Positions 1 to 52,991 of a stretch of 52,991 nucleotides of DNA are shown piece after piece (positions within the stretch are counted from its first letter, which is position 1; every line of letters starts with the position of its first letter). The DNA lies in the IMG/VR virus record IMGVR_UViG_3300011896_000001, positions 1 to 52,991 of that record; one strand, 5' to 3'. Made by a program: the position numbers and the translations under genes. The DNA comes from a virus. Below the pieces are notes generated by a model, which was given only the letters and a program-made list of their open reading frames with translations, had not been told where the DNA came from and did not search any database.

Positions 1-107
1 GCGTACTTGAAACGAGATTTTAGACTTTTCCGTTCTAAGCATTCACATTCGATAGCAACATCAACATATTTTCCTTTTAGAAATTCAGATGGCTCTTTAA
101 TGAATGT
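1..107. repeat. Terminal direct duplication; identical to 52885-52991. Indicates a circular or circularly permuted molecule with 52,884 bp of unique sequence.
   Basis: Base-by-base comparison: gcgtacttgaaacgag...ggctctttaatgaatgt is present at both ends. A minus-strand ORF stays open across the junction. Confidence 0.95.
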
Positions 108-257
108 GTACCCTTTATCACCACATATTTCACAATCAACCGATGGTTTGAGCGAATCCTCTCCCGCTGGTCGGTTGGATTCCTCTGCCAGTGCCTTTTT
201 GTGCATAACTTCCGCTCGCTTCATTAAATCCTTCATTATGTCCCCCAGTTTTTCCAT
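1..257 (-). CDS. N-terminal segment of the DnaC/DnaI-like helicase loader. The gene wraps the junction and continues at 52884..52218.
   Basis: My own translation is in frame with 52218..52883: MEKLGDIMKDLMKRAEVMHKK...SVDCEICGDKGYTF...AIECEC... (CxxC...CxC zinc module). An AAAGGGG RBS lies 9 nt upstream of the ATG at 257. Alternative starts are at 236 and 206. Confidence 0.7.
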   Translation of the reverse strand, partial: MEKLGDIMKDLMKRAEVMHKKALAEESNRPAGEDSLKPSVDCEICGDKGYTFIKEPSEFLKGKYVDVAIECECLERKSLKSRFKY

Positions 258-936
258 TACCTTTCGCCCCTTTGTTTTTAAACTCTGTTTCTGATGATTC
301 AACATCTGCTAAAGTACGAATATTATTGTTAGCCCATTGCTTCAAGATTCCCTCAGCATAGTTCCATTTAGCTTGCTTTTTTAATGCGCGTTCCATAGCT
401 GCTATAACCAATTCTTCGCTTGTATCTTTAATCCACTGATCTACGTTCTGTGCCATGTACGGATTTAATATTCCAATGTTACTTTCATAGAATGAGAAGG
501 GATTCTTACTACTATTACTTATTGTTAAATTAGTATTGTTAAGATTAGTATTGTTAGTGTTTCCCTCAGACACTACCCCTAGTTTCTCTGGGACACTACC
601 CTGGTTTCCCTCAGACACTACTAGTTTCTGTGAGACACTAGGGGTAGGTAGTACGTAATAGATATTTGATAAGTTATTTCCTTGTTCATCTTTCCTGTTA
701 ACTTTTTGAATGTATCCTTTTTCTTCTAATGACTTGATACATTGGACAATTTTCTTTCTTCCGCATCCAACTTTTTCAGTTAATGTTGTTAATGAAGGGA
801 ACGCTGATTGTGTATCTCGATTCGCATGTCTTACAATCACTGCGTAAGCTTTAAACTCGTAAACATCCAAATCACAGTTGTCTATTGCGTCATTCTCTAT
901 CATGAAAAATCCGCGTCTTTTATCAATAAAATTCAT
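136..936 (-). CDS. Phage replication initiator with an N-terminal winged-helix and a C-terminal DnaD/DnaB_2 domain.
   Basis: 266-aa ORF. The C-terminal NPFSFYESNIGILNPYMAQNVDQWIK...WNYAEGILKQWANNNIRT matches the DnaD-domain pattern. The N-terminal FPSLTTLTEKVGCGRKKIVQCIKSLEEKGYI is wHTH-like. Confidence 0.9.
   Translation of the reverse strand: MNFIDKRRGFFMIENDAIDNCDLDVYEFKAYAVIVRHANRDTQSAFPSLTTLTEKVGCGRKKIVQCIKSLEEKGYIQKVNRKDEQGNNLSNIYYVLPTPSVSQKLVVSEGNQGSVPEKLGVVSEGNTNNTNLNNTNLTISNSSKNPFSFYESNIGILNPYMAQNVDQWIKDTSEELVIAAMERALKKQAKWNYAEGILKQWANNNIRTLADVESSETEFKNKGAKGNGKTGGHNEGFNEASGSYAQKGTGRGIQPTSGRGFAQTIG
559..641. repeat. Four phased iterons of about 22 bp (GTTTCnnTnnGACACTAC) inside the initiator gene; candidate lytic origin.
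   Basis: GACACTA(C/G) occurs at 569, 592, 614 and 634. gtttccctcagacactac is exact at 559-576 and 604-621. An attagtattgtta doublet lies just upstream at 527-558. Confidence 0.6.
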
Positions 937-1179
937 TTAGTTCACCTTCTTCATTTCCGTTTCATAGAAGCAATCCGTTTCGTCAATTTCACCTGTTCTA
1001 TGAATACTTTCCGTATTTACAACTCTTCTCGCTGGATAAACGCATTCGTAACCTTTTTTCGACCATTCGTATATTTTGAATCCAATATCCGCTTTTGTTT
1101 CACCACGAACATATTTGTTCTCTTTAGTTTTACTTGGAATAATGAAGCTATATCGTTTGGATCTGTACACTGTTTTCAT
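937..1179 (-). CDS. Hypothetical protein, about 80 aa from MKTVYRS.
   Basis: Track ORF 937..1200. The internal ATG at 1179 overlaps the upstream stop (TGATG), which suggests translational coupling. Confidence 0.55.
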   Translation of the reverse strand: MKTVYRSKRYSFIIPSKTKENKYVRGETKADIGFKIYEWSKKGYECVYPARRVVNTESIHRTGEIDETDCFYETEMKKVN

Positions 1180-1355
1180 CACGCATTCTCCCTTTCGCAT
1201 ACCGCTATATCGCCTTGAATTTTGATTATTTTATATCCTGGGTAGCGATCGGGAGTAATGTACTCAATCGCCTTTGCTTTTGCTTCTTTCTCATTTCGTG
1301 CGCCCTTCCACACCCACGCCGGAAGGACGACTTTCGATTGATTTTTATCTAACAT
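1179..1355 (-). CDS. Hypothetical small protein, 58 aa (MLDKNQSKVVLPAWVWKGARNEKEAK...).
   Basis: Below the track cutoff. An AGGAGTG RBS lies 8 nt upstream of the ATG at 1355, and the stop overlaps the next start. Confidence 0.5.
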   Translation of the reverse strand: MLDKNQSKVVLPAWVWKGARNEKEAKAKAIEYITPDRYPGYKIIKIQGDIAVCERENA

Positions 1356-1369
1356 AGGTTTTTCACTCC

Positions 1370-2071
1370 TTAACCTGCTTGGCTATATTGCTTTTCCCAT
1401 CCCATTAGTACTTCAATTGCTTTCGATGCAACCTGTGAGCTAATCTCGCTTAGGTTGTCAGTTCCGATGTTTCCTTTCAATGTATCTTCAATCGTTTGTT
1501 TATCAGCTTTTGCTAAAACTGAAATGTGTGCTATTTTAGCGTGTATCATTTTCATTTGTTTTTCAGATGCTTTGCCATTACCGCCTGTGTTTTGTTGCTT
1601 AGGTTGACTGTTATTATTGCTGTATGAATTAGTTTGTTGTTTACCTTTTGTATTTTTCGCATCAGCATCATCTTCATCGGTAGGAATACCGAAGAATTTA
1701 AGTAAGAAGTACCTTTCGGAATAAGTTAATGCTGATCCATATGCTTTAGATACATCATCCTGTTGCCCGAAGAATTTCCAAGGTATCGTTTCTCGCTCTT
1801 CAGGTTTTTCAGCATTTATCCATTCGTAGAATCCATCACCTTCAATAACGAAATCCGTTATCTCTCTTCCTTTTTGATTCTTATAGCTATACTGCCAAGT
1901 TTTATGTTCGCCCATCTTAGGCATTAAGATGACTTGTAACTCATCCATGTTCTTTTTGATTTTGTGGAGTATTTGAGAACCTGTTACGTAGTCATATCCG
2001 TAACTTTTCCCGTTTTTTTTGAATACATCTATTTCTTTACGAATCGCGACTAGCTTTTGCCAGAGATTCAT
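1370..2071 (-). CDS. erf: ERF-family single-strand annealing recombinase.
   Basis: 233 aa. KSYGYDYVTGSQIL...SKAYGSALTYSERYFLLKFFGIPTDEDDAD matches the ERF superfamily pattern. It lies in the replication/recombination module. Confidence 0.85.
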   Translation of the reverse strand: MNLWQKLVAIRKEIDVFKKNGKSYGYDYVTGSQILHKIKKNMDELQVILMPKMGEHKTWQYSYKNQKGREITDFVIEGDGFYEWINAEKPEERETIPWKFFGQQDDVSKAYGSALTYSERYFLLKFFGIPTDEDDADAKNTKGKQQTNSYSNNNSQPKQQNTGGNGKASEKQMKMIHAKIAHISVLAKADKQTIEDTLKGNIGTDNLSEISSQVASKAIEVLMGWEKQYSQAG

Positions 2072-2271
2072 TCTTCGCCATCTCCTTTATTGAGCATTCT
2101 CAAAACCTCAAGCGCATCTTCTAGTTCAGACACTTTATTCTCTGTTTCTTGGATATTCTCAATTACTATTGGCTTCTTTTCTTCTAATCTTTCTAACTCT
2201 CGCTTATATTCACTTAATCTCCTTTGTTCTACAGATAATGACTTTTCTAATTCCTCAATCCCTGCGTTCAA
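2068..2271 (-). CDS. Hypothetical coiled-coil protein, 67 aa.
   Basis: Track ORF with 4-nt overlaps to both neighbours; heptad-rich sequence. Confidence 0.55.
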   Translation of the reverse strand: MNAGIEELEKSLSVEQRRLSEYKRELERLEEKKPIVIENIQETENKVSELEDALEVLRMLNKGDGEE

Positions 2272-2453
2272 AACGGAATCACCTCTTCTTGTTGACTAAC
2301 ATCATAAACTTCCATAAGTGCCTGTAATCCGTATTCATAAGCCACAACCATCGATGCGGCATTAGGTTCTTTACTTTGCTTGTATCGTTCAACCAAACTC
2401 ATCATTATTTGAATTTCAGCTTCAATTTTGTTTTGTAGGCCCATCTTATTCAC
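2268..2453 (-). CDS. Hypothetical protein, 61 aa.
   Basis: Track ORF, coupled to neighbours by short overlaps. Confidence 0.5.
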   Translation of the reverse strand: MNKMGLQNKIEAEIQIMMSLVERYKQSKEPNAASMVVAYEYGLQALMEVYDVSQQEEVIPF

Positions 2454-2652
2454 CTGCTACTTTCTCTGTAGAATGAGACTTAACATATTGAGTAATGCAA
2501 TTTGTATCTGCATGTAGGTAATCTCCACCAAAGTCTAAGCAACTTTCTCCGTAGTAGATCTCGCCTTCGCAACCACAACATAGTTCAATGAAGTCTCTAG
2601 CAGATGAATCGTGAGCATTTCCGATTAACATTCCGTTTTCAACCATTTCCAC
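2446..2652 (-). CDS. Hypothetical Cys-rich small protein, 68 aa.
   Basis: Track ORF. A GGAGGAATGTGGAA ATG RBS context is present. Cysteine pattern is CCGC...C...C. Confidence 0.55.
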   Translation of the reverse strand: MEMVENGMLIGNAHDSSARDFIELCCGCEGEIYYGESCLDFGGDYLHADTNCITQYVKSHSTEKVAGE

Positions 2653-2673
2653 ATTCCTCCACTCAGTAGTTAT

Positions 2674-2702
2674 TTACTTAGAAGAAATGACCGTGTTATA
2701 AT
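2674..2702 (+). promoter_or_regulatory. Sigma-A-type promoter on the plus strand: TTACTT-17-TATAAT.
   Basis: -35 at 2674-2679, exact 17-nt spacer, perfect -10 at 2697-2702. The -10 is bracketed by an 11-bp perfect inverted repeat, gaagaaatgac (2681-2691) and gtcatttcttc (2719-2729). Confidence 0.6.
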
Positions 2703-2708
2703 AGAGGT

Positions 2709-2775
2709 AGAATATTGAGTCATTTCTTCAAAAGAGTCGATTATTAGGTGTAGTCGGCTCTTTTTATTTTGTTTT
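2709..2775 (+). ncRNA. Candidate antisense sRNA of about 65 nt with its own promoter and intrinsic terminator.
   Basis: The terminator stem gagtcga (2734-2740) / tcggctc (2754-2760) pairs fully only on the plus strand (one G-U) and is followed by TTTTTATTTTGTTTTG. There is no ORF. It is antisense to the minus-strand early operon leader. Confidence 0.5.
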
Positions 2776-2955
2776 GATGCTTTCACGCATCGGAATATCC
2801 AGGAACCCATTTACTAGGTGGGGGATACCGTTAAATTCCTGAATATTCCGACAAGCGAAGGCTTGTCCTAAGAAAGACGTCTTGGCGATGACCTGCGATG
2901 TATTATGGTGCAGCTCCCCTGTTAAGGATCATGGCTCGCTCTCGCTATTTCTTCC
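2776..2955 (-). ncRNA. Structured ORF-free intercistronic RNA element in the early operon; identity unknown.
   Basis: Three adjacent helices are present. GATGC/GCATC is at 2776-2791. A 14-bp stem at 2791-2804 / 2837-2850 has its single non-Watson-Crick pair as G-U only on the minus strand. gacaagc-gaag-gcttgtc is at 2850-2867. The tract is GC-enriched and has stops in all frames. Confidence 0.45.
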
Positions 2956-3153
2956 CTACCTGCTAGCATGGACTAACCATGATAGCAACGCTCTTAGCTT
3001 AAAGGGCTTGTTTATAGTCGCTAAGACGACTTTTATTGATTTTGGCATGTACATCTTCATTGTTATCCACAGTTTTGCGAATGGATGATCACCAGGTTTC
3101 GTGAAGCAATATTCATTGTAGAATCCCGTATTCAATTTCCCTTTAAAAATCAT
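2956..3153 (-). CDS. Hypothetical protein, 65 aa.
   Basis: Track ORF. An AAAGGGG RBS lies 9 nt upstream of the ATG at 3153. The C-terminal part runs into the structured tract, so the real end is uncertain. Confidence 0.4.
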   Translation of the reverse strand: MIFKGKLNTGFYNEYCFTKPGDHPFAKLWITMKMYMPKSIKVVLATINKPFKLRALLSWLVHASR

Positions 3154-3174
3154 TTCTCATTTCCCCTTTATCAG

Positions 3175-3312
3175 TTATTTAGCTAAAGTTATAAACTCCT
3201 TATGCATTTCCTCAACCTTATCTGCGCTGTTATGTATCCCTCTAGCTCTTAAACTGCGTATCATTTTGATGATGTTTGCTTTGTCTTCCTTATCCTTCTG
3301 CTGTTTATCCAT
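3175..3312 (-). CDS. Hypothetical small protein, 45 aa (MDKQQKDKEDKANIIKMIRSLRARG...).
   Basis: My own translation. The ATG overlaps the upstream TGA (GTGATGG). Confidence 0.4.
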   Translation of the reverse strand: MDKQQKDKEDKANIIKMIRSLRARGIHNSADKVEEMHKEFITLAK

Positions 3313-3428
3313 CACTTTTCATCCTTCATAATTCGTTTGTCTATCCGTTCCATTAGGTAAATAAATCCTGCAAGCAAGATAACTCCAACCAGTATCATTA
3401 AATGTGAGAATGTGCTTTCTTCCATCAT
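3312..3428 (-). CDS. Hypothetical single-pass membrane peptide, 38 aa (MMEESTFSHLMILVGVILLAGFIYLMERIDKRIMKDEK).
   Basis: My own translation. It starts immediately after the antirepressor stop and has a hydrophobic core of about 20 aa. Confidence 0.4.
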   Translation of the reverse strand: MMEESTFSHLMILVGVILLAGFIYLMERIDKRIMKDEK

Positions 3429-4196
3429 TTAAACCGCCTCCTGATCTTGTTCTTTCTTCAGTCGGTCTATGATGTAGGCTTGTCCTTTTGGTGTTACGTA
3501 TGTTGTTGTCCATGTGAATGCTTCACCGTTTGGTTTCTGTTTAACACCTTGTGCGATTTCAAAGTATCCTTTTTCAACTGCTGGCTGAGTTGGTTCAGTA
3601 GAACGTTTGAACATTAACTCCCATTCTCGAAGCTTTGCGAATAACTGGCGTTGACCAATTTTTACTCCTTGTTTTGTTGCTAACTTTGCAACTTCACTTA
3701 CTTTCAACGTTTGTTCAGATTGCATACACGCTTCTGCGAAGACTACCAATGGTTTCTGCTTTACGATTTGTTGTTGTGCTGCTGCAAGCTTTTCTTTCTC
3801 TTCTTTTAATTTAGTGAGAAGCCCGATTGCAAAGTCTGGATTAGTTACTGCTTGTTCCAGGACTTGATCTGTCATGTATGCTCCGTGTTTTCTAATAGAA
3901 GGAAGTACTTCGCTTGTTACCCACTTTTTGAATGCTTTCGCTTGTGGTTTGCGACTTCTCAAGACTAATGAGTAAAGTCCACTTTCATTGATTGTTTGTA
4001 ATTGTTGTATTCCACCAAGGGTGTCCATACTATGTACTCCCTTTTCATCTTCATCTAAGATTGAAATCGACGTTCTATGATTCTTAATTTCTAGTACATC
4101 GCACACATCTTTCGCTACAAACCAAACATCTTCGCCTTGCACCATCGTTCGAACTTGTCCGAACTCTTCATTATTGAAAACTTGTAATTGATTCAT
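3429..4196 (-). CDS. Phage antirepressor with a Bro-N domain and a KilAC/ANT C-terminal domain.
   Basis: 255 aa. NQLQVFNNEEFGQVRT...WFVAKDVCDVLEI...ESGLYSLVLRSRKPQAKAFKKWVTSEVLPSIRKHG is a classic BRO-N pattern. The C-terminal half is KilAC-like. Confidence 0.9.
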   Translation of the reverse strand: MNQLQVFNNEEFGQVRTMVQGEDVWFVAKDVCDVLEIKNHRTSISILDEDEKGVHSMDTLGGIQQLQTINESGLYSLVLRSRKPQAKAFKKWVTSEVLPSIRKHGAYMTDQVLEQAVTNPDFAIGLLTKLKEEKEKLAAAQQQIVKQKPLVVFAEACMQSEQTLKVSEVAKLATKQGVKIGQRQLFAKLREWELMFKRSTEPTQPAVEKGYFEIAQGVKQKPNGEAFTWTTTYVTPKGQAYIIDRLKKEQDQEAV

Positions 4197-4215
4197 TTTC
4201 TTTCCTCCTCTTATA

Positions 4216-4232
4216 GTTCACGTTTCGTGAAC
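4216..4232. promoter_or_regulatory. Operator palindrome GTTCAC-N5-GTGAAC (copy 1).
   Basis: Perfect 6-bp arms read directly, located between the cro-like and antirepressor genes. Confidence 0.6.
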
Positions 4233-4262
4233 GTTTAGGTAAAAATAATAGTTAACTTTTCG

Positions 4263-4463
4263 TTAACCTTCTACTAATTCATCGACCGAAACTCCATACA
4301 ATTTAGATAGTAAACCTAATCTGTACAAGCTCGGTTGCCTCTTACCTGACTCAAGTTGTGAATAAGCAGACTTTGTTGAATATCCAAGATAATCACCAAC
4401 ATAACCCTGACTATAACCACGATTCTTTCGTAACGCTTTGGCTTTTTCTATATTTAATTTCAT
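4263..4463 (-). CDS. Cro-like XRE-family HTH regulator, 66 aa from MKLNIEK.
   Basis: GYSQGYVGDYLGYSTKSAYSQLESGKRQPS is the HTH_3 pattern. An AAAGGTGA RBS lies before the ATG at 4463. It is the first gene of the minus-strand early operon, divergent from the CI-like gene. Confidence 0.8.
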   Translation of the reverse strand: MKLNIEKAKALRKNRGYSQGYVGDYLGYSTKSAYSQLESGKRQPSLYRLGLLSKLYGVSVDELVEG

Positions 4464-4494
4464 GTTTATCACCTTTGTTCGTTTCGTTAATTTG

Positions 4495-4523
4495 ATAATA
4501 TCATGCTGTTCACTATTTGTGAA
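4495..4523 (-). promoter_or_regulatory. Candidate early (Cro) promoter: TTCACA-17-TATTAT on the minus strand.
   Basis: -10 is the reverse complement of 4495-4500 and -35 is the reverse complement of 4518-4523, with an exact 17-nt spacer. The operator at 4508-4524 overlaps the -35 and the spacer. Confidence 0.6.
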
Positions 4524-4524
4524 C
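4508..4524. promoter_or_regulatory. Operator palindrome GTTCAC-N5-GTGAAC (copy 2).
   Basis: Perfect arms, same half-sites and spacing as copy 1. It lies inside the divergent cI/cro intergenic region. Confidence 0.65.
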
Positions 4525-4570
4525 CCCTAAATTTAATTTTCTTCAAAAAACTTAAAAAGGTTGTCTTTGA

Positions 4571-4587
4571 GTGAACTTTTCTGTTAC
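4571..4587. promoter_or_regulatory. Related site GTGAAC-N6-GTTAC, with half-sites in swapped order and one degenerate.
   Basis: Read directly; possibly a weaker third operator. Confidence 0.35.
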
Positions 4588-4617
4588 ATTTTAAATATAT
4601 ATTGAGTATATATTTAA

Positions 4618-4646
4618 TGTACAAACGCAAAAGATAATGGTATATG
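4618..4646 (+). promoter_or_regulatory. Candidate repressor-gene promoter: TGTACA-17-TATATG with a TG extension.
   Basis: Hexamers and spacing read directly. It lies about 25 nt upstream of the AAAGGGGAG RBS of 4672..5022. Confidence 0.4.
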
Positions 4647-4671
4647 GAACGTTATAAAGGGGAGAAAACAA

Positions 4672-5022
4672 ATGAATCACCAATTAATTAGTAAAAGGGT
4701 TAAGGAAATCAGGACTGAAATACTAAAAATGAGTCAATCTGAATTCATCAATGCACTTGGACTAAAAAGTAAATCCGCAGTTTCTATGTGGGAAAACGAA
4801 GAAATAGATAAATGCCCATCGAGAAAAACTTCTTTAGATATAGCCAAACTTGCAAATGTATCTGTAGCTTATGTATTAGGAGAATCTGATGAAAAGAATC
4901 CTATAACAAGCGCTCAAGATGAATTTGAAGAATTAATAACTCAATTTAAAGAAAAAGACCCAGAAAAACAAAAAGAAATAATGAGGTTGTTTAAAGACTT
5001 AATGAAACTAACAGGCGATTGA
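4672..5022 (+). CDS. CI-like XRE-family repressor, 116 aa.
   Basis: MSQSEFINALGLKSKSAVSMWENEE is an HTH_3 pattern. The RBS is strong. The gene is divergent from the cro-like gene and has a C-terminal helical extension. Confidence 0.8.
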   Translation: MNHQLISKRVKEIRTEILKMSQSEFINALGLKSKSAVSMWENEEIDKCPSRKTSLDIAKLANVSVAYVLGESDEKNPITSAQDEFEELITQFKEKDPEKQKEIMRLFKDLMKLTGD

Positions 5023-5050
5023 TAGCATTAGAAGCTACCGATCGCCTGTT
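5010..5050. terminator. Bidirectional hairpin between convergent genes: 10-bp perfect stem aacaggcgat / atcgcctgtt.
   Basis: Arms are at 5010-5019 and 5041-5050. The hairpin overlaps the 3' ends of both 4672..5022 (+) and 5028..5177 (-). Confidence 0.55.
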
Positions 5051-5177
5051 TCATTTTCATTATAATTTCAAGTGACTTTTCATCGCCTTCATGTGCTGCT
5101 TTTGTAACTTCTAATAACTGTGCTTCGAATTCTTCTACCTCTGTTATTGATACGCTTTCTAATTTCTCTTTCATCAT
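5028..5177 (-). CDS. Small acidic ORF, 49 aa (MMKEKLESVSITEVEEFEAQLLEV...), in the position of arbitrium aimX.
   Basis: My own translation. A GGGGGAAG RBS lies 8 nt upstream. It is the third unit downstream of the receptor and peptide genes and is convergent with the repressor gene. Confidence 0.45.
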   Translation of the reverse strand: MMKEKLESVSITEVEEFEAQLLEVTKAAHEGDEKSLEIIMKMKQAIGSF

Positions 5178-5344
5178 CGTAACTTCCCCCTACATCCTAT
5201 TTTGTATATTTTTGGAATTAATTACTTTTTTGCCGTTTCTTCTAAAAAGGAAATTTATCCGTAAAATACGAATGACACCGCCAGTTAAGACGATGTCATT
5301 TTTAATTTATATTTAATTAAAAGCAATGACAGAACTGGAAATAA

Positions 5345-5491
5345 TTACCAGCCCCCGCCTGGATCAGTCATCATGCGTTGAACAACAGGCTCAGATGCTT
5401 CTTGTTTATCATTCGTTTGTTGGTTATCAGTAGAAAAAGTGAACAACCCTGCTACTAATAAAATTGGTAATAAAGCTAATATTTTTTTCAA
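5345..5491 (-). CDS. Secreted signalling pro-peptide, AimP/PapR/NprX-like, 48 aa: MKKILALLPILLVAGLFTFSTDNQQTNDKQEASEPVVQRMMTDPGGGW.
   Basis: My own translation. TTG start with an AGAGGTGG RBS 6 nt upstream. The N-terminus has signal-peptide features, followed by a polar linker. The gene lies 40 nt downstream of the HTH-TPR receptor gene. Confidence 0.65.
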   Translation of the reverse strand: MKKILALLPILLVAGLFTFSTDNQQTNDKQEASEPVVQRMMTDPGGGW

Positions 5492-5531
5492 TATTTCCAC
5501 CTCTTCTTTCGAAGATAATTATACCATTTTT

Positions 5532-6683
5532 TCATAGTAAACCCAAGTAAAATTTAGGTAATTGCGAATAATGGATATTACCAGATTTTTGGCACATCAG
5601 CAAGGACTTTCGTAGTAGAGTTTCCCTCTCTTCTCCTTCGCATGTAAGAGCATAGTACGTCGTTTGGATATCTGTCCATCCTCCGTTTTTCTCTTTTAAA
5701 TCTAATAAAATCTTTTTAGCACCTAAAATATCACCTTCGAGTATCTTTGAATATGCATTTTCACTTGGATGTACAAATTCCAAGGTATCCAAATCTCTTT
5801 GATAATGAATTTTCAAGAAAGATAAGGTTTGTTGGACAAGTTTCCATTTCTTTTCTAACCCTTTGCAATTAGGTTTCCCCAATAATTCTAAGGTTTTCTC
5901 TAAATAAAACTTAGCGTTTTCGTAATTTTCAGGTTCGAATATTAATGACTCACCTATTTTCAAATATGCATTTAATTTTGGAAGTGAGAAAAAGCCATCC
6001 CACTCTAATTCATCTAATATATCTCGGCATATGGAACGAGATTCAACTACTTCTCCACCTTGTAAAGAAGTTACCGCCATTGCTTCCTTATATCTTAGTA
6101 ACAAACATTCTTTTATAAATTTATTTGTTGTGTCATTTATTTTTTCGTTAACTGACTTTAGTCTTTCATATAACGTTTTATAGTTTCCAGATTGATATTG
6201 CGCTTGACATAATAAGATCTCCGTCAAAACTTCCATTTCAATCGTTTTAACATTCTTATTCTTTTGTCTTAATAATTTGAAATAAGTTGAAGCATTCAAA
6301 CCTTCATGATATCTTCGAAAAATTATTTCGTATACTTCTGCAAATTCTCTATTTTCGGCAACATCAGAATGAGCCTCTTGATCTATAATCGCTTTCAATA
6401 ATTCGAATTTGCCTCTAATAGCTAAGTCTTCCATAGCTTCTCTTAAATTTTCAGGTTTGGGGTCTGTGTTCATTATATAGTCATTAACAACTTTCGCCTG
6501 TGAAATCAAACTCTTTTTTAATAAAATAAGCGTCTTCGAAAGATATCCGAAACTAATATCGTTAGCTCCTTTAAATACTTTGGTAACTGTAGCAGGCTTC
6601 ACTCCCCAATAATCAGCTAACTGCTTCTTCTTAAATCCAGCTACATATAATTCTCCTTCAAGATTGTTTAATACCTTCCACAC
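5532..6683 (-). CDS. RRNPP-family peptide receptor/regulator (HTH plus TPR-like repeats), AimR-like, 383 aa from the GTG start.
   Basis: The N-terminal FKKKQLADYWGVKPATVTKVF is an HTH. The rest is a long helical repeat body. The C-terminal QKSGNIHYSQLPKFYLGLL resembles the AimR tail KKSNDKFLIRLPLLEL. An AAAGGGAGG RBS lies 8 nt before the GTG at 6683; the ATG at 6782 has no RBS. Confidence 0.7.
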   Translation of the reverse strand: MWKVLNNLEGELYVAGFKKKQLADYWGVKPATVTKVFKGANDISFGYLSKTLILLKKSLISQAKVVNDYIMNTDPKPENLREAMEDLAIRGKFELLKAIIDQEAHSDVAENREFAEVYEIIFRRYHEGLNASTYFKLLRQKNKNVKTIEMEVLTEILLCQAQYQSGNYKTLYERLKSVNEKINDTTNKFIKECLLLRYKEAMAVTSLQGGEVVESRSICRDILDELEWDGFFSLPKLNAYLKIGESLIFEPENYENAKFYLEKTLELLGKPNCKGLEKKWKLVQQTLSFLKIHYQRDLDTLEFVHPSENAYSKILEGDILGAKKILLDLKEKNGGWTDIQTTYYALTCEGEERETLLRKSLLMCQKSGNIHYSQLPKFYLGLL

Positions 6684-6860
6684 TTCTTGTTCCTCCCTTT
6701 TGGAACAAAGACGCTTCGCTCTTTTTCTCAACTTTTTAAACAGGAAATTCATACCATAGTAATGCTTTAGTAATATCGGCATGTTATAATGTAAGTGTTA
6801 CTCGTGTAGTAACCGAAAAGAGACTTATGGCAGATGTTCCCCTCGTGAGTCGGGCGAACG

Positions 6861-6890
6861 GTACAAGTAGTGCTCGCAACACTCTTGTAC
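6861..6890 (-). promoter_or_regulatory. Strong hairpin (11 bp with one bulge) in the long leader upstream of the receptor gene.
   Basis: gtacaagtagtg-ctcgcaa-cactcttgtac, flanked by direct gtgagtc repeats. An extended -10 (TGGTATTAT, minus strand) lies near 6930. Confidence 0.45.
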
Positions 6891-7228
6891 ACGCTGTGAG
6901 TCTTTTTTTCGTTCCGTTTATTTTAATGTTTTCATAATACCACATTTTTCCCAAAATTCAGTCGTGCAGTTATCAGACAATTGTTGAGAAAGTTGAGAAA
7001 CAGCTTTAAATCAACGTTTCTAAGTGATGTAAAAATAAAATATGCAAATATGCATGGAACGTATAAAAGACTTCACATGCATATTTTACCACCAATCTCT
7101 CAAAATGAGAACACTAGTTCTTATTTTTATTTTCAGATTAAGTTGTTAAACGACTTAAAATTTAAAATGAGTTAATAAAACAACTAATTATAGTAGTATG
7201 ATAGTTCAATATTTATACTTTAACTATT

Positions 7229-7573
7229 ATGATACTCTTTGGACAAACTTTAAAATATTTAAGAAAGTCACGTGATTTAACTCAGACGCAATTAGCTGAC
7301 AGGCTCAATCTGAGTCAAAGTCAAATTAAGAATTGGGAAACTGACAGGTTTCAACCAGATCTTGAAACTTTAATTAGTATCGCCTCCTTCTTCAATGTAT
7401 CATTGGACGTCCTCGTTGGCTATTCTAACGAATTCCAAGATGAACCTATACAAAAGGTCATTTCTGAAACTCAAGCAACGTATGGGGCGTTGGATGAAGC
7501 TCAGAAAGAGCGTTTTTGTAATCAGGTATTGTTATTCGTTCAAATGATTAGAGACAACCGAGAAACGTTCTGA
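7229..7573 (+). CDS. XRE-family HTH regulator, 114 aa.
   Basis: FGQTLKYLRKSRDLTQTQLADRLNLSQSQIKNWETDRFQPD is a canonical HTH_3. There is no recognisable RBS before the ATG, so the transcript may be leaderless. Confidence 0.8.
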   Translation: MILFGQTLKYLRKSRDLTQTQLADRLNLSQSQIKNWETDRFQPDLETLISIASFFNVSLDVLVGYSNEFQDEPIQKVISETQATYGALDEAQKERFCNQVLLFVQMIRDNRETF

Positions 7574-7604
7574 TTTGATTTCATTTTAGAAGAAATCTTT
7601 TCCA

Positions 7605-7633
7605 TTGACCAGTGGTAAAATTTTACATAATAT
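7605..7633 (+). promoter_or_regulatory. Sigma-A-type promoter: TTGACC-17-TAATAT.
   Basis: Hexamers and exact 17-nt spacer read directly. The promoter fires into the hairpin at 7650-7675 and then toward the TM2 gene. Confidence 0.5.
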
Positions 7634-7649
7634 TACCATATTTGACATT

Positions 7650-7675
7650 GAGGGCTGCGGCTCTCTTTTTTTATT
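7650..7675 (+). terminator. Intrinsic terminator or attenuator: gagggc-tgcg-gctctc followed by T7.
   Basis: 6-bp stem with one G-U that pairs only on the plus strand. The T-run is at 7666-7672. Confidence 0.6.
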
Positions 7676-7771
7676 TTTATTCGACAGAATATGACAAAAT
7701 AGTTGTAACCATTTCTGTTATTATATGTTCTAGAAATCTTACATTTTATATTTTGGGGACGGAGTGAAAAA

Positions 7772-8107
7772 ATGAAATCTAAAGGTATTGCGTATTTATT
7801 ACATATTTTCCTTGGATTCTTAGGTGCGGGAAGATTTTATGTTGGAGATATTGGCATGGGTATCTTGAATCTTCTGACTGTTGGGGGATTCGGTTTTCTA
7901 TGGTTTATTGACTTGTTTTTATTAAGCGGACGTGTGGATTACAAGAATGCATTATTCGCTGCTCGTACTGGTGGAACTAACAATGTAAATAACGTTAATA
8001 CAGTTCAAGTTAATATAGATCCGAATATGTTGAAGGCAATGCAAACTGAACCTGCTGCTACGACACCAGGAGACAAAACTGATGGTGTAGATTTATCCAA
8101 GAATTAA
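7772..8107 (+). CDS. TM2-domain membrane protein, 111 aa.
   Basis: KGIAYLLHIFLGFLGAGRFYVGDIGMGILNLLTVGGFGFLWFIDLF matches the TM2 two-helix pattern. A GGGGACGGAG RBS is present. Confidence 0.8.
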   Translation: MKSKGIAYLLHIFLGFLGAGRFYVGDIGMGILNLLTVGGFGFLWFIDLFLLSGRVDYKNALFAARTGGTNNVNNVNTVQVNIDPNMLKAMQTEPAATTPGDKTDGVDLSKN

Positions 8108-8114
8108 TTGTATA

Positions 8115-8142
8115 GGCACTCGAAAGAGTGCTTTTATTTTTT
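8115..8142 (+). terminator. Intrinsic terminator: GCACTC-gaaa-GAGTGC followed by a T-run.
   Basis: Perfect 6-bp stem with a GAAA loop, then TTTTATTTTTT. Confidence 0.8.
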
Positions 8143-8319
8143 CTCAATGTATAAAACAACTTAACATGGTAAAATAATATTGGATGGGATTCCAATATTA
8201 TTAAAATTAAAGTGGTTCAAGTCGGAGGAAGGCGCCTTAGGGTGTCTTTTCTTTATTACTTACAAAATAACATGATAAAATAGCAATAAATAAATTTAAT
8301 GGTACGGAGGAAAGGGAAA

Positions 8320-8790
8320 ATGAAAGATGAATTAGTAAACATTAGAAGAGGTGGATGGTGTTGGTATGGTTCTTACACTTTTAAAGAAACAGATAATGTA
8401 GGTAAATTTATGACATTTGTAAAAGATGACATTTCAGATGAAATGCAAGAATTAATACTTAAAGCGATCAAACAAGGTGTCACTCCATTTATTAAACACA
8501 CCGATCCAGGCAGGCTTAAGCGTACAGGCATAATTAAGCCTTTTAATCCATATGCAAAAGACGGGACATTGGCAATTATTTGGTATTCTACTGATGAAGA
8601 AAAGGATTTAAAGAATTTAGCCAAATTTTTGATTGATAATGGATTAGTACCAAAAACTAAAGCTGGTAAATACTACAATATTTCATTTAAATATGACGAA
8701 CAAACTCGAAACGGTGAATATGGTGAACAATTTAAAGCCTCCATTTCTTTGAAAGATTTAATGGATTTAACTACCGGAGAATTTTATTAA
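8320..8790 (+). CDS. Hypothetical protein, 156 aa from MKDELVN; no family recognised.
   Basis: Track ORF 8299..8790. A GGAGG RBS lies 9 nt before the ATG at 8320. The stop TAA abuts the MITE-like element. Confidence 0.65.
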   Translation: MKDELVNIRRGGWCWYGSYTFKETDNVGKFMTFVKDDISDEMQELILKAIKQGVTPFIKHTDPGRLKRTGIIKPFNPYAKDGTLAIIWYSTDEEKDLKNLAKFLIDNGLVPKTKAGKYYNISFKYDEQTRNGEYGEQFKASISLKDLMDLTTGEFY

Positions 8791-9120
8791 AGGGGTCCCG
8801 CCAGCATTTCGGAAAAAAACCACGTTAAGGATTTTTTAGTTAATATTCCCCTGTTTTAAGGACAATACAAGGGAATAAAGAAGCATTTATGCTGTAAAGT
8901 GTAACGTATACTTTTGGAAAAGGTTTATAGTAATCATTTTGGTAATTACTTTTGGTAAAAGACTACCTCTTTGCTATCAAGAACCTTAACCAAGATTGAA
9001 TAAATTACAAAAATTATGGTTTTTGGTAACTAAAGTTTTTCTTAACGTTGTTAAAATTACTTATTTTTATGTTGAAATTTGCTTAACGTGGTTTTTTTCC
9101 GTTTCGCGGTCTGTACCCCT
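8791..9120. mobile_element. MITE-like non-autonomous element, 330 bp, with 39-bp imperfect terminal inverted repeats.
   Basis: The left end is aggggtcccgccagcatttcggaaaaaaaccacgttaag. The reverse complement of the right end is aggggtacagaccgcgaaacggaaaaaaaccacgttaag. 31 of 39 positions are identical, including a 20-bp perfect block. There is no ORF inside, and TAA is present on both flanks. Confidence 0.65.
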
Positions 9121-9163
9121 TAAATAATTATATACTCTTTTCTTTATACAATAGAAAACCCAC

Positions 9164-9847
9164 CTATTTCCGTAGGTGGGTTTCTTCAAATTCATCAGCA
9201 TCATGAAAGCCTAGATCAAACGAATATAGCGTTTCTAATGTCTCCGAAGCTCCGATATATTTCAAAATACTTTCAATATCTTTATATGATTGAAAATACA
9301 ACGTTTTTGCTTTTGGTATTTTACCATCAGTCTGTAACTTCTTCTTTTTAATCCCTAATTCCTCGAACATAAACTCATTTAAATGTTCCAAGATATCTGT
9401 AGATCCATGAATACGTAAGCGAGGTCTAACGTAAATTTTGTTGTTTTTTCGTTTCTCTTTCATTGTACCGAGATCGTGTCGCATTAAAATATAAGTTTTC
9501 ACGAATACTTCTTTATTAAACTCACCTTTAGGAAATGCTCTAGATTTTTCTTGTATCGGTGTCCAACCTAGTTCTTTAACTTTTCTGATAAACGGGTGAC
9601 TACTATTCATAGATGTGTACCATTCTACATACCCTTTATCTTCACGATATCTTGATTTTGTTTCTTTTCCAAAGAAATCAGCAAACCTCTTTACTATCGC
9701 TTGTGACTTATGAGTAAATTGAAAATAGCAATTCCCATACACATTTGTTTCATAACCATTTCGCCAAACCATACCTAAAGCCTCTGAAAATGCATCTGTT
9801 TTAATAAAATCATCTATCCAATTTTTTTCGATAAGATTATTAGCCAT
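9164..9847 (-). CDS. Hypothetical protein, 227 aa; possible degenerate double-motif LAGLIDADG-like fold.
   Basis: Two motif-like segments lie about 93 aa apart (EALGMVWRNGY and YILMRHDLGT). Each is followed by the strand / helix / ..FG or ..LGI pattern typical of that fold, but the acidic residues are not conserved. An AAGGGG RBS is present, and a terminator hairpin overlaps the stop. Confidence 0.6.
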   Translation of the reverse strand: MANNLIEKNWIDDFIKTDAFSEALGMVWRNGYETNVYGNCYFQFTHKSQAIVKRFADFFGKETKSRYREDKGYVEWYTSMNSSHPFIRKVKELGWTPIQEKSRAFPKGEFNKEVFVKTYILMRHDLGTMKEKRKNNKIYVRPRLRIHGSTDILEHLNEFMFEELGIKKKKLQTDGKIPKAKTLYFQSYKDIESILKYIGASETLETLYSFDLGFHDADEFEETHLRK

Positions 9848-10249
9848 AAAATATTCCCCTTAAATTTTATCCTTCTAATCAATTGTAAAATAAAACATTA
9901 TTTCTATAAACAAGCAATTAATCTTTTAAATTTCACGTACTATACCTGTTGTGTAAAACCTAATTCAGCAATAAGGCCTATTCTATCCTTCATCCCCTTA
10001 TCCTCTAACCAAGTAAGTAGTAAATCCTATATTTATTCCTCTATCTTAGTGAGTAGATCCCCCGGAAGTTAAACAATCTCATGTTTTTCATCTTTTCTTC
10101 GCAATTAAGCTTGACTGAAGATCTTGAAGGTTTGCATCATGTGGGAACGATTATGGAATACGGCTGGAAGGCAGATTTATCCCCTACTTTGAAAGATCAC
10201 AAAAAAAGTAATCGATCAAAATAGATGGATAAGCGTCTTGTTTTTGCCA

Positions 10250-10540
10250 TGCGGTCACTTATAAGGTATCCGTATGTATAGACCCTGTTCACTCAGCGAT
10301 TTTCACCGCATACATCCTTTTACTATGGCTTGTCCTTGTAATATCGTCCCTACACGACAAACTGAATGTACTCCCTAGCACCTTGATGCTAACGATAACC
10401 ACCGAACCTTTTAGAGAATCGTCCCTGGGTAAGTTCTCACCCGCCCTCACCAGAAGAACAGGATTCCGATGAGGGGTGCTGTTTTTGTAGGCGCATACTC
10501 TGTACCCCCTGCACGACCAACAGCTAGCCACGCACGTAAC
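10250..10540 (-). ncRNA. GC-enriched structured RNA candidate of about 290 nt; identity unknown.
   Basis: No credible ORF. The hairpin GCGGU-GAAA-AUCGC (10296-10309) pairs only on the minus strand. Further stems are CCCTCA/TGAGGG (10444-10475) and GGGUGA-GAAC-UUACCC (10427-10442). The minus-strand 5' end reads GUGCG. Confidence 0.4.
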
Positions 10541-10741
10541 ACGTTCCTCCTATATGTATAGCAGCACGGAATTACGGCTTATCAGTTTTTATTTACGTGG
10601 TATCAGGCAATTCCACGCGAACAAAAAACAAAAAGGCATCCCAAATTCCTAAATGGCCTGCGGATCCACAAGACTTCTAGGTTTAGAGATGCCCGCTATA
10701 TATCTTTTGACTACAAAAAATACAATTCTAGCATTTACTAG

Positions 10742-10770
10742 TTGAATTTTAGTCAAACAATAGATAAAAT
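10742..10770 (+). promoter_or_regulatory. Sigma-A-type promoter: TTGAAT-17-TAAAAT.
   Basis: -35 at 10742-10747, exact 17-nt spacer, -10 at 10765-10770. Confidence 0.6.
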
Positions 10771-10776
10771 GGGTAT

Positions 10777-11070
10777 ATCAAAGAAGCCTCGTGAAAAGGC
10801 ATAGTTGTTTAAGGATAGTGTTGGTGCACTACTTAAACGTAAATACTGTGGGTTAATACAGTTCGTTTCTAGCCAAGTGGTGGTACACTAGCTAGATAAG
10901 TCATTCCCGCTAAAGGTTGGTAGCCGTTAGCATATGGGAGTGGCTTTTTGTTTTGTGTTCATATTCAATTGTCTTGCTCAATCTATTTATGTAGATTTGA
11001 TTTATCAAAATATGTTTTGTTTTGTAGAATGTTGCTTGTTGTGTACTACGTTACAACAAGCTTTTTTGTT
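10777..11070 (+). ncRNA. Candidate non-coding transcript of about 290 nt, from the promoter at 10742 to a strong terminator at 11034-11070.
   Basis: The terminator is gcttgttgt-N10-acaacaagc followed by TTTTTTGTTTG, with a T-run only on the plus strand. Internal stems are TAGTG/CACTA, ACTGT/ACAGT and CTAGC/GCTAG. gttttgttttgt occurs twice. No ORF has an RBS. Confidence 0.5.
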
Positions 11071-11121
11071 TGTAAATGCCCCTATAAGTAGGTTTATACC
11101 ATCTAGTTAACTTAATTGAAG

Positions 11122-11238
11122 GATACAAAGATAGAAAGATACAAAGATACATTTATCCTTAGATACAAAGATACATAGTTTACCTTTGTGTATCTTTAGA
11201 TACAAAGATAAAAAGATAGAAAGATAAAAAGATACATA
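11122..11238. repeat. Phased 8-bp repeat array (GATA[C/G/A]AAA, about 12 units plus one inverted unit); candidate centromere (parS) or iterons.
   Basis: gatacaaa gatagaaa gatacaaa gatacatt tatcctta gatacaaa gatacata ... gatacaaa gataaaaa gatagaaa gataaaaa gatacata, read in register. Confidence 0.8.
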
Positions 11239-11317
11239 AATAAACGTTGATTTTACAAGGTTTTTGTTAAATGTCCTGTACACGTAAAATAGGGGCAATC
11301 TATTAAACATAAAAAAA

Positions 11318-11398
11318 GATACATTTATCCTTTTACTTTTCGTACAATCTCGTGTTATCATCAATTCGAGAATAAAAAGATACAAAGATACATTTATC
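11318..11398. repeat. Two further copies of GATACATTTATCC, with or without a GATACAAA unit, next to the parA promoter region.
   Basis: gatacatttatcc at 11318-11330 and 11386-11398; gatacaaa at 11378-11385. The same 13-mer also occurs at 11146-11158. Confidence 0.7.
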
Positions 11399-11440
11399 CT
11401 TTGTTACAATTATATTACAAATTTAAAAGGAGCGATTCCT

Positions 11441-12370
11441 GTGAAAAAAGGATACGTCATAATCAACGCCCAACAAAAAGGTGGAGTTGGAAAAACAACT
11501 GATTCGTGTATGGAATCTCTTGTAGCTTCTTTAATCTTTAATAAGAAAGTTTTATTTATTGATACTGACCTTCAAGGGAATGGTACATCATTTTTAGCGA
11601 AATCTTTTGATATTACTGAAATGCCTAAAACATTAATGAAATGTCTTGAAGATGGAAACTTATCAGAAGGAATTGTGCATCTGCATGAAAATCTTGATAT
11701 GATCCCATGCGGATATGATATGAGGAAGTACACTGATTTTCTAATTGAGAATTTCAACAATATTGAAGATAGAACTTTTTACCTTGCTAGATTGTTAGAA
11801 AAAATAAAATACAACTACGATTACATATTCATTGATATTCCGCCTTCAACAGATTTAAAAGTGGACAATGCTATGGTAGCTAGTGACTACATTATAGTAG
11901 TTCAAGAGACGCAACAATTTTCATATGAAGGAAGCCAACGTTTAATCTTTGAGTATATGCAGACATTAGTGGATGATTTCGGTTCGCTGGTAAAGCTACA
12001 AGTAGCTGGAGTACTTCCAGTATTACTTCAACAAAAACGTGCCCTACATAAAGAAATTGTAAAAAGTACTATCGCTACTTTTGGTGAAGAAAATGTATTT
12101 AGTACGATTATTAATAATCACGCCCGATTAGAATGGTATCCACGAATCGGACTACAATTTGAGGACCATCACGATAAAAGAATGTTAGCTTTATTCAGTG
12201 ATATTTTCTGTGAATTAGAAGAAAGAATTCATCTTTTTGAAACTGAAGGGGATATAGTTCCAGGCTACAAATACATACCTAAATACCTTGTCGATAATAA
12301 ACTTACTAAATTAGGAAAGGGGATTAACATAAGTGGCTTTAGTCAAAAGAGAACTGCCGAAAGATCCTAA
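11441..12370 (+). CDS. parA: ParA/Soj-family partition ATPase, 309 aa.
   Basis: Deviant Walker A NAQQKGGVGKTT. GTG start with an AAAGGAG RBS. Confidence 0.9.
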   Translation: MKKGYVIINAQQKGGVGKTTDSCMESLVASLIFNKKVLFIDTDLQGNGTSFLAKSFDITEMPKTLMKCLEDGNLSEGIVHLHENLDMIPCGYDMRKYTDFLIENFNNIEDRTFYLARLLEKIKYNYDYIFIDIPPSTDLKVDNAMVASDYIIVVQETQQFSYEGSQRLIFEYMQTLVDDFGSLVKLQVAGVLPVLLQQKRALHKEIVKSTIATFGEENVFSTIINNHARLEWYPRIGLQFEDHHDKRMLALFSDIFCELEERIHLFETEGDIVPGYKYIPKYLVDNKLTKLGKGINISGFSQKRTAERS

Positions 12371-12608
12371 TATAAATGATAAGGCTAATACTACAAGGAA
12401 TACTCAAGGAAAGAAAGTTTTAACAGCTCAAGATAGGAAAAACATTAAAGTTACACCTGAATCATTTAGTAAGATTAAAACCATTTGTACAATGAAGAGT
12501 ATGAAGAATTACGAATTTATTGATGAAATTTTAGAATTCTACATTGCTAATAATTTAACTGAGCGTGAGCAACGCATTTTAAAAAACATAACATCTAACA
12601 ATAAATAG
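12333..12608 (+). CDS. Small DNA-binding protein, probably RHH (ParG/omega-like centromere binder), 91 aa.
   Basis: KNIKVTPESFSKIKTICTMKSMKNYEFIDEILEFYIAN has a strand-helix-helix pattern after a basic unstructured N-terminus. GTG start with a GGAAAGGGG RBS. It overlaps the parA 3' end. Confidence 0.6.
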   Translation: MALVKRELPKDPNINDKANTTRNTQGKKVLTAQDRKNIKVTPESFSKIKTICTMKSMKNYEFIDEILEFYIANNLTEREQRILKNITSNNK

Positions 12609-12631
12609 CTTTAAGTGATTACTAAATAGGA

Positions 12632-12991
12632 GTGGTACCTTTGGAGAATAAAAGTAAATCTTTTGTAGTAACTGTTACACCTATTAATGAAAGTTCAGCT
12701 TTGAATACTCAAAGTGATCCAACTAACACGGAAAAAGAAATACTGACACCAGAGAAACCAGATCAACGTTTAGTTCCATCTAAAACCGCTAAAATTTCAC
12801 CAGCTGTTTTACTAAAGCTAAATACTCTTAAACCATTTATTCAGCAACAAGAGAGTATGGATAAAACATCAATTAACAACATCGTTGATATACTTGTTGA
12901 AAGCTACGTAGATACTCAACTGGTAAATCGACATTCTAAAGCGTATAAAGATATGTACAAACGTCTTTATGAAACACTAGAAAACAAATAA
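12632..12991 (+). CDS. Second small protein, paralogous to 12333..12608 in its C-terminal half, 119 aa.
   Basis: KTAKISPAVLLKLNTLKPF...SINNIVDILVESYVD aligns with IKVTPESFSKIKTI...NYEFIDEILEFYIA. The start is ambiguous: GTG at 12632 or TTG at 12641. Confidence 0.55.
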   Translation: MVPLENKSKSFVVTVTPINESSALNTQSDPTNTEKEILTPEKPDQRLVPSKTAKISPAVLLKLNTLKPFIQQQESMDKTSINNIVDILVESYVDTQLVNRHSKAYKDMYKRLYETLENK

Positions 12992-12996
12992 ACGAC

Positions 12997-13033
12997 AGAA
13001 GTGTCCTGGTTTTCAGGATGCTTCTTTTTTGTT
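12997..13033 (+). terminator. Intrinsic terminator of the par operon.
   Basis: agaag-tg-tcctg gtttt cagga-tg-cttct followed by TTTTTTGTTT. Confidence 0.8.
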
Positions 13034-13040
13034 TAGTATT

Positions 13041-13093
13041 ATGTATCTAAAGATAAATGTATCTTTTTATCCTTTTATCTTTGTATCTTTTTA
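13041..13093. repeat. Inverted-orientation copy of the 8-bp phased array.
   Basis: The reverse complement reads GATACAAA GATAAAAG GATAAAAA GATACATT TATCTTTA GATACAT. Together with the 11122 array it brackets the par operon. Confidence 0.75.
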
Positions 13094-13132
13094 TTTTAAG
13101 CAGGAAAACAAATACTCCTGCTTCGATTTCCC

Positions 13133-13723
13133 TCACCAGAACTTCCACCACGGCTTTTTCTTTTCTCTCACAGCAGCAACCTCATCACGAAACTCCTGCA
13201 TCATTCTCTTCGTTTCCTGCATCTCACGCAGCGTCTTCATCAGTGTCTCGTCCCTGGCTTCCAATCGTTTTTCCACACGTTCATTATGCGCTTCTACGCT
13301 CGCTTTAATTTCCTCGTTACTTTGCTTGGCCTGGTCACTTAATCGTTTCTCCATCGCTAACATACTCTGATTCATTTCTTGCGCCATAACGCTGTACTGT
13401 TCCTGTAGTTGCTGTTTAATATGGAATGGCACTAAGTCCGTTTCCTCAGCCTCTTCTTGAATCAGATCCGGATTAACTTTCTCTATTTGCTGCGCAATCA
13501 TCTTCGCTGCCTTTTCTAGCGTCATACCGTCATGCTTACTCAGTTCAATTAACTTCTCAATCACCATAATGTCATTGTCTGTGTATTGGCGTCTGCCACG
13601 ATTATCTTTCTTTACAGCGAATCCCTCACGCTGTAATACTTCCATGTACTTTCTAAGGGTGCTATCACTTATTCCTAGTCGTTTGTATACTTCACTAGCA
13701 GAATAAACAATTTCGTCCGTCAT
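13133..13723 (-). CDS. MerR-family HTH regulator with a long C-terminal coiled coil, 196 aa.
   Basis: YSASEVYKRLGISDSTLRKYMEVLQREGFAVKKDNRGRRQYTDNDIMVIEKLIEL is a canonical MerR N-domain. Confidence 0.85.
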   Translation of the reverse strand: MTDEIVYSASEVYKRLGISDSTLRKYMEVLQREGFAVKKDNRGRRQYTDNDIMVIEKLIELSKHDGMTLEKAAKMIAQQIEKVNPDLIQEEAEETDLVPFHIKQQLQEQYSVMAQEMNQSMLAMEKRLSDQAKQSNEEIKASVEAHNERVEKRLEARDETLMKTLREMQETKRMMQEFRDEVAAVREKKKPWWKFW

Positions 13724-13794
13724 AACGTCACGACACCTCCTAGTGAGAGTATTCCATGAGGTTTAAAAAAATCCTGCAAATAAAAAAGCCCTGT

Positions 13795-14382
13795 TTATAC
13801 AGAGCTTTTTTCAGCATTTCTTTTCAATTCATTAAGCCTTTTATCTAGGACCTTGAAATCTTTTGACATATCTGTCAACAATCTCATTATTTTTTCATGT
13901 TGTTCATCTTCCTTTTGTGAAATCTTTTGGTTATTTTCAATTATTTCTTGCATATGTTTGAGTCTTTTGTATTCATCTTCGAGTCTTTCTCTTTCTCTAG
14001 TTACCATAGCCTTTTTATTATTAAATCCAATTGTTACATATACAAAACCTAATGCCAAAAGACTTGCAGTAGTACTTATCGAATCAAGAGTATCTTTATC
14101 CAATGATGTTACAAACTTAGAATTCGGATAAACTAGTATACTCATTGTTGCTAAAATATATAATAAGCTATCAATAAATAGTATAAACTTGTTATTCGAA
14201 TTGTTGTGTCTTTTACTTAAAAAGTCTGCTAGTGTCAAACACAATCCTGATGCTGAGATACCAGTCACTAACGCAGAGCTAATATTCGCAGATCCTGTAG
14301 CATTCCAAAGACCTAAACCAACTATTGCCAACCCAAGATATATTGTTATTTTCTCCATATCCCAAAATAAATCTCTTTCCAT
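13795..14382 (-). CDS. Membrane protein (about 4 TM) with a C-terminal coiled coil, 195 aa from MERDLFW.
   Basis: Track ORF 13795..14499. A GGGAAGG RBS lies before the internal ATG at 14382. Confidence 0.6.
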   Translation of the reverse strand: MERDLFWDMEKITIYLGLAIVGLGLWNATGSANISSALVTGISASGLCLTLADFLSKRHNNSNNKFILFIDSLLYILATMSILVYPNSKFVTSLDKDTLDSISTTASLLALGFVYVTIGFNNKKAMVTRERERLEDEYKRLKHMQEIIENNQKISQKEDEQHEKIMRLLTDMSKDFKVLDKRLNELKRNAEKSSV

Positions 14383-14473
14383 ACCTGAACAACCTTCCCT
14401 AACGTTATATGATGTTACAATTATATAGTAAAATATTGTAATTTGATATCTTAAATACATTAGGTCTAGACTA

Positions 14474-14962
14474 TTAAATAGCCTTTGCAATCTCAACAAG
14501 CAGCCTCATAAATAAAGGAATCATTTGAACAACTATATAACCAATCCCTGCACGACTTATTAGCGAGAATCCCCGTTCCTGGCTACCAACCATAATGAAC
14601 AGCCCACCGCATAACGCTACAACGGATGCAATCGGATAGGATACGGCTTTAATCAAGAAGATAACCGGTTCAAATGCGTTTACAATACGATTGTATAATT
14701 GGCCATCTATATAATTCTTTATCTTTCCGTCGTTTGATTGCACATCTTTAAATACTTCATTTACGTCTGGATTATTTCCATCAGCAAATACATGCGGAAT
14801 ATCTATAATTTGGCTGAATATAATAGCACTACCGATCACAATACTTATTCGCGCCGCCACGGGTGCGTATTTTTTTGCTTTCTTTTTGAACAAGCTCCAC
14901 TTCTTCTTTGCTCCATAGTTACCATCCATAAAATCTTTGATGCTCATTGTCTCAGTTGCCAT
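14474..14962 (-). CDS. Membrane protein, 162 aa from MATETMSIKDF.
   Basis: Track ORF 14474..15103. An AGGGAG RBS lies 9 nt before the ATG at 14962. There are three hydrophobic segments. Confidence 0.6.
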   Translation of the reverse strand: MATETMSIKDFMDGNYGAKKKWSLFKKKAKKYAPVAARISIVIGSAIIFSQIIDIPHVFADGNNPDVNEVFKDVQSNDGKIKNYIDGQLYNRIVNAFEPVIFLIKAVSYPIASVVALCGGLFIMVGSQERGFSLISRAGIGYIVVQMIPLFMRLLVEIAKAI

Positions 14963-14981
14963 ATGGACCATCTCCCTGTTT

Positions 14982-15578
14982 TTAATGGAAATCAGTAACC
15001 GTAAATATGTTACAATCCAATCCCTCACAAAGCTTTTGGAGTTGTTTTCTGCGGTATTCCGTCGTGGTGTACCAAATAAATTTAGGAGACTTTTCAAATA
15101 CATTGCATTCCATTAATTTGCGATACTTCTGCATCTTGATACGGTTCGCGCTCATTTTCTGTTCATGATCCACTTCTACAATGTGATAACGGCCATTATC
15201 CGTAAATAATGCGTCTGCAATTATGGAAACGATACCTTTCACATTCATCTTTACTTCCTGCTTCCATGTTTTCGGGCATTCATAAGCGATGTAAATATCG
15301 TTCCTCATAATGTAATGGCGAAATTGATTCGAACGCTTGAGTATCTTCTTACTTCCGATACGTTCACGCCCTTCCTTGTTAAGATAATAAATCTTTTCTC
15401 CATCCCTAAAGCTAGACACATATTCTTCAATTCCTTTCATAACACGAGAAGCGTTCCTGTCACCGCCAAGATCGTGAAGTACCTGGATTTGCTTCCTGCT
15501 AAGAAAGCCGAGTTTCTTCAAGCTCAAGAGTATACTTTCCGTTCGCGCTTCCTTCATTGCTAACTTTTGCATTTTCAT
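14982..15578 (-). CDS. Replication-relaxation (Replic_Relax) family protein, 198 aa.
   Basis: The N-terminal wHTH is ILLSLKKLGFLSRKQIQVLHDLGGDRNASRVMKGIEE, followed by YYLNKEGRERIG and FRHYIMRNDIYI. It is paired with the FtsK-like gene. Confidence 0.7.
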   Translation of the reverse strand: MKMQKLAMKEARTESILLSLKKLGFLSRKQIQVLHDLGGDRNASRVMKGIEEYVSSFRDGEKIYYLNKEGRERIGSKKILKRSNQFRHYIMRNDIYIAYECPKTWKQEVKMNVKGIVSIIADALFTDNGRYHIVEVDHEQKMSANRIKMQKYRKLMECNVFEKSPKFIWYTTTEYRRKQLQKLCEGLDCNIFTVTDFH

Positions 15579-16794
15579 TCTCCTTTCTCGCTCTGATGTT
15601 GACGTGTGGCTTTATGATGTTATCAATTTGCTTATTATCGATATAAATTGTCTGTAGGACCTTTTTCTCGTTCGTTTGATATATAGCCCTTCCTTTTATG
15701 TTAGGAAGGCTCTCTGCACCGCCCTCGTCTAATACAGCACGGCTCCCTGCTTCTGTCTGTAATCTAAAGCAAACACGAGCGCCAATGTTTTGACGCAGTT
15801 GTGACGGCATAGCGCTATTCGTCGGATATTGGGTTGCATATATTAAACGGAATCCAGCCGCCCTGCCACGACGACCAATATCAACAATAATGTCCTGGCA
15901 CTCCTGATATGGCGCTATATCGGCTGCTTCATCTACGATTACAAAATACCGTACTGGATCCCTGGCTTCTTTTATATCTTCGTATCCTTTTTCTAGTAAG
16001 TATTCGTTTCTTTCATTCAGTTTGGTTTGCAAGTCTCTTAGAGTCTCTAGGGCTTCCTCTGGATTCTTCGCAATTGATTCGACTTGGTTTAAGAATCGGT
16101 AACGGTTGAAAGAGAGACCACCCTTCAAATCTATAAGGAATAGCTTTATATTTTCTGATTGGTTACGTACCAAGGATGTAATGATGAGCTTTAGTACATT
16201 AGATTTACCCATATCCGTCATGCCGGCAGAGATCATATGTGATAACTGGTCAAAGTCGTGTTTTATCAATCCATCCCTTGTATAACCAATAGGTACTTCC
16301 CATCCCCTACATTGCTTCATCATCTCTTCTTCAAATTTCACGAAATCAGGAATCCCTTTCTCGTAAACTCGTATTTTAAGTAACCCATCGTAAGACAGCT
16401 CAATTTCCTTTCTAACGAGTTTTTTCTTGTTTATGATGTTTTGTATTTGTTTTAAGATATCTTTTCGCAGCCGAAGAGATTTGAAGTCTTGTAGTTTAAA
16501 ATCATAAACTTTGCTCTTGTGATTTAATCCGTCCTCTAAATGTTGTATCTTTTGTTCGAAATCGGAGAAGCTAAGACCGAGCGGAATCCTATACGCATAC
16601 TCAACTCCCCATTCATTTCTCGTCTTACGGAGTAGCTGTATGGTCCTGGTCTCTTTCCCTTCTTTTACTTTCAAACCACAATTAGCGCAAATCCTTTGAA
16701 TCTTAGAGGCATCATTTGTTGCTCCTTTTTGATGCATTTTTGATAGAAAAACTACACCACCAACTGCGGCTGAACTTACTAACTCAAATATCAC
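15499..16794 (-). CDS. FtsK/SpoIIIE-family DNA translocase-like ATPase, 431 aa.
   Basis: Walker A is SAGMTDMGKSNVL and Walker B is YFVIVDEAADI. GRAAGFRLIYATQYP is also present, and there is an N-terminal TM segment. Confidence 0.9.
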   Translation of the reverse strand: MIFELVSSAAVGGVVFLSKMHQKGATNDASKIQRICANCGLKVKEGKETRTIQLLRKTRNEWGVEYAYRIPLGLSFSDFEQKIQHLEDGLNHKSKVYDFKLQDFKSLRLRKDILKQIQNIINKKKLVRKEIELSYDGLLKIRVYEKGIPDFVKFEEEMMKQCRGWEVPIGYTRDGLIKHDFDQLSHMISAGMTDMGKSNVLKLIITSLVRNQSENIKLFLIDLKGGLSFNRYRFLNQVESIAKNPEEALETLRDLQTKLNERNEYLLEKGYEDIKEARDPVRYFVIVDEAADIAPYQECQDIIVDIGRRGRAAGFRLIYATQYPTNSAMPSQLRQNIGARVCFRLQTEAGSRAVLDEGGAESLPNIKGRAIYQTNEKKVLQTIYIDNKQIDNIIKPHVNIRARKENENAKVSNEGSANGKYTLELEETRLS

Positions 16795-17106
16795 AAACTC
16801 ACACCACCCTTCTTTATGTATTCTGCAAGAATAGTCCCTGAAGATTAGAAGAGATAAAAACAGCTGTGAATCATTGAAAATACTAATTTTGTAATGTCTA
16901 AAGCAACATTCTGTGAACGAACTCTATTTGGAATAGGTAAAAAGAAGTTTTAAGAGGTCATCAATTTGGAACTGAGAATCGCAATTTGTTTGGTATGGTA
17001 AAAGGTATTCTATACAGCTTGCTCAATATTCACCATTTTTAGGGGTTTATTTTTGGTGAAACTAGGACATTACTAAGGACAACAGATTCTTTAAGGAGTG
17101 AAAGTT

Positions 17107-17331
17107 GTGTGGGGCCTTGGGAAAAAACGTACAAAATTAGGTAAATATTTAGATAAGCATGGAATTGAGCAAGAATGGTTGGTAAGGAAATCAGGTCTTG
17201 GAAGGAATACTGTAGGTGATTTAGCTAATAATCCGGATAGATCACCCACGCGAAAAACAATGCAGAAGATATTGAAGGTATTGAGGGAATTTGATTCAAG
17301 GGTTAAAGCTGATGATTTTTGGGATATGTAA
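17107..17331 (+). CDS. Small HTH regulator, about 74 aa.
   Basis: LVRKSGLGRNTVGDLANNPDRSPTRKTMQKILKVL. An AAGGAG RBS lies 8 nt before the GTG at 17107. The gene is divergent from the FtsK operon. Confidence 0.6.
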   Translation: MWGLGKKRTKLGKYLDKHGIEQEWLVRKSGLGRNTVGDLANNPDRSPTRKTMQKILKVLREFDSRVKADDFWDM

Positions 17332-17332
17332 A

Positions 17333-17367
17333 ATAAGCCGCCCACAGGACGGCTCTTATTTTTTTAC
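17333..17367. terminator. Bidirectional terminator between convergent genes: AGCCG-N9-CGGCT with flanking A and T runs.
   Basis: aaataAGCCGcccacaggaCGGCTcttattttttt. Confidence 0.7.
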
Positions 17368-18299
17368 TTCTCAAACTCCGCATATTCACCTGAAACCCAT
17401 TGATCTCCACCAACATTATACCAACCATCTCTATATCCCCAAGACTGATATCTTTCGTTTTGGTACACATTTTTTACAATATCGTAGTTTGTTCCTGGGC
17501 CAGTACGAACGCGTAATACATCAGCTGTAATAGTCACTACACCAATACCATCATTTGAAGGTTTAGAAGGTGCTGGTGCATTTTCTCCTGTAAAACGAAT
17601 GTATGATGAGTCATTATATACCCACTGATCGCCACCTAAGTTTAGCCACCCATCTGACTCACCCCATACTTGGTAGCATTCTCCTTTTCCTAATTGACGA
17701 ATAACCCCATATCCAGTACCAGGTCCTTTACGAAGGTTAACATTATTCCCCTCAATATATGCAATGCCTGTCCCACTAGATGACGATGGAGTAGGCGTTG
17801 GAGCTACGTTATTACTACCACAGTTATATGCATTTTGTACTCTTTCAATAAAGCTATTCCAACGTCCTTCTGCTAGCATACGATGAGGACAATACTTCCC
17901 ACTCCATGATTGGTGTGTGCGAACTTTACTAATTGGAATATTGTACTGCTTCATTAATTGAGCTACAACAATGGCTGCATTATCTTCCGCTTTATAATAT
18001 CTATCTCCACCATTTAAAGAGTAGCAAATCTCAACTCCGATAGATTTACGATTTCCGTTACCGCCACCATCGCCGCAATGCCAAGCGTTACGTTCTAAAG
18101 GAATTCCTTGTACAGCTTCTTTATCATCTACTGCGATATGAAAAGATACTTGGTTGTCATTACGAATCATATAAGCTACTTCGTTTTCTGCTGTAGCATC
18201 GTTGTAAGTATTGTGGACCGTGATAAATTCAGGAATCATTGTATACGGACACTTTGTACCATATTTACTTGAACTAACTAGATTTTTTCTGATTTCCAT
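17364..18299 (-). CDS. Endolysin: PlyG-like N-acetylmuramoyl-L-alanine amidase (Amidase_2/PGRP) with two SH3b domains.
   Basis: SKYGTKCPYTMIPEFITVHNTYNDATAENEVAYMIRNDNQVSFHIAVDD...NAWHCGDG...THQSWSGKYCPHRML. The C-terminal region carries a duplicated GWxNxGGDQWV motif. Confidence 0.95.
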   Translation of the reverse strand: MEIRKNLVSSSKYGTKCPYTMIPEFITVHNTYNDATAENEVAYMIRNDNQVSFHIAVDDKEAVQGIPLERNAWHCGDGGGNGNRKSIGVEICYSLNGGDRYYKAEDNAAIVVAQLMKQYNIPISKVRTHQSWSGKYCPHRMLAEGRWNSFIERVQNAYNCGSNNVAPTPTPSSSSGTGIAYIEGNNVNLRKGPGTGYGVIRQLGKGECYQVWGESDGWLNLGGDQWVYNDSSYIRFTGENAPAPSKPSNDGIGVVTITADVLRVRTGPGTNYDIVKNVYQNERYQSWGYRDGWYNVGGDQWVSGEYAEFEK

Positions 18300-18724
18300 T
18301 ACTCAACATCTCCTTTTTTATCTTCTTGTTTTTGTTTACCGCCCAAAACTTCAACTGCATTTGTCAAAGCTTGTGGAAGGGGAATTCCCATTTTCCCTGC
18401 ATTTTCTAAAAGTGAAAGCAATTCATTTCCGATAAAGAAAAAGATTGTAGCTTCACGAATAGCACTATTTGACCCTATGGCTAAATCAGCTTGAGTAGCT
18501 GCCCCGACCAAAAGAAAAAGCACCACCTTTTTGGCGATGCCTTTGAATCCAACTTTACTTTTTAATTCACCGTTATATCCTGCTGCAATTACTCCTGTTA
18601 TATAGTCGATAGCTGCCATGATAACTAGAACTTTCAACGTCGTATCCCACCCTCCCAAGAAATACCCACAAAATGCTCCGAATGTAGCTACAAATGTTTT
18701 CATTAATACATCAATACGATCCAT
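18299..18724 (-). CDS. Holin, phage_holin_4_1 type, 141 aa.
   Basis: GGWDTTLKVLVIMAAIDYITGVIAA...KSKVGFKGIAKKVVLFLLV. It lies immediately upstream of the endolysin. Confidence 0.85.
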   Translation of the reverse strand: MDRIDVLMKTFVATFGAFCGYFLGGWDTTLKVLVIMAAIDYITGVIAAGYNGELKSKVGFKGIAKKVVLFLLVGAATQADLAIGSNSAIREATIFFFIGNELLSLLENAGKMGIPLPQALTNAVEVLGGKQKQEDKKGDVE

Positions 18725-18743
18725 ATTATTTCACTCCTTTTCT

Positions 18744-18775
18744 CAAAATAAAAAAGCCTGCTATATAGCACGCTT
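18744..18775 (-). terminator. Hairpin plus T-run on the minus strand, 20 nt upstream of the holin start.
   Basis: The minus strand reads AAGCGTGCTATATAGCAGGCTT followed by TTTTTTATTTT. The stem has one central mismatch. Confidence 0.45.
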
Positions 18776-18903
18776 AGTTTTGTTGTAAAAGCTGTATTTT
18801 ATATAGTTTTTCTATTCAAACATTAAACCTTTATATAAAGAGTATTTGTTCAAGAAATTTATGGTAATATTAAATACGTATTATCTATATAAAGGAGAAA
18901 AAG

Positions 18904-20058
18904 ATGAATAAACGTTACTTAGAATTAGACTCACTACGCGGTTTAGCTGCATTATCTGTACTATTTTATCATTGTTTAAGGATATTTCCGTCCCTTGATA
19001 TTGGGGCTCCTGATTTCGTGAATGATAGTGATAATTGGTTTATTAACGCTTTACTCAATACCCCTCTACGAATATTTTGGTCTGGACACGAATCGGTAAT
19101 TTTATTCTTTATTTTGAGTGGATTTGTACTATCACTACCATATTATGCAGGGAAGAAAATAGAATATAAAACATATATACTAAAAAGGTCTATTCGAATT
19201 TATATTCCGTATGTTATTGCAACTGTTATTGCAATGATAGCAGCCATTACCTTATCTAAAAATGGGTTTTCTATTTACAGTGATTGGTTTAATCGAATTT
19301 GGACTTATGAAACTTCATTCTCAGATATTATGAATCATGTTTTGTTCTTAGGTGATTATAATGCAAATCAGTTTAATACTGTAATTTGGTCGTTAGTGCA
19401 TGAAATGCGTATTTCTATTATTTTTCCTTTTGTAATGTTTTTCGTGTTACGTTTTAATTGGAAATATAATATAAGTCTTAGTTTTGCATTAAGCTTAATC
19501 TCATTTGTGTTACTTAAAGTGTTTATGCCTACATCAAACACGAATTTTATAATTACTATTCATTACACTTCAATGTTTATAATAGGTGCATTATTAGCAA
19601 AACATATAGACGTCATTTCGAATTATTTCAAAAAACTTAGCAAATCTAGCAAAATTATTGTTTTTTTAATTGCAGTAATTTCATACACATACAATGGATT
19701 GTTCTCTAATATTGAGATTATACATAAGTTCCTTATTGATGAATATGCAATTGCAGTTGGAGGATCTTTATTTATTATTATCGCCTTATCATCAGATGTT
19801 TTTTCGAAATTTTTAAATTTAAGACCCATATTATTTTTAGGTAAAATTTCTTATAGTTTATATCTATACCATACAATAATATTATTCTCACTAATTTACA
19901 TTTTTAACGACGTACTTCCGATTTCTATAATTTTATTTAGCGTCATAATACTTTCACTTATTTTATCTAGTATTTTTTATTATCTAGTAGAATCTCCATC
20001 TATGAAATTAGGTAAAAAGATATCTAATAAAAAACACACACAAAATAAAGCAGCTTAA
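18904..20058 (+). CDS. Acyltransferase_3-family integral membrane O-acyltransferase; a moron in reverse orientation.
   Basis: YLELDSLRGLAALSVLFYHC followed by about 10 TM segments. It has its own RBS and terminator and is the only plus-strand gene inside the late region. Confidence 0.9.
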   Translation: MNKRYLELDSLRGLAALSVLFYHCLRIFPSLDIGAPDFVNDSDNWFINALLNTPLRIFWSGHESVILFFILSGFVLSLPYYAGKKIEYKTYILKRSIRIYIPYVIATVIAMIAAITLSKNGFSIYSDWFNRIWTYETSFSDIMNHVLFLGDYNANQFNTVIWSLVHEMRISIIFPFVMFFVLRFNWKYNISLSFALSLISFVLLKVFMPTSNTNFIITIHYTSMFIIGALLAKHIDVISNYFKKLSKSSKIIVFLIAVISYTYNGLFSNIEIIHKFLIDEYAIAVGGSLFIIIALSSDVFSKFLNLRPILFLGKISYSLYLYHTIILFSLIYIFNDVLPISIILFSVIILSLILSSIFYYLVESPSMKLGKKISNKKHTQNKAA

Positions 20059-20086
20059 ACCGGATGAACATCTATCCGGTTTTTTA
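20059..20086 (+). terminator. Intrinsic terminator: accggat-N8-atccggt followed by T5.
   Basis: Read directly after the acyltransferase stop. Confidence 0.8.
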
Positions 20087-20099
20087 TATAATCATTTCG

Positions 20100-20204
20100 C
20101 TAAATAGTTATTATCTTTATCAAACAATAAAGAAAAATCCAGAAATTGAAAGATATTACACAACCATAACGAATTCCTTTAATAAAGTTTCCATTAGATG
20201 CCAT
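20100..20204 (-). CDS. Possible hydrophobic micro-protein, 34 aa (MASNGNFIKGIRYGCVISFNFWIFLYCLIKIITI).
   Basis: My own translation. A GGAGG RBS lies 5 nt upstream. There is no other support. Confidence 0.3.
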   Translation of the reverse strand: MASNGNFIKGIRYGCVISFNFWIFLYCLIKIITI

Positions 20205-20323
20205 ATAAACCTCCACTTTTTATAATGTAGATGTAATGTCAATATTAAACATTTAATGTTAATTTGGTGTGGATTAAAGGTGTATATAGTGTTAATTTAT
20301 CATAAATACATCATAATACTTTA

Positions 20324-22306
20324 TCACTTTAAGATAACACTTGTATCATTATATATTCCGCTATGTGCGGTCAAATTTGTGCCACTAACTATGTCTTTTA
20401 ATATCGTTGTATTTAATGAACAATCGACATAAGCGATATCATACATACCTCGCTTTGTGATTTCTGTAATATCAGGTGTTGGGACGATTTCTTTACTCGC
20501 TACTCCTAGCCCTTTTAATTTGAAATTGCAGGATTGTTTATACAAGTTCAAGTTGAATGATCCGTTAACAATAAGTCCATATGTGTTTAAGTTAGCGATG
20601 TTACCGTTGAAGTTACTAGTACCTTGAAGAATCCCGTTTCGATAGAAAGATACAGTTTTTACACCAGCGTTATCAGTAATGGTTAGGGTTAATCTTTCTA
20701 GATGTTCTTTACTACTAGCAGTTTGAGAAACCTTATTTATAACATACTCTCTAATTGTAGATACATCTCCATGCAGTATAGTCCCTTTAGGCGTTATACA
20801 TAAATCTTCTCCTTCGACAGAAGCGTAAAATCCATACTCATTAACTCTTGTTTTCCTATCCAAATCGTATTCTATTATTTTCTGTCCATTATTTGAAGCT
20901 GCATACAATTTATCACCAGCAATATCGATTCCCTGAACATGAGTTGTATCTATTTGGAAAGAACTAACCTCATTAAAGTTCGTATTATACACATAGATAT
21001 TCGTAAGCCCACCAGCTGTTTGCCAATCAGGGCAATAAAACAGCCCTTTATGGAACGCAATTCCTGATAAACCCCCACCTGAATTTTTTGTAATCGTAAT
21101 TTCCTTTGCAAGTGACATATCGTTTGTGTTAAAAACAAATATTTTATGGTCTACAACATTTGTTGGATATCCATTTGACGGTACATATAAGTACTTACCT
21201 ACAATACATATGCCACAAGGATGACCGTAATTAGTAGGTAAAATATAACCTTTCACTAAAGTTCCATCCATTTTCCTTTTATGGACATTGTACGTATTTT
21301 TATCAAGTCTATTGTTCGATGTGTATATATATACGCCATCTGTTGTAATCCCTTGTGAAGCTCCATAACTTTCAAGTGGAATTTCTTTGATTAAATCAAA
21401 ATTAAGGTTTGTCTTGGATTTTATTTTGCCAATCCACCAGTTACTTACAGAATTTCGCACATCGACAGTTATTTTTAAATCGTTATCAATTCCAAAAAAC
21501 CATTGATTAGGTTTGAAAACAAGCCTTTTTTCGTTCTGATCATCTTGACTAAAATCTAATTTACTCTGGTCTATAGAAATAAGACAATCAATTGTGATAG
21601 GTACTTGAGCGTACTTATCGTTATGCGGAAGACTCGCCTGTTGGTTAGTATCAAATTGCCATCCGTTCGTTTGCACTGCTCCATTTTTTACTTCTTTTGC
21701 AATCTCAGAAACGCTTGAAATTTGATCTTGAACGTCTGTAATTTTATCGTGTATAGCGTCTGTGTGGTCTTTCAACGTTTCATGTTCAGTTCCATCTTTT
21801 TCCACTCGCGCTTGCACTACTTCTTGTACTACATTCCCAGCGGCGACAATTTCATCAATATCTATTCCTTCAAGTTTATTTCCAACTTGAATTGCCTTTT
21901 GAAGCGCAAGAAATTCATTGGTTGATTCTAATGCATCTTGAGACAGAATTGATTTATCTATAAAGAATTCAAACTTTCTACATTCGAGTATTTTATCTCC
22001 ATCCTCGATATGGATTTGACCGTAGCCTTTTCCATCTACCACGAGAGTTTGTGTGTTTAGTATTACTTCATATTTCCCTGTTGTGGCATCAATCGCTGTA
22101 CAATTATCTTGAAAAACGATAGTACCATCAGGCTTTTTTAAAACAATTTTAACTTGTGCATTTGTTAAATTTATAGGTTGTTTTCTATCTGTAATACAGA
22201 AGACTAAATGTGCACTGTTATGATCGTTTTGGAAGAATCTTATATTGTAAGGTGGATCTATATCAACGATTAAATCTGTAGTGAATTCGTATGTTTTTAA
22301 AGTCAC
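20324..22306 (-). CDS. Tail fibre or receptor-binding protein (BppU-N-like N-terminus with a beta-rich C-terminus), 660 aa.
   Basis: The N-terminal ~115 aa are paralogous to 22322..23455 (INLTNAQVKIVLKKPDGT...TGKYEVIL). It is the last gene of the tail module. Confidence 0.65.
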   Translation of the reverse strand: MTLKTYEFTTDLIVDIDPPYNIRFFQNDHNSAHLVFCITDRKQPINLTNAQVKIVLKKPDGTIVFQDNCTAIDATTGKYEVILNTQTLVVDGKGYGQIHIEDGDKILECRKFEFFIDKSILSQDALESTNEFLALQKAIQVGNKLEGIDIDEIVAAGNVVQEVVQARVEKDGTEHETLKDHTDAIHDKITDVQDQISSVSEIAKEVKNGAVQTNGWQFDTNQQASLPHNDKYAQVPITIDCLISIDQSKLDFSQDDQNEKRLVFKPNQWFFGIDNDLKITVDVRNSVSNWWIGKIKSKTNLNFDLIKEIPLESYGASQGITTDGVYIYTSNNRLDKNTYNVHKRKMDGTLVKGYILPTNYGHPCGICIVGKYLYVPSNGYPTNVVDHKIFVFNTNDMSLAKEITITKNSGGGLSGIAFHKGLFYCPDWQTAGGLTNIYVYNTNFNEVSSFQIDTTHVQGIDIAGDKLYAASNNGQKIIEYDLDRKTRVNEYGFYASVEGEDLCITPKGTILHGDVSTIREYVINKVSQTASSKEHLERLTLTITDNAGVKTVSFYRNGILQGTSNFNGNIANLNTYGLIVNGSFNLNLYKQSCNFKLKGLGVASKEIVPTPDITEITKRGMYDIAYVDCSLNTTILKDIVSGTNLTAHSGIYNDTSVILK

Positions 22307-22321
22307 ATTGAGACCTCCTTG

Positions 22322-23455
22322 TTAAAGTGGAATACTAACAGCTATATGGATTGTTGAGCTTGCAACTGTTCCATTGACGAAAATTCCGCCATCACTTTGG
22401 ATTGTCAACTCACAATTTGTAGTTGTAGCTCCAGATATCATAACCGCTGGAAATGCGATATTCTGAATAGGTCTAAAACCATTCGGAAGAGTAGCAAATA
22501 CTGATACATTTTGAGGATTTCTAATAGAACCAATCAAATTAACCTGGTCGCCATTTCTTTTATATTTCATAGGTCGATCGGGAACATTTGTAACCCCAGT
22601 AGTACTTAAATTATTCCATCCACTATCTGTACTTTTTTTAAATCCTTGAGCATCAAAGACCCATCCAACAAAATCTCCTTTATGAACATTTTCTTGCCAT
22701 CCTGACCATGCACCATTATCCAGGTAATTCGTAAATAATTTGTTTTGAGAGTCCTTAGCTAAGATAAAGCCGTTAGAATTGTCGCTAAGATACGATATAC
22801 CGCGAAATGCTTTATTATTAGGGGTTTGTCCTTGTACGCCGCTAACGCAGTATATAGCCCTCATTCCTGCACCTTTATTAAGAATCTCATTTAAAATATT
22901 TTTGCTTACATCCGTTACAGAAATATTAGGGGTTCCATCCTGATTGGTTATTTTAGGAACTTGTACATTATTCGCTTCAACTAATTGTTTTAGCTGATTT
23001 ACTAATGCTGTAGCATCATCAATATCTTTTCTGTAGGATTTTATTATTTCTAAAGCTTTATCAAAATCGGAAATATAGTTGGAAATTTTAAAATTTCCTT
23101 GTTTTACATCTCTTCCTAATGTAATTTTTATATCTTGAGTGCTAAAACGCTCCGTCTCATTTTTTTCACAAACAAAATAAGCGTTCCACTCACCAGGAGT
23201 TGAAACCGCCTCTTTGGAAAAAACATATTCAATTACCCCTTTAGTAACATCAACAATAGTTGCGTCATCGCGGGTAAATTTCCCAACGTTATTTATTGCT
23301 TCGTACTTAACCGTATAACCAGTTAAGTTAATTGGTCTGCCGTTCTCTTTTAAATAAACTGTTAATTTTAGTCCGCCTTTATCATTCTGCCGTGATCGTA
23401 TCGTTTTCGAAAATATAGTGTTGGCCAAATCTATAATTAAAACCTCATTACGCAA
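22322..23455 (-). CDS. Baseplate upper / tail fibre protein (BppU-N-like), 377 aa.
   Basis: INLTGYTVKYEAINNVGKFT...GVIEYVFSKEAVSTPGEW. Called from this motif and its position after Tal. Confidence 0.6.
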   Translation of the reverse strand: MRNEVLIIDLANTIFSKTIRSRQNDKGGLKLTVYLKENGRPINLTGYTVKYEAINNVGKFTRDDATIVDVTKGVIEYVFSKEAVSTPGEWNAYFVCEKNETERFSTQDIKITLGRDVKQGNFKISNYISDFDKALEIIKSYRKDIDDATALVNQLKQLVEANNVQVPKITNQDGTPNISVTDVSKNILNEILNKGAGMRAIYCVSGVQGQTPNNKAFRGISYLSDNSNGFILAKDSQNKLFTNYLDNGAWSGWQENVHKGDFVGWVFDAQGFKKSTDSGWNNLSTTGVTNVPDRPMKYKRNGDQVNLIGSIRNPQNVSVFATLPNGFRPIQNIAFPAVMISGATTTNCELTIQSDGGIFVNGTVASSTIHIAVSIPL

Positions 23456-23466
23456 CTAATCACCGC

Positions 23467-25833
23467 CTATCCATTCATTTTTGCTTCTAGAGTTGTTAAC
23501 CGCTCTATTAATAATGCGTTTTGTTCTTCTAATTTTTTTATACGTTCTTCATTTTTTTGATGTCGTTCTTCGTTTCTTTTTACATGCACTTGAAACGCTC
23601 GTGCATTTTTTGTAGTCATTGAATAGACATTTACACCTTGTTTATCGCCTTTAGCTGGCAAAACCAGACCGAAACGTCTTTCGATATCTTCAACACTCTT
23701 AAAAACAGCTCCATTAGCGATATCTTCTTCAGTTAAACTTGCATTATATCGTTCTATTTCTTCAACCTCAGCGATAAGATTATAGCTTTTTAACTGCCAT
23801 GACATCACTTCATCAAAAGCTGATTCATCCATGCTTAGAATATTTGTTTTTATAGTAGATAATGAGTTGTTTATTAGGTCATTTGTAATTAATCGATTAC
23901 AATCAATAGTCTGTTGTGCGGTCATATTCTTAGCTGTAACACGTCCCACAGCTCCATTTGAAACGTCAACATAACTCCCATAATATCCACCGGCTTTAAC
24001 GTTTTTATAGATTGTTGAACCATCTGATGCCTTTGCAACGATTTGCAGTGCTGGGAATCCTGGTTCGCCTGCGTAATTTGGGTTATATCGTAGGCGAACG
24101 CCATTTAAAAATAAATCAACATCATCATAATTTTTTTGAAAGCTCGCATATACCCATCCATCTTTTGCAATGTTAAAGTCTCCACGATGATAAATAGTAA
24201 CATCTCCACTAGATGATAAAGAAACGCTCTTATCACCAGTTAGAGATACCTTTCCGTCAATTGTCATATACAATGTTCCCGAATTATGCAGCGACCCATC
24301 TCCATTGCGTCCATTTACCATTGAAATACCAGCCGCTCGACTATTCACATCATCCTCATCAAACTGATAAATCATAAATGATCCAGATTCTACATTGCTA
24401 GAATCACTTCCTAAAATAATTGTTGGTTGAATTCCATTACTTGTCTGATAATACCCGTGATACATTCTAACTATATTGTTCTGATACAAACGCATAAATT
24501 GGCTATCTAAGGAAACGTAATTGCTAGTATTACTCGTCCTTAATTGCGTCCCTGAGATTAACTTGCCGTATATTCGCTCTGCTGCTACTCCGTCACCTGT
24601 AATTGCGGTTCTATACGTTTGTCCACCATCGTTTGAAACGCCAATACCATCCGAAGTGAGACGAATAATTCTATTAGGGTTATTTTTATCAACTAATGTA
24701 ATGCCGCCGTTTACTGGATACTGGACTTCGGTAAATGTATTATTAATCGCTATCGCTGCATTCTTTAGAAATGCATTCATAGCATCGTACTTCACAAGTC
24801 CATCCGTATTCACAATTCCACGTAATGTCTTTTCCATTTCGCCGAGCATTACATCCGCCCAGCTTAAAGGATTATTAGAGAAGGTTACATGTGTATCATA
24901 AGGTTCTAATTTATAATCATAATACTCATCGATTTGAGTAATCCTTGTATCTAAATCAAGGTTCATCGGCTCGTATATTAAAAACACATGATTTCCTACT
25001 TTAGCAACATCACGATAACCTGATTTCCTTAGGTCCCTATGTTCTATTGTTACAGTTACATAAGGAACATCTTGTAAATTTTTCTTCAGATAAGCATCTA
25101 AGGAAGCAGGATTTGTAAAACGGTCATCTTCAATTGTTTTAGCTTCTATTACACCGAATTTCGCCTGATTTGGACTATTGTACACTCGTTTTAATCCGTC
25201 TTTCCCATAACCCGTAATTCGTGTCGCTAGGTTCGTTGTATCTACGTCACGAGAAATAGATTTTATGTTAAAACCGTAACGGAATTGAAAATCGGTTTGC
25301 TCCCCTACACGATTTTTTATTGTAAGTCTGTCATTCTCGTTAATAATTTCAACTTCATATCTTTCTAGCCCTTTAGCAAGCATAGAAGAACGACTTTCAC
25401 GTCCTAGGTTCTCAAAATCTGCTGTAGTTATAGGGAAATCACCGATTAACTCGTACTTATTTTGATATGGTGTCCCATTAAATAATTCACCAAAGAAAGT
25501 AACAATATTCATTCGCCCTGTGAATTTTTCGCCATTAACGCCCATATACTGAGAGTTCGCCATATCTGCATAAAATTTTTGCACACATTTAACTAACTTC
25601 ATTTTTCCGCTTTTACCAAAGTTTCGTTCGGAAGTATTTTTAATTACATATTGTTCTCCATAAAAATAGATATAAGACTCTTCTGCGACCATAAGGTAAG
25701 AGTGATTGTTTTTAGGTGTGTTAAACACTGTAAAACTTAATATTCGTTCACCGTTCAGAGTGGTTTGCCGATGTAAATCTTTAAAATCACTCACCATTTC
25801 TTGATTCTGATTTAAATCTTCTACTATAAGCAA
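23467..25833 (-). CDS. Tail-associated lysin / minor structural protein (Tal, prophage-tail endopeptidase family), 788 aa.
   Basis: The N-terminus has the phage minor structural protein pattern (LSFTVFNTPKNNHSYLMVAEESYIYF). It follows Dit and has a C-terminal coiled coil. Confidence 0.75.
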   Translation of the reverse strand: MLIVEDLNQNQEMVSDFKDLHRQTTLNGERILSFTVFNTPKNNHSYLMVAEESYIYFYGEQYVIKNTSERNFGKSGKMKLVKCVQKFYADMANSQYMGVNGEKFTGRMNIVTFFGELFNGTPYQNKYELIGDFPITTADFENLGRESRSSMLAKGLERYEVEIINENDRLTIKNRVGEQTDFQFRYGFNIKSISRDVDTTNLATRITGYGKDGLKRVYNSPNQAKFGVIEAKTIEDDRFTNPASLDAYLKKNLQDVPYVTVTIEHRDLRKSGYRDVAKVGNHVFLIYEPMNLDLDTRITQIDEYYDYKLEPYDTHVTFSNNPLSWADVMLGEMEKTLRGIVNTDGLVKYDAMNAFLKNAAIAINNTFTEVQYPVNGGITLVDKNNPNRIIRLTSDGIGVSNDGGQTYRTAITGDGVAAERIYGKLISGTQLRTSNTSNYVSLDSQFMRLYQNNIVRMYHGYYQTSNGIQPTIILGSDSSNVESGSFMIYQFDEDDVNSRAAGISMVNGRNGDGSLHNSGTLYMTIDGKVSLTGDKSVSLSSSGDVTIYHRGDFNIAKDGWVYASFQKNYDDVDLFLNGVRLRYNPNYAGEPGFPALQIVAKASDGSTIYKNVKAGGYYGSYVDVSNGAVGRVTAKNMTAQQTIDCNRLITNDLINNSLSTIKTNILSMDESAFDEVMSWQLKSYNLIAEVEEIERYNASLTEEDIANGAVFKSVEDIERRFGLVLPAKGDKQGVNVYSMTTKNARAFQVHVKRNEERHQKNEERIKKLEEQNALLIERLTTLEAKMNG

Positions 25834-25856
25834 TTGTTCATCTCACCCCTTTCTTT

Positions 25857-26696
25857 CTATAAGTAGTGATACCTGAATCCGAAGGCTATTTCGAAATTAC
25901 TAGCTCCAGAGATAGTAATGTTGTTCCATCCTGGTTTTAGGCGTATATAATAACGACTTGTATTGCGGAATATACTAGCACCTTGCTTAAACGATCTGAT
26001 TCCCGTTATAAAGATTAGATCATTAGGATTTGACGAACCGTAATATTGCCAATAAATCGGTTCCCCGAATGGATCTAAAATAGATTTGTTTGTTATTTTC
26101 AACTGATTAGAAGCACCTATAAAACTTATATCTAAATCCATGTATCGTGAATCTATTTCAACATTACCTGCATTAAATACCCATAAGTCTGTTTCGTTAT
26201 GAAATACATATTGAATAGGCTTATCTAGAACGAATCTGGATAACACATCTGAGTTGTATAATTTCTCCATGAAATCATGTTCATCAGTCCGGAACGTGGA
26301 CATAGCGAATGGTGGATTATCAGCAGTAAACTTAACCTCGAAAAAACCGTACATTCTTTGTTGGTCAAAATCATAACTGTCATCAGCTACAACAAGCCAT
26401 CTCTTTTCAGGAATTCGCATGTCGTAGATAAAAAAATATTCATTGCTTCTAAACAAATTAAAAACTTCATCTCTCTCTGTTGCGTAAGTTTCCATACTTC
26501 CTGCTTTCAAACAAAAAACCCCAGTGATTTCACGGGGTTCAATATCAGCAACTTGTCCTATACTACCTGGCCGCCCTATAACTTGCTCACGAGGACGGTT
26601 ATATTTAGGAGATGGGACGCGGAAATCTAATGTCATAATTCCCACGTCACTTAACAGAGTTTTTTCACCACTAAAACGCTCAATTAAAACGTCCAT
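25857..26696 (-). CDS. Distal tail protein (Dit, Sipho_tail family), 279 aa.
   Basis: Called from position between the tape measure and Tal, and from size. Confidence 0.7.
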   Translation of the reverse strand: MDVLIERFSGEKTLLSDVGIMTLDFRVPSPKYNRPREQVIGRPGSIGQVADIEPREITGVFCLKAGSMETYATERDEVFNLFRSNEYFFIYDMRIPEKRWLVVADDSYDFDQQRMYGFFEVKFTADNPPFAMSTFRTDEHDFMEKLYNSDVLSRFVLDKPIQYVFHNETDLWVFNAGNVEIDSRYMDLDISFIGASNQLKITNKSILDPFGEPIYWQYYGSSNPNDLIFITGIRSFKQGASIFRNTSRYYIRLKPGWNNITISGASNFEIAFGFRYHYL

Positions 26697-26699
26697 TAA

Positions 26700-29600
26700 T
26701 CATCTTCCTTTTAAATAAGATTTGATCTGAATATTACTAGATTGCATATCACTTATGATTGGCTCAGTAACTCGTGCCATCTCATATCCATCTACAATAA
26801 GCACATTTTCGATTACTGTGGGTTTTTGTTGTACTGTAGCAGCATTTCCAGAAGCGCCATTTTGCGATTTCACCATTGCACTTTGACCAAAATTAGAAGT
26901 TGGAGTGCTTGAAATACTAGAAGGTGTCTTATATCCTGCTGAAACCATTGGAACCGAAGGGCCGGACACCGTTCCCATAGATATGTTGCCCAGTGTTATC
27001 TCATCTGTTAATGGATCAAACGCTTCTTTTACTGTTTCGGCCATGGTCTTAGCTGCTCGATACACTGGATTTTCCATTGAACTAATACCCTTTACTAACC
27101 CTTGTCCTGTGTATACACCATAATCTCGCATTAAACGAGATGGAGAATGTATAACTAAAAAACCACTTACTGCATCAGCTACACTACTAGCAACGCTTAC
27201 TGCTGCATCCCATGCTGCGTTAACCATTGAACCAATACCGTTAATTAAACCTTGGATAGCATTAACACCAAGGTCGAATAAATCGATATCGCCCAATGAA
27301 TCAAGTAATTGACTACCTATTTCTATACCGGAACTAAATATTTCTCCGAGTAAACTTAAAATACCATCAATTAGAGCTCCTATTAATTGTATTCCTGCAG
27401 AAAGTAATTGCGGTAAATTTTGAATAATAGCTTTTAATAATTCTCCTATTAATCTAATTCCTGCTGCAATCAATTGAGGAAGTACTTTGATAATACCTTC
27501 AATCAGTTTTGTTAAGATTTTTACACCTGCATCAATAATTAAAGGTAAATTTTGCACAATAACTTCTGTAAACTTATTGATAATTTTTATTACCGCATCG
27601 ATAATTTGCGGAAGGACTTTAATAATACCTTCGATAAGTTTAGTTAAAATTTGAATCCCTGATTCAATAATTTGCGGTAAGTTCTGCAAAATAGAGTCAG
27701 TAAATTGTGTGATAATTTGAAGTGCTGCATCTATAAGTTGCGGTAATATCTGAATTATCCCTTGGATCAACGAATTGAGAATTTGTATACCAGCATCAAT
27801 AATTAAAGGTAAATTTTGTACAAGAGAATCCATCAATGTTGTAATGATCTGCATTGCAGCGTCTATTAGTTGTGGTAATATTTGAATTATCCCGTTGATA
27901 AGAGCCATTAAAATTTGTATACCAGCATCAATTAATTGTGGGATTAATGGGATTATAGTTTGTACTAAAGTTGTTATAATTTGAATCCCTGCGTTGATAA
28001 TTAATGGCAACACCTGCGTTATTCCTTGGACTAATGCATTTATAATTTGTGTAGATGCATTAATCATTTGTGGTAACGCTTGAATCATTGCAGATACTAA
28101 CGTTTGGATTAGCGAAATACCAATAATTATAATTTGTGGCAACAATGTAGTTAAGGTTGTGACAAATGTTGTGATTATCTGAGAAATTACCGTTACCACT
28201 TGAGGGAGAGCTTGTGTAATTCCCTGAACAATACCCACTATTATTTTTACACCTTGTTCTAAAAATACTGGCAATTGAGTTGAAACGAAATTCGTAAATG
28301 TAGAAACAAGCGTATTCATTATCTCTCCAAACTTTTGAACCAACACTTCTCCACTTACTCCAAATGCATCTGCCATGTGAGCAAATAACGTTGAAACCCC
28401 AATTACTAATCCAGGAACTCCACCAAGTAAGATGGCGATTATGCTAGGTATTAATTTAGCAAACAAGTCCGTTATTTGCGTGAAATCTCCATGGAAAGCA
28501 CTTACTACAGCTTCTTTAATACTAGCGAAAGTCTCTCGTAACCTTTCACCGAAGTTTAAGATCATCGTAATTAAATTATCATTAAGACCCATAGATTTCA
28601 TGATTTCTGCGCCATTGTCACTATTACCAGCCAACGATGCGATAAAACCTTTAATGACTGCTTTTACAGTATTCAGCGCACTATTAAGGGCACGACCAAA
28701 AGAGACAACCTTTTCGATTGCCCCAACGGGAATTCCAGCAGCAACAAGTAAGTCAATATCAGCTGTACCACCAGCTTTCACTTCTTGTCCAAATGCTTTT
28801 AATAATAATTTAATTGAATTTAGATTGTGATTAACTTTCGCCCCTGCTTTTGTAAAAGCGTTAATAGCATTATCTGATATACCTGCCGCTTTCAACAAAT
28901 CTATATCAGCGCTTCCTTGTTGTTTTACTTCTTTACCAAATGCTCCAATAAGCATACTAATAGAATTTAAATTATGGCGAACCTTATCACCTGCGGTAGC
29001 TATTTTTGCAGCTGTTTCTTCAGAAATACCTGTAGCCTTCATAATTTCCATTGCTGCATCTGTATTACCTCGTAATCCCGCGGAGAATCCCTTGATAATA
29101 CTAGACAATTGAATGAACGGTTTCTTGATCATATCAACATGTTTATTTATAAGTTGAATTGTATCGTCACCAATACCTATAGAGTAAAGTAAGTCTTGCC
29201 CTTTAATTGGATTTCCGAATATCAACTGTGCAAAACCTTTTATTGCCTTACCTAAGTTATTAACAGCCTTTCTAAATGGTTCTACATTTTTATAAGCATA
29301 ACTTAATCCAACGGCTAATCCCGCCAAAGCGGCCGCTACTGCCCACGCTACAGGGCTCGCCATAGCTAAAACCATCACGGCAGGTTTAATAACCATCCAT
29401 AAAGCAGCAAATGCAGCTCTATATCCTTTTAGTAATCCCATTCCTGCCCCTAAGGGTAGCAATAGGAGTGTTAAGGCTGGAACAAGCATCATGGTCCCTT
29501 GTATAAATCTTGCTAATGCGGGATGTGCTTCATTAAATGCGGTAACCATTTTAGCCATAGCCGTGACGGTGTTATATATCGGTATCATCATAGCAGCGAA

Positions 29601-30392
29601 TGCATCACGCATAGGCTTAAGTGCATCAGTTAAAGCTTCTATCATATCCTTATACGCTTTTGCATATTTAGGGTTCATTTCCATATTAGCTTGATGTAAC
29701 TTACCATAAAACATCACAGCACTAATACCAACAACTAAGAAGGCTTGAGTCATCCCCATAATTGATTGGTTAATAATTCGTATCTGATCGTTCAATTGTT
29801 TAGCATTAGCTGTCGGCCCAAGAAACTCCAATGCTAATTGGGCCGCAGAGCTTCTATTAGCTAACCTTTCCATAGCATCGGTTGCAGCTAACGTTCCGCG
29901 TGAAAGGTTATACAAAGGATTACCCATTCGTTGCAGATTCGCTTTAAGTTTACTAGACGTAGTAGACATGTTATTCATCATACCGATTGTTTGTAATAAA
30001 CTAGCCTGCATGAATACATCATTTGCCATCATCGCATCATTTGCTGCTTTTTCAGCAGCGCCAATTGCATTAATCTGAGAAATTAAATCCTGAGCACTAC
30101 CGGAATACGTTGCCATTCCCATAGCGGCATCAAGATAAGCTAACTTTGTTCTTTTTAACTCTTCAATATGCGGACGCATAGCTTCTCTTTGTTCTGCTTT
30201 TAGTCGCCTTAATCTTCGGCTATACTCACTTGTAGAATCACCCATATTTTCAAGACTGCGATTGTATTGGCGTGAGCACGCAGTAGTTGCTCTGGTAAAC
30301 TCGTTTAATTGACGTTGCATATCCGACATTTCACGTCTAATCTGATCTGTTTCAGCTCTGAATTGTACCACTAATTCTTCTTGTGTCGCCAA
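26700..30392 (-). CDS. Tape measure protein, 1230 aa.
   Basis: Called from size, TM-like central block and position. About 16 tandem ~20-aa LPQ(L/I)IDAGIQI-type repeats occupy roughly 27360-28290. Confidence 0.95.
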   Translation of the reverse strand: MATQEELVVQFRAETDQIRREMSDMQRQLNEFTRATTACSRQYNRSLENMGDSTSEYSRRLRRLKAEQREAMRPHIEELKRTKLAYLDAAMGMATYSGSAQDLISQINAIGAAEKAANDAMMANDVFMQASLLQTIGMMNNMSTTSSKLKANLQRMGNPLYNLSRGTLAATDAMERLANRSSAAQLALEFLGPTANAKQLNDQIRIINQSIMGMTQAFLVVGISAVMFYGKLHQANMEMNPKYAKAYKDMIEALTDALKPMRDAFAAMMIPIYNTVTAMAKMVTAFNEAHPALARFIQGTMMLVPALTLLLLPLGAGMGLLKGYRAAFAALWMVIKPAVMVLAMASPVAWAVAAALAGLAVGLSYAYKNVEPFRKAVNNLGKAIKGFAQLIFGNPIKGQDLLYSIGIGDDTIQLINKHVDMIKKPFIQLSSIIKGFSAGLRGNTDAAMEIMKATGISEETAAKIATAGDKVRHNLNSISMLIGAFGKEVKQQGSADIDLLKAAGISDNAINAFTKAGAKVNHNLNSIKLLLKAFGQEVKAGGTADIDLLVAAGIPVGAIEKVVSFGRALNSALNTVKAVIKGFIASLAGNSDNGAEIMKSMGLNDNLITMILNFGERLRETFASIKEAVVSAFHGDFTQITDLFAKLIPSIIAILLGGVPGLVIGVSTLFAHMADAFGVSGEVLVQKFGEIMNTLVSTFTNFVSTQLPVFLEQGVKIIVGIVQGITQALPQVVTVISQIITTFVTTLTTLLPQIIIIGISLIQTLVSAMIQALPQMINASTQIINALVQGITQVLPLIINAGIQIITTLVQTIIPLIPQLIDAGIQILMALINGIIQILPQLIDAAMQIITTLMDSLVQNLPLIIDAGIQILNSLIQGIIQILPQLIDAALQIITQFTDSILQNLPQIIESGIQILTKLIEGIIKVLPQIIDAVIKIINKFTEVIVQNLPLIIDAGVKILTKLIEGIIKVLPQLIAAGIRLIGELLKAIIQNLPQLLSAGIQLIGALIDGILSLLGEIFSSGIEIGSQLLDSLGDIDLFDLGVNAIQGLINGIGSMVNAAWDAAVSVASSVADAVSGFLVIHSPSRLMRDYGVYTGQGLVKGISSMENPVYRAAKTMAETVKEAFDPLTDEITLGNISMGTVSGPSVPMVSAGYKTPSSISSTPTSNFGQSAMVKSQNGASGNAATVQQKPTVIENVLIVDGYEMARVTEPIISDMQSSNIQIKSYLKGR

Positions 30393-30411
30393 AATCTCAC
30401 CTACCTTTCAA

Positions 30412-30690
30412 TCAACCGAAGTTGAGATTTTGTAAGAATTGCATATCTTCCTCGGCTTGCTTCGCACGATTTTCAATAGATTTTTTCTTCTGTTCATCAG
30501 TAATCATTTTAGATCTATCAAATAAATCTTTTGGTTTCATGGTCTTCTTTGGATTACTGTGATAAACCGAGCGCATCATCAGCGCAAATATGCTGTATGT
30601 TTGCAATTCATCCAGATACTGTTCATTTCTCCCTGTCATCATGTTTTGAAACTCACGAGGAGTTAGGTTCATTACCTCATTTGGCAACAA
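30412..30690 (-). CDS. Tail assembly chaperone extension ORF (gpT-like), probably made by a -1 frameshift.
   Basis: Its frame is open continuously upstream to the slippery site at 30861-30867. There is no convincing independent RBS (TTG start). Confidence 0.6.
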   Translation of the reverse strand: MLPNEVMNLTPREFQNMMTGRNEQYLDELQTYSIFALMMRSVYHSNPKKTMKPKDLFDRSKMITDEQKKKSIENRAKQAEEDMQFLQNLNFG

Positions 30691-30725
30691 ACCTAAGTAT
30701 CTGAATCCGTCTTGCTGTACTTTAT

Positions 30726-31148
30726 CTATTTCTTCTCTAGAGAAGTCTGCGGTTCGTCGTCCGTCCCGTACATTTCCTCCGCAATCTCCTTGAACTCTGG
30801 ATTCTTCGCTAGTAATTGTTTCTTCATTCGATTTTTGTACTGCTTCGTCTTCGCTTTGTAGAAAAAATTGTCCGCTACCACTTCGTTAAGGACATCTTCA
30901 ATGTATTGTTGTGTGATTTTCTCTTCTACAAACAGTTTTTCAATAGCAACTGTAACTTTAGCTCGTGTAAATCCTTCTTCTGTATGCATTAATCCGAAAT
31001 AAACCGCATCTTCAAACAAGTCTAAATCACCTTGTAAACAAGCAGCGATAACTTGGTTTGCACCACCCTCATATTTCTTATTCAGTTCTGCAATAGATTT
31101 ATAAGTAAGTTTTAATTCATATTCTTTTCCTTCGATTTCAAAACGCAT
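30726..31148 (-). CDS. Tail assembly chaperone (gpG-like), 140 aa from MRFEIEG.
   Basis: Called from position between the major tail protein and the tape measure. A GGAG RBS lies 10 nt before the ATG at 31148. Confidence 0.7.
   Translation of the reverse strand: MRFEIEGKEYELKLTYKSIAELNKKYEGGANQVIAACLQGDLDLFEDAVYFGLMHTEEGFTRAKVTVAIEKLFVEEKITQQYIEDVLNEVVADNFFYKAKTKQYKNRMKKQLLAKNPEFKEIAEEMYGTDDEPQTSLEKK
30861..30867 (-). promoter_or_regulatory. Candidate -1 programmed frameshift heptamer T TTT TTC.
   Basis: The zero frame reads aaT TTT TTC. I translated the -1 frame from here and found no stop until the end of the 30412..30690 ORF. Confidence 0.5.
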
Positions 31149-31213
31149 ATATATCAATCTCCTTTTAATTGGATGTTATTTTTATATTTAAAAAGAGCGG
31201 TATAAAACCACTC

Positions 31214-31687
31214 TTATGCATTAGCCCCAGCAGGGATTTCAGTTAATGTTTCTTCACTTACAGTTCCAGAAAGTTTAGCTTCTAAAGAGTAAGTCGCAAA
31301 TTCACCAGTAGATGCTGATTTTTCAAAAGAAGTCATCATGTAAGTTCCTTTTTCAGCTTTTAATGTACGTTTGTTAATTTCATAGATTTCAATGTATTCT
31401 TTATTACGCAGCTTTTTCTTTGCTGCATCAATAAATGGATCTCCTTCAGAAACAATCCCTTCAAAAGAACGAGTCTCTGTTACTTTTCCATAATCAGAAA
31501 TCGTTCTATCCTTCGACTCTGCTTCAATTTCATCAGCTTCAATAGAATGAGATGAATCAGTTTGGTCAAACGGACGAATCAGTTTAGTTTTTAATGGATC
31601 AGTGGGATCAGGAATTACTACTGCATAAATAAATTCATCACCGCGGTACATCTTATTTGAAGTAGCAGTCGCTTGTGTTTCAGCCAT
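31214..31687 (-). CDS. Major tail protein, 157 aa.
   Basis: Called from position upstream of the chaperone pair, size and composition. A terminator-like hairpin follows. Confidence 0.7.
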   Translation of the reverse strand: MAETQATATSNKMYRGDEFIYAVVIPDPTDPLKTKLIRPFDQTDSSHSIEADEIEAESKDRTISDYGKVTETRSFEGIVSEGDPFIDAAKKKLRNKEYIEIYEINKRTLKAEKGTYMMTSFEKSASTGEFATYSLEAKLSGTVSEETLTEIPAGANA

Positions 31688-31702
31688 GCGTTACACTCTC
31701 CT

Positions 31703-32104
31703 TTAATTTATATAGCTTTGTTCATATTCAAAAATCATTGTTAATTGAGCAGAACCTACCTCAACTGGAGCGGTAGTCACTCTTCTAAAATAGACGGTAT
31801 CAGTCGATTCACTTCCATCCTCATTCCGAAGATTTAATGTATAACCGCTATGTCTAATCAAGTTCGCAATTCCGTCAGATAGCTCCATAGCTTCCTCTGT
31901 TGTTGCATTAAAAAACCTCACTGTCATTGTGTACAGTAAGGTAAAGGTATCCTTTGTATTTTTCAAATCATTCGTTGATAAGTGCGGGAAGTACACTGAA
32001 GGTATCCTTATTTCTTCTGGAACCTGTTCATGATACGCAAATGTACCTTGTGGCAGGTTATCAAAGATGAAAGCTTTCATAGAACCATGTATTTGTGCAT
32101 ACAT
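31703..32104 (-). CDS. Tail terminator / tail completion protein (position-based), 133 aa.
   Basis: Gene order only. Confidence 0.5.
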   Translation of the reverse strand: MYAQIHGSMKAFIFDNLPQGTFAYHEQVPEEIRIPSVYFPHLSTNDLKNTKDTFTLLYTMTVRFFNATTEEAMELSDGIANLIRHSGYTLNLRNEDGSESTDTVYFRRVTTAPVEVGSAQLTMIFEYEQSYIN

Positions 32105-32107
32105 AAT

Positions 32108-32593
32108 CTAACCTCCATGTACCCATTGCCTAAATTTACGGTCGAATGCAGTTTGGAACATGCGCTCATATATTGCTACTGCGTTATCCCAATATGGACG
32201 ACCTTCTATGAATTTAGCAGTAAGCATCATTCCGGTAGGTGCATGCGGATCATATTCAAAGTTATGACCTTCCCATCTACCAGGGACAAATCGTCTTACC
32301 TGCTGCCATCCATCATTTTGAAGCTTCGCATACTCCACATTTGTGCCAACCTCTAAAACCAATCCGCCATCAGAGGAACGCCATACGTTCCCATCGCCAC
32401 CCTTATCAAACGAGTTGAGCAGCCGTCTTGTATCTACAACCGCTAATGAAATGATTTGATTTTGAACCTCTTCTAGAAATTGAAATCCGCTAGCTTCAAG
32501 CCATAAGGCTACGTTCTGGTCTAGTCCGTTTGCCATACGATTCAACTTGGCGCTGAATTCACGGAATCCTCTAGTTCTTATTTGGCTAGCCAT
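32108..32593 (-). CDS. HK97 gp10-family neck/tail component, 161 aa.
   Basis: The N-terminal GFREFSAKLNRMANGLDQNVALWLEASGFQFLEEVQNQI pattern, plus position. Confidence 0.65.
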   Translation of the reverse strand: MASQIRTRGFREFSAKLNRMANGLDQNVALWLEASGFQFLEEVQNQIISLAVVDTRRLLNSFDKGGDGNVWRSSDGGLVLEVGTNVEYAKLQNDGWQQVRRFVPGRWEGHNFEYDPHAPTGMMLTAKFIEGRPYWDNAVAIYERMFQTAFDRKFRQWVHGG

Positions 32594-32970
32594 GGCTCAC
32601 TCTTCCTCTCTGCTATGGCTTTTATATGATAAACCTCGCCAGTAAGTGGATGCACTACTGGAAAAGGATTACGTATATAGTAAGTGACATTTGTATTCTT
32701 CTTGATCACTTTGTCATTATGTTTAATATCTGTACCAGGCATAAACAACACTCGTGTATGCTGTTCATTTAATTGGTTTGGTGCAGATTGTATTGCAGTG
32801 GGTCTAGAAATCGCTACATTTTCTGCAAAGTAGCAGCTTTGTTCTGCTATATTAGGAGTATCACTGTAGGAATAAACCTCTTCTCCTGGTTGCCCATACT
32901 TACCTGGCTTTGTTTCCTTCTGTAAATGGTAAATATCACATTCGTGGACCATCATCCCTTGCAGTGACAT
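32578..32970 (-). CDS. Head closure / head-tail adaptor protein, 130 aa.
   Basis: Gene order and size. Confidence 0.55.
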   Translation of the reverse strand: MSLQGMMVHECDIYHLQKETKPGKYGQPGEEVYSYSDTPNIAEQSCYFAENVAISRPTAIQSAPNQLNEQHTRVLFMPGTDIKHNDKVIKKNTNVTYYIRNPFPVVHPLTGEVYHIKAIAERKSEPWLAK

Positions 32971-33371
32971 TATATAGTCCTCATTTTGAATGTGACTTTC
33001 CTTTTACCTGCGTTAGGTATAAATCTCTTTAATAAATTAAGCACATCAGGTTTAGTGATACTTGAGCTATCCTTCGTATATGAATAATCCCCACCACCAA
33101 CACTTTCGGACTTAATACCTCTCATTGCGTTTGTATCAGCATTTGTACACGCATAATACTGAGATAATTTCTTACAAGCTAGTTTTACCTCTTCGGGAAT
33201 TACTGGGAATTTCGTTTTATCAGCAAAATTAGCTATGTTAGGGATATTATTAATCTCTGTTTCTGCTTCAAGTATGTCCTGCTCCAATAGAGGAACAGGA
33301 CGATTTTTGACTTCAGGTAATACTGTATAATCAATCAATTCTTGAGCAGTAATAAGTGCCATACTTATCAC
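32970..33371 (-). CDS. gp6-like head-tail connector protein, 133 aa.
   Basis: The N-terminal ITAQELIDYT...LLEQDILEAETEI pattern, plus position. Confidence 0.55.
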   Translation of the reverse strand: MISMALITAQELIDYTVLPEVKNRPVPLLEQDILEAETEINNIPNIANFADKTKFPVIPEEVKLACKKLSQYYACTNADTNAMRGIKSESVGGGDYSYTKDSSSITKPDVLNLLKRFIPNAGKRKVTFKMRTI

Positions 33372-33375
33372 TCCC

Positions 33376-33606
33376 TTATTTAGTTGTTGTAATTGTAGAG
33401 TTCACTGTCGAGTTAGGAGCAGCTGCATCTGCAACAGTAGCTACACGATGCTTACCATCGTTAACATGTTGATTGTATTTTGATTGCACATCACCAATTT
33501 GAGACTTTAAAGAGTTTAGATCATCTACAATCGATGTTAACAACGCACCTAAATCAGTGTTTAAATACGCGCCAGCTTTACCGATATCTTTTGGAATCTT
33601 AGGCAT
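33376..33606 (-). CDS. Hypothetical head-module protein, 76 aa.
   Basis: Track ORF in an operonic position. Confidence 0.5.
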   Translation of the reverse strand: MPKIPKDIGKAGAYLNTDLGALLTSIVDDLNSLKSQIGDVQSKYNQHVNDGKHRVATVADAAAPNSTVNSTITTTK

Positions 33607-33790
33607 TTACTTCACCTGCTTCTGGATTCTTATATTTAGACGGTTCTTTTACTTCTTCTAAATCCTCGTATGAATCTAGTAATTCATCACGTTCTTTTGC
33701 AGTAACCTTATGAGGTTCACCTGCATGAAAAAAGCGCCCTTCACCAATATGAAGAACGCCACTTTCATTTTTATATTGTACGTATGGCAT
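33599..33790 (-). CDS. Hypothetical head-module protein, 63 aa.
   Basis: Track ORF directly after the capsid gene. Confidence 0.5.
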   Translation of the reverse strand: MPYVQYKNESGVLHIGEGRFFHAGEPHKVTAKERDELLDSYEDLEEVKEPSKYKNPEAGEVNA

Positions 33791-33808
33791 TATTCTATCC
33801 TCCTATTC

Positions 33809-34726
33809 TTATAGCTTAGAACCTGTCATCCATGCAACTGCATCAACTTCACGGATTACGCAGTCTAAGTAAGCAAATAAGATGTGGTAAGTTGCATCTT
33901 TAGCAGCTGCAGTAGCACCTTGAGCAGTACGATTATAACGTAAGTCACGAGTAAATACAGGTTTTAAGTTCTCGCGTGGCGTTAACATAGCGAATCCTGA
34001 TTGCATTTCTTGTACAATCTCAACATCGTAACCTGCTAATTTAGAAACTTTACCATCGATTAATACCGCGTCACCTAAGTTAGTTTGACGAGTAGTTAAT
34101 AGGGACATTAACTTGTCATGCGTTTTTTGTGTAATGAACCAAGCAATGTCATTACGAGTTTTAAATTTATCAGGTAATACTGCTACATGGTCCACAAACG
34201 CTTGAATAGTTACGTCATTTGCAGCTAAATCAGTTTTATTTGTAGAGACTTTAGCCTTTTTAACAAATCCATCGATAATTTTAACGAATGGATCAGCAGA
34301 AGTAGTATCACCATTAAAGATTAAATCCTGTAAGTCGGTACCGAATTGCTCTTGAATCATGCCGATAATTACGTCTTCAACATTTTGACCACGGGAAGCT
34401 AATGCATACCACACATCATCATTTTGAATCCATTCATCCCACTTAACCTTCTTAACAGCATAAGGGATTTGACCCGGAGCAATTGAGCCTACACCAGTTG
34501 GAGTATCAGTTTTAGACGCTTCACGCAATTTACGTTTACCAACACTTAATGTATCGATATTACCAGCAGGAGCTTTCTTGTAGTACGGTTTTAATTTAGG
34601 TAATACTGTAGCTTTATTAATCGTATCGCGTAAAAACGCTTCTGCTTCCGCCTGTGGTAATGGTACGTTTACATCTTTTAAAACGATTTCTGTAGAACCA
34701 CCTGCAATAATTTGTCCGTTATTCAT
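33809..34726 (-). CDS. Major capsid protein, 305 aa.
   Basis: Called from position after the protease/scaffold gene, size and strong RBS. Confidence 0.75.
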   Translation of the reverse strand: MNNGQIIAGGSTEIVLKDVNVPLPQAEAEAFLRDTINKATVLPKLKPYYKKAPAGNIDTLSVGKRKLREASKTDTPTGVGSIAPGQIPYAVKKVKWDEWIQNDDVWYALASRGQNVEDVIIGMIQEQFGTDLQDLIFNGDTTSADPFVKIIDGFVKKAKVSTNKTDLAANDVTIQAFVDHVAVLPDKFKTRNDIAWFITQKTHDKLMSLLTTRQTNLGDAVLIDGKVSKLAGYDVEIVQEMQSGFAMLTPRENLKPVFTRDLRYNRTAQGATAAAKDATYHILFAYLDCVIREVDAVAWMTGSKL

Positions 34727-34741
34727 ATATATGTTTCCTCC

Positions 34742-36007
34742 TTAGTTACCAAAGTGTCTAGCGTAACCGCCAGTAGATTTTTGTACGTTTGTATGACCAT
34801 CTGTATCTTGTTGGTTGCTGATGCCTTGAGACTTTTTAAGATCTTCTAACTCCTTTATGATTGGAGCAGTAGCAGCTTCAACAGCTTTCTCAACCGCAAG
34901 TTCCTCAGGTGTCTTTTCTGGTTCGATATTTAAATGTTTCTTAACTGTTTCTAGCTCCTTTTTAAGCGGTGCTACAACATCTTCTAGCGCTTTTGTTAAT
35001 TGTTCTTGATTCATATTATCTTCCTCACTTCCTGCGCCTTCCGTTGAAGGTGTGACGCGTGTTTTTAGATTTGTTAATGATTCAATAGCTGCATCAATAT
35101 CAGCCATATTTGTATTGCTAATTTTCTTACCTGCCTTTTCTACTTCTTCAACAAGAGATACAGTAGGTTTGTTTTCCCATGCCTTCACAACAGTTTCTGT
35201 CCCTTTTAATTCATTGATAATCTCAACAAATTCTAGTGCAGCTGCTTCGATACGATCTAAGTCGATAGCATCAGCAGTAGGGGCATTCCAAAGAGACTGA
35301 TAAAAAGTATCTTCTAGAGCAGAGAAAGAAGCGTTCACATCGCGACGATGTTTGTTCTGATTGAACTTATCTCTAACTTCGCCTTTAGTAATTCCGTTAG
35401 TGATACCATCGGTTGTGAACTCACCAATCTCTTTTGCAACATGCAATGGGTTGATTTTTCCACCAAAAAAGCCCTTCACCAATTGGAAGAAGGACTTCAT
35501 TTGTTTCTCTTCAGTTTTCGTTACTTCTTCCTCAATCACTTCTGTTTCAGCGATTCCTGCAAGAGAATAGCCTTGGAATTCACCTTTCTTAACAGCTTCC
35601 CATGTTTCCTCATCTGCTTTTGTAGTAAGGATCCATGTACCTTTCTTTACAGGTTCACCATTAAGCTCCATATCAGCAGGGGCAATATATGATTCAACAA
35701 CTTCTCCAACTCCTGCTACAAAGTCGTGATTCTTATCGATTTGGCGGTACTTGAGCATAAACTCATGCGCAGCCTTTTCAATTGTCTTAGCATCCGCGAA
35801 ATCCCCGTGAGCGTCGATTGTATCAGGCTCATATACAATTCCATAGACAAGACGTTCTGCTTCATCATCAGACTTAATAACCTTCACAGGCTTCTCGAAG
35901 TTTGGTTGTTCTTCTGATTTCGTCAAAAAGAACTTGCGTTGGTTTGCTCCATTCTCTACAAAAGAGACATGTGAAACCTGCAAGTTCTTCAGCTTACGTT
36001 TTTTCAT
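34742..36007 (-). CDS. XkdF-like prohead serine protease fused to an acidic scaffold-like C-terminus, 421 aa.
   Basis: VSHVSFVENGANQRKFFLTK and VYGIVYEPDTIDAHGDFADAKTIEKAAHEFM match the XkdF (S78_2) pattern. The C-terminal half is helical and rich in E and K. Confidence 0.8.
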   Translation of the reverse strand: MKKRKLKNLQVSHVSFVENGANQRKFFLTKSEEQPNFEKPVKVIKSDDEAERLVYGIVYEPDTIDAHGDFADAKTIEKAAHEFMLKYRQIDKNHDFVAGVGEVVESYIAPADMELNGEPVKKGTWILTTKADEETWEAVKKGEFQGYSLAGIAETEVIEEEVTKTEEKQMKSFFQLVKGFFGGKINPLHVAKEIGEFTTDGITNGITKGEVRDKFNQNKHRRDVNASFSALEDTFYQSLWNAPTADAIDLDRIEAAALEFVEIINELKGTETVVKAWENKPTVSLVEEVEKAGKKISNTNMADIDAAIESLTNLKTRVTPSTEGAGSEEDNMNQEQLTKALEDVVAPLKKELETVKKHLNIEPEKTPEELAVEKAVEAATAPIIKELEDLKKSQGISNQQDTDGHTNVQKSTGGYARHFGN

Positions 36008-36021
36008 TTATTCACCTCCTT

Positions 36022-36558
36022 TCAAGGTTTAGGCTTTACAGTGAATCCACTCATTGTATAATTAGTGAACTCTTCCGTTGACGCTTTTATATTTATTTCG
36101 GTGATCCCATGTATTTCTTCACCATTTATAAAGACTTCACCACATGGCTTATCGTCACGCGCTACAAATATCAAAGCAGGTGGTTCATCGAATTCGAGAG
36201 CGAACTTTTTTTCTGGTTTAGATGTTTTCAAAGGACGACCAAACCTATCTGCTCCTACATATACTTCCGAAGCGTCAGAGTCATCATTATCTGAGTACTT
36301 GTAAAAATCAGGGTTCATCTCATTCTTTCGATTCGGTTTAAAACGAACCAGTAATGTATACTCTTCAGCATATTCTGCCGCATCAATAGAATCAGTAGTT
36401 AGTAAACTGCAATGAGTTATTGTATCTTTCGCTTTAATAAGTTCTGTTATGTGATTTACGGAAAAATGATTTAACTCCATTGGTTTCAATCCGAAATATT
36501 TATTAAGAGACGCATATAAATCATTCACAACTTTGTTGTATTCTTCTATATGTTTCAT
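36022..36558 (-). CDS. Hypothetical protein, 178 aa.
   Basis: Track ORF between the MuF-like and protease genes. Confidence 0.6.
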   Translation of the reverse strand: MKHIEEYNKVVNDLYASLNKYFGLKPMELNHFSVNHITELIKAKDTITHCSLLTTDSIDAAEYAEEYTLLVRFKPNRKNEMNPDFYKYSDNDDSDASEVYVGADRFGRPLKTSKPEKKFALEFDEPPALIFVARDDKPCGEVFINGEEIHGITEINIKASTEEFTNYTMSGFTVKPKP

Positions 36559-37505
36559 TTCTTACTCAACTCCTTCAAAGTTTCTTCCCTAATCTTCTGC
36601 TTCTCTTCTTCAGATAGACCTAAAATATTATTATCTACCGCAGGACTAAGAACGCAATGACAATTTATTCTCTCTTTACCACTTAACGAACTATCCCGTG
36701 GAAACATGCAACGTTCACCAGATCCAGGTAGTTCAAACTCTTCTTCTACTAGAACCGTTGTACCGTCATACGCCACATGATTATCACGAGGTTGGTTATT
36801 CTTCGCACCGCTATGACGCCACTTCTTCCCAGTGACAGCAGGAGATTGGCGATATGATTCGAATTGAGAAGCAGAGCATGCTGCAAGGACCTCTGTCTGC
36901 GCTGTCCTCTTCGCTCTTTTACGGTCGAATTCCGGAAGCTTCGCAAGTTCTCTCGCAATTTCTTTAATGCCTTTACCCTTTTCCAATCCCTCGTTTAAGA
37001 TACGTTCTACTGCTTTATGAGAGTTAATCTGCATGATTTTTCCTAATTCATCCGACCAACTATCAATCCACTTTGTAGTGCGTTTTGAGAAGATATTAAA
37101 CTGGATATCCGGGTCAATTGCATCCATGAAAGCTTTTGCCATGTCCTTCATCGTGTAATTAAGGAATTTCCTAGCTGCTTTGCTCAAGCTTTTAGCGAAT
37201 GTATCCGCTCCAAATAGGCTACCAGTGACAAAGTCGATAATGTCCTTTATCTTGATACCCTTCTCTACAGCATCCTTCTTCGTATAGTTCTTAATCCCAT
37301 CGACGAAGTATTTCTTCTGCTTCCGAAGCAGTTTAGCGATTTCTTTTTCGAACTCCTCAACGTATCCTGGTAACATGTCCAGTACTTCTAAATCATCAGG
37401 TAATGAAGCAGTAAAGTCGTCAGCGTCGGCCTTTTCAATCCACTCATTCAATGAATCCAGTATCTTATCAATCTTCTGCATTTTGCATCGACTCCAATAA
37501 GTCAC
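36555..37505 (-). CDS. Minor capsid / head morphogenesis protein (Mu F / SPP1 gp7 family), about 308-316 aa.
   Basis: KWRHSGAKNNQPRDNHVAYDGT...ERINCHCV matches the Phage_Mu_F C-terminal pattern. The start is ambiguous: GTG at 37505 or ATG at 37481. Confidence 0.8.
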   Translation of the reverse strand: MTYWSRCKMQKIDKILDSLNEWIEKADADDFTASLPDDLEVLDMLPGYVEEFEKEIAKLLRKQKKYFVDGIKNYTKKDAVEKGIKIKDIIDFVTGSLFGADTFAKSLSKAARKFLNYTMKDMAKAFMDAIDPDIQFNIFSKRTTKWIDSWSDELGKIMQINSHKAVERILNEGLEKGKGIKEIARELAKLPEFDRKRAKRTAQTEVLAACSASQFESYRQSPAVTGKKWRHSGAKNNQPRDNHVAYDGTTVLVEEEFELPGSGERCMFPRDSSLSGKERINCHCVLSPAVDNNILGLSEEEKQKIREETLKELSKK

Positions 37506-39006
37506 GTAAGTCTTTCATCACATTGACCAAATCCTCATTTGAATTGCTGTCAGCTGACTTTTGCAACGTTTCTCCTAATCCTTTTTGCCAACCGCCTACC
37601 TTACGATGTCTTTCGAGTACTAAAGCAACTGGCTCATTCATTTCTGGAATATCGTAATCGGAGAACTCTTTATTCAACATGTTACCAGCTATATTACGCA
37701 TATCTTGGAATGTTAATCCACCCTTATCTGCAAGCACCTCGATGGTTTTAACCATATCCTCAGTGTTACTAATCTCAGACTTACGTAGGTTCACATATAC
37801 GTGTTTTAACCCATACGGAAGCAGCAGAACATTATTGATAATGAACTCCAAGTTGTTACGTTCTGGTTCAAATACCTGTTCTTCTGTTATTTCACGCACA
37901 GATTCAGCAGTTGCTCTGTTAAAGTCCCGAATATAACCTACATACACATCCGGTAATCGGAATGCTGATTGTACTTTTTGACGTGACTTCTCATCATACT
38001 CAAGGAATAGAGCATCGTTTTGTAGGATATCAGCTAAAGATTTAAGTTCAATATCCACCGGCGTCGGCGTATCCCCTACAATACCTTCCTCAGCGCTTTC
38101 CACTTGTAACAAGAGATATTTATGTTGATTATCCTCACCTTCAACATTCGAAACGTAATCAGTTATGGCTGCTTCACTTTCTTCTGATAAAATCCCATTC
38201 TTCAATAAGATAGCCATTGGAATATGACGCCCTTGTTTGAAATAGCGAAGATTTAATTCTTCTGCCTTCCTAGCACCAACCATGTGAACAACATGCGATA
38301 CCCAACGAGGAATTCCATATGGCCCATTACCAATCTTCAAATGGATGACTTCAGTAGCGTTTTTTTCTCCTAACGAAATTTCGGAAAACTCACCAGTCTC
38401 TTTATTTAAGAAGCGTGGATCGCCAAACTCTTTGAAGTAAGTATCTACTGCTCTTACTCGTTGTACATAGCGGCGGAATACCTTCTTACGCTTAATTTCT
38501 TTTCCATTTATTAAGTACGTTACCTCTTGAGGTTTATTATCCTTACGCGTCACTCTCATGTACTGTGGTAACATATTTATTAATTCAGTAGGTTTTCCTT
38601 CTAAATTCCGAATAACCTCAATATATCCATTGCCAGTCGTCTCTTTATCGTCAATACCCGTTTCGAGAATCTCCTTAAATGGCTTTTCAAAGCTGAATTG
38701 CGGAATAATCTCTGTATCAACTAGTGTCCACTCCGCTTTCATTTCAGGAGTTTCCTTGTCATCCTCTTGTTTATATTTCATTTCATGACCAAATCCAGCT
38801 ATATTACGTTTGTAAGCATCAATGCATTGTCCAAGAATGGTGCTGTTCTCTCTAATCTGCTGTAGGTCTTCTATTCTATAAGGTGGTTCAATAATGTCAT
38901 TTACTGCATACTTCTCTTCTTCGCTCTCTTGCTGACGTGATAGCACCTGAGTGTTTGTTCCTGCCGCCTTAATTACTTTGGCACTAACCTTCCTTTTATT
39001 CGTCAT
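37468..39006 (-). CDS. Portal protein, 512 aa.
   Basis: Called from size and position directly after terL. Confidence 0.8.
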   Translation of the reverse strand: MTNKRKVSAKVIKAAGTNTQVLSRQQESEEEKYAVNDIIEPPYRIEDLQQIRENSTILGQCIDAYKRNIAGFGHEMKYKQEDDKETPEMKAEWTLVDTEIIPQFSFEKPFKEILETGIDDKETTGNGYIEVIRNLEGKPTELINMLPQYMRVTRKDNKPQEVTYLINGKEIKRKKVFRRYVQRVRAVDTYFKEFGDPRFLNKETGEFSEISLGEKNATEVIHLKIGNGPYGIPRWVSHVVHMVGARKAEELNLRYFKQGRHIPMAILLKNGILSEESEAAITDYVSNVEGEDNQHKYLLLQVESAEEGIVGDTPTPVDIELKSLADILQNDALFLEYDEKSRQKVQSAFRLPDVYVGYIRDFNRATAESVREITEEQVFEPERNNLEFIINNVLLLPYGLKHVYVNLRKSEISNTEDMVKTIEVLADKGGLTFQDMRNIAGNMLNKEFSDYDIPEMNEPVALVLERHRKVGGWQKGLGETLQKSADSNSNEDLVNVMKDLRDLLESMQNAED

Positions 39007-40322
39007 TAAGCTGCTTCACCTCTTTTCTTTTTCTTCTTTTTACGTAATCCGTAAATAACTGTATTAACAAAGTATCTCGTTTCGTCCATATGGTGATCAT
39101 TCTCTTTCAACGGCTTATCTTCACCACGTTCTACAGATTTCTCATCCCATATATAAGAAGCGAATTCTTTAAATGTTTCATTGCAGCAGTCATTAAAATA
39201 AATAATGCCCGTGTTAAGTGCAACCCCGACATTCCCAATGCCCTCTTTAACATTATTTCGGGCCTTATATACTTTCCGCTTGTTTCTAACTAATAAAGCT
39301 ATAAATGAAGCAGCAGACGGGTCAACTACTGTACCGCGAATTGGCAAATCTCCTACGAATTTTTCAAAGTCCTCGTAGTATTCCTGATCTGTTTTCTGCT
39401 TCTCTGTTTCTCTACCGCTATAACGGTACTCTTTCACCTTGTACCATACTTCTTTATCTTTTTTGATACATTTCCCCCATAATCCATATACCATAGCATT
39501 CTGTGTACCATAGTCACATGAGACAAAGTATTCAACGTATTCCCTTTCAATTGTAGGGACTTTATGCTTATCCTCATCAAACATATCGAATATAAGTCCG
39601 GAAGCAGCTGCCCAAAGGCCTAATATATATCGTTTGAAGAAGACTCCACTGTACATCTTGTAATAGCGCTGTTTTACTTTTTCGGACAAAGATAAGTTAT
39701 CATCCATCGTAAAGCGAATGTGTAGTAAGTTCTTTTCCTTCGCCTTATCTAGCCATTCTGTTTTAAACCAATGGTACGGCCCACCAGGGTTGCAGTTAAA
39801 CCAGACTTTTGAACCTTCTACAGAACAACGGCCAGTTGCTTGGTTAACAAATGAACGAACCATAAGCACAACTTCATCAAAGAAACATCCCGCTAAAGTA
39901 ATACCTTGTATAAGATCCTGCGACGCTTCATCTTTACCCCCAAAGATATAAAAGAAGTTTGTCACGCCATCTTTAGTAATAGTAAGCATATTCTCACTTC
40001 GATGGTCCTTAACCTTATACCCACGAGACTTAAGCATTTTTTTAAGTGGCGTTATAACGTTACGACGGTGCGAACCAATCGTTTTACCACACATACCAAA
40101 GTTCTCGCCTTCAAATGATTCCATTGCCCACATAACGTAGGATAGAGCCATTGATACAGTTTTACCTGCACGAATAGAACCATCGCAAATAATCCCGTCA
40201 TAATTTTTAACGGGACTGTTAGGCTTCCACCAGGTCAATACCTTCATCTGCTTCTTGGAGAATGGCTTAAATTTGAATGGAGCAGGTTTCTTTTTACGCT
40301 TCGGAATCGTCGTCATGGTCAT
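39006..40322 (-). CDS. terL: Terminase large subunit (PBSX-type), 438 aa.
   Basis: FKFKPFSKKQMKVLTWW..., Walker A DGSIRAGKT, and a C-terminal nuclease region with DHHMDETRY. Confidence 0.9.
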   Translation of the reverse strand: MTMTTIPKRKKKPAPFKFKPFSKKQMKVLTWWKPNSPVKNYDGIICDGSIRAGKTVSMALSYVMWAMESFEGENFGMCGKTIGSHRRNVITPLKKMLKSRGYKVKDHRSENMLTITKDGVTNFFYIFGGKDEASQDLIQGITLAGCFFDEVVLMVRSFVNQATGRCSVEGSKVWFNCNPGGPYHWFKTEWLDKAKEKNLLHIRFTMDDNLSLSEKVKQRYYKMYSGVFFKRYILGLWAAASGLIFDMFDEDKHKVPTIEREYVEYFVSCDYGTQNAMVYGLWGKCIKKDKEVWYKVKEYRYSGRETEKQKTDQEYYEDFEKFVGDLPIRGTVVDPSAASFIALLVRNKRKVYKARNNVKEGIGNVGVALNTGIIYFNDCCNETFKEFASYIWDEKSVERGEDKPLKENDHHMDETRYFVNTVIYGLRKKKKKKRGEAA

Positions 40323-41238
40323 CCCACACTTCCTCTACCTTACCTTCTAGCGCTTCTTTGAAACCATCGTCTTCGTACTCATCACCATCTTCACCTTTAA
40401 TACGAGCAGTGTCAGCTTTAATCTTATCAATTTGAGATTTTTGTACTTCCATCTGCATCTTATGGCGTTCCTCTTCAATTTGTCGCTTGAAGTTGTCAGG
40501 AACTAAGTCGAAGTACTGTGCCAATTTATCCAAGGCTTTCATCTTGTCAGCTAGCTTAATGGAAATACCATCACGCCCTTGTTTCACTTCAGTAATAATC
40601 GAACCATCTACCATATCGGAATCAGCTAGATCAATATAGTTCATCATTCGTGTTTCAGTAATAAACTCCGTCACTTCATTTCCATCTTCATCTACTGATG
40701 TTTTTTCTAATGGTTCTAATTCAACTTCTCTTTGGCCGAAGGTCACATAGTTTGTAATATCAGCAAAAGCAATCTTAATGTACTCTTTAAGCACATCCAT
40801 AGCTTCTACAAATACATTCTCGACTAACTCACCTTTAAGCTCTTTTATATAGGAAGAAACTCGTTCACGCCTTAACAATCGACTAGCCTGTACATGAGCG
40901 CTTTCCTTCGTATACCCACTTTTAAGAGCTGCCTGAGTTCCATTAAAATACTTTACATAATACAAGCAGAAAAGACGCTCCTTCTCACTGAGTTCTTCGT
41001 CTTCTAAGATTGCCTTCAATTTCTTCTTTGTTTTAGGGTTTTCCACTTTGGTAATTACCTTTTTACCAGTGGTAATATTACCGGTAATATTTTCGTCCCA
41101 TTTATCCTTGGATTTCCACTTTCTAACGAGAGAAATACTCTTCCCTAACTCATCAGCGATTTCTTCAATAGGCTTTTCACCCTTTGAATCTTTGTACATC
41201 TCAAACGCTTTATCTCTTTCTACGCTTCGTCTGCTCAC
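40294..41238 (-). CDS. terS: Terminase small subunit (Terminase_2 type with an extra N-terminal HTH), 314 aa.
   Basis: LSEKERLFCLYYVKYFNGTQAALKSGYTKESAHVQASRLLRRERVSSYI. GTG start. Confidence 0.9.
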   Translation of the reverse strand: MSRRSVERDKAFEMYKDSKGEKPIEEIADELGKSISLVRKWKSKDKWDENITGNITTGKKVITKVENPKTKKKLKAILEDEELSEKERLFCLYYVKYFNGTQAALKSGYTKESAHVQASRLLRRERVSSYIKELKGELVENVFVEAMDVLKEYIKIAFADITNYVTFGQREVELEPLEKTSVDEDGNEVTEFITETRMMNYIDLADSDMVDGSIITEVKQGRDGISIKLADKMKALDKLAQYFDLVPDNFKRQIEEERHKMQMEVQKSQIDKIKADTARIKGEDGDEYEDDGFKEALEGKVEEVWDDHDDDSEA

Positions 41239-41280
41239 GTCACATCACCCACCACCTATATGTTAATAAGAAGTAATCCG

Positions 41281-41445
41281 CTATTTCTTAGCGAACAATA
41301 TACATAGCAATACAAACAGGATAAAAGACATATATGATTGTATAGGGTCTTTTCCTCTTGTTATTTCTGCATATATCACCGCTAAATCCACTAAAGTACA
41401 AATAAGGAACGCTAATATAACGCCCCATCCTGATATGTTTCTCAT
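41281..41445 (-). CDS. Two-TM hydrophobic small protein, 54 aa (MRNISGWGVILAFLICTLVDLAVIYAEITRGKDPIQSYMSFILFVLLCILFAKK).
   Basis: My own translation. A GAGGTG RBS lies 8 nt upstream. It is the first ORF of the terminase operon. Confidence 0.45.
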   Translation of the reverse strand: MRNISGWGVILAFLICTLVDLAVIYAEITRGKDPIQSYMSFILFVLLCILFAKK

Positions 41446-41515
41446 CTATCACTCACCTCATGGTAATCCCTAATTTAGTCTTGAAAATCTCTAAAACTCG
41501 ATGTATTATATTTTT

Positions 41516-41590
41516 GTGTTTTCTCAGTTCCCGAGCCGAGAATACATCATCACTTCTGAAAGGACCCGAACTCCAGCGGGTTCTTTTTAT
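41516..41590 (+). ncRNA. Candidate antisense sRNA 1, about 75 nt, with its own promoter and terminator.
   Basis: The promoter is TTGAAA (41481-41486), exact 17-nt spacer, TATTAT (41504-41509). The terminator is ggacccg-N8-cgggttc (41562-41583) followed by T5. There is no ORF. Confidence 0.6.
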
Positions 41591-41629
41591 TTACTTGAAC
41601 TCATTTTTGAATTATTGTATTATATTTTC

Positions 41630-41688
41630 GGGTCTTGCTCCATAAATCATTATCAGGAGAATCTGCAGGTTTGCAGGTTCTTTTTTTG
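41630..41688 (+). ncRNA. Candidate antisense sRNA 2, about 58 nt, with its own promoter and terminator.
   Basis: The promoter is TTGAAC (41595-41600), exact 17-nt spacer, TATTAT (41618-41623). The 13-mer tgtattatatttt is shared with unit 1. The terminator is a 9-bp stem at 41659-41680 (GGTT loop) followed by T7. Confidence 0.6.
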
Positions 41689-41689
41689 T

Positions 41690-41716
41690 AAAATAAAAAA
41701 GCAGCTTATTAGCTAC
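41690..41716 (-). terminator. Minus-strand terminator after the 82-aa gene: GTAGCT-aata-AGCTGC followed by TTTTTTATTTT.
   Basis: Read on the minus strand; it overlaps the stop codon of 41713..41961. Confidence 0.55.
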
Positions 41717-41961
41717 TGTAGTTGTTCAACTATCTCATTAAATAACTGTTTCCCTTTTTCCGGATATCTTTCTAATCCACCATCAGCAAAATATTCACCT
41801 TCACTATTTATCATCTCAATCAGCACTTCACCCTTCTCCCAAACCTGCAAAGAGAATGCTACACATGATTCGAATTCTTTTAATGCTTCTTCTCTGTCTG
41901 CTGTCGCTAACATAATATCCGTATCAGTGTTATCCCACATCACAACTGTATAGATCAGCAT
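41713..41961 (-). CDS. Hypothetical protein, 82 aa.
   Basis: Track ORF. Confidence 0.6.
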   Translation of the reverse strand: MLIYTVVMWDNTDTDIMLATADREEALKEFESCVAFSLQVWEKGEVLIEMINSEGEYFADGGLERYPEKGKQLFNEIVEQLQ

Positions 41962-42259
41962 GAAATCACCTCAAATGAATTTTATGATTAATTTATATAA
42001 TGCACTGTAAATTAACATCTATATCATAATAAATTAGTCAAAATGTATACATAGGTTAATAGAGAATAATATAGTCTTCTTACAGAAAGGCATATACTTA
42101 TATCTACTTATAATTTATGTATCCAACACATACATATAGGTATACATAACTATTAACTAAAAAAAATCATCGTTAACTATCTCTATTTTTATCCGTGTGT
42201 GGAGAACTCCCTTTTGATTTGTATATAGACGTGTAAGCAAATTAGAAGGAGGTTCTACT

Positions 42260-42358
42260 ATGAAAGCAGAACAACAACCGAGCAACAAATTATCACCTGA
42301 GCTTATTTTCGCTATTGCGGAATTAATCCGAGCTCTCCATGAAGCAGGAATCATTTGA
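42260..42358 (+). CDS. Plus-strand micro-gene, 32 aa (MKAEQQPSNKLSPELIFAIAELIRALHEAGII).
   Basis: My own translation. An AAGGAGG RBS lies 8 nt upstream. An 11-bp perfect terminator stem follows immediately. Confidence 0.5.
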   Translation: MKAEQQPSNKLSPELIFAIAELIRALHEAGII

Positions 42359-42375
42359 TTCCTGCTTTTCTATTT
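42342..42375 (+). terminator. Intrinsic terminator: aagcaggaatc-attt-gattcctgctt followed by a T-run.
   Basis: Perfect 11-bp stem overlapping the micro-gene stop. Confidence 0.8.
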
Positions 42376-42400
42376 TCGTTCGTTGTGTTCGTTTGTTTTG

Positions 42401-42742
42401 TTAAAGTACTTCTGTCAAAATGCGAAACGATTTATACATCTGGTCTTCAATAGTAATTTCAATAGGCTTGCCAACTAACTCAGATACAGTATTTTCTTTT
42501 GCCTCTTCAAGTATCTTATGTACATCTTTTATGACTTTTTGGAATGCTGCATTCTTCTGCTCTTCGGAATCCCAATTGCAATGGTCACTTACATTTATTA
42601 AATGTTTTCCACCACAGTTAACGCCACTATTACCATCAAAACGAAATTCTAATTGTAATCCCATTAAGAATGGTCTGTCTCTATGATTTCCAAACTCCGC
42701 TTTCACGATTTTACCTAAGTACTTTTGTTCCATTTCCCTCAC
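42401..42742 (-). CDS. Hypothetical protein, 113 aa.
   Basis: Track ORF. The GTG start overlaps the upstream stop. Confidence 0.65.
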   Translation of the reverse strand: MREMEQKYLGKIVKAEFGNHRDRPFLMGLQLEFRFDGNSGVNCGGKHLINVSDHCNWDSEEQKNAAFQKVIKDVHKILEEAKENTVSELVGKPIEITIEDQMYKSFRILTEVL

Positions 42743-42849
42743 CCTTTCTCCCTACATGCAACACGTTTGCGCTTATCTTTCCTTAACAACAAACAAGACG
42801 CCACCCAGATCACGGCAGCGCCTACGATAATTGCTATTGGTTTAATCAT
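42739..42849 (-). CDS. Small membrane peptide, 36 aa (MIKPIAIIVGAAVIWVASCLLLRKDKRKRVACREKG).
   Basis: My own translation. ATGA and GTGA overlaps link it to both neighbours. Confidence 0.4.
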   Translation of the reverse strand: MIKPIAIIVGAAVIWVASCLLLRKDKRKRVACREKG

Positions 42850-43025
42850 TCGCTGATTACAATTTTAAAAGTAACTTCTATTTCATTACCTAATGCCGGT
42901 TTGCTCACATCTAATAATTTAAAACCAGTATTCAATAATGAATTTTTACATTCCATAAACGTCGCTTGTTCTATGTTATCTGTTGGGTCATAAGTAACAG
43001 TTGTTATCGTTTTTACTTCCATCAT
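42846..43025 (-). CDS. Hypothetical protein, about 59 aa from MMEVKTITT.
   Basis: Track ORF 42846..43082. An AGGAAGGG RBS favours the internal ATGs at 43025 or 43022. Confidence 0.55.
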   Translation of the reverse strand: MMEVKTITTVTYDPTDNIEQATFMECKNSLLNTGFKLLDVSKPALGNEIEVTFKIVISE

Positions 43026-43171
43026 TCCCTTCCTAACCAAATGTCCATTTTGTTCAAATATAAGAATTACAGAACAACACAATTACTCATACATCGGCAT
43101 ATCTGCTACTGTGACTAAACTGGCACACGAATATATGAGGTTTACTATTATGTTGTTGTGTAATTTCTATA

Positions 43172-43206
43172 TAACAAACAAAAAAGCCATCACCGAAGTG
43201 ACAGCT
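43172..43206 (-). terminator. Strong minus-strand intrinsic terminator: AGCUGUCAC-UUCG-GUGAUGGCU followed by U6GUUUGUU.
   Basis: The 9-bp stem includes two G-U pairs that become C-A mismatches on the plus strand, so it is strand-specific. It has a UUCG tetraloop. Confidence 0.8.
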
Positions 43207-44100
43207 CTTTACAAATTATAAAAATATTAAAGGGGATGGGAGAAATCATTCACGAAAGGGGAATTTCGCAATCATTTCAAGGTCAAGATTACTCTCAACC
43301 TTCTCAAAACAACCGATACATACAATGTGACTCAGGTTTTTAGCTCTTTGGCTATCCTGGTTATCGTGTTCGGTTGCTTGGAGAAGGAAAAGACCTTCTC
43401 ATTTATCCTCCGTGGAGTTTGCCAATACTTTGGCTGTCCCGTGACTTCAGGGTGTCACATACCACTTTCCTTATTGGTCAATACATCGGTTGTTGGGAAC
43501 CTTAGCTGACCAAATCGTTTTATACAATGTAATTATATCTAGAGGGAATATGTTTATTCCGTCCCCCTGTTTGAACCTACACAACCTGTAGCGGCACCCA
43601 CTCACTGCACTACTTGTATTGGCTCAAACAAAGAGCGGAACTCTTTGCCTAACGAAAGATGTGAGTAATTCGTTAAAATTAATTGATCATTCGTTCTAAA
43701 TTGATGAAGCAGCTCTGTATTCCTATTAATATTTAGAAACGCGTAATCATCCAATCATGGACCATCACCCCATTTCCATTTTCAAGAACAACATTAACAG
43801 AGAATAAGAGGTACTATGTTCACCATCAACCCAGAGGACATGGCGGTCTCTGAGCTGATTACTAAACACAATAGAAACAGCATGACGAATGCGAGTTATC
43901 TCACACCCGCCACACTGGAATATGTCATTGTAATTAACTCATTGGTCTTTTCGTCTTAACGCGGGTTCTTACCGCCTTGCCCGCCCTACTATGCGGTATA
44001 CGTTACCGTGACATTCTCGCATAAGAACGTTTCACTTATAGGTGTACTAATCCTCTTCGATATGCGGTTGTCAAAGGGCTTGTACATATAATTTATAATT
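43207..44100 (-). ncRNA. ORF-free, GC-enriched structured transcript of about 0.9 kb between arpU and the terminator; identity unknown.
   Basis: There is no credible ORF on either strand. Perfect stems are at 43381-43400 (7 bp), 43629-43647 (7 bp), 43545-43560 (6 bp), 43441-43458, 43832-43851 and 43994-44008. No terminator separates it from arpU. Confidence 0.5.
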
Positions 44101-44150
44101 TTTAGCATTTTATTTAGTCCCCCAAAAAGTTCGCGTTTTGTTCGCTATTT

Positions 44151-44522
44151 TTAAATGATTCCTAGTGCTGTAGCAATCAATTTAACCGCACTCTGCTTCT
44201 TCTCATAGAAATATGTCTTCTTAAGTAGAAGATCATGATAAACATCTGAATCTTTTACTCTCTCGTTTGTCAGGAACTTACGCTCAACGATATTACGCTC
44301 ATCCTCATCTAATAAATTGTTAAGTGCCTTCTCTACCTGCTGCACCTTCCATTTACTCGTATTCCTTGAATCACGCAACTCAGGGAATAAACTGATTCCT
44401 TCCTGCTCCACATCATTACTAAATCTCATCTTGAGTGCTCTGTACTCCTTTAATACGCTTACTACTTCCTTTTGTACTTTTTTATCATCTACAGCCGGTA
44501 ATAAAGTTAATTGTCTCTCCAT
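44151..44522 (-). CDS. arpU: ArpU-family late transcriptional regulator, 123 aa.
   Basis: LPAVDDKKVQKEVVSVLKEYRALK...NLLDEDERNIVERKFL matches the ArpU-family pattern, supported by size. Confidence 0.75.
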   Translation of the reverse strand: MERQLTLLPAVDDKKVQKEVVSVLKEYRALKMRFSNDVEQEGISLFPELRDSRNTSKWKVQQVEKALNNLLDEDERNIVERKFLTNERVKDSDVYHDLLLKKTYFYEKKQSAVKLIATALGII

Positions 44523-44560
44523 GAAGGAATCCCCCTATTTCTGAATTTGTCTTTTTAACA

Positions 44561-44577
44561 TCACGTAAGGTACGTGA
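44561..44577. promoter_or_regulatory. Palindrome TCACGTA-agg-TACGTGA upstream of arpU.
   Basis: 7-bp perfect arms, about 40 nt upstream of the arpU start. Confidence 0.4.
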
Positions 44578-44663
44578 AATTTTACTATCTCATTGTTGAA
44601 TAAGGGAACGATGCTTAGTAAAGTAGCCCCCACCAATCTACTCTGCATGGTTCCGCTATCCAT

Positions 44664-44810
44664 TTACTTCTTTAATGAATCTAGTACTTGTTTCAATTCG
44701 CAATCATCACTATGATAATCACTGTATGAGCAATACGGACAATCATTACCAAAGAAACCTTGTGAAAACTCAAGTTCTTCTAGCAACTTAATTACTCGTT
44801 CTTTATCCAT
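44664..44810 (-). CDS. Small Cys-containing protein, 48 aa (MDKERVIKLLEELEFSQGFFGNDCPYCSYSDYHSDDCELKQVLDSLKK).
   Basis: My own translation. A GGAGG RBS lies 5 nt upstream. Confidence 0.45.
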   Translation of the reverse strand: MDKERVIKLLEELEFSQGFFGNDCPYCSYSDYHSDDCELKQVLDSLKK

Positions 44811-44821
44811 TTCTACCTCCA

Positions 44822-45028
44822 TTAAGCTGTTTTCTTATTAATAGTACATCCTCTACTGAACTGCCATCCATCATTTAAATGGTCCATCAACTCCTGATAC
44901 GTAAATACATCGAATATCGTAACGCACTGACTATCTCCAAATCCTGGTTCTTTTCGGAACAACATATATTCTTGCGTACCTTCGTATCTCTTTATGATGC
45001 TCACTCCTTTATGATCTCGTCCATTCAC
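44822..45028 (-). CDS. Hypothetical protein, 68 aa.
   Basis: Track ORF. Confidence 0.55.
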   Translation of the reverse strand: MNGRDHKGVSIIKRYEGTQEYMLFRKEPGFGDSQCVTIFDVFTYQELMDHLNDGWQFSRGCTINKKTA

Positions 45029-45431
45029 CTAACTTCTTGTCCCATATCACAACGATTAGCTCTTGTTTGTTTAAGTACTCCCATAGCTTCTTACGTATCG
45101 GGAATCCTTCATTAATTGCCTTCTTGCTTCCTTTCACATCCACAATCTCTACACGCCCGTCTGAGTACGTTACTTTAAAATCTGGTGTAAACTTCATAGC
45201 TGACTTTTTCGACTTACCTGACTTCGTTATGCTGCTCTTAATTTCAAAAGTTGGTACTAAGGTGTAGGATGGATGGCACTCGATATGAGCAACATCCTCC
45301 CGTCCCTTTAAGTACTTGTAATAATTCATCTCTGATTGTGAATCAAAATCTATTCCGTCATAAGTTACTTTCTTCTGTTTGATCCGTGGCGCATTCTTTT
45401 TCTTAGTTGTTACCTTTCTCTTTCTAATCAA
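45009..45431 (-). CDS. DUF1064-like protein (predicted PD-(D/E)XK-fold nuclease), 140 aa.
   Basis: YDGIDFDSQSEMNYYKYL...FTPDFKVTYSDGRVEIVDVKG matches the DUF1064 pattern. TTG start with a GAGGT RBS. Confidence 0.65.
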   Translation of the reverse strand: MIRKRKVTTKKKNAPRIKQKKVTYDGIDFDSQSEMNYYKYLKGREDVAHIECHPSYTLVPTFEIKSSITKSGKSKKSAMKFTPDFKVTYSDGRVEIVDVKGSKKAINEGFPIRKKLWEYLNKQELIVVIWDKKLGEWTRS

Positions 45432-45459
45432 CTAGTAACCTCACTTTCTATTAAAAGGA

Positions 45460-45696
45460 TTATTTTGTTAAAAACTTTAAATACTCTACTTCTGTTACGC
45501 ATTCGAAATCATAAAATCTCTGGTTATTATCAGTAATCACATAATGAGTTTCTTCCAATGGATCGTCATCAAATAAATAAAGATATATACCACCATGTGT
45601 TAAATCATACGGTTCTTTATCTATAACTCTTATATGTGTAGCTTCTATTTGATTGCATGGAACTAATCTAACGTTGAGTATCTCCATCTTTATCAA
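45460..45696 (-). CDS. Hypothetical protein, 78 aa.
   Basis: Track ORF. Confidence 0.6.
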   Translation of the reverse strand: MIKMEILNVRLVPCNQIEATHIRVIDKEPYDLTHGGIYLYLFDDDPLEETHYVITDNNQRFYDFECVTEVEYLKFLTK

Positions 45697-45883
45697 AATG
45701 CTCCTTCTTTTGTTTAGTTTCTTGACGATTAATGAATTCTTTCAAAATTAAAATCGTGGCTTCTTTTGTTGTATATCCAAACCGCTTTGCAAATTCTTCT
45801 GCATGAGCATGAATATACCCACGAAAAAAATATAATTTTTCTCCTTCTGTCATTTGATTGGTTATTTTTATTTCATTATTCAT
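45668..45883 (-). CDS. Hypothetical protein, 71 aa.
   Basis: Track ORF. Confidence 0.55.
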   Translation of the reverse strand: MNNEIKITNQMTEGEKLYFFRGYIHAHAEEFAKRFGYTTKEATILILKEFINRQETKQKKEHFDKDGDTQR

Positions 45884-46049
45884 TTTCTACTTCAGCACAT
45901 TCATCGCATTCAAATTCCCAATGGCCTTTTTTATCGGGGAAATAATGACTTGCAGGTTCTCCGCAAGCACACCAGAATCGAGTCATGTCATCCCTATACT
46001 GCACACCTCCGTCTTCTCTTTGTATCAATGTCAATTCGCCTTTAATCAT
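45876..46049 (-). CDS. Zn-ribbon-like small protein, 57 aa from MIKGELT.
   Basis: Cysteine pattern CAC...CDEC. A GGGGAGGAAGAGGG RBS lies before the ATG at 46049. Confidence 0.55.
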   Translation of the reverse strand: MIKGELTLIQREDGGVQYRDDMTRFWCACGEPASHYFPDKKGHWEFECDECAEVENE

Positions 46050-46144
46050 TTCCCTCTTCCTCCCCTGAATAAAACTCAATATTCCGTCAATACTGTAGAT
46101 ACCATGATAATCCTTTCTCCTTGTTCCCCCTTGGAGATGAGCAG

Positions 46145-46378
46145 TTAGCTTTTGCTAGCTGCTCTTTTTAATTTGCGCCTTTCCTTTCTTTTGTCAGCTC
46201 TTTCAGCGAACCACTTTGGACACATCCAACCTATCCATACTGTTGAACTCTCTTGACATTCTATAGTGAAATTACGATGCAATTTACGTTTTCGGTTACG
46301 CTCCTTAATTTTTTTAAGGCGTTCATGCTCTCCACCAGCAGTTAATGTAGCTCTCCATCTATACATCCTCATATCCAT
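46145..46378 (-). CDS. Highly basic hypothetical protein, 77 aa.
   Basis: Track ORF, rich in K and R. Confidence 0.55.
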   Translation of the reverse strand: MDMRMYRWRATLTAGGEHERLKKIKERNRKRKLHRNFTIECQESSTVWIGWMCPKWFAERADKRKERRKLKRAASKS

Positions 46379-46407
46379 TCCCCTTTTCTACAAAATGAAA
46401 TTTTTGT

Positions 46408-46572
46408 TTAATTTTTCTTAATTGTTATTTCATTGCCGCATTGACACTCTATAAATACATCCGGCTGATAAATGCATTCAATTTCGCCATCTAACTGTAT
46501 TTCTCTTTCATCATTCAAACCATCTTTAAAAGCGACTACATTACCGCAGGTGCAGCATTTTATTTCGAACAT
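46408..46572 (-). CDS. Zn-ribbon small protein, 54 aa (MFEIKCCTCGNVV...IECQCGNEITIKKN).
   Basis: My own translation. A GAAAGGAG RBS is present. Cysteine pattern is CxxC...CxC. Confidence 0.5.
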   Translation of the reverse strand: MFEIKCCTCGNVVAFKDGLNDEREIQLDGEIECIYQPDVFIECQCGNEITIKKN

Positions 46573-46604
46573 ATCCTTATCTCCTTTCTACTAAAATGAA
46601 GTTT

Positions 46605-46874
46605 TTATTTAGCTACTTGATAAGCTTTACAAACCCATGATTCATCTTCGTCTGCATCATCCGCAAAGAATATTTCTATCTTCAATTTCAAACCATTCTC
46701 CATTACGGCCGTCGCCTCAAATACTCCGCTTATATGATCGAATTTCTTGATATCCTCGTCCTCTAACATTCCGAATTCTTCTGGGAGACTATCGTAGAAT
46801 TTTTCTACTGCATTTTCTAAATCATACTGACTTTTATATGTTTGTTCGTGAACTAACTGGACCACCATTTTCAT
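46605..46874 (-). CDS. Hypothetical acidic protein, 89 aa.
   Basis: Track ORF. Confidence 0.6.
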   Translation of the reverse strand: MKMVVQLVHEQTYKSQYDLENAVEKFYDSLPEEFGMLEDEDIKKFDHISGVFEATAVMENGLKLKIEIFFADDADEDESWVCKAYQVAK

Positions 46875-46905
46875 TCTCCTTTTCTAATAAAATAGCGTTT
46901 TTGTA

Positions 46906-47118
46906 TTAATCTTCTCCTCTGAAAACAACAGCTATATGATCTGTATTTAGTGCACATGGTAAGTACAATCCGTTTCTTAAATCAAAAAGCATTATAAATT
47001 TTTCTTCATTCAACATATCCATAATGTCGCTAAAACTTTCTTTGCTAAATAGCGTTATCAGTTCATCCTCATTTTTTAGTGATACATATAATTTCCGATA
47101 CTTGTCCAACAATTCCAC
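46906..47118 (-). CDS. Hypothetical protein, about 68-70 aa.
   Basis: Track ORF. Confidence 0.55.
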   Translation of the reverse strand: MELLDKYRKLYVSLKNEDELITLFSKESFSDIMDMLNEEKFIMLFDLRNGLYLPCALNTDHIAVVFRGED

Positions 47119-47145
47119 CTCTTATTCTCAAATAAAGATTTTGTT

Positions 47146-47298
47146 CTATTTCACGCCTTTTCCGAAACACTTACTACATTGTGCTTTTTCACCAGTATCC
47201 CGAATCGAATAATTATAAATAGATTTAAACTTAATATCAGGTACCGTTATAAAAACAAATCCTTTACCACCGCACGCCTTACACTTTCTTGCTGCCAT
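47146..47298 (-). CDS. DnaJ-type zinc-finger mini-protein, 50 aa (MAARKCKACGGKGFVF...CSKCFGKGVK).
   Basis: My own translation. Two CxxCxGxG motifs and a GAGGTG RBS. Confidence 0.5.
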   Translation of the reverse strand: MAARKCKACGGKGFVFITVPDIKFKSIYNYSIRDTGEKAQCSKCFGKGVK

Positions 47299-47337
47299 CC
47301 GCCATCACCTCACTCTCTATTAAAATAAGAATTTTGT

Positions 47338-47709
47338 TTAAATTTCATCCTCATTTTCTAGCTGCACAAAATCAACCGATTCAGAATAATATCCGTTTGA
47401 TTCACCTAACCAACGTAATGTTACATATCCCTTGATTGTTGCTAATTTATAAAACGTCCATGTGCTACTTCCCCAATCGTTATCTGGTCCATCTTGACTA
47501 ACTTCTTCTGCCATAGTTATAGGTGAACCAATAAGATCATCTAAATCTCCAATAATTTCTTCAATCCCAACCCCCTCACAGCACTCTTGCTCATGATACA
47601 TTTTGTAAACTTCACCATCAGAGGTATAGAATAATAGTTCGTTCGGAACATCTTGCTTAATTTTTGTTAAAACTTTCCCTTCCAAAATATCAAATGATAC
47701 ATAATCCAT
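47338..47709 (-). CDS. Hypothetical protein, 123 aa, with an EQxCCE motif; paralogue of 48500..48928.
   Basis: YHEQECCEGVGIEEIIGDLDDLIG aligns with DDEQSCCENFGYFMSEDDFNDFIG. Confidence 0.65.
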   Translation of the reverse strand: MDYVSFDILEGKVLTKIKQDVPNELLFYTSDGEVYKMYHEQECCEGVGIEEIIGDLDDLIGSPITMAEEVSQDGPDNDWGSSTWTFYKLATIKGYVTLRWLGESNGYYSESVDFVQLENEDEI

Positions 47710-47746
47710 TTCTCATCCGCCCTTTCTATTCAAATAACTATTTTGT

Positions 47747-48466
47747 TTAAATTTCATGTAGTTCGCCGATATAAGCTGTAACATATTGAATATGAGATTC
47801 TTGATTGTTATTTCCGAAACATGTCTCTATTCGGTCTATGTTTATACTTGGGAATCTTTCTTCCAATAGGCTTATCAATAACTTTTTATTAGTATCGTTA
47901 TCCGCTAATTGCAACTCGTTATCTTCTTTCATAAGGATGAATCCCCGATCACGTAATTGTTGGATTTTATCTACTTCATCTTTTTTATCCGATATTGGTT
48001 TTTTGCTAAAGATTCTACTAAGTCGAGTTAAACTAAAAGCGAACTTTACATCCAGCCCACCATACTCAGTGAAGGTCATTTCAGAAATATAATTAAATCC
48101 AATTTCTCTCCACCAGCCTTTAATTTTATTAGTTAATGCATTAAGCTGTTCACTCAAACCATCAATAGGCTTCATATCAGCCATTTTTTGTTCTAGTTCT
48201 CTAATACGTAAATTTGCATTCCTAAGATCAGCACTACGTCTTTCTCGTTCCTTAGCTAAATCAGATTCGTAATTTGTTTCTTTAGCTATAACTGAAATAT
48301 GACTTTCTGATAAAGAAATAAGTGTACCCTTCATCTCTTCTGTTAACTTATCTTTTGATAACCATTCATGCATTTGTTGTGCTGCAAAACATAAATCTTT
48401 TAATCTCTTTAAAGTGACCGACTTTTGATCTTCATTCAAAATAACTAATGGTTTTTGATTTTCCAC
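47747..48466 (-). CDS. Hypothetical coiled-coil protein, 239 aa.
   Basis: Track ORF with a GTG start. Confidence 0.65.
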   Translation of the reverse strand: MENQKPLVILNEDQKSVTLKRLKDLCFAAQQMHEWLSKDKLTEEMKGTLISLSESHISVIAKETNYESDLAKERERRSADLRNANLRIRELEQKMADMKPIDGLSEQLNALTNKIKGWWREIGFNYISEMTFTEYGGLDVKFAFSLTRLSRIFSKKPISDKKDEVDKIQQLRDRGFILMKEDNELQLADNDTNKKLLISLLEERFPSINIDRIETCFGNNNQESHIQYVTAYIGELHEI

Positions 48467-48499
48467 TTCTCATTCCCCTTTTCGATTAAAATAACGCTT

Positions 48500-48928
48500 T
48501 TATAACACTTCATCATGATTAATTTGTTTTGAAATAACTTTAGCTTCATGACCGTAATATCCGTTATGTTCGTTGTAAGCTACAAATTGGAGAGTCCCTT
48601 TAGATGTGACGATATCGACGAACATTACATCACCTTCAAAGTACTCACTTTCTATATCCAAATCATGCTTTTCAAGAAGCCCTTCTTTTAATTCCGTATC
48701 AGTTATTTTTACATCAATAAGTTGCGCACCTATAAAATCGTTAAAATCATCTTCTGACATAAAGTAACCAAAGTTTTCGCAGCAAGATTGTTCATCATCA
48801 ATCAATAGCTTGATTACCTGTTCGTTTGTCGTTATAGCGTAACCACTCATGCTTGCCCATCGCACCTTCTCTTGATGCTCTTCAATTTTTAAGATTTGTT
48901 CCATTTTTAGTTCCTCCCTTGTTTTCAT
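48500..48928 (-). CDS. Hypothetical protein, 142 aa, with an EQxCCE motif.
   Basis: Track ORF; see 47338..47709. Confidence 0.65.
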   Translation of the reverse strand: MKTREELKMEQILKIEEHQEKVRWASMSGYAITTNEQVIKLLIDDEQSCCENFGYFMSEDDFNDFIGAQLIDVKITDTELKEGLLEKHDLDIESEYFEGDVMFVDIVTSKGTLQFVAYNEHNGYYGHEAKVISKQINHDEVL

Positions 48929-48947
48929 ACAAAATTCAAATTTTGTT

Positions 48948-49394
48948 TTACATTACTCCCGTTGATCCAAACCCACCAACGCCGCGCTCGCTATCCGATA
49001 GTTCGTCCACTTCTTCAAAATGAGCTGTTACTACCGGCGCTATGACGCCTTGAGCGATGCGAGTTCCCTTTTCAATTACATGTGCTTTCATATTTAAACT
49101 TATTGATCTTTCAGTATTATCAACCAACACCCCAACTTCTCCACGGTAGCCACTATCCACTGTTCCAAGAACAACTCTCAACTTTGTATTACGCGTCATA
49201 CCGCTACGCGGGCGTACCTGTAATTCATAACCTGGTGGAATCTCGAAAGCTAATCCGGTTTGTACAACTTTTGTTTCGCCTGGCCAGATAATCGTGTCCT
49301 CCGCTGCTACAAGATCAAAACCGCTATCTCCTGGCTTCGCATATCGCGGCAACTCCACATCTCTTACTCGCTTTATCTTTGTTCTTAAGTTCAT
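48948..49394 (-). CDS. dut: dUTPase (trimeric type), 148 aa.
   Basis: AKPGDSGFDL, RPRSG, GTVDSGYRGE and GGFGSTG motifs. Confidence 0.95.
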   Translation of the reverse strand: MNLRTKIKRVRDVELPRYAKPGDSGFDLVAAEDTIIWPGETKVVQTGLAFEIPPGYELQVRPRSGMTRNTKLRVVLGTVDSGYRGEVGVLVDNTERSISLNMKAHVIEKGTRIAQGVIAPVVTAHFEEVDELSDSERGVGGFGSTGVM

Positions 49395-49407
49395 TCCATT
49401 CCGCTCC

Positions 49408-49575
49408 TTATAAGTAACTTTTCAACTCTTTCTTCCGATTTTTCAACTCATCCAAAGCTTTTCTCGTCTTCTGCCTTTCACCATCCATCATGACTAGGTG
49501 GTATTCTAGATTACTAATATCGCTTTCTACCTTTTTAAGCTCACCTTCCACCTGTATTTTGGTTTCTTTCTTCAT
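49408..49575 (-). CDS. Hypothetical coiled-coil protein, 55 aa.
   Basis: My own translation (MKKETKIQVEGELKKVESDISNLEYH...). A GGAGGG RBS is present. Confidence 0.45.
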   Translation of the reverse strand: MKKETKIQVEGELKKVESDISNLEYHLVMMDGERQKTRKALDELKNRKKELKSYL

Positions 49576-49585
49576 GCAATCCCTC

Positions 49586-49867
49586 CTACAGTCCTAATGC
49601 TTTCATGATCTTTCCGATATTTTCATCGAAGCCAATTAATGGTTTATAATCAGTCGAACCTTCCTCTGGGTCGATAAGAAATGTAGGCAGTGAATTCGAT
49701 TTTAATTGTTCTGTTAAAAATTTATAATCATGCTCATTTTCATCTACATTTCTTTCAATCAATTCAACATTTTCTTTTATTTCCGGTGGTAGGTTTTCCA
49801 AATTCGCTTTCGCTCTCATGCATTTCGAACAAGAATTTCCCGTAAACATAACGATCTTAGTTGCCAT
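49586..49867 (-). CDS. Glutaredoxin/NrdH-like thioredoxin-fold protein, 93 aa.
   Basis: VMFTGNSCSKCMRAK contains a CxxC motif, followed by LPTFLI. Confidence 0.75.
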   Translation of the reverse strand: MATKIVMFTGNSCSKCMRAKANLENLPPEIKENVELIERNVDENEHDYKFLTEQLKSNSLPTFLIDPEEGSTDYKPLIGFDENIGKIMKALGL

Positions 49868-49933
49868 TCTCCTCAGTCTCCTTCGCTTCTGCTAATAATT
49901 GAGTTACTTCAAACGTGCCATGCTCTGTATATT

Positions 49934-50128
49934 TCATTGTTCTTCCTCCTCATAATCTGCTAAGATATCTTCTAAACCAATTGCCGTTCCTTCTAATGTG
50001 TGCCACTGTCCACGGTGGAATCCCGCTAACCCCAAGTCACCTTTTTCAAATGCTTCATCCGCTTGTTTCCTGCTCTCAATTGCCGATTCGTGTAAACCTT
50101 TTATAAATTCCTCAATCGCTTCTCTCAT
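49934..50128 (-). CDS. Hypothetical protein, 64 aa.
   Basis: Track ORF. Confidence 0.55.
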   Translation of the reverse strand: MREAIEEFIKGLHESAIESRKQADEAFEKGDLGLAGFHRGQWHTLEGTAIGLEDILADYEEEEQ

Positions 50129-50217
50129 AACTCCCAGCCCCTTTTATCAATTTAAATAATTCCTGCTCACTCATTTCATAAAGCTGACGTCCAGTACTTT
50201 CTTCTTTGTAAACCCCT

Positions 50218-50904
50218 TTAAGCAGAAGTACTTCTATGTAGATTCGCTTTTTGTTCACGATTGAAATACCTCTTATTTTTCACTACTGGAATTGTCATTG
50301 CGTCTTCCTTGCTCCACCCTTTATAAACGCGTTGGTAGTATGTTTTTTCGCTTATTCCATTTTTTATCGCTATAGCCGCATTGCTGATTCTTTTAATTGG
50401 TTTTTTTGTCGCCGCTTCCATTGGGTCAAAACCTAAATCCATAACCCTTTTATAAAATGTTTGATAAGCAATTCCGTTACTTTTAGCAATTTCTAATTCT
50501 TCTTTATACTCTTTAGAAAAATTCTTATGTTTTAATGGTTGTGTCGCCGCTTCGTATGGTGTCATTCCTCTTCTGAGACGAGCATAAAACGCTTCAGTTC
50601 CAATTCCATTGTCTAGTGCCATTTGAAGCTCCACGCTGTATTTATTGCATTTAACAGCAGCTTCATGAGGATCCATTCCATCTTTTATTCTCTTTTTATA
50701 AGTGCCATAATTAATGCCGTTCAATTCAGCTAACAACATTAGAGTGCGATCTGTTTGTTTGTTTTTTGTATTATGAAGAGGTTGTGTGATAGCTTTCTCA
50801 ACCGACCAACCATATTCATTTACACGTTGATATACATTTTTCTTTGAAATACCGTTTCTATTTGCAATTAAATACTGTTCGTCTGTGATGTATATTCTTG
50901 TCAT
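50218..50904 (-). CDS. Protein built from five tandem HTH-like repeats of about 35 aa, 228 aa.
   Basis: The repeat NGIsxxT(F/Y)YxRxxxGWsxEEAxTxP occurs at about residues 9, 53, 91, 133 and 173. Confidence 0.7.
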   Translation of the reverse strand: MTRIYITDEQYLIANRNGISKKNVYQRVNEYGWSVEKAITQPLHNTKNKQTDRTLMLLAELNGINYGTYKKRIKDGMDPHEAAVKCNKYSVELQMALDNGIGTEAFYARLRRGMTPYEAATQPLKHKNFSKEYKEELEIAKSNGIAYQTFYKRVMDLGFDPMEAATKKPIKRISNAAIAIKNGISEKTYYQRVYKGWSKEDAMTIPVVKNKRYFNREQKANLHRSTSA

Positions 50905-50905
50905 T

Positions 50906-51457
50906 TTAAACTTCCTCCTTATCTTTCATTGAGCGACGTCTTCCTGGATGGATTACCGGCCTCGTTGCTGCTGTTTCTAAATCTAATTTCTGATGATAGA
51001 TACGTGTGTAAAAGGTGTTACGTTTAATGCCATTCCTCTTTGCTATCTCTAACCATTCATTCATTGTGTTCATCTTTCTTACTGGTTTTGTAGCAGCTTC
51101 TTCATATCCCCAACCTAATTGCAACCTACTATAAAAGGTTGTTTTTGAAATTCCATTCTCAAGAGCTATCTTTGTCCATTTTCCATGTTTACGTTCTTTA
51201 CATACCCCTAATGGAGCAGTAATCGCTTCTTCTATACTCATCCCCGATTCATTAATTCTTGAGTACACAGTGTAGTAAGATATTCCGTTTGACTCCGCAA
51301 TTTCTTTCTCTTCTTTCGTGATTGCTCCTTCATGAACCGGAATTGTTGTCGCTTCTTTTATCGTCCAACCGTTTTTAATTCTGCTGTACAATGTGTGGTA
51401 GTTGATTCCGTTATTTAATGCTTTTTGTAAATTTTCTTCGCTTATCCAACTCGGCAT
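50906..51457 (-). CDS. Paralogue built from four copies of the same HTH-like repeat, 183 aa.
   Basis: The repeats begin at about residues 7, 48, 93 and 132. The gene is adjacent to 50218..50904. Confidence 0.7.
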   Translation of the reverse strand: MPSWISEENLQKALNNGINYHTLYSRIKNGWTIKEATTIPVHEGAITKEEKEIAESNGISYYTVYSRINESGMSIEEAITAPLGVCKERKHGKWTKIALENGISKTTFYSRLQLGWGYEEAATKPVRKMNTMNEWLEIAKRNGIKRNTFYTRIYHQKLDLETAATRPVIHPGRRRSMKDKEEV

Positions 51458-51467
51458 TTTCTCCCTC

Positions 51468-51737
51468 CTAATCTAGTGCCAAAAATTCAGCCCTTGTACG
51501 ATTCGAATGTTTTATCTCAATCTTCTGAATACCCTTACCATGCTCTTCTATCGCTTCATTCCACGCTTCGTTTTCTGTATCAGTATCAAAGCAATCCATC
51601 TTTTGTTTTTCGTCTTGATCGAAGAAATGGACTTCGTATGACGTTATAACGCTAGGCTTTGCTAGGAATCGCTCGGCTGTGCTCTTTGCGGCATAATCGA
51701 AACTTCCCACAACATCTTCAAGTGTTAGTTGTTTCAT
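51468..51737 (-). CDS. Hypothetical protein, 89 aa.
   Basis: Track ORF. Confidence 0.6.
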   Translation of the reverse strand: MKQLTLEDVVGSFDYAAKSTAERFLAKPSVITSYEVHFFDQDEKQKMDCFDTDTENEAWNEAIEEHGKGIQKIEIKHSNRTRAEFLALD

Positions 51738-51955
51738 GCTCCTAACCCCATTGGACGAGATTTAATTTTGTTTTTATCCGCCTGATCCATGATTAGTGCC
51801 GCAACTTCTAATTGATGTCTGCCCATCTCTACTGCAATTTCAATGATGTTTTTGCCCTCTTTCCACATTTCTTGAAGCCTAATAACTTCACTTTCATCAA
51901 ATACAAGGTCCAGCTCTTCTAAAGCGATATACATGTTACGACGCGAGTTCTTCAT
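51734..51955 (-). CDS. Hypothetical protein, about 73 aa from MKNSRRN.
   Basis: Track ORF 51734..52021. An AGAGGAAG RBS lies before the ATG at 51955, which removes most of the overlap with the upstream gene. Confidence 0.5.
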   Translation of the reverse strand: MKNSRRNMYIALEELDLVFDESEVIRLQEMWKEGKNIIEIAVEMGRHQLEVAALIMDQADKNKIKSRPMGLGA

Positions 51956-52199
51956 GTACTTCCTCTGTTGCGCTGCTATTGTGTAATTCTCCATTTCCAT
52001 TTCCGTTCCAAGTCTCGCCATCCCATTTCCCCTCCATTTGTAATTGATGAATTGCTCTTAATCTCGCCATAACGGCATGACGCTTTCTATCTACTTCCTC
52101 AGGCGTTTGATTCGCCGCCTCGCAAACGCATGGTCCAAATTGATATATACCCGTTCCAATGTCATTCTGAATTACTCCTGTTCCGTTACATGCACACAT
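51936..52199 (-). CDS. Small Cys-motif protein, 87 aa (N-terminal CxCxGxG...CxC).
   Basis: Track ORF; MCACNGTGVIQNDIGTGIYQFGPCVCE. Confidence 0.55.
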   Translation of the reverse strand: MCACNGTGVIQNDIGTGIYQFGPCVCEAANQTPEEVDRKRHAVMARLRAIHQLQMEGKWDGETWNGNGNGELHNSSATEEVHEELAS

Positions 52200-52217
52200 C
52201 TTAATTCCCCCTTTTAT

Positions 52218-52991
52218 TTATGCCGTTCTATAACTAACTCCCTTAACTTGGTACAAGTATTTCTTGCTCATTCCATACAAACGATCAGCTGCCGCAAATC
52301 CTATTTTGTCTTCCAATGTGTCTAAGTCTTCATTGCTTGTATACCAAATCGGTAAATTCCGTAAGTATCGTTCATTAATAATCTTGTAATACATATCCTC
52401 TTTGAACTCGCTGTACTTCGATTTTGCTATGTCATCCCACACAAGAATGTCACAAGTGCATAAGTCATGAAGTAATTCGTTTAATCGCTTTTTATTGTCA
52501 TTTAGGAACGCTGCATTTTGTATTTCAGCCATAATATTCACATCCTGAACACATAACACTCGTATCCCTCTTAAACGCCCTGTACGCTCATCTACGACCT
52601 TGAATTTATTCAAAGCGTATTTAGCTGCTGCTATTTGTAAATGAGTCTTACCTAATCCATACGAGTTGTTTTCCTGACGCATTTTGTTTCGTTCTCCTGG
52701 AGGCAAACTTTTTAATCTCGTTTCACCAACTGACGCAATAAAACCGATACTATTCATCTTTGAATCTCTAATTTCGTTAAAGACTTTCAAATACTCGATC
52801 ATAGCATCATATAAAACTTTCTGCACTTCTGCTTCTCTTATGTAGTTATCGAATCGTGCATTTTCAAACTCAGATGGAATCATTGCGTACTTGAAACGAG
52901 ATTTTAGACTTTTCCGTTCTAAGCATTCACATTCGATAGCAACATCAACATATTTTCCTTTTAGAAATTCAGATGGCTCTTTAATGAATGT
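52218..52991 (-). CDS. DnaC/DnaI (IstB-like AAA+) helicase loader. The 3' part is shown here; the ORF runs through the terminal duplication and its 5' end is at 108..257.
   Basis: Walker A is NSYGLGKTHL and Walker B is ILVWDDIAKS. My translation of 52884-52991 is stop-free in the same frame. Confidence 0.85.
   Translation of the reverse strand, partial: TFIKEPSEFLKGKYVDVAIECECLERKSLKSRFKYAMIPSEFENARFDNYIREAEVQKVLYDAMIEYLKVFNEIRDSKMNSIGFIASVGETRLKSLPPGERNKMRQENNSYGLGKTHLQIAAAKYALNKFKVVDERTGRLRGIRVLCVQDVNIMAEIQNAAFLNDNKKRLNELLHDLCTCDILVWDDIAKSKYSEFKEDMYYKIINERYLRNLPIWYTSNEDLDTLEDKIGFAAADRLYGMSKKYLYQVKGVSYRTA
52885..52991. repeat. Second copy of the terminal duplication, identical to 1-107.
   Basis: Exact 107/107 identity, read directly. 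Confidence 0.95.

What the first reader, a model, noticed from the sequence alone, without database searches (positions are those of the whole stretch)
5028..6960. Arbitrium-like peptide communication module (HTH-TPR receptor, 48-aa secreted pro-peptide, 49-aa third ORF) beside the CI/Cro switch
The 383-aa protein has an N-terminal HTH and a long helical-repeat body, and its C-terminal tail resembles that of AimR. Forty nt downstream is an unannotated 48-aa ORF with a good RBS. It has a signal-peptide-like N-terminus (MKKILALLPILLVAGLFTFS) and the C-terminus ...QRMMTDPGGGW, which fits an exported pro-peptide whose last 6-10 residues would be the signal. A third small ORF (49 aa, acidic) follows in the aimX position. 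The C-terminal peptide does not look like the xxxRGA arbitrium codes I know from the SPbeta group, so this may be a divergent code or a PlcR/NprR-like variant recruited by a plasmid-prophage.
Basis: partly seen in the sequence, partly recalled or inferred. Interest (0 to 1): 0.8.

Follow-up and report, generated by a model that had tools for sequence, protein, structure and literature searches.

The report
Arbitrium phage communication locus, known type
This is a genuine arbitrium peptide-signalling module (receptor AimR, secreted pro-peptide AimP, small antirepressor AimX) next to the repressor/Cro-like switch of a Bacillus cereus-group phage-plasmid, and it belongs to a type already described in the literature, so it is real but ordinary.

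Summary
The three ORFs exist as described, all on the minus strand: a 383-aa receptor (5532-6683), a 48-aa pro-peptide 40 nt downstream (5345-5491) and a 49-aa acidic ORF (5028-5177).

**Receptor.** It is an AimR. It matches Pfam AimR at E=8e-42. Only AimR chains are found in the PDB by sequence. The AlphaFold model (pLDDT 93) matches AimR crystal structures at TM 0.63-0.76, against 0.37 for PlcR.

**Peptide.** It belongs to the known family ending ...QRMM[T/V]DPGGG(G)[W/L/I]. Its last 11 residues are invariant in relatives despite synonymous codon changes.

**Whole locus.** With the convergent 116-aa HTH gene and the divergent 69-aa HTH gene, it reproduces the five-gene "extended arbitrium" architecture aimR-aimP-aimX / aimC / aimL of Kabel et al. 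(bioRxiv 2025). There, AimX is a small antirepressor of AimC and AimR drives aimX by antitermination. Here:
- a conserved aimP promoter and a terminator hairpin lie where that model expects them;
- AimX types co-vary with AimC types across 12 loci;
- AimC and AimX are 66% and 40% identical to those annotated in Waukesha92 (the paper tested a Waukesha92-like phage).

RefSeq already annotates 97.9%-identical plasmids with "AimR family lysis-lysogeny pheromone receptor".

**Side observation.** An unannotated, very conserved sRNA-like element lies just upstream of aimR.

The parts
5532..6683 (-). aimR: 383-aa arbitrium peptide receptor (N-terminal HTH plus all-helical TPR-like body)
   Evidence: Pfam AimR PF22871 E=8.1e-42, 143.9 bits against a cutoff of 26.7. 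PHROG 1728 E=6e-119. PDB sequence hits are AimR chains only. AlphaFold model pLDDT 92.9, pTM 0.90. The top 16 Foldseek PDB hits are all AimR, TM 0.63-0.76.
5518..5546 (-). Putative aimP promoter (TTGGGT, 17 nt, extended -10 TGgTATAAT), straddling the aimR stop codon (its -35 box lies in the last aimR codons)
   Evidence: Read from the sequence. Identical in all 12 related loci. The TTGGGT box and the TGgTATAAT box also recur in Waukesha92, although its AimR is only 33% identical. Function is inferred by analogy with the phi3T aimP promoter (PMC10769878).
5345..5491 (-). aimP: 48-aa pro-peptide with a signal-peptide-like N-terminus, a variable linker and an invariant C-terminus QRMMTDPGGGW
   Evidence: PHROG 2682 E=2e-19. 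Family alignment A1. pN/pS 0.13; the last 11 residues are invariant while 7 of their codons vary synonymously.
5271..5300 (-). Terminator-like hairpin between aimP and aimX (12-bp stem, then CGTATTTTA)
   Evidence: Terminator scan. Folding energy -18 kcal/mol, z=-6.4. Conserved in all 12 loci apart from a C/T change in the loop and one stem change in L006. It occupies the position of the AimR-controlled terminator of phi3T and SPbeta (PMC10769878).
5178..5270 (-). Conserved leader between the terminator and aimX, including the aimX ribosome-binding site. Candidate location of the AimR operator (not identified).
   Evidence: Alignment of 12 loci. No conserved inverted repeat with a long spacer was found.
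5028..5177 (-). aimX: 49-aa acidic small protein, predicted antirepressor of AimC
   Evidence: PHROG 7267 E=3e-19. pN/pS 0.31. Four AimX types partition exactly like the AimC types. 40% identical to Waukesha92_35, E=7e-9. Function is inferred from Kabel et al..
5010..5050 (.). Strong hairpin spanning the converging 3' ends of aimX and aimC (possible bidirectional terminator)
   Evidence: Inverted repeat I2. Folding energy -30 and -29 kcal/mol on the two strands, z about -8.
4672..5022 (+). aimC: 116-aa repressor-like protein with an N-terminal HTH and a short helical C-terminal domain, and no autocleavage domain
   Evidence: Pfam HTH_3 is the only hit above the gathering score; no peptidase S24. 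66% identical to Waukesha92_34, E=7e-58. Fits the AimC definition of 80-140 aa, convergent to aimX.
4473..4671 (.). aimC-aimL divergent control region with a perfect 11-bp-arm palindrome TTAAATATATA/TATATATTTAA (4591-4617)
   Evidence: Repeat search and sequence. Its role as an operator is inferred only.
4263..4472 (-). aimL: 69-aa Cro-like HTH protein heading the early operon
   Evidence: Pfam HTH_3 E=4e-14. Followed by a Bro-N/KilAC antirepressor gene at 3429-4196, then an Erf-like gene and a DnaD-like loader gene.
6684..7095 (.). Conserved 412-nt non-coding block directly upstream of aimR. It runs from a conserved minus-strand extended -10 (TGGTAAAAT, about 7083-7091) to the aimR start, so it is probably a long aimR leader.
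   Evidence: 82-94% identical in all related loci, including phages whose AimR is only 26-33% identical.
6794..6912 (+). sRNA-like element inside that block: plus-strand extended -10 TGTTATAAT (6782-6790), a structured body and a stem plus U7 terminator
   Evidence: MFE -43.4 kcal/mol, z=-3.6. No Rfam match. Found in 37 IMG/VR contigs. Consensus of 37 pairs, two of them compensatory; five invariant G-U pairs (plus one pair alternating U-G/U-A) fit only the plus strand. Next to an AimR-like gene in 28 of 28 testable loci.

Best explanation
The locus is an 'extended' arbitrium lysis-lysogeny communication system of a Bacillus cereus-group phage-plasmid.

**Shown here by computation.**
- aimR encodes an AimR-family, AimR-fold receptor.
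- aimP encodes a pro-peptide with an export signal and a strictly conserved C-terminus.
- aimX encodes a small protein under purifying selection whose type follows the type of the convergent repressor gene aimC.
- aimC and aimL form a divergent repressor/Cro-like pair in front of the early genes.
- A conserved promoter-like site precedes aimP, and a conserved terminator hairpin separates aimP from aimX.

**Inferred from published work on relatives.**
1. After infection or induction, AimR (without peptide) binds DNA near the aimP-aimX terminator and lets the aimP transcript read through into aimX (antitermination).
2. AimX binds the C-terminal oligomerisation domain of AimC and removes it from the aimL promoter. 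The early lytic operon then fires.
3. Meanwhile AimP is exported and cut by extracellular proteases. The likely product, by analogy with MMSEPGGGGW of Waukesha92-like phage, is MMTDPGGGW or a shorter C-terminal piece.
4. The peptide is re-imported through the Opp permease (established knowledge of RRNPP systems; not tested here) and binds AimR. That stops antitermination, so AimC stays active and lysogeny (here, plasmid-prophage carriage) is favoured.
For: **Receptor.**
- Pfam AimR E=8e-42.
- Only AimR chains are found in the PDB by sequence.
- Model pLDDT 92.9. The top 16 structural hits are all AimR, TM 0.63-0.76, and the next is PlcR at 0.37.

**Peptide.**
- Family with an invariant QRMM.DPGGG core and variation only at the flanking and terminal positions.
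- pN/pS 0.13, with synonymous variation under the invariant C-terminus.

**Architecture.**
- Identical to the five-gene locus that Kabel et al. find in about 75% of 9300 arbitrium systems.
- Also identical to phage B83 and to the annotated Waukesha92 locus.

**AimX and AimC.**
- AimX types co-vary with AimC types, following the AimC C-terminal domain, in 12 loci that share at least 90% AimR identity.
- AimC is 66% and AimX 40% identical to Waukesha92_34 and Waukesha92_35. Kabel et al. tested the AimC/AimX pair of a Waukesha92-like phage: AimC repressed the aimL promoter, AimX relieved the repression, and AimX overexpression raised titre about 100-fold.

**Regulatory sites.**
- A terminator hairpin lies between aimP and aimX, and a conserved aimP promoter-like site precedes aimP. 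Both fit the antitermination mechanism shown for phi3T and SPbeta.

**Public annotation.**
- PGAP labels the 97.9%-identical plasmid copies 'AimR family lysis-lysogeny pheromone receptor'.
Against: - Nothing here was tested experimentally for this allele. The mature peptide length, peptide-AimR binding, AimR DNA binding and AimX-AimC binding are all inferred.
- No AimR operator could be identified. The window has TGTCATT-N24-AATGACA, with the same 31-bp centre-to-centre spacing as the SPbeta operator, but the left box is not conserved in relatives. The only conserved inverted repeat is the terminator stem itself.
- A sequence alignment to SPbeta AimR (my residue count, uncertain at 21% identity) puts V and Q where SPbeta has the peptide-binding N202 and N206. 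Peptide recognition therefore cannot simply be transferred from SPbeta.
- No LexA (Cheo) box is present, unlike phi106. The DNA-damage input is therefore unknown.
- The strong hairpin at the aimX/aimC junction leaves open how far the aimX transcript extends.
Confidence: 0.85

Rival explanations
1. The third ORF is not the effector. Instead, the AimR-dependent aimX transcript acts as an antisense RNA (or by convergent transcription) against the aimC repressor gene. This is the hypothesis attributed to Stokar-Avihail et al. 2019.
For: aimX and aimC converge, with only 5 nt between their stop codons. According to the introduction of Kabel et al., RNA-seq in two such phages showed aimX transcripts extending across the repressor gene. 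A review says the same for Wbeta.
Against: - aimX has a conserved ribosome-binding site and start, with pN/pS 0.31.
- Its protein type follows the AimC C-terminal domain.
- In phi106 and phiW23, start-to-stop mutants of aimX lost function, and a recoded aimX without antisense complementarity kept it.
- A -30 kcal/mol hairpin sits at the junction and could stop read-through.
- The two mechanisms are not mutually exclusive.
Confidence: 0.1
2. The receptor is a PlcR/NprR/Rap-type host quorum-sensing regulator recruited by the element, not an arbitrium receptor. It would control something other than lysis-lysogeny.
For: AimR belongs to the same RRNPP(A) superfamily. PlcR, ComR and Rap appear as weak structural matches.
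Against: - No PlcR, NprR or Rap sequence match in the PDB at E<=1.
- TM-score 0.37 to PlcR and 0.38-0.42 to Rap, against 0.63-0.76 to AimR.
- The Pfam AimR score is far above its cutoff.
- The locus sits inside the repressor/Cro-like switch, exactly as in phages with tested arbitrium systems.
Confidence: 0.02
3. The 48-aa ORF is a small exported or membrane protein with a function of its own (NCBI records name homologues 'complement C1q protein') and not a signalling pro-peptide.
For: Homologues carry that name in NCBI records. No processed peptide has been shown for this allele.
Against: - It lies 40 nt downstream of aimR, where Kabel et al. report that 99% of AimR genes have a putative aimP.
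- The conservation pattern is a conserved signal peptide, a variable linker and an invariant C-terminus.
- The C-terminus is similar to the reported active Waukesha92-like peptide MMSEPGGGGW.
- No Pfam family supports the C1q name.
Confidence: 0.03

Closest known systems
Extended arbitrium system aimR-aimP-aimX / aimC / aimL (Kabel et al., bioRxiv 10.1101/2025.11.23.689978), tested in phi106, phiW23, Wbeta, BMBtp14 and a Waukesha92-like phage
   Same: Same five genes in the same order and orientation. AimX size (49 aa, range 29-80) and AimC size (116 aa, range 80-140) fit, and AimC has a single HTH with no autocleavage domain. There is a terminator between aimP and aimX, AimX co-varies with AimC, and early genes follow aimL.
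   Different: This allele is untested. It has no LexA box between aimP and aimX, unlike phi106. aimX does not overlap aimC.
Bacillus phage Waukesha92 (KJ920400) arbitrium locus, genes 32-38
   Same: Identical gene layout. AimC is 66% and AimX 40% identical. The AimP C-terminus is MMSEPGGGGW against MMTDPGGGW here. The same aimP promoter boxes and the same conserved non-coding block upstream of aimR are present.
   Different: AimR is only 33% and AimP 42% identical. The signalling pair belongs to a different sub-clade from the effector pair, so the locus is mosaic.
Phage RBClin15 and the LambdaBa01-type arbitrium that its authors assign to 'clade 9' (PMC11526630); Bacillus phage vB_BanS_Athena
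   Same: The RBClin15 pro-peptide ends ...VQRMMVDPGGGGW, the same motif family as ...VVQRMMTDPGGGW here. In Athena, AimR is 92% and AimP 96% identical, and its receptor is annotated as aimr.
   Different: The peptide has T instead of V before DPG and one Gly fewer. Athena carries a different AimX/AimC type (type B) and an integrase. Clade membership was not tested here, because the Stokar-Avihail 2019 data set was not available.
SPbeta and phi3T arbitrium (clade 2), the founding systems
   Same: AimR fold (TM about 0.75), aimR-aimP-aimX order, aimP promoter plus terminator logic, and a small AimX protein as in phi3T.
   Different: About 21% AimR identity. The peptide is not an xxxRGA hexapeptide. 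The effector target there is MazEF and the yopM-R/sro operon, not a convergent AimC repressor.

Membership tests
AimR family (Pfam PF22871; AimR branch of RRNPPA receptors) | Sequence matches the AimR profile above the curated cutoff | tested here: met
   143.9 bits against a cutoff of 26.7, E=8.1e-42, covering residues 64-376. All 43 homologues carry PF22871 and most are named AimR family.
AimR family (Pfam PF22871; AimR branch of RRNPPA receptors) | N-terminal HTH plus all-helical TPR-like body that superposes on AimR crystal structures better than on other RRNPP receptors | tested here: met
   Model pLDDT 92.9, pTM 0.90, 21 helices. Top 16 PDB matches are all AimR (SPbeta, phi3T, Katmira33, ATCC13952), TM 0.63-0.76. 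PlcR scores 0.37 and Rap 0.38-0.42.
AimR family (Pfam PF22871; AimR branch of RRNPPA receptors) | Short gene for a secreted pro-peptide immediately downstream on the same strand | tested here: met
   A 48-aa ORF lies 40 nt downstream, with a KK plus hydrophobic N-terminus and an invariant C-terminus. The signal peptide was judged from the sequence; no predictor was run.
AimR family (Pfam PF22871; AimR branch of RRNPPA receptors) | Operator of two short inverted repeats with a spacer of about 25 bp near the aimP-aimX terminator | tested here: inconclusive
   TGTCATT-N24-AATGACA exists in the window, but its left box is not conserved in loci with at least 90% identical AimR. The only conserved inverted repeat is the terminator stem.
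AimR family (Pfam PF22871; AimR branch of RRNPPA receptors) | Mature peptide binds the receptor and releases it from DNA | not testable with these tools
   Needs binding assays, EMSA and peptide addition experiments.
Extended arbitrium locus (aimR-aimP-aimX / aimC / aimL) | Small ORF (29-80 aa) downstream of aimP on the same strand, behind a terminator | tested here: met
   The 49-aa ORF is at 5028-5177. The hairpin at 5271-5300 folds at -18 kcal/mol, z=-6.4. An ORF is present at this position in all 12 loci.
Extended arbitrium locus (aimR-aimP-aimX / aimC / aimL) | Convergent single-HTH repressor gene of 80-140 aa without an autocleavage domain, followed by a divergent small HTH gene and early genes | tested here: met
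   AimC is 116 aa with HTH_3 as the only Pfam hit above the gathering score. AimL is 69 aa with HTH_3. An antirepressor gene, an Erf-like gene and a DnaD-like gene lie downstream.
Extended arbitrium locus (aimR-aimP-aimX / aimC / aimL) | AimX sequence type follows AimC sequence type | tested here: met
   Four AimX types map one-to-one to four AimC types in 12 loci. In L009 the AimC HTH diverges but its C-terminal domain and its AimX do not. The loci are related, so this is a pattern, not a statistic.
Extended arbitrium locus (aimR-aimP-aimX / aimC / aimL) | AimX binds AimC and relieves repression of the aimL promoter | not testable with these tools
   Shown for relatives only.
SPbeta-type (clade 2) arbitrium | C-terminal hexapeptide of the xxxRGA type | tested here: not met
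   The C-terminus is ...MMTDPGGGW. The clade 2 motif is described in PMC13220667.
PlcR / NprR / Rap quorum-sensing receptors | Sequence or fold closer to these families than to AimR | tested here: not met
   No sequence match at E<=1. TM-score 0.37-0.42.

The most novel reading that the evidence does not exclude
The most novel reading concerns the conserved element just upstream of aimR (about 6794-6912, plus strand), not the arbitrium genes. It may be an undescribed small RNA that is a constant partner of arbitrium cassettes in B. cereus-group phages. In that case it would be transcribed antisense to, or divergently from, a long conserved aimR leader, and it would set aimR expression. That would add an RNA layer to the communication switch. 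The element stays at least 88% identical in nucleotides while the adjacent AimR drops to 26% protein identity.
Probability: 0.3. Interest if true: 0.5.

Novelty: already known. Interest (0 to 1): 0.2.

Why it matters
For the finding itself, little is new.
- It adds one more untested member to a family counted in the thousands (9300 AimR homologues in about 5500 Bacillus genomes).
- Its wiring was worked out in relatives.

Its practical value is in three points.
- **Annotation.** The two small ORFs can be named aimP and aimX, and the flanking HTH genes aimC and aimL. The 'complement C1q protein' label on AimP homologues appears to be wrong.
- **Mosaicism.** A QRMMTDPGGGW-type signalling pair is joined to a Waukesha92-type AimX/AimC effector pair. 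The junction lies within the first codons of aimX. This shows that signal and effector modules are exchanged independently.
- **A conserved leader.** The conserved aimR leader, with its sRNA-like element, may deserve an experiment.

Tried and rejected
- **Other RRNPP families.** I checked whether the receptor could be PlcR, NprR or Rap-like. This was rejected by the PDB sequence search and by fold comparison.
- **AimR operator.** I looked for an SPbeta-style operator (6-7 bp inverted repeats with a spacer of about 25 bp). The window has TGTCATT-N24-AATGACA, but the left box is not conserved in relatives, so I do not claim it.
- **LexA box.** I searched for a Cheo box like the one between aimP and aimX in phi106. 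There is none in the window, even with one mismatch allowed.
- **tblastn of the small ORFs against the phage collection.** The 49-aa ORF gave nothing and the 48-aa ORF found only Athena. This is a sensitivity limit of short, low-complexity queries, because local searches of fetched loci and the PHROG profiles do find relatives.
- **Literal peptide search in papers.** DPGGGW and variants gave no relevant hit.
- **Papers not available.** Stokar-Avihail 2019 and Erez 2017 are not in the held library. The clade assignment therefore rests on secondary papers.
- **Rfam.** There was no match for the conserved block upstream of aimR.
- **Possible sRNA target.** I considered pairing between the sRNA-like element and the aimR ribosome-binding site. 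Only a weak 6-nt match was seen by eye, so nothing is claimed.
Full report
**1. What is in the sequence**

The module lies on the minus strand.
- The receptor ORF is 5532-6683, 383 aa from a GTG behind GGGAGG. A longer 416-aa reading exists, but homologues and PGAP use the 383-aa start.
- Forty nucleotides after its stop codon, a 48-aa ORF (5345-5491) starts at a TTG behind AAGAGGTGG. One relative has ATG at this codon. It reads MKKILALLPILLVAGLFTFSTDNQQTNDKQEASEPVVQRMMTDPGGGW.
- After a 167-nt spacer, a 49-aa acidic ORF follows (5028-5177, ATG, ribosome-binding site AGGGGGAA).
- Five nucleotides beyond its stop codon, a 116-aa HTH gene ends on the opposite strand (4672-5022, plus strand).
- That gene is divergent from a 69-aa HTH gene (4263-4472, minus strand). 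The 69-aa gene heads an operon with a Bro-N/KilAC antirepressor gene, an Erf-like annealing protein gene and a DnaD-like loader gene.

**2. Identity of the receptor**
- Pfam AimR (PF22871) matches at E=8.1e-42, 143.9 bits against a cutoff of 26.7. PHROG 1728 matches at 6e-119.
- A sequence search of all PDB chains returns only AimR proteins from SPbeta, phi3T and Katmira33. No PlcR, NprR or Rap appears at E<=1.
- An AlphaFold2 model built on 27 homologues has pLDDT 92.9 and pTM 0.90 and is all-helical.
- Foldseek against the PDB gives AimR structures as the top 16 matches (TM 0.63-0.76). The next is PlcR at TM 0.37.

**3. The peptide**
- Twelve cluster representatives and twelve genomic loci show the same pattern: a conserved signal-peptide-like N-terminus, a variable linker, and an invariant VQRMM-[T/V]-DPGGG followed by W, GL or GI. 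GW also occurs, in RBClin15.
- Across 12 loci aimP has pN/pS 0.13. The last 11 residues never change, although 7 of their codons vary synonymously.

The code is not new.
- DPG motifs are described as widespread among AimP peptides (PMC12700828).
- Phage RBClin15 has ...VQRMMVDPGGGGW and is placed in clade 9 by its authors (PMC11526630).
- B83 has ...YYMADPGGSVG, placed in clade 7 (PMC6669507).
- The peptide cited as active for Waukesha92-like phage is MMSEPGGGGW (review PMC11945551).

Aligned with Waukesha92 AimP, the corresponding product here would be MMTDPGGGW. This is an inference; the true cleavage site is unknown.

**4. The third ORF and the neighbours**

The decisive literature is Kabel et al., bioRxiv 10.1101/2025.11.23.689978.
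- About 75% of 9300 arbitrium systems sit in a five-gene locus, aimR-aimP-aimX, then convergent aimC, then divergent aimL.
- aimC encodes the repressor: 80-140 aa, one HTH, no autocleavage domain. aimL is Cro-like.
- AimX (29-80 aa) is a small antirepressor. It binds the AimC C-terminal oligomerisation domain and blocks DNA binding.
- AimR turns aimX on by antitermination of a transcript that starts at the aimP promoter. This was shown for phi3T and SPbeta in PMC10769878.

The window reproduces this locus gene for gene. I tested the predictions that can be tested on sequence.
- **(a) Promoter.** A promoter-like site (TTGGGT, 17 nt, TGgTATAAT; 5518-5546, minus strand) straddles the end of aimR. 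It is identical in all 12 relatives. Both boxes also recur in Waukesha92, although its AimR is only 33% identical.
- **(b) Terminator.** A 12-bp hairpin with a weak U-tract (5271-5300, minus strand; -18 kcal/mol, z=-6.4) lies between aimP and aimX. It is conserved in all 12 loci apart from a loop change and one stem change.
- **(c) aimX is coding.** Its ribosome-binding site and start are conserved, and pN/pS is 0.31.
- **(d) Co-variation.** In 12 loci whose AimR is at least 90% identical, aimX always occupies the same position and starts M[T/M/K]KE[Q/K/E]L. Its body, however, falls into four types with 20-45% identity between them. These types correspond one-to-one with four types of AimC.
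- **(e) Which part of AimC matters.** In L009 the AimC HTH has diverged, but its C-terminal domain and its AimX have not. This is what AimX binding to the C-terminal domain predicts.
- **(f) Relation to a tested pair.** The window's AimC is 66% identical (E=7e-58) and its AimX 40% identical (E=7e-9) to Waukesha92_34 and Waukesha92_35. Kabel et al. tested the pair from a Waukesha92-like phage.

The homology break between loci lies within the first codons of aimX. The signalling pair and the effector pair are therefore exchanged as separate modules.

**5. What remains open**
- I could not identify the AimR operator. The window contains TGTCATT-N24-AATGACA, which has the same 31-bp centre-to-centre distance as the SPbeta operator ATCACT-N25-AGTGAT. 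Its left box is not conserved in relatives, and the only conserved inverted repeat is the terminator stem.
- There is no LexA box.
- A very stable hairpin (5010-5050, about -30 kcal/mol on either strand) spans the converging gene ends. It may limit antisense read-through, which bears on the rival antisense-RNA model.
- No experiment exists for this allele.

**6. Context**
- The window carries genes for large terminase, portal, head protease, tape measure, tail proteins and endolysin.
- It also carries genes for a ParA-like partition protein, an FtsK-like protein and DnaD/DnaC-like loaders.
- No recombinase was found among the 20 larger ORFs scanned.
- The closest public records are B. thuringiensis plasmids NZ_CP032612.1 and NZ_CP014285.1, 97.9% identical over 4200-7600. 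There PGAP annotates "AimR family lysis-lysogeny pheromone receptor" and both small ORFs as hypothetical proteins.
- Phage vB_BanS_Athena is 86% identical over this region and annotates "aimr transcriptional regulator".

The plasmid-prophage reading is consistent with all this.

**7.

The 6684-6960 stretch is part of a 412-nt non-coding block (6684-7095). It is 82-94% identical in all relatives, including Waukesha92 and CUBc25, whose AimR proteins are only 33% and 26% identical.
- The block begins at a conserved minus-strand extended -10 (TGGTAAAAT, about 7083-7091) and ends at the aimR start codon. It is probably a long aimR leader (inference).
- On the plus strand it contains a perfectly conserved TGTTATAAT (6782-6790), followed by a structured element of about 115 nt that ends in a stem plus U7 (-43.4 kcal/mol, z=-3.6).
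- Rfam has no match.
- An exact-core scan finds it in 37 IMG/VR contigs.
- RNAalifold gives 37 pairs. Two are compensatory. Five invariant G-U pairs (plus one pair alternating U-G/U-A) would be A-C mismatches on the other strand.
- In 28 of 28 loci with enough flank, the neighbouring gene is AimR-like, across several AimR sub-clades.
- Kabel et al. do not mention it.

Its function is unknown. It could be a cis-antisense or divergent small RNA controlling aimR, or a conserved shoulder for cassette exchange.

**8. Verdict**

The system is a member of an already described kind, the extended arbitrium system with a DPG-type peptide, and is already annotated as AimR in near-identical public records. 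Interest in the finding itself is low. The sRNA-like element in the aimR leader is the only item that might be new.

Noticed in passing
window 6794-6912 (+), within the conserved block 6684-7095: An unannotated sRNA-like element lies upstream of aimR. It has a perfectly conserved extended -10, a structured body of about 115 nt and a U7 terminator. It has no Rfam match and occurs in 37 IMG/VR contigs. It is always next to an AimR-like gene and is far more conserved than that gene.
   Followed up: partly
window 6861-6890: The tip of the apical hairpin of that element appears flipped (inverted) between variants. L007 has a 30-nt, 100% match to the window in reverse orientation, flanked by the hairpin arms GTACAAG/CTTGTAC.
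   Followed up: no
window 2954-3031 (-): A full-length Pistol ribozyme (Rfam RF02679, 59.3 bits against a gathering score of 34.5, E=2.4e-8) lies in the early operon downstream of the antirepressor gene.
   Followed up: no
window 7036-7088 and 7229-7573 (+): Three AAATATGCA boxes are present: two direct and one inverted, with 11-bp perfect inverted arms and a 31-nt spacer. They lie in front of a third HTH gene (114 aa), which is called 'prorepressor' or 'immunity repressor' in some phages. That gene is divergent from aimR and is not part of the published five-gene locus.
   Followed up: no
window about 5150-5177 (first codons of aimX); loci L002-L011: There is a mosaic junction here. Homology between loci that share aimR-aimP ends within the first codons of aimX. 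This window therefore combines a QRMMTDPGGGW-type signalling pair with a Waukesha92-type AimX/AimC pair.
   Followed up: yes
window 5345-5491 (-); proteins P0006, P0008-P0012; Athena gp6: AimP homologues are named 'complement C1q protein' in NCBI records and in phage Athena. No Pfam family supports this, so it looks like a propagated misannotation.
   Followed up: partly
window 5010-5050: A very stable hairpin (about -30 kcal/mol on either strand, z about -8) overlaps the last codons of both converging genes, aimX and aimC. The other AimX/AimC types carry a different inverted repeat at the same junction.
   Followed up: partly

What the first reader, a model, noticed from the sequence alone, without database searches (positions are those of the whole stretch)
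9848..11100. 1.25-kb ORF-free zone next to the partition cassette: candidate RNA-based plasmid-prophage replicon or control region
No ORF with an RBS exists between the 227-aa gene and the repeat arrays upstream of parA. The zone holds a minus-strand structured tract at 10250-10540 and a complete plus-strand transcription unit at 10742-11070. It also holds a direct gttttgttttgt repeat at about 10945 and 11012, and AT-rich stretches. The phage has no integrase and must replicate as a plasmid in lysogens. An ORF-less segment directly abutting parS/parA is therefore the obvious place for a maintenance origin that relies on host factors or on an RNA primer or regulator.
Basis: inference. Interest (0 to 1): 0.8.

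Follow-up and report, generated by a model that had tools for sequence, protein, structure and literature searches.

The report
RNA-based, Rep-less plasmid replicon module
The gene-free 1.2 kb next to the phage's partition genes encodes a large folded RNA with its own antisense control, and it is a distant relative of the protein-free replication origin of Bacillus plasmid pLS20, so it is very probably what lets this phage persist as a plasmid.

Summary
The ORF-free zone is real. It is a conserved non-coding module at about 9927-11077, found at 88-97% identity in over 100 B. cereus-group plasmids and at least 80 IMG/VR phage contigs. A diverged form sits in 7-16 kb plasmids of Bacillus, Peribacillus and Planococcus.

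Comparison of 24 non-redundant copies shows:
- a minus-strand folded RNA domain (10160-10614): 97.7% of cells paired, 39 of 90 pairs with compensatory changes, 388 G-U against 15 A-C cells;
- an upstream hairpin plus U-run (10619-10695) that looks like an attenuator;
- a conserved plus-strand promoter P2 giving an antisense RNA of about 180 nt (10777-10956) against the leader of the long RNA;
- a second conserved opposing promoter, P1 (10111-10140).

No ORF is conserved, and the flanking genes differ between plasmids apart from a ParA cassette on one side.

A covariance model of the core hits the pLS20 origin (23-41 bits in 7 family members). The hit lies inside the published 1.2-kb rep-less replication module, which has the same layout.

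Best reading: this is the plasmid-state replicon of the phage-plasmid, RNA-based and controlled by a countertranscript. Replication activity and the RNA's exact role are untested.

The parts
9927..10110 (-). Left arm of the conserved block. It is conserved in the 50-90 kb plasmids only. It holds two ~20-nt direct repeats (10001-10020 and 10037-10056, TCCTCTAWC..AGTRAGTAG) that also recur in the small plasmids. The minus strand is G-rich and purine-rich. This is a candidate site for the RNA-DNA transition or origin (inferred).
   Evidence: Block limits. Repeat D5. Repeats in small plasmids. GC skew of -0.33 to -0.64. The polypurine test was weak.
10111..10140 (+). Promoter P1 (TTGACT-18-CATCAT; TATCAT in most homologs). 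It faces into the 3' end of the structured RNA. The role of its transcript is unresolved.
   Evidence: TTGACY, mostly with an 18-nt spacer, then YATCAT in 80 of 88 distinct copies. Also. pLS20 has an opposing TTGACT-18-CAGAAT at the equivalent place.
10160..10614 (-). Structured domain of the long non-coding RNA, about 455 nt (helices 2-15 of the consensus fold).
   Evidence: 97.7% of cells are paired. 39 pairs have double changes against 17.9 +/- 2.4 in shuffles. 388 G-U cells against 15 A-C cells.
10294..10477 (-). Core of the RNA (helices 5-11) used for covariance model R1. This is the part homologous to oripLS20.
   Evidence: R1 was built. The window scores 174 bits. pLS20-family origins score 22.8-40.6 bits.
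10619..10695 (-). Attenuator-like intrinsic terminator H0 on the minus strand: hairpin 10695->10635, then U-run 10634->10619.
   Evidence: Every homolog has a hairpin of -21 to -43 kcal/mol followed by a U-run, with a covarying stem. pLS20 has the same feature at 64957-65017.
10742..10770 (+). Promoter P2 (TTGAAT-17-TAAAAT) of the countertranscript.
   Evidence: Found in 83 of 88 copies.
10777..10956 (+). Predicted countertranscript of about 180 nt: stem-loops, then terminator hairpin 10900-10943 and T-run 10945-10956. It is fully antisense to the 5' leader of the long RNA.
   Evidence: Homologs are 100-196 nt, each with 2-5 hairpins plus a terminator. Conserved block 10897-10965. The pLS20 analogue is about 181 nt.
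10938..10962 (-). Leader segment of the long RNA that is complementary to the H0 3' arm and U-run (10617-10642). Candidate antiterminator. The countertranscript would sequester it.
   Evidence: Inverted repeat I1. Duplex energy -32.8 kcal/mol in the window. Cognate pairs average -24.0 against -21.7 for non-cognate pairs, permutation p = 0.0012; shuffled controls average -14.3.
10980..11008 (-). Candidate promoter P_L of the long RNA (TTGATA-17-TAGATT), with a start near 10973.
   Evidence: Clear in small plasmids as TTGATT/TTGCTT-17/18-TAAAAT. Recognisable in only 17 of 88 copies.
11034..11071 (+). Second plus-strand terminator, present in the large plasmids only. It probably insulates the par region from P2 read-through.
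11107..11414 (.). Repeat arrays (8-bp-phased GATACAAA units and AAGATACATTTATCC x3) upstream of parA. Centromere-like neighbour, not part of the RNA module.
   Evidence: Repeat families D1 and D2.
11441..12370 (+). ParA (PrgP-like) partition ATPase, divergent from the long RNA.
   Evidence: Pfam AAA_31, CbiA and ParA. A ParA homolog lies 1.1-1.4 kb from the anchor in 58 of 74 loci.

Best explanation
Window 9927-11077 is a protein-free plasmid replication and copy-control module of the pLS20 type, the 'class E theta' replicon that has no rep gene. It most likely serves as the lysogenic, plasmid-state replicon of this phage-plasmid and works together with the adjacent ParA cassette.

Anatomy (shown by comparison):
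- A long minus-strand non-coding RNA starts near 10973.
- It crosses a leader of about 280 nt and meets a strong hairpin plus U-run (H0, 10695->10619).
- If it reads through, it forms a heavily covarying structured domain of about 455 nt (10614->10160).
- It then continues into a G-rich arm with two direct repeats (10110->9927).
- A conserved plus-strand promoter, P2, makes a countertranscript of about 180 nt that is complementary to the leader.
- A second conserved promoter, P1, fires into the 3' end of the domain.

Mechanism (inferred): a 5' leader segment can pair with the 3' arm and U-run of H0, which would prevent termination. The countertranscript would sequester that segment, so H0 terminates. 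This sets the amount of full-length RNA, and hence initiation frequency, according to plasmid copy number. The logic is that of pT181 and pIP501 attenuation, but the regulated product is an RNA rather than a rep mRNA.

The full-length structured RNA would then act in cis with host proteins to open or prime the origin. The phage's DnaD-like and DnaC-like genes (136-936 and 52218-52883) would serve lytic replication.
For: Conservation and distribution. The block is 88-97% identical and unannotated in over 100 B. cereus-group plasmids. It occurs in at least 80 IMG/VR contigs of 16-87 kb. It occurs in 16 GTDB species on contigs of 7.5-68 kb.

Small plasmids. A diverged copy at 68-80% identity sits in 6.9-16 kb plasmids with no annotated Rep and no Rep-family Pfam domain, apart from a 164-aa HTH_36/DnaD_N protein found in 3 of 7. 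No protein family is shared by all 7 complete small plasmids. None of their families has a homolog in the window.

Flanking genes. Downstream ORFs are unrelated between loci. A ParA homolog at 35-92% identity lies 1.1-1.4 kb away in 58 of 74 loci.

RNA structure. Searches support the minus-strand fold.

Promoters, terminators, countertranscript and attenuator. All of these features are present in nearly all homologs examined; P_L is the exception, recognisable in only 17 of 88 copies. Leader-attenuator complementarity is better in cognate pairs, p = 0.0012.

Homology to a proven replicon. Covariance model R1 hits pLS20 at 65094-65337 with 37 bits, and it hits all 7 pLS20-family origins tested at 22.8-40.6 bits on the same strand and at the same place. 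There were no other hits at E <= 10 in 167 kb. That position lies inside bp 64501-65745, which holds all the information for autonomous replication, has no rep gene, and works by an unknown mechanism (PMC8557374; PMC4490491).

Shared layout. pLS20 has a divergent partition operon, an antisense promoter and terminators, a hairpin followed by UUUUUUGUUUG directly 5' of the core, and an opposing TTGACT promoter 3' of it.
Against: No experiment shows that this fragment replicates or that any of the three RNAs exists.

P_L is clearly recognisable in only 17 of 88 copies.

Homology to oripLS20 is visible only to the covariance model, not to BLASTN or nhmmer. The model's E-values are rough, and the 7 pLS20-family hits are not independent of each other.

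The DnaA boxes proposed for oripLS20 are absent here at up to 1 mismatch.

Some carriers have other possible initiators: RepA_N-like genes next to the element in 14-28 kb plasmids, and the DnaD-like gene in this window. The element therefore need not be the only replicon.

Six of the 7 small plasmids share three uncharacterised proteins, any of which could be an unrecognised Rep.

The cognate against non-cognate test is confounded by relatedness among the sequences. The polypurine or R-loop signal is weak.
Confidence: 0.65

Rival explanations
1. The long structured RNA is a plasmid- or phage-borne non-coding RNA with a function other than replication, for example incompatibility or exclusion, anti-defence, or an RNA toxin-antitoxin-like stability function. 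On this view it is merely co-inherited with par, and replication is carried out by proteins not yet recognised.
For: Large structured RNAs of unknown function are common on mobile elements. The small plasmids do carry conserved uncharacterised proteins (families A, B and C in 6 of 7). Some carriers have RepA_N-like or DnaD-like genes. There is no Rfam family to guide assignment.
Against: No protein is common to all carriers. The homologous tract in pLS20 lies inside the fragment that is sufficient for autonomous replication and has no rep gene. Countertranscript-plus-attenuator control is typical of copy-number circuits. No small ORF is conserved that could be a type I toxin.
Confidence: 0.15
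2. The module is an elaborate 5' regulatory leader, a riboregulator with antisense control, for whatever gene lies downstream on the minus strand. Here that is the 227-aa gene at 9164-9847.
For: In most large plasmids a minus-strand ORF starts 210-300 nt beyond P1. No terminator was seen between 10160 and the end of the 227-aa gene, so read-through expression is plausible.
Against: The downstream ORFs are unrelated from one locus to the next, at 64-460 aa. The block ends at 9927, before them. A conserved 455-nt fold preceding unrelated genes points to a function of the RNA itself. In the pLS20 family the gene on that side is the rap regulator (annotated as a tetratricopeptide repeat protein in four records) or an unrelated hypothetical protein.
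Confidence: 0.1
3. The folded minus strand acts as DNA: a single-strand origin (sso) that primes lagging-strand synthesis after rolling-circle replication or conjugative or FtsK-mediated transfer.
For: The structure is strand-specific. It is a non-coding element shared by unrelated small and large Firmicute plasmids. The window carries an FtsK/Replic_Relax pair.
Against: None of the small carriers has a rolling-circle Rep domain or a relaxase. 18% of paired cells are G-U, which suits RNA rather than DNA. At about 455 nt with 13 helices it is much larger than known sso elements. It is embedded in conserved promoters, terminators and an antisense unit. The CS-6 motif TAGCGW occurs on the folded strand in only 3 of 24 copies and not in the window.
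Confidence: 0.04

Closest known systems
oripLS20, the replication module of Bacillus subtilis plasmid pLS20 (class E theta replicon; Meijer et al. 1995; Val-Calvo et al. 2021, PMC8557374)
   Same: Both are non-coding regions of about 1.1-1.25 kb with no rep gene, lying directly next to and divergent from the partition operon. Both have a GC-rich tract whose core matches covariance model R1 (37 bits). In both, that tract is preceded by a long hairpin plus U-run. Both have an upstream antisense promoter with terminators that would give an RNA of about 180 nt, and an opposing TTGACT promoter 3' of the core.
   Different: There is no BLASTN or nhmmer similarity. pLS20 carries large insertions in the core (47 and about 90 nt). 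It has a consensus DnaA box, which this element lacks at up to 1 mismatch. The partition system is Alp7AR rather than ParA. The hosts are the B. subtilis group and conjugative plasmids, rather than B. cereus-group phage-plasmids and small cryptic plasmids. The published description of oripLS20 (as read) mentions no RNA.
pHT1030 / ori1030 replicon of B. thuringiensis, the basis of the pHT304/315/370 and pBS0E vectors (Lereclus & Arantes 1992)
   Same: From memory of the 1992 paper: a minimal replicon of about 1 kb with no ORF, from a B. thuringiensis plasmid of about 15 kb, with an adjacent stability locus (spbA) and spontaneous copy-number mutants. This fits a B. cereus-group non-coding, RNA-controlled replicon. 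It also fits the small DNA-binding gene found next to the element in the small plasmids.
   Different: Identity could not be tested. Neither the paper nor any ori1030 sequence is held. This remains a lead only.
Countertranscript-driven transcriptional attenuation of pT181, pIP501 and pAMbeta1
   Same: An antisense RNA is complementary to the leader. An intrinsic terminator lies just downstream of the target. An upstream leader segment can pair with the terminator's 3' arm.
   Different: Here the regulated transcript carries no rep ORF; it is a structured non-coding RNA. No Rfam countertranscript family matches.
ColE1-type RNA II / RNA I replicons
   Same: No plasmid Rep is involved. There is a long folded RNA, and a short antisense RNA against its 5' part that controls copy number.
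   Different: Control appears to work by attenuation rather than by blocking hybrid formation. pLS20 minireplicons replicate in a polA5 host, so Pol I-dependent extension of an RNase H-cut primer is unlikely. There is no similarity to Rfam RNAI. A second opposing promoter, P1, has no ColE1 counterpart.

Membership tests
oripLS20-type (class E theta) rep-less replication module | A region of about 1.1-1.25 kb without a replication-initiator gene | tested here: met
   The longest closed ORF ranges from 35 to 99 codons across 88 copies and is not conserved. Flanking ORFs are unrelated between loci.
oripLS20-type (class E theta) rep-less replication module | Sequence or structure similarity to oripLS20 (bp 64501-65745) | tested here: met
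   BLASTN and nhmmer found nothing. Covariance model R1 scored 37 bits at 65094-65337 and 22.8-40.6 bits in all 7 family origins, with no other hit at E <= 10 in 167 kb.
oripLS20-type (class E theta) rep-less replication module | Lies directly beside the partition module | tested here: met
   ParA lies 1.1-1.4 kb from the anchor in 58 of 74 loci. In pLS20, alp7A ends at 64463 and the origin starts at 64501.
oripLS20-type (class E theta) rep-less replication module | Consensus DnaA box(es) within the module | tested here: not met
   No TTATCCACA at up to 1 mismatch in 9848-11100. Only 2-mismatch TTATCC-type sites were seen.
oripLS20-type (class E theta) rep-less replication module | The fragment alone supports autonomous theta replication, independent of polA and recA | not testable with these tools
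   Requires cloning and host genetics.
pHT1030 / ori1030 replicon | Sequence identity to the 1-kb minimal replicon of pHT1030 | not testable with these tools
   No sequence or paper is held.
pT181/pIP501-type countertranscript attenuation | Antisense RNA against the leader, plus a terminator downstream, plus alternative antiterminator pairing | tested here: met
   P2 RNA and H0 are present in all homologs. The leader/H0 duplex favours cognate pairs, p = 0.0012. All of these are predictions from sequence.
pT181/pIP501-type countertranscript attenuation | The attenuated transcript is the rep mRNA | tested here: not met
   No conserved ORF lies downstream.
ColE1-type RNA-primed replicon | Match to the RNAI/RNAII families; primer matured by RNase H and extended by Pol I | tested here: not met
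   No Rfam hit at E <= 1. The related pLS20 replicates in polA5. Enzymology is not testable here.
Single-strand origin (ssoA/ssoT/ssoU) | Associated rolling-circle Rep or relaxase; CS-6 (TAGCGW) loop on the folded strand | tested here: not met
   No RCR Rep or relaxase in the small carriers. TAGCGW is present in 3 of 24 copies and absent from the window.

The most novel reading that the evidence does not exclude
The covarying RNA of about 455 nt is itself the replication initiator. It would be an RNA counterpart of a Rep protein that, in cis and with host factors only, opens or primes the origin. Its supply would be metered by countertranscript-driven attenuation. This would define one ancient, widespread class of protein-free replicons across Bacillaceae: the pLS20 conjugative plasmids, probably pHT1030 and the pHT vectors, the ~7.5-kb cryptic plasmids, and a large family of B. 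cereus-group phage-plasmids. It would also explain the 30-year-old unknown mechanism of 'class E' theta replication.
Probability: 0.4. Interest if true: 0.9.

Novelty: new variant of a known kind. Interest (0 to 1): 0.74.

Why it matters
Rep-less Gram-positive replicons have been known since the 1990s: pLS20, and by my recollection pHT1030, which underlies widely used Bacillus vectors. Their mechanism is still called unknown in the 2021 paper (PMC8557374), and no RNA family for them exists in Rfam.

This analysis gives four things:
1. A concrete, testable RNA architecture for the class: a long folded RNA, a countertranscript, an attenuator and an opposing promoter.
2. An extension of the pLS20-type module beyond the B. 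subtilis group, to which BLASTN had confined it. It now reaches B. cereus-group phage-plasmids, small cryptic plasmids, Peribacillus and Planococcus.
3. Identification of the missing plasmid-mode replicon of a large family of arbitrium-carrying phage-plasmids, whose published annotations list only protein replication genes (PMC8026635).
4. Predictions for incompatibility groups, copy-number engineering of vectors, and replicon typing of plasmids that currently type as having no replicon.

Tried and rejected
Rfam. There were no hits at E <= 1 in 8500-13500. In oripLS20 only three chance-level matches appeared, each 20-46 bits below its family's gathering score. There were no tRNA or tmRNA genes.

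A conserved rep gene downstream. Rejected: the ORFs are unrelated between loci.

Homing endonuclease or group I intron. This idea arose from a weak LAGLIDADG_WhiA hit in the 227-aa protein. It was dropped because the protein is a variable cargo gene of unknown function (phrog_6640).

sso. Rejected (see rivals).

DnaA-box origin. There are no boxes at up to 1 mismatch. The invariant TTATCC motifs at 10178 and 10236 form the two arms of RNA helix 13.

Polypurine or R-loop tract downstream of P1. The best 25-nt windows hold 17-23 purines against a background of 19 +/- 2.1, and their positions are not conserved. Inconclusive.

GC-skew origin mapping. Almost the whole window has negative skew because the genes lie on the minus strand. 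The only positive windows, 7.5-9.5 kb and 10.5-12.5 kb, bracket the element. This is confounded by gene orientation.

Finding the ori1030 or pHT1030 sequence, or any description of it. The paper is not held, supplements contain no sequence, and full-text searches with conserved 11-14-mers gave only chance hits.

A name such as SpbA for the small-plasmid family A protein. All 95 homologs are 'hypothetical'.

BLASTN and nhmmer against pLS20. Both were negative. Only the covariance model detected the relationship.
Full report
**Setting.** The window is a B. cereus-group phage-plasmid. It carries:
- an arbitrium receptor AimR (5532-6782);
- an antirepressor;
- ERF;
- a DnaD/DnaB_2-type initiator (136-936) and a DnaC-like loader (52218-52883);
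- terminase, tail and lysis genes;
- an FtsK/Replic_Relax pair;
- a ParA cassette at 11441-12991.

No integrase was found among the 40 ORFs scanned.

**Observation.** Between the 227-aa gene (9164-9847, minus strand) and parA, only short unconserved ORFs exist. GC content rises to 0.45-0.55 at 10350-10600 within AT-rich surroundings. Rfam finds nothing at E <= 1.

**Conservation.** The zone is not junk. Positions 9927-11077 are 88-97% identical in over 100 plasmids of 45-260 kb from the B. cereus group, and they are unannotated nearly everywhere. The same pattern occurs in at least 80 IMG/VR contigs of 16-87 kb and on plasmid-sized contigs of 16 GTDB species (one further hit, L028, is chance).

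A diverged copy at 68-80% identity, covering 10110-10640 and 10897-10965, sits in plasmids of 6.9-16 kb from Bacillus, Peribacillus and Planococcus, and in phage C30-2.

**What else is shared.** Nothing consistent.
- The minus-strand ORFs to the left differ from locus to locus.
- Seven complete small plasmids have no protein family in common.
- Their recurrent proteins are an HTH+RHH protein, a 93-aa HTH protein, a protein of about 210 aa, and a resolvase. These have no Rep-type Pfam domains and no homolog in the window.
- Homologs of the HTH+RHH protein are almost all on contigs of 7.2-7.9 kb, which reveals a large family of cryptic plasmids.
- To the right of the element, a ParA homolog follows at 1.1-1.4 kb in 58 of 74 loci, although its identity falls as low as 35%.

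**RNA structure.** I aligned 24 non-redundant copies in minus-strand orientation (A1).
- RNAalifold gives -78.9 kcal/mol with 90 pairs, 38 of which show compensatory changes. The plus strand gives only -29 to -35.
- On the named structure, 97.7% of cells pair.
- 39 pairs have double changes, against 17.9 +/- 2.4 in 500 shuffles (0 of 500 reach the observed value) and at most 14 when partners are slid.
- There are 388 G-U cells against 15 A-C cells. The folded strand is therefore the minus strand, and it is most likely RNA.
- The domain spans 10614->10160 (helix map).

**Transcription signals.** These are conserved by position while the sequence drifts.
- P1 (TTGACT-18-TATCAT; 10111-10140, plus strand) is present in 80 of 88 distinct copies.
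- P2 (TTGAWW-17-TAAAAT; 10742-10770, plus strand) is present in 83 of 88.
- Every homolog encodes a P2 RNA of 100-196 nt, made of 2-5 hairpins plus a long terminator hairpin and a U-run.
- Every homolog also has, on the minus strand just upstream of the structured domain, a hairpin of -21 to -43 kcal/mol followed by a U-run. This is H0, at 10695->10619 in the window.
- A minus-strand promoter lies just beyond the P2 terminator. It is clear in the small plasmids (TTGATT/TTGCTT-17/18-TAAAAT) and in the window (TTGATA-17-TAGATT, 11008->10980), but recognisable in only 17 of 88 copies.

It follows that the P2 RNA is antisense to the first ~200 nt of a long minus-strand RNA.

**Attenuation model.** The tail of the P2 terminator and the tail of H0 are inverted repeats of each other (I1). 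In the long RNA, the 5' segment 10962->10938 can therefore pair with the 3' arm and U-run of H0, at -32.8 kcal/mol in the window. Across 17 representatives:
- cognate pairs average -24.0 kcal/mol;
- non-cognate pairs average -21.7 kcal/mol (permutation p = 0.0012);
- shuffled controls average -14.3 kcal/mol.

This is the design of countertranscript-driven attenuation. The result is inferred from sequence, and the test is partly confounded by relatedness among the sequences.

**Link to a proven replicon.** From memory, two Gram-positive replicons are reported to need no plasmid protein: pHT1030 and pLS20.

I could not obtain any pHT1030 or ori1030 sequence.

For pLS20, BLASTN and nhmmer found nothing. 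A covariance model of the core (R1, from A3) did find a match:
- It hit pLS20 at 65094-65337 with 37 bits over the full model. Nothing else scored at E <= 10 in 167 kb. With filters off, the score was 25.2 bits and the next best hit scored 6.9.
- All seven pLS20-family origins tested (75-100% identical to one another) are hit at the same place and on the same strand, at 22.8-40.6 bits.
- The shared motifs are an ACC-hairpin with a UCCU loop, GGYGAGRAC, AAMGGUYCGG, helix 8, and a terminal GAAA-loop hairpin.

[quoted passage not shown] They describe it as about 1.1 kb, without a typical replication gene, and with an unknown mechanism (PMC8557374). A review records replication of pLS20 minireplicons in polA5 and recA4 hosts (PMC4490491).

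The layouts also match:
- alp7A ends at 64463 and is divergent from the origin.
- An antisense promoter, TTGACG-17-TAAAAT, with two terminators predicts an RNA of about 181 nt.
- A -31.7 kcal/mol hairpin plus UUUUUUGUUUGU sits about 80 nt upstream (5') of the core.
- An opposing TTGACT-18-CAGAAT promoter sits 3' of the core.

**Interpretation.** The zone is best read as a pLS20-type, rep-less replication and copy-control module built around a regulated structured RNA. It would serve as the plasmid-state replicon of the prophage, while the DnaD-like and DnaC-like genes serve lytic growth.

What is shown: conservation, RNA structure, conserved signals, and homology plus shared layout with oripLS20.

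What is inferred: that the RNAs are made, that attenuation occurs, that the RNA initiates replication, and where DNA synthesis starts.

What is unresolved: the role of P1, the start of the long RNA in most large plasmids, and the function of the two direct repeats at 10001-10056.

Differences from pLS20: no DnaA box at up to 1 mismatch, ParA instead of Alp7, and large indels in the core.

**Rivals.** Three alternative readings are each less consistent with the data:
- a non-replicative RNA;
- a leader for cargo genes;
- an sso.

**Novelty.** The replicon class is known, but its RNA content, its regulatory design and this distant clade appear undescribed in the sources I could read. I therefore rate it a new variant of a known kind.

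Noticed in passing
window 2954-3031 (minus): Full-length Pistol ribozyme (RF02679, 59.3 bits against a gathering score of 34.5). It lies between the ERF gene and the Bro-N/ANT antirepressor gene and is the only Rfam family in the window.
   Followed up: no
window 9164-9847 (minus) and the equivalent position in L007, L012-L032: Immediately beyond the conserved block, at 210-300 nt past P1, each plasmid carries a different minus-strand gene of 64-460 aa. Here it is a 227-aa protein of phrog_6640, function unknown. This looks like a cargo or 'moron' hotspot that could be expressed by read-through of the long RNA.
   Followed up: partly
L001, L006, L031, L034-L037 (small plasmids) and proteins P0001-P0095: A widespread family of cryptic plasmids of about 7.2-7.9 kb occurs in the B. 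cereus group, Peribacillus, Metabacillus, Priestia and Exiguobacterium. Directly next to the element, they carry a 165-200-aa protein with a conserved N-terminal domain that looks like an HTH, a low-complexity linker, and a C-terminal RHH-like domain. All copies are annotated as hypothetical. It may be a stability or centromere-binding protein.
   Followed up: partly
L004 6972-8240, L016 3966-5051: The phage-like plasmids of 14-28 kb (pBAslCI14, pLM5; pLM14 also carries the element, but that flank was not fetched) carry a gene of 361-422 aa upstream of the element and in the same orientation as the long RNA. PGAP annotates one copy as replication initiator protein A. The two proteins are 32% identical to each other and are absent from the window.
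   Followed up: partly
window 11107-11414: There are dense 8-bp-phased repeats (GATACAAA/GATAGAAA) and three copies of AAGATACATTTATCC upstream of a PrgP-like ParA. The 20 Enterococcus plasmid matches to the wider query were not seen with the core alone, so they must lie outside 10200-10720, perhaps in this par region.
   Followed up: no
window 13133-13723 (minus): A MerR_1 + DUF3967 protein (phrog_3470) lies just beyond the par operon. MerR-family genes also sit near the element in the 14-kb plasmids and in the Planococcus plasmid. The link, if any, is unknown.
   Followed up: no
window 10786-10800 (minus): The complement of the first stem-loop of the P2 RNA is followed by a U-rich run. The scan flags it as a minus-strand terminator-like site inside the leader of the long RNA. 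It could be an additional pause or termination point.
   Followed up: no
L119 15160-15170 (pLS20 record about 65165): The consensus DnaA box of oripLS20 (TGTGGATAA) lies in a 47-nt insertion inside the region aligned to the RNA core, not in a flanking AT-rich stretch.
   Followed up: no

Follow-up and report, generated by a model that had tools for sequence, protein, structure and literature searches.

The closest described relatives of the partition locus analyzed here are the enterococcal systems PrgP/PrgO of plasmid pCF10, RepB/RepC of pAD1, and PrgO with the centromere cenE of an Enterococcus faecium plasmid, in which the gene for a small centromere-binding protein (CBP) overlaps the end of parA and the centromere is built of blocks of short TA-core repeats; the iterons of pAD1 read TAGTARRR. 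In cenE there are two 7-fold TATA-containing blocks, each bound independently by PrgO (PMC2241845). Plasmids pBMB165, pXO2, pBT9727, and pAW63, from the host group of our locus, carry the orf6/orf10 (repB-like) module, in which 8-bp iterons, clustered upstream (7 direct and 3 inverted copies) and downstream (3 copies), flank a ParA-like gene and an overlapping small ORF. Iteron arrays flanking the ParA/CBP pair have been reported for pAD1 and pCF10 as well, this architecture stabilizes pBMB165, and stability needs both genes (PMC1626470); iterons and genes are swapped between plasmids as a unit (PMC1196294). In ParF/ParG-parH of TP228, the model type Ib system, the CBP is a ribbon-helix-helix (RHH) dimer with flexible N-terminal tails, which in RHH CBPs carry an ATPase-activating arginine finger (PMC7308502), and the centromere parH is described as a series of short degenerate boxes that also acts as operator (PMC3130281). 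Reg576 of Bacillus plasmid p576 (PDB 6GYG) has an RHH fold with an extra third helix and binds direct repeats of TTATCCC (PMC6294495); its role is to repress conjugative establishment genes, as a stand-alone protein whose operators are on the same plasmid, and no par locus adjoins it.

Whereas the enterococcal systems sit on conjugative plasmids, the one described here lies in a tailed-phage genome. The window (the whole stretch of DNA analyzed, 52,991 nt) closes on an exact 107-bp terminal repeat into a 52.9-kb circle and carries, on the same replicon as the par locus, a full set of tailed-phage genes (terminase, portal, capsid, tail, tape measure, and lysin). Its relatives are ~50-kb Bacillus plasmids, with 113 Bacillus plasmid records in PLSDB matching the par region as query and 327 matching the structural-gene segment 26000-50000. 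One of these relatives, pBFH_1, has been demonstrated experimentally to be an extrachromosomal prophage that produces virions, seen as siphovirus particles (PMC10196113). The “Group 5” plasmid prophages of B. cereus s.l. (pBFH_1) have been described with a ParA-Ib and an RHH adapter, and they show structural kinship to phages 0105phi7-2 and IEBH; they have in common with the window the backbone, comprising the conserved block upstream of par, the MerR/DUF3967 gene, and the replication genes (ERF, DnaD-like, and DnaC-like). However, pBFH_1 has a small integrase-family gene, and none was found in the window: its scanned ORFs of at least 170 aa gave no match to Phage_integrase, Resolvase, or Recombinase, and a tblastn search for the integrase-family protein of pBFH_1 (179 aa) was negative. 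A preliminary description of this DNA had noted the lack of a recombinase, which agrees with these scans, and had proposed maintenance as a low-copy plasmid prophage; the circular closure, the lack of an integrase, the relatives deposited as plasmids, and extrachromosomal pBFH_1 all point to this as the probable lifestyle. The locus at 11077-13132 is the predicted plasmid-maintenance island of a circular ~52.9-kb plasmid-prophage of the Bacillus cereus group. In the phage collection searched, there was no nucleotide match to 10500-13800 and no homologue of its third gene, ORF3, and the cultured phages there lack the par region.

Our explanation of the locus, to which we assign a probability of about 0.6, combines a type Ib partition core with a third gene that would be an exchangeable cassette and would interfere with related elements. 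The features on which it is based are collected in Table 1.

Table 1. Features of the par locus and its borders, in window coordinates
Feature	Position	Strand	Basis and remarks
Terminator-like hairpin with T-run	11034-11076	+	Terminator scan; end of conserved non-coding block, left edge of variable par region
Distal iteron block 1	11122-11177	+	Six direct 8-bp GATA-core units and one inverted; 13-mer GATACATTTATCC at 11146-11158
Perfect palindrome TGTATCTTTAGATACA	11189-11204	.	Inverted-repeat search, GATA-core positions; oppositely oriented unit pair between blocks 1 and 2
Distal iteron block 2	11199-11238	+	Five direct 8-bp units
13-mer GATACATTTATCC	11318-11330	+	Abuts -35 of par promoter; presumed operator
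Promoter-like site for par operon (TTTACT, 18 nt, TG-TATCAT)	11332-11361	+	Consensus match only
Promoter-proximal iterons AATAAAAA GATACAAA GATACATT and inverted unit	11371-11399	+	Third 13-mer; presumed autoregulatory operator
parA, PrgP-family Walker ATPase, 309 aa, GTG start	11441-12370	+	NCBIfam PrgP equivalog; Pfam AAA_31, CbiA
ORF2, PrgO-like resident CBP, 91 aa	12333-12608	+	NCBIfam PrgO homology; 38-nt overlap with 3' end of parA
ORF3, leader-type N-terminally truncated paralogue of R-type CBP, 116 aa, TTG start	12641-12991	+	Homologues, alignment
Intrinsic terminator-like hairpin ending operon	12997-13025	+	Terminator scan
Downstream iteron array, 6 units	13040-13095	-	Five units on - strand, one on + strand
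MerR-HTH/DUF3967 gene	13133-13723	-	Pfam; right flank of variable region, in all relatives; outside par machinery

The partition core and its iteron arrays

The ParA protein carries GVGKT, as part of a deviant Walker A motif, near its N terminus and scores above the cutoff of the NCBIfam PrgP model (450.5 bits versus 400; Pfam AAA_31, 3e-34); it has no N-terminal HTH domain and is therefore of type Ib. ORF2 consists of an N-terminal tail (MALVKRELPK...), with an N terminus that agrees with those of its homologues, and a C-terminal RHH domain, and it is 51-60% identical to PrgO-like homologues from Enterococcus. It aligns end to end with the NCBIfam PrgO model NF041284 (58.1 bits, E 8e-16), under the curated cutoff of 100, and is a PrgO homologue, not a PrgO equivalog by the NCBI criterion. 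The profile of its family matches the RHH crystal structure of Reg576 over profile positions 39-88 (E 2.9e-13), and the TTATCCC site of Reg576 resembles TTTATCC of the 13-mer GATACATTTATCC found in our arrays.

These arrays had been reported in the preliminary description as phased 8-bp repeats on both flanks of the operon, inverted downstream, with three copies of a 13-mer and an operon terminator ahead of the inverted array, all of which we found as well. Of the 39 matches to strict GATAnAAA in the window (23.7 expected), 11 are concentrated in ~0.4 kb, nine of them on the + strand (11122-11386) and two on the - strand (13064-13087). When degenerate units (GATACATT, GATACATA, GATAAAAG) are included, there are ~18 GATA cores upstream, of which 14 are direct and 4 inverted, and they fall into four blocks (11122-11177, 11199-11238, 11318-11330, and 11379-11399). 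The strict 8-bp register that had been claimed holds inside the blocks, where the spacing is exactly 8 bp, but not between them, as the blocks are in phases 2, 7, 6, and 3 with no register common to all. The 13-mer is present in three exact copies and in one inverted copy with one mismatch (13051-13063), and every copy represents two units head to head. The downstream array is an inverted copy of 11114-11167 (87% over 54 nt), and the promoter-proximal iterons sit downstream of the predicted par promoter. The GATA arrays are far above chance and are kept in relatives with the same PrgP/PrgO module; across 115 loci, sequence conservation ends at ~11076. The preliminary description had seen in the two arrays and two paralogues an unusual double system, a view that is not supported, since arrays on both flanks are standard in the family (pBMB165, pXO2, pBT9727, and pAW63).

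With a PrgP equivalog, a PrgO-like RHH protein, and the arrays in place, the earlier identification of a type Ib partition cassette with centromere-like repeats is upheld, and the core is very probably an ordinary PrgP/PrgO-type (type Ib) system of known kind; the partition cassette itself is a further representative of a family already described. Analogy with PrgO/cenE, ParG/parH, and RepC/pAD1 suggests that RHH dimers of the PrgO-like protein would form the partition complex by coating the phased GATA-core iterons to either side of the operon, that the 13-mers flanking the promoter would serve as autoregulatory operator, and that the basic N-terminal tail of PrgO would activate the nucleoid-bound PrgP ATPase, by which plasmid copies would be moved apart. 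The locus differs from the enterococcal systems in its GATAnAAA iteron, in having no adjacent RepA_N gene, in an ORF2 that falls below the PrgO cutoff (58 versus 100 bits), and in the extra truncated CBP of another type behind. The orf6/orf10 plasmids, for their part, belong to the large theta replicons of the pAMbeta1 family; their iterons adjoin a Rep gene and differ in sequence, and appended truncated CBP cassettes have not been reported there. TP228, which we liken to our locus in organization, with no claim of sequence similarity, has parH upstream of the operon only and a single CBP.

The probable cassette slot and ORF3

Gene maps were made of 130+ related loci. Four interchangeable par modules (O, B, S, and R) occur in this family, each with its own CBP and its own iteron type (AAAGATAC for O, AATAGGGA for B, TTATAAAA/AAGTATAA for S, and AAGTATAC/GTAGAAAA for R), and in all loci examined the iteron sequence changes along with the resident CBP type. 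Behind the modules lie one or two cassettes that encode N-terminally truncated CBPs with a common 5' leader and without the ParA-contacting tail, a lack that these leader-type proteins share with Reg576. Such short forms exist for all four CBP types and have an ~80-nt 5' segment conserved at the DNA level, the dS of the 5' leader being 0.32 versus 0.58 in the DNA-binding domain. A strong RBS and an unbroken frame of its own are present in nearly every leader-type copy, with truncated cassettes in L037, L038, and L053, and tandem pairs of short forms are found in L020, L023, L033, L034, and L039. The window joins an O-type module to the R-type ORF3, whereas pBFH_1 has a B-type module and an O-type leader cassette. 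Among 71 relatives, 20 have no cassette at all, and its function is therefore dispensable.

The type of the cassette always differed from that of the resident module. In a sample anchored on the MerR gene, homotypic cassettes numbered 0 of 56, compared with 14.0 expected, and over the full set of loci heterotypic cassette/resident pairings were seen in 11 of 12 possible combinations and homotypic ones in 0 of 4, a statistic that ignores the shared ancestry of the loci. This heterotypic rule could stem in part from recombinational loss of homotypic direct repeats. No isolate genome with two members of the family was found among the 79 MerR-anchored loci, which come from a dereplicated collection. 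Relic arrays of foreign type also occur: in L029, a B-type locus, O-type sites follow the ORF3-type gene, and in L082 and L096 R-type sites lie near MerR.

ORF3 starts 7 nt after the RBS AGGAGTGG and, as read from the sequence, is cotranscribed with parA-prgO, there being a 32-nt gap after the prgO stop codon and no terminator between. BLASTP of ORF2 versus ORF3 gave no alignment, and their paralogy can therefore be approached only with profiles. A direct profile comparison (hhalign) reproduced the register proposed in the preliminary description, weakly (E 0.0047; 6.8e-4 for the DNA-binding domain alone), and transitive comparisons by way of two further CBP types (O-S, 3.7e-7; B-R, 7.9e-7; O-B, 5.7e-5) support the homology. 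The two small RHH-like paralogues of that description thus appear to be remote homologues, both in RHH-type CBP families, to which ORF3 is assigned indirectly: Pfam and NCBIfam gave no match for it, a profile search of PDB sequences yielded only a marginal match to TraM (E 0.9), and its AF2 monomer model, of low confidence (pLDDT 59), has residues 1-46 disordered followed by three helices and returned only noise from a Foldseek search of the PDB. The link to known CBPs comes from the long forms of its family, proteins of 133-135 aa that directly follow ParA in Bacillus R-type modules and in Enterococcus ratti. The DNA-binding domain of ORF3 is 64-70% identical to ParB133 over residues 27-116, and the beta-strand SKTAKISPAV is identical between long and short forms, but the long forms have an N-terminal motif (NTLNDKGVQIKGTNDFGRN in Bacillus, NSLNQKNVEIKGKVDFSRN in E. 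ratti) in place of which ORF3 carries the leader MENKSKSFVVTVTP. ORF3 adjoins prgO, not parA, and in the mapped loci, with 77 distinct architectures, leader-type genes never adjoin ParA. The protein is under purifying selection (dN/dS 0.11-0.26; 0.10 in the DNA-binding domain).

We conclude that ORF3 most probably stands outside the core machine and is one of the alleles of a cassette slot, which is located between the par module and MerR/DUF3967. It is considerably less probable, and to us rather implausible, that both small proteins are CBPs of this system, each binding one or both of the GATA arrays. The window itself fits either view equally, that of the preliminary description and our own, with ORF3 within both the array bracket and the par operon, and L001, L006, L020, and L021 likewise have the downstream array after the third gene, the arrays thus bracketing all three genes. 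A dual role would also suit the cotranscription of ORF3 with parA-prgO, its remote RHH homology to ORF2, and the TA-core plus A-tract design common to O-type and R-type iterons; the relatedness of O-type GATAGAAA and R-type GTAGAAAA means that ORF3 could cross-bind the arrays of the window. However, ORF3-type genes stand unchanged behind B-type and S-type modules with quite different iterons (TCCCTATT, TTATAAAA) that are unrelated in sequence. The same PrgP/PrgO module, moreover, is followed by a B-type third gene in L001, by an S-type one in L005, and by none in L072, and its downstream array lies between prgO and the position of the third gene in L005, L019, L032, and L072, so that the bracketing of both small genes by arrays, claimed earlier, is not a consistent feature. 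Because the placement of the downstream array varies, the iterons behind ORF3-type genes differ, and the N-terminal motif conserved in ParA-adjacent relatives is missing, ORF3 is unlikely to be a second CBP for the arrays of the window.

On the assumption that the specificity of ORF3 is that of the long form, it has no cognate array here, as no R-type iteron cluster (AGTATAC or GTAGAAA(A/T)G) was found in the 53-kb window, in which 11 scattered matches come close to the random expectation. Targets of ORF3 elsewhere on its own genome were considered and rejected, there being no pair or cluster of R-type sites in the window.

Possible roles of the cassette proteins

We propose, tentatively, that ORF3 interferes with rival plasmid-prophages. 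The cassettes in the slot probably encode CBPs of the other par specificity types of this phage family, in which the DNA-binding domain is kept and the N-terminal ParA-contacting tail is lost, with the common short leader in its place. ORF3 would bind the GTATAC/GTAGAAAA iterons of R-type relatives and, because its tail is missing, would block or poison the R-type partition complex, or it would repress the R-type par operon. In this way, incompatibility or exclusion would also reach rival plasmid-prophages on which ordinary same-type par incompatibility does not act. The observations that the cassette type is never the resident type and that the window has no R-type iteron cluster are consistent with this proposal, as is the location of the ATPase-activating arginine finger in the N-terminal tails of RHH CBPs (PMC7308502). 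A broader and more speculative version is that the slot holds swappable, tail-less “decoy” CBPs of rivals and may be a type-specific, protein-based anti-partition weapon of B. cereus-group plasmid-prophages. A decoy would bind the centromere or par operator of the rival, or heterodimerize with its CBP, without activating ParA, and the rival would missegregate and be lost. Conflict between mobile elements by way of partition systems has a precedent in SGI1 and IncC plasmids, where parS mimicry likewise lets one mobile element target the partition system of another to displace it (PMC10954446); SGI1, however, uses decoy centromere sites and the small protein Sci and hijacks the ParAB of its helper, whereas the agent proposed here is a tail-less rival CBP.

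Two other explanations leave rivals out of account. The leader-type proteins might be RHH regulators of the CopG/Reg576 kind, recruited from CBP genes and acting on phage or plasmid genes of the element that encodes them, a reading that we regard as unlikely even though Reg576, the closest solved relative of the PrgO domain, is itself a tail-less RHH repressor of plasmid establishment genes, RHH CBPs generally double as repressors, and the cassettes adjoin a MerR-type regulator gene. The backbone is conserved while the cassettes come in four DNA-binding types, and any operator on the backbone would need to covary with them; R-type sites in the window form no pair or cluster and are about as frequent as at random; and the strict avoidance of the resident type would be left unexplained. 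Still harder to credit is that the leader-type genes are functionless by-products or a reservoir of par-module swapping, either leftover resident CBPs or silent specificity-switch cassettes that recombine through the leader. Par modules have clearly been exchanged between otherwise similar backbones, much as module exchange with covarying iterons is known for pAW63 and pXO2 (PMC1196294), and the DNA-level conservation of the 5' leader with its reduced dS, the relic arrays of different type (L029, L082, and L096), and the few truncated cassettes would all follow. Yet the protein is under purifying selection (omega 0.1-0.26), nearly every copy has its own strong RBS and an intact frame, and a swap of the DNA-binding domain only would uncouple the CBP from its iterons. 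Nor would one expect of leftovers a type that is always other than the resident one, or a single engineered N terminus common to all.

The comparative pattern behind ORF3 makes competition of related low-copy plasmids or phage-plasmids in one host testable: for each of the four specificity types there is a known candidate site and a protein in two versions, full-length and tail-less. If the tail-less proteins destabilize plasmids of the matching type, they would constitute a new class of inter-element conflict system and could provide a tool with which plasmids of the B. cereus group, among them relatives of pBFH_1, the phagemid of anthrax-like strains, might be cured sequence-specifically; decoys would also help to account for the persistence of four par specificities within a single phage family.

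The adjoining RNA candidate

A conserved, structured RNA candidate of ~550 nt, on the - strand of 10140-10700, adjoins the par locus. A group II intron was considered for the conserved non-coding block, which has a GUGCG-like motif, and was dropped, as the block has no match in Rfam (E up to 1) and shows no evident hairpin resembling domain V. The RNA candidate may belong to the plasmid-mode replicon of these phages.

Partition module and iteron arrays

The repeats around parA are real and non-random. Of the 18 GATA-core units (iterons) upstream of the gene, which are grouped in four blocks, 14 are direct and 4 inverted. The preliminary description had placed these units in one strict 8-bp register, and the spacing is indeed exactly 8 bp inside each block, but the four blocks are out of common register with one another. 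The 13-mer GATACATTTATCC, which consists of two units arranged head-to-head, is present in three exact copies, two of which flank a promoter-like site. The recurrence of the upstream units in inverted orientation downstream of the operon, also described earlier, was borne out.

Positions of features in the window and in related loci
Feature	Position	Strand	Remarks
End repeats	1-107; 52885-52991		exact direct repeat, 107 nt
DnaD-like gene	136-936		neighbor of the DnaC-like gene (52218-52883) across the circle junction
Tandem repeats in DnaD-like gene	520-640		15-nt unit x2.6; 22-nt unit x3.8 (GTTTCTCTGAGACACTACCCTA)
Pistol self-cleaving ribozyme	2954-3031	-	59.3 bits; gathering score 34.5
51-aa ORF after AimR gene	5345-5500	-	signal-peptide-like N terminus; ends ...MMTDPGGGW
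AimR-family arbitrium receptor	5532-6782	-	NCBIfam, 370 bits
227-aa ORF	9164-9847	-	faint LAGLIDADG/WhiA-like match, E = 0.064
Noncoding block	9928-11076		1.15 kb, conserved; directly left of par arrays
Core of noncoding block	~10140-10700		GC 0.47-0.50 (versus ~0.30); 95-98% column identity
Promoter-like site	11332-11361
parA	11441-12370	+
ORF2	12333-12608	+	PrgO-like
ORF3	12641-12991	+	starts with TTG, 7 nt downstream of AGGAGTGG
Terminator-like hairpin	12997-13025		ahead of downstream array
Downstream array	13040-13095		unit order of first upstream block, inverted; 87% over 54 nt
E. ratti par locus	L018:447-2114		DSM 15687 scaffold 34; CBP 44% identical to ORF3; 22 GTATAC-rich repeat motif matches upstream
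O-type sites	L029:4899-4917		3' of ORF3-type gene, B-type element
R-type sites	L082:5436-5499		near MerR gene, B-type element; reverse complement of stored locus
R-type sites	L096:5460-5499		near MerR gene, B-type element; reverse complement of stored locus

ParA is a PrgP equivalog (NCBIfam, 450 bits versus a cutoff of 400), and the start of ORF2 overlaps the end of parA. The ORF2 product matches the PrgO model over its whole length (58 bits, short of the 100-bit equivalog cutoff), has enterococcal homologues with 51 to 60% identity, and belongs to a family whose profile matches the crystal structure of Reg576 (6GYG; E = 2.9e-13). Reg576, a dimeric ribbon-helix-helix (RHH) protein that has a third helix, targets TTATCCC in direct repeats (PMC6294495), and this motif resembles the TTTATCC inside the 13-mer. 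In plasmids pBMB165, pXO2, pBT9727, and pAW63, a parA-like gene and an overlapping small gene, both of which are required there for stability, lie between clusters of 8-bp iterons, with direct and inverted repeats upstream and a few repeats downstream; the pBMB165 authors remarked on the same organization in pAD1 and pCF10 (PMC1626470). The Enterococcus faecium cenE/PrgO centromere is likewise built of short TA-core repeats, in two blocks (PMC2241845). Inverted arrays on both flanks, which had been regarded as unusual, are thus the family norm. As first described, with phased repeats on either side of a partition cassette in a phage that lacks an integrase, the locus adds a member to known kinds. 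The comparisons establish a predicted PrgP/PrgO partition module with co-varying iterons at this locus, in which, by analogy with the family, PrgO would coat the arrays, repress its own promoter via the flanking 13-mers, and activate PrgP through its tail.

Four par types and a cassette slot

We mapped 58 related loci and then 79 more anchored on the neighboring MerR/DUF3967 gene, the latter set being unbiased as to par type. A variable region, bounded by the conserved noncoding block and the MerR gene, contains one of four par modules. The type of the centromere-binding protein (CBP) beside ParA, the resident CBP, and the type of iteron go together in every locus. The 8-bp phasing is also found in B-type and R-type arrays, and each module has two upstream blocks, usually with a small downstream array. 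Iteron clusters of nonresident type occur in three loci (L029, L082, and L096) and may be remnants of exchanged modules or additional decoy centromeres.

The four par module types
Type	ParA	Resident CBP	Iteron
O	PrgP	PrgO	AAAGATAC
B	ParA273	126-130-aa CBP	AATAGGGA
S	ParA273 variant	119-aa CBP	TTATAAAA / AAGTATAA
R	ParA276	133-aa CBP	AAGTATAC / GTAGAAAA

One or two extra small genes stand behind the par module in 51 of 71 unbiased loci, the other 20 having no such cassette, and each of these genes encodes one of the four CBP types in shortened form. Short and long forms share the same DNA-binding domain (mean identity, 66 to 92%), with a predicted DNA-reading strand that is identical or nearly so, but the short forms do not have the N-terminal 17 to 35 residues and start instead with a common leader, M-E-N-K-x-x-S-F-V-V-T-V-T-P (MDKKYLVTVTP in the O type). 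The leader, RBS, and non-ATG start lie in an ~80-nt segment whose DNA sequence is conserved among cassettes even where the DNA-binding domains are unrelated. These comparisons establish that a separate, portable cassette, predicted to encode a tail-less CBP of another type, can stand behind the module; a literature search of limited range found no account of a slot with truncated CBPs of other types.

ORF3, which from its TTG start encodes 116 aa, the same as annotated homologues, is a short form of the R type. The tail absent from it includes a motif common to the long forms (NTLNDKGVQIKGTNDFGRN in Bacillus and NSLNQKNVEIKGKVDFSRN in Enterococcus); in ParG, a model RHH CBP, the N-terminal tail contacts and activates the ATPase (PMC7308502). 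Homologues of ORF3 were found in the Bacillus cereus group only, with the exception of Enterococcus ratti, in which a 135-aa relative begins 3 nt past a 273-aa ParA, behind GTATAC-rich repeats. Because this relative directly follows ParA, the ORF3 family includes genuine ParA-adjacent CBPs, and the locus shows that a predicted R-type CBP and its iteron core are common to the two genera.

ORF2 and ORF3 had been described as paralogues. We recovered the alignment register on which that view was based, both with full profiles (E = 0.0047) and with DNA-binding domains only (E = 6.8e-4), but the direct evidence for kinship between the putative relatives is weak. The four domain types are, however, linked in a chain by profile comparison (O-S, 3.7e-7; B-R, 7.9e-7; O-B, 5.7e-5), the O-type domain is anchored on a solved RHH structure, and the AF2 model of ORF3, in which the N-terminal half is disordered and a brief extended stretch precedes three helices, has the element order of Reg576. 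Remote common ancestry of ORF2 and ORF3 is therefore likely.

A possible role for ORF3

The preliminary description had both small proteins bind the arrays, and several observations speak against this for ORF3. An ORF3-type gene is also found behind modules of the B and S types, the iterons of which are unrelated, and behind the PrgP/PrgO module there can be a B-type short form, an S-type short form, or none. Among loci sharing this module, the downstream GATA array varies in position: it precedes the third gene in L005, L019, L032, and L072 and follows it in the window, L001, L006, L020, and L021. No homotypic cassette was observed among the 56 cassettes of the unbiased sample, compared with 14.0 expected under independence (kinship among loci ignored), and across all loci 11 of 12 heterotypic resident-cassette combinations and 0 of 4 homotypic ones were seen. 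A scan across the window found no R-type site cluster. Because dN/dS is 0.11 to 0.26 for ORF3 and 0.10 in its DNA-binding domain, the gene is not decaying. Independence from the module, the variable array position, the lost tail, heterotypy, the lack of an R-type site cluster, and selection together make a second-adaptor role of ORF3 at the window centromere improbable, although the O and R iterons are related (GATAGAAA versus GTAGAAAA), so that ORF3 may conceivably cross-bind the window's own arrays.

We propose that ORF3 works in trans against R-type relatives, binding their centromere or operator in a dominant-negative manner, which would widen incompatibility to rivals of another par type; on the comparative pattern, we give this reading a probability of about 0.4. 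Avoidance of the resident type would be a requirement of such a decoy, since a homotypic one would poison its own element; the heterotypic rule might also stem in part from instability of homotypic repeats. One partition-targeted conflict between mobile elements, that of SGI1 with IncC plasmids, is documented (PMC10954446) and provides a precedent, yet of a different design. The par core is ordinary, the cassette pattern behind it is clean and testable, and the function of the cassette is a proposal.

The element and its other features

Because its end repeats its start exactly, the window represents a closed circle of ~52.9 kb. It carries a full siphovirus gene set (small and large terminase, portal, MuF-like protein, protease, capsid, tape measure, tail and baseplate proteins, and lysin), together with an ERF recombinase, DnaD-like and DnaC-like replication proteins, an antirepressor, and an AimR arbitrium receptor. 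The segment from 10500 to 13800 matches 113 Bacillus plasmid records of ~50 kb and no record in the phage collection; for the structural half there are matches in 327 plasmid records and partial ones in phages 0105phi7-2 and IEBH. In B. cereus G9241, the related pBFH_1 is a prophage outside the chromosome and has been shown to release its DNA in siphovirus particles (PMC10196113). It belongs to the "Group 5" putative plasmid prophages of B. cereus sensu lato, for which a ParA-Ib ATPase and an RHH adapter have been described (PMC8026635). Unlike the window, pBFH_1 has a small, 179-aa integrase-family protein. The earlier statement that no integrase is present agrees with our searches, in that the window ORFs scanned, all of at least 170 aa, gave no match to integrase, resolvase, or large serine recombinase families and the pBFH_1 protein had no counterpart in the window. 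Since its relatives are Bacillus plasmids and pBFH_1 is extrachromosomal, the view of the element as a plasmid prophage, as first suggested, is well supported through these relatives.

The noncoding block is present, with any par type, in all 115 related loci whose upstream region could be examined. Its core contains no ORF and has no Rfam match at E values up to 1. The minus strand of the core folds better than shuffled sequences (z = -3.85; plus strand, -0.77), and RNAalifold with 62 distinct sequences gave 171 pairs, 16 with compensatory double changes, compared with 1 to 3 when partners were slid. The core is thus a candidate for a structured RNA, ~550 nt long, with transcription running away from parA; a part in a plasmid-mode replicon is speculation. 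The adjacent segment with the 227-aa ORF looks like an insertion, because it is present in only ~8 of the 115 loci.

The Pistol ribozyme belongs to the early region, where it has the ERF gene on one side and the antirepressor gene on the other. The 51-aa ORF is a candidate AimP pro-peptide gene, and the tandem repeats inside the DnaD-like gene might serve the phage replication module as origin iterons.

Follow-up and report, generated by a model that had tools for sequence, protein, structure and literature searches.

The closest described relatives of the locus analyzed here come from conjugation systems. The relaxase TraX has an N-terminal winged helix-turn-helix (wHTH) domain and binds five direct repeats situated 70-120 bp from nic (PMC12857230), and in the oriT of pAM373 a large inverted repeat adjoins a set of five direct repeats, each 12 nt long. 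CONJscan lists the family PF13814 as MobC, and the gene order of coupling protein followed by relaxase is also found in ICEs and IMEs (PMC5357655). In monoderm systems, VirB2-like proteins are uncommon (PMC12857230). Here we compare with these systems a gene cassette in a viral sequence of 52,991 nt (IMGVR_UViG_3300011896_000001:1-52991; hereafter the window), which is a Bacillus plasmid-prophage. The literature searched yielded no experiment on the function of this cassette.

Five consecutive minus-strand ORFs fill 16794..13133 of the window, and their Pfam matches (PF01580, PF13814 and MerR_1) bear out the genes and domains of the original prediction. They encode an FtsK-like ATPase (15499..16794; PF01580, phrog_1358), a Replic_Relax protein (14982..15572), two membrane proteins (14474..14962 and 13795..14382) and a protein with a MerR_1 HTH, a coiled coil and DUF3967 (13133..13723; PF13411, PF13152, phrog_3470). 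The small divergent HTH gene was also correctly predicted and is an XRE/HTH_3 regulator on the plus strand (17098..17331; PF01381, E 5e-5). Elsewhere the window carries the expected phage DnaD-like (136-936), ERF (1370-2071) and DnaC/IstB-like (52218-52883) genes; as had been proposed, the module is a second DNA-handling one, apart from this set. A ParA gene lies at 11441-12370, and the cassette abuts this par locus.

The five genes do not form one operon, as had been proposed. A hairpin followed by a U-run (13811-13782, minus strand; -17.5 kcal/mol, z = -4.0, with 0 of 200 shuffles folding as well) constitutes a strong intrinsic terminator between the membrane protein 2 and MerR genes, and the latter has a strong ribosome-binding site of its own. 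An AT-rich gap of 91 nt separates membrane proteins 1 and 2, and only the first three genes are conserved together: across 164 related loci, order and strand are constant for the FtsK-like gene in 163, the Replic_Relax gene in 164 and membrane protein 1 in 161. The MerR/DUF3967 gene is present in 54 of these loci, at times on the opposite strand, is limited to plasmid-type loci of the B. cereus group, and is a separate unit. Membrane protein 2 has a homologue in only 10/164 loci and is a neighbor outside the conserved cassette, while 106/164 have an XRE homologue upstream of, and divergent from, the FtsK-like gene. RNA-seq assemblies from four runs span the cassette; one contig of 1,390 nt runs from the 3' part of the FtsK-like gene through the Replic_Relax gene and ends where the gene for membrane protein 1 ends.

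The FtsK-like gene starts at a GTG codon and encodes a protein of 431 aa (PF01580, E 8e-19), hereafter the pump, with a Walker A motif GMTDMGKS and a Walker B motif VIVDEA read directly from the sequence. Its best match among solved structures is 6o1z (E 1e-19 over residues 95-389), titled "DNA translocase coupling protein", which we take to be TcpA of pCW3. The match to FtsK itself covers residues 283-372 (E 5e-13), the solved relatives listed include neither a VirD4 nor a TrwB chain, and in this structure-database comparison the pump stands nearer to TcpA than to either VirD4 or FtsK, its closest relatives being translocases and coupling proteins rather than helicases. The pump matches the NCBIfam TraB model only weakly, with 34 bits where the cut-off is 800. 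The membrane anchor of the original prediction corresponds to a single conserved N-terminal segment of only moderate hydrophobicity (residues 1-19, mean hydropathy 1.55), and a gamma-type DNA-recognition domain is absent. By homology, the pump is predicted to be a TcpA/FtsK-like hexameric DNA translocase.

The Replic_Relax gene was called as 198 aa from ATG 15578 (E 8e-11); ATG 15572 is the better-spaced start and gives 196 aa. With either start it overlaps the end of the pump gene by 74-80 nt, so the overlap noted earlier stands. The protein exceeds the curated cut-off of PF13814 (42.9 bits against 25.3) and shares this family with the pAM373 TraX homologue (27.1 bits), which MOB-suite types as MOBC. 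No solved structure was found for the Replic_Relax family; the AF2 model has a pLDDT of 95.8, and its top Foldseek matches are nucleases of the Can2/Card1/VC1899/Bax1 type. Among 50 sequences no variation occurs at E106, D120, E133, D135, Q138 or Y150, and K139 is conserved in at least 90%. An hhalign comparison with the pAM373 TraX homologue gives a weak link (E 1.7e-5, 157 columns, probability 78.5%), in which D120/E133/D135/K139 pair with D/E/E/K of the homologue in the profile alignment. Sequence and model together identify the protein as a probable wHTH plus PD-(D/E)XK nuclease, MOBC-relaxase-like, with intact active-site residues. PHROGs labels its family, phrog_2190, "replication initiation protein".

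Membrane protein 1 (phrog_5422) has its true start at ATG 14962, behind an AGGGAG ribosome-binding site, and is 162 aa long with hydrophobic segments at 35-53, 100-118 and 138-156. Its layout comprises an MSIKDFM motif on the cytoplasmic side, a transmembrane segment that is signal-like and in many relatives has Ala-x-Ala-like ends, and a two-helix hydrophobic hairpin (84-161; pLDDT 72-86 in the predicted structure), an architecture of leader and hairpin like that of pilins. The window protein itself has no direct Pfam match; within its family of 31 diverse members, 25 match PF18895 (T4SS_pilin) and 19 match PF04956 (TrbC) at E <=1, with two members passing the TrbC gathering cut-off of 27.9 bits (32.5 and 28.2). 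The family thus looks TrbC/VirB2-like, or pilin-type. Membrane protein 2 (ATG 14382..13795, 195 aa) is variable; three of its segments exceed the hydropathy cut-off, a fourth can be made out by eye, and its coiled-coil tail is a charged C-terminal helix some 70 aa long. The description of two membrane proteins, one with a long coiled coil, is accurate. The remote-homology search proposed for both was informative for the first and returned no Pfam or PHROGs family for the second.

The intergenic control region between the pump and XRE genes (16795..17097, minus strand) contains a candidate oriT-like site. Four copies of (A/G)T(T/A)(C/A)CAAA lie at 16996-16989, 16972-16965, 16934-16927 and 16895-16888, and two longer repeats, TTTTACC(A/T)AT(A/T)CCAAA, begin roughly 209 and 148 nt ahead of the pump start codon. 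The window's own repeats are less regular than those of its relatives, where repeats differ from locus to locus; tandem 8-mers spaced 12-13 nt apart occur at -190..-110 in 29 of 62 non-redundant relatives, against 10% of shuffles. The hairpin TATTCT-tgc-AGAATA follows GGGAC 24 nt upstream of the GTG start (together 16819..16838, minus strand), and this combination occurs once in the window. A perfect Watson-Crick hairpin of at least 5 bp is present at the GGGAC spot in 87 of 99 distinct loci; by the same criterion, other offsets give 0-7 of 99 loci and shuffles 1.8%. The stems covary, with at least 20 different sequences and 4 G.T among 535 pairs. The hairpin sits just before the ribosome-binding site of the pump gene, and because only 10-20 nt separate them it could be an operator or leader structure, so that we regard it as a candidate cleavage site or regulatory hairpin. 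Residues of the nuclease recognition helix suggest that this helix tracks the repeats: Q accompanies a TTCGTT repeat in 13/25 against 5/69 and N a TATTCC repeat in 11/28 against 2/66, counts that ignore linkage and multiple testing and were picked from about 8,000 k-mer tests. The conserved element of repeats, GGGAC and hairpin upstream of the pump gene has previously gone unremarked, and by analogy its layout resembles a TraX-type oriT.

The trio was found in 106 of 50,697 phage records, and its carriers include integrating, clear-plaque, reportedly lytic and plasmid-prophage phages. Among the integrating carriers are a Geobacillus prophage in comGA, a Priestia prophage and phage PK5.2, where the trio adjoins a site-specific recombinase; in integrating prophages the trio lies at the prophage end, directly behind the lysis genes, which does not accord with its earlier description as a plasmid "maintenance island". 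It also occurs in phage Fah, in Andromeda-like phages and in the podophages Page and Pony. Fah forms clear plaques only, and within its lytic program the pump gene belongs to the delayed-early class (PMC4113786). With integrating and clear-plaque or lytic carriers alike, two proposed roles are therefore unlikely, namely a plasmid-state replicon and a substitute for the missing recombinase. The module also lacks the profile of a plasmid replicon in being neither confined to plasmid-type elements nor the sole initiator, DnaD- and DnaC-type genes being present. Pairs of this kind had been called typical of plasmids and conjugative elements, which is incomplete. The clade of the window is typical of Bacillaceae phages, and its 106 phage records bring in no further host family, two entries labeled Staphylococcus aside. 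A separate clade, 33-37% identical and without a pilin-like gene after Replic_Relax, is carried by large B. cereus-group plasmids and W-beta-like phages.

We tentatively favor, at a little short of an even chance, a reading in which the conserved unit consists of the cis site and three genes, mostly with the divergent XRE regulator, and is a module derived from conjugation that cleaves the phage DNA at an oriT-like site of its own and pumps it at the membrane. The homologies, the intact catalytic residues, the strict synteny of the three genes and the conservation of hairpin and repeats are observed, and from them we infer the DNA binding, cutting, pumping and destination as follows. The Replic_Relax protein would use its winged helix to recognize the direct repeats, specific to each locus, within the 300 bp that precede the operon. 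Cutting or nicking at the GGGAC-hairpin would fall to the PD-(D/E)XK domain, in the manner of the MOBC relaxase TraX acting on the pAD1 oriT. The TcpA/FtsK-like hexamer, which its N-terminus would keep at the membrane, would take up the cut DNA and pump it, with the TrbC/VirB2-like protein as partner or conduit in the membrane. Since the sole copy of the site adjoins the operon, the DNA handled would be the phage's own genome; it could be delivered to a conjugative channel already resident in the host, to a neighboring cell in the chain (as for Streptomyces TraB/Spd) or to the forespore. Of the three functions originally proposed, DNA transfer fits these homologies, from the TcpA-like pump and MOBC-like nuclease to the VirB2/TrbC-like protein and oriT-like region. 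A stronger proposal is a self-sufficient export device of conjugative origin, with its oriT, restriction-like relaxase, TcpA-type pump and pilin-like subunit, that transfers the genome without virions; its targets could be a chain neighbor, the forespore, or a recipient to which a borrowed channel gives access. This is quite improbable; if true, the device would be a second transmission route for phages of spore-forming bacilli.

Counting for the conjugation-derived reading are the TcpA match, the MOBC-like nuclease, the pilin-like family, the synteny, the cis site, the parallel with the TraX oriT, the association of repeats with residues and the RNA-seq. Against it, a scan of window ORFs other than the 1,230-aa ORF (26700-30392) and many of the smaller ones turned up neither VirB4 nor VirB6 nor any further channel gene, and the largest ORFs scanned (at least 377 aa) all encode tail, portal or terminase proteins. 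Partners of the VirB4/VirB6 type are normally required by a VirB2-like protein. Transfer without virions has no obvious use in clear-plaque or lytic carriers, and MOB-suite types 100 of 116 carrier plasmids as non-mobilizable. Also counting against it are the pilin-like protein of the window with no Pfam match, the irregular window repeats, the weak TraX link (probability 78%), the uncorrected association of repeats with residues, the closeness of the hairpin to the ribosome-binding site and the defense-gene neighbors in chromosomes.

The main rival, which we consider unlikely, is superinfection exclusion or defense, in which a membrane translocase, nuclease and small membrane protein intercept and cut incoming phage or plasmid DNA and the upstream repeats and hairpin are the regulatory region of the operon only. 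The position behind the lysis genes at the prophage end is a classic accessory slot, here with an XRE regulator of its own; chromosomal cassettes lie among defense genes (Pycsar in L167, AbiTii in L168); PHROGs places the pump under "moron/host takeover"; and excluding competitors would help lytic phages too. PADLOC 2.0 gives partial matches to SspH and mads_8, which involve only the generic ATPase domain of the pump, but it has no model matching the nuclease or the membrane proteins, and no system is complete. Defense cargo usually varies between related phages, whereas the trio is fixed across genera and phage types. Conjugation proteins are the best relatives of all three proteins, and defense leaves the conserved cis element beside the operon unexplained.

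Segregation in spore-formers, where a SpoIIIE-like pump loaded by a sequence-specific protein moves or clears the phage genome across the division or sporulation septum, securing carriage into daughter cells or spores or resolving trapped dimers, is very unlikely. It would suit lytic, integrating and plasmid phages alike, and a sporulation link of the phage FtsK/SpoIIIE gene has long been speculated upon (PMC4113786, PMC3359378). Among the 50,697 records, phage homologues are confined to Bacillus, Geobacillus and Virgibacillus phages plus two entries labeled Staphylococcus, and nearly all carrier chromosomes and plasmids come from Bacillaceae or closely related groups, with two records labeled Paenibacillus and Nocardioides; this host restriction may, however, merely mirror the habitat of the phage lineage. 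The missing gamma-type domain speaks against segregation, as does the strictly conserved nuclease active site, superfluous for simple segregation; partition is already supplied by the par locus, and non-sporulating bacteria, namely streptococci, enterococci and actinobacteria, likewise have members of the wider PF13814 family and FtsK-like partners (PMC3424549, PMC5357655). Most doubtful of all is a replication module of the plasmid-prophage, in which the nuclease nicks an origin for rolling-circle or plasmid-state replication and the FtsK-like ATPase serves as motor. In its favor are the name of PF13814, which derives partly from a report on replication of plasmid pUA140 (PMC3424549), the phrog_2190 label, the iteron-like repeats upstream, the adjacent par locus and a related pair 3.4-5.2 kb from the record start of plasmid pl186. 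Yet DnaD- and DnaC-type genes are already present in the window, BVE2 and W-beta, and the same cassette serves integrating prophages and lytic phages. A membrane anchor and pilin-like partner would be odd for a replisome, and the pump is nearest to translocases and coupling proteins rather than helicases.

Compared with known systems, the pump shares with FtsK/SpoIIIE the ATPase family PF01580 and a predicted association with the membrane; it is much smaller, lacks the four-helix membrane domain and the gamma domain, and its similarity to FtsK is limited to about 90 residues. Membrane protein 1 resembles TrbC/VirB2 pilins in its long leader, its signal-like segment ending in Ala-x-Ala in many members, and its two hydrophobic helices with a short basic loop between. 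It differs in an extra conserved cytoplasmic N-terminal motif and in family matches that mostly fall under the curated cut-off, and no VirB4 assembly ATPase accompanies it among the window ORFs scanned. Streptomyces TraB/Spd/clt offers another parallel, in which an FtsK-like pump may operate in the absence of a complete T4SS, small membrane proteins are encoded nearby and short repeats mark the site that is recognized (PMC12857230). In that system, however, TraB itself recognizes the repeats and no nuclease is required; moreover, the pump matches the TraB model weakly, and bacilli are non-mycelial.

Closer still are the TcpA-type coupling proteins of pCW3, the Tn916/ICEBs1/ICESt3 family and streptococcal IMEs, since TcpA is the best solved relative of the pump. 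TcpA has two clear transmembrane helices, whereas the pump has one weak N-terminal hydrophobic segment. The relaxases of those systems are of the Rep_trans or tyrosine-recombinase-like type, unlike the MOBC-like partner here, and no FA-type T4SS genes (VirB4, VirB6 and VirB8 analogues) were found in the scanned window ORFs or the related neighborhoods inspected. Mobilizable elements similarly have a compact module of coupling protein and relaxase, and in ICEs and IMEs, as here, the ATPase gene is directly upstream of the relaxase-like gene (PMC5357655). The MOBC relaxases pair with a VirD4-like ATPase rather than a TcpA/FtsK-like one, and the carrier here is a tailed phage in which no conjugation channel was found among the ORFs scanned. 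The putative nuclease here is the shorter protein (196 aa against 261), its triad is D-E-D rather than D-E-E, and the inverted repeat is a hairpin of 5-7 bp, against about 140 bp. With TraX of pAD1, its pAM373 homologue and MobC of CloDF13 it nevertheless shares a predicted winged helix joined to a PD-(D/E)XK fold with an acidic triad, the family PF13814 and a gene beside that of a coupling ATPase, and the candidate site upstream, as seen across the family, resembles a TraX-type oriT in its short direct repeats, with a period of about 12 nt, at a distance from an inverted repeat.

Five minus-strand genes occupy 16794-13133 of the window. This DNA, whose exact sequence was found in a terrestrial metagenome run, is a Bacillus cereus-group plasmid prophage of siphovirus type. 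The structural genes share 83% identity with their counterparts in Bacillus phage 0105phi7-2, and genes of DnaD, DnaC and ERF type are present as well. The five genes carry the domains named in the original prediction. With gene starts refined by direct reading of the DNA, a TcpA/FtsK-like ATPase (the pump) begins with a GTG at 16794 and four genes with ATG codons follow on the same strand: Replic_Relax (PF13814) at 15572, overlapping the pump end by 74 nt, membrane protein 1 (162 aa) at 14962, membrane protein 2 (195 aa) at 14382, and a MerR/DUF3967 gene at 13723. In the MerR-type protein (13133-13723), a central coiled coil is followed by a DUF3967 tail whose last residues are KKKPWWKFW. The proposal that all five form one operon did not hold. 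At 13811-13782, a hairpin followed by a run of U (-17.5 kcal/mol, z = -4.0) terminates transcription ahead of the MerR gene, and synteny is limited to three genes.

This synteny was measured in 164 loci (80 viral and 80 genomic, collected with the Replic_Relax profile, plus 4 fetched earlier) that we searched with the window proteins. The pump occurs in 163 of them and membrane protein 1 in 161, the order being invariably pump, Replic_Relax, membrane protein 1 on a single strand, and a divergent XRE gene is found in 106. MerR/DUF3967 was detected in 54 of the 164, exclusively in B. cereus-group plasmid-type loci and sometimes on the opposite strand, and membrane protein 2 in 10. From these counts, the conserved unit is therefore three genes and a regulator, while membrane protein 2 and MerR/DUF3967 are variable neighbors between this cassette and the par locus. 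The cassette is also covered in RNA-seq assemblies of four runs; the contigs are unstranded, derive from relatives sharing about 90-95% identity, report transcript presence only and may include DNA carry-over. One contig contains the 3' part of the pump gene, the Replic_Relax gene and membrane protein 1, ending where the latter ends, and is consistent with a three-gene transcript. In two runs (X28 and X26) the leader and first 200 nt of the pump gene (16594-17009) reach a depth of 128 versus 5-17, and contigs from two different organisms terminate exactly at 16594; this step could reflect a short and abundant transcript from the 5' end, RNA processing at this position, or the point where similarity between co-resident elements stops.

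By homology, the cassette is predicted to unite three conjugation parts: a coupling ATPase, a relaxase-like nuclease and a pilin-like protein. The best solved relative of the pump is the "DNA translocase coupling protein" 6o1z, taken here as TcpA, the coupling protein of pCW3 (E 1e-19 over 300 residues). Similarity to FtsK is confined to the core, and the NCBIfam ATPase-domain matches of the pump to EccC, EssC and TraB are all far sub-threshold. The AF2 model of the Replic_Relax protein (pLDDT 95.8) joins a winged helix to a PD-(D/E)XK nuclease, in which E106, D120, E133, D135, Q138 and Y150 are invariant and K139 nearly invariant across 50 sequences. PF13814 has been placed in the PD-(D/E)XK superfamily (PMC3424549) and is the Pfam counterpart of the MOBC relaxase class (PMC5357655). 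On pAM373, the homologue of the relaxase TraX carries the PF13814 annotation too and is typed MOBC; a weak profile alignment of the phage nuclease with this protein (hhalign probability 78%, E 1.7e-5) lines up the acidic triad and the lysine.

In membrane protein 1, a conserved motif on the cytoplasmic side precedes a signal-like segment, which is followed by a hydrophobic hairpin of two helices. Remote homology and structure prediction were both applied to this protein, one of the two for which the original prediction suggested them. Among 31 diverse relatives, 25 match T4SS_pilin and 19 match TrbC/VirB2, most matches being sub-threshold and two relatives passing the curated cut-off; the window's own protein has no direct Pfam match because this copy is too divergent. 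Structure prediction gave an AF2 model of mean pLDDT 60, for which Foldseek returned generic helical hairpins only. The family profile found no match among PDB sequences, and a word-based homologue search recovered B. cereus-group relatives only.

The 300-bp intergenic region between the XRE and pump genes is conserved in architecture, not in sequence. In the window, GGGAC followed by a perfect hairpin with TAT...ATA ends lies at 16838-16819 on the minus strand, just 5' of the ribosome-binding site. Such a hairpin is found in 87 of 99 distinct loci, compared with 0-7 of 99 when other offsets are scored and with 1.8% of shuffled sequences, with at least 20 different stems, G.T pairs almost absent, and a loop that is usually T-N-C on the sense strand. 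Farther upstream, locus-specific 8-mers recur, and in 29 of 62 loci, versus 10% of shuffles, two of them stand in tandem at a spacing of 12 or 13 nt; the window's own repeats, four 8-mers resembling ATTCCAAA, are less regular. Across loci, the repeat sequence varies with a single residue in the recognition helix of the nuclease, an association that linkage alone could give. When the upstream regions were aligned with MAFFT, RNAalifold predicted zero pairs because loop lengths differ, and the hairpin was assessed by anchored hairpin counts instead. The window leader folded as RNA has z of about 0, so energy alone gives a structured RNA no support, and an Rfam scan of 13000-17400 yielded two sub-threshold chance matches only, both at the terminator hairpin. 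A candidate long-range helix (AAACGAA...TTCGTTT and similar pairs) was rejected: cognate arms paired just marginally better than non-cognate ones (mean 5.9 versus 5.2 nt, with stems of at least 8 nt in 19% versus 4%), and these pairs are now read as inverted repeat copies.

In 116 B. cereus-group plasmids the module is conserved at about 90% identity. In integrated prophages the trio sits immediately after the lysis genes, adjoining the attachment junction; it lies beside a Pycsar system in a Priestia prophage and adjoins a site-specific recombinase in phage PK5.2. It also occurs in Andromeda-like B. pumilus phages, which have been described as lytic. Replic_Relax homologues are present in 106 records of the whole phage collection, including podophages Page and Pony and the W-beta/gamma/Fah group, and all belong to Bacillus, Geobacillus or Virgibacillus phages except two labeled Staphylococcus. 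A DNA-level search of phages recovered the XRE/amidase edge alone, with nothing closely related to the module. Fah forms clear plaques only, and its pump gene is delayed-early (PMC4113786); a plasmid-prophage paper names an "FtsK/SpoIIIE-replication-relaxation" operon without explanation (PMC11526630). The spread over integrating, clear-plaque, reportedly lytic and plasmid phages argues against the earlier suggestions of a plasmid-specific replicon or a replacement for the missing recombinase.

Individual loci showed further variation. A cassette-bearing Geobacillus thermodenitrificans prophage is inserted in the competence gene comGA (L004, 9252-9608), with a 118-aa T2SSE fragment and then comGB-GG at the junction. 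In chromosomal prophages, the cassette directly adjoins Pycsar PycTM and a cyclase in Priestia (L167, 5833-7119), and AbiTii and an integrase in Nanhaiella (L168, 5167-6915), where the truncated pump gene encodes 308 aa. The Replic_Relax proteins of the two records labeled Staphylococcus phage (OR670591.1, OR670592.1) stand at 45.0% against the window protein and that of B. cereus phage DZ1 at 45.5%; the label may be wrong, or these may represent rare transfer outside Bacillaceae. A second pump/nuclease clade at 32-37% identity, in phage W-beta (L172, 4424-6769) and plasmid pl186 (L165, 2844-5162), has a convergent HTH gene and no pilin-like gene 3' of the nuclease. A protein of roughly 100 aa and a 60-aa two-helix membrane protein are encoded 5' of its pump, and the latter may correspond to the pilin-like hairpin in relocated or minimal form.

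Elsewhere in the window, a ParA/PrgO-like/119-aa partition cassette is flanked by inverted arrays of an 8-bp repeat, AAAGATAC (11114-11420 and 13040-13100), which are 87% complementary over 54 nt as inverted copies and resemble the parS-L and parS-R described for phage RBClin15; 33 nt lie between the end of the right array and the stop codon of MerR/DUF3967. The small protein encoded just after ParA (12333-12608) matches NCBIfam "DNA segregation protein PrgO" at 58 bits (cut-off 100) and is likely a centromere-binding partner of the enterococcal pheromone-plasmid type. Between the early genes and the par locus are an AimR-type (arbitrium) regulator (5532-6782), a Bro-N/KilAC antirepressor (3429-4196) and a CI-like HTH gene (7229-7573), and the lysis-lysogeny switch is probably peptide-controlled. 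An Acyl_transf_3 membrane acyltransferase gene on the plus strand (18904-20058), between the holin/amidase and tail genes, has a GC content of 27% versus about 36% elsewhere and is likely a lysogenic-conversion moron modifying the cell surface.

Our best-supported, still tentative reading is of the cassette as a conjugation-derived module that would take the DNA of the phage itself, process it at an oriT-like site and pump it at the membrane. The lack of a channel gene among the window ORFs scanned counts against this reading, and further weak points are the persistence of the cassette in reportedly lytic phages and the mostly sub-threshold matches of the pilin family. The accessory-slot location and the defense-gene neighbors would suit a role in exclusion or defense, which we consider unlikely. 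Strict restriction to spore formers would fit segregation at the septum or forespore, a role that seems improbable, and replication, disfavored by the distribution, is more doubtful still.

Annotation of the "FtsK/SpoIIIE" gene in gamma, W-beta, Fah and many other Bacillus phages goes back some twenty years, and we know of no explanation offered for it other than a vague link to sporulation or "DNA translocation". It is reread here as part of a fixed trio of putative conjugation proteins with its own oriT-like site. The pump/nuclease gene pair is routinely annotated; here it is read as a MOBC/TcpA mobilization-type module embedded in tailed phages. Our searches of published papers found neither a description of the trio as TcpA-like, MOBC-like and VirB2-like with a conserved upstream site nor a functional test of it. 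If the module moves phage DNA, it would blur the boundary between transduction and conjugation and bear on the spread of B. cereus-group phage-plasmids; if its role is instead to exclude incoming DNA, conjugation parts would have been assembled into a new type of defense. Either outcome would give the MOBC relaxase family, which is poorly studied, a large and compact set of easily handled natural variants with matching DNA sites. The candidate site upstream of the pump follows the same logic as the oriT of pAM373, in which five 12-nt direct repeats lie beside an inverted repeat. TraX reportedly binds five direct repeats 70-120 bp from nic through its N-terminal winged helix (PMC12857230).
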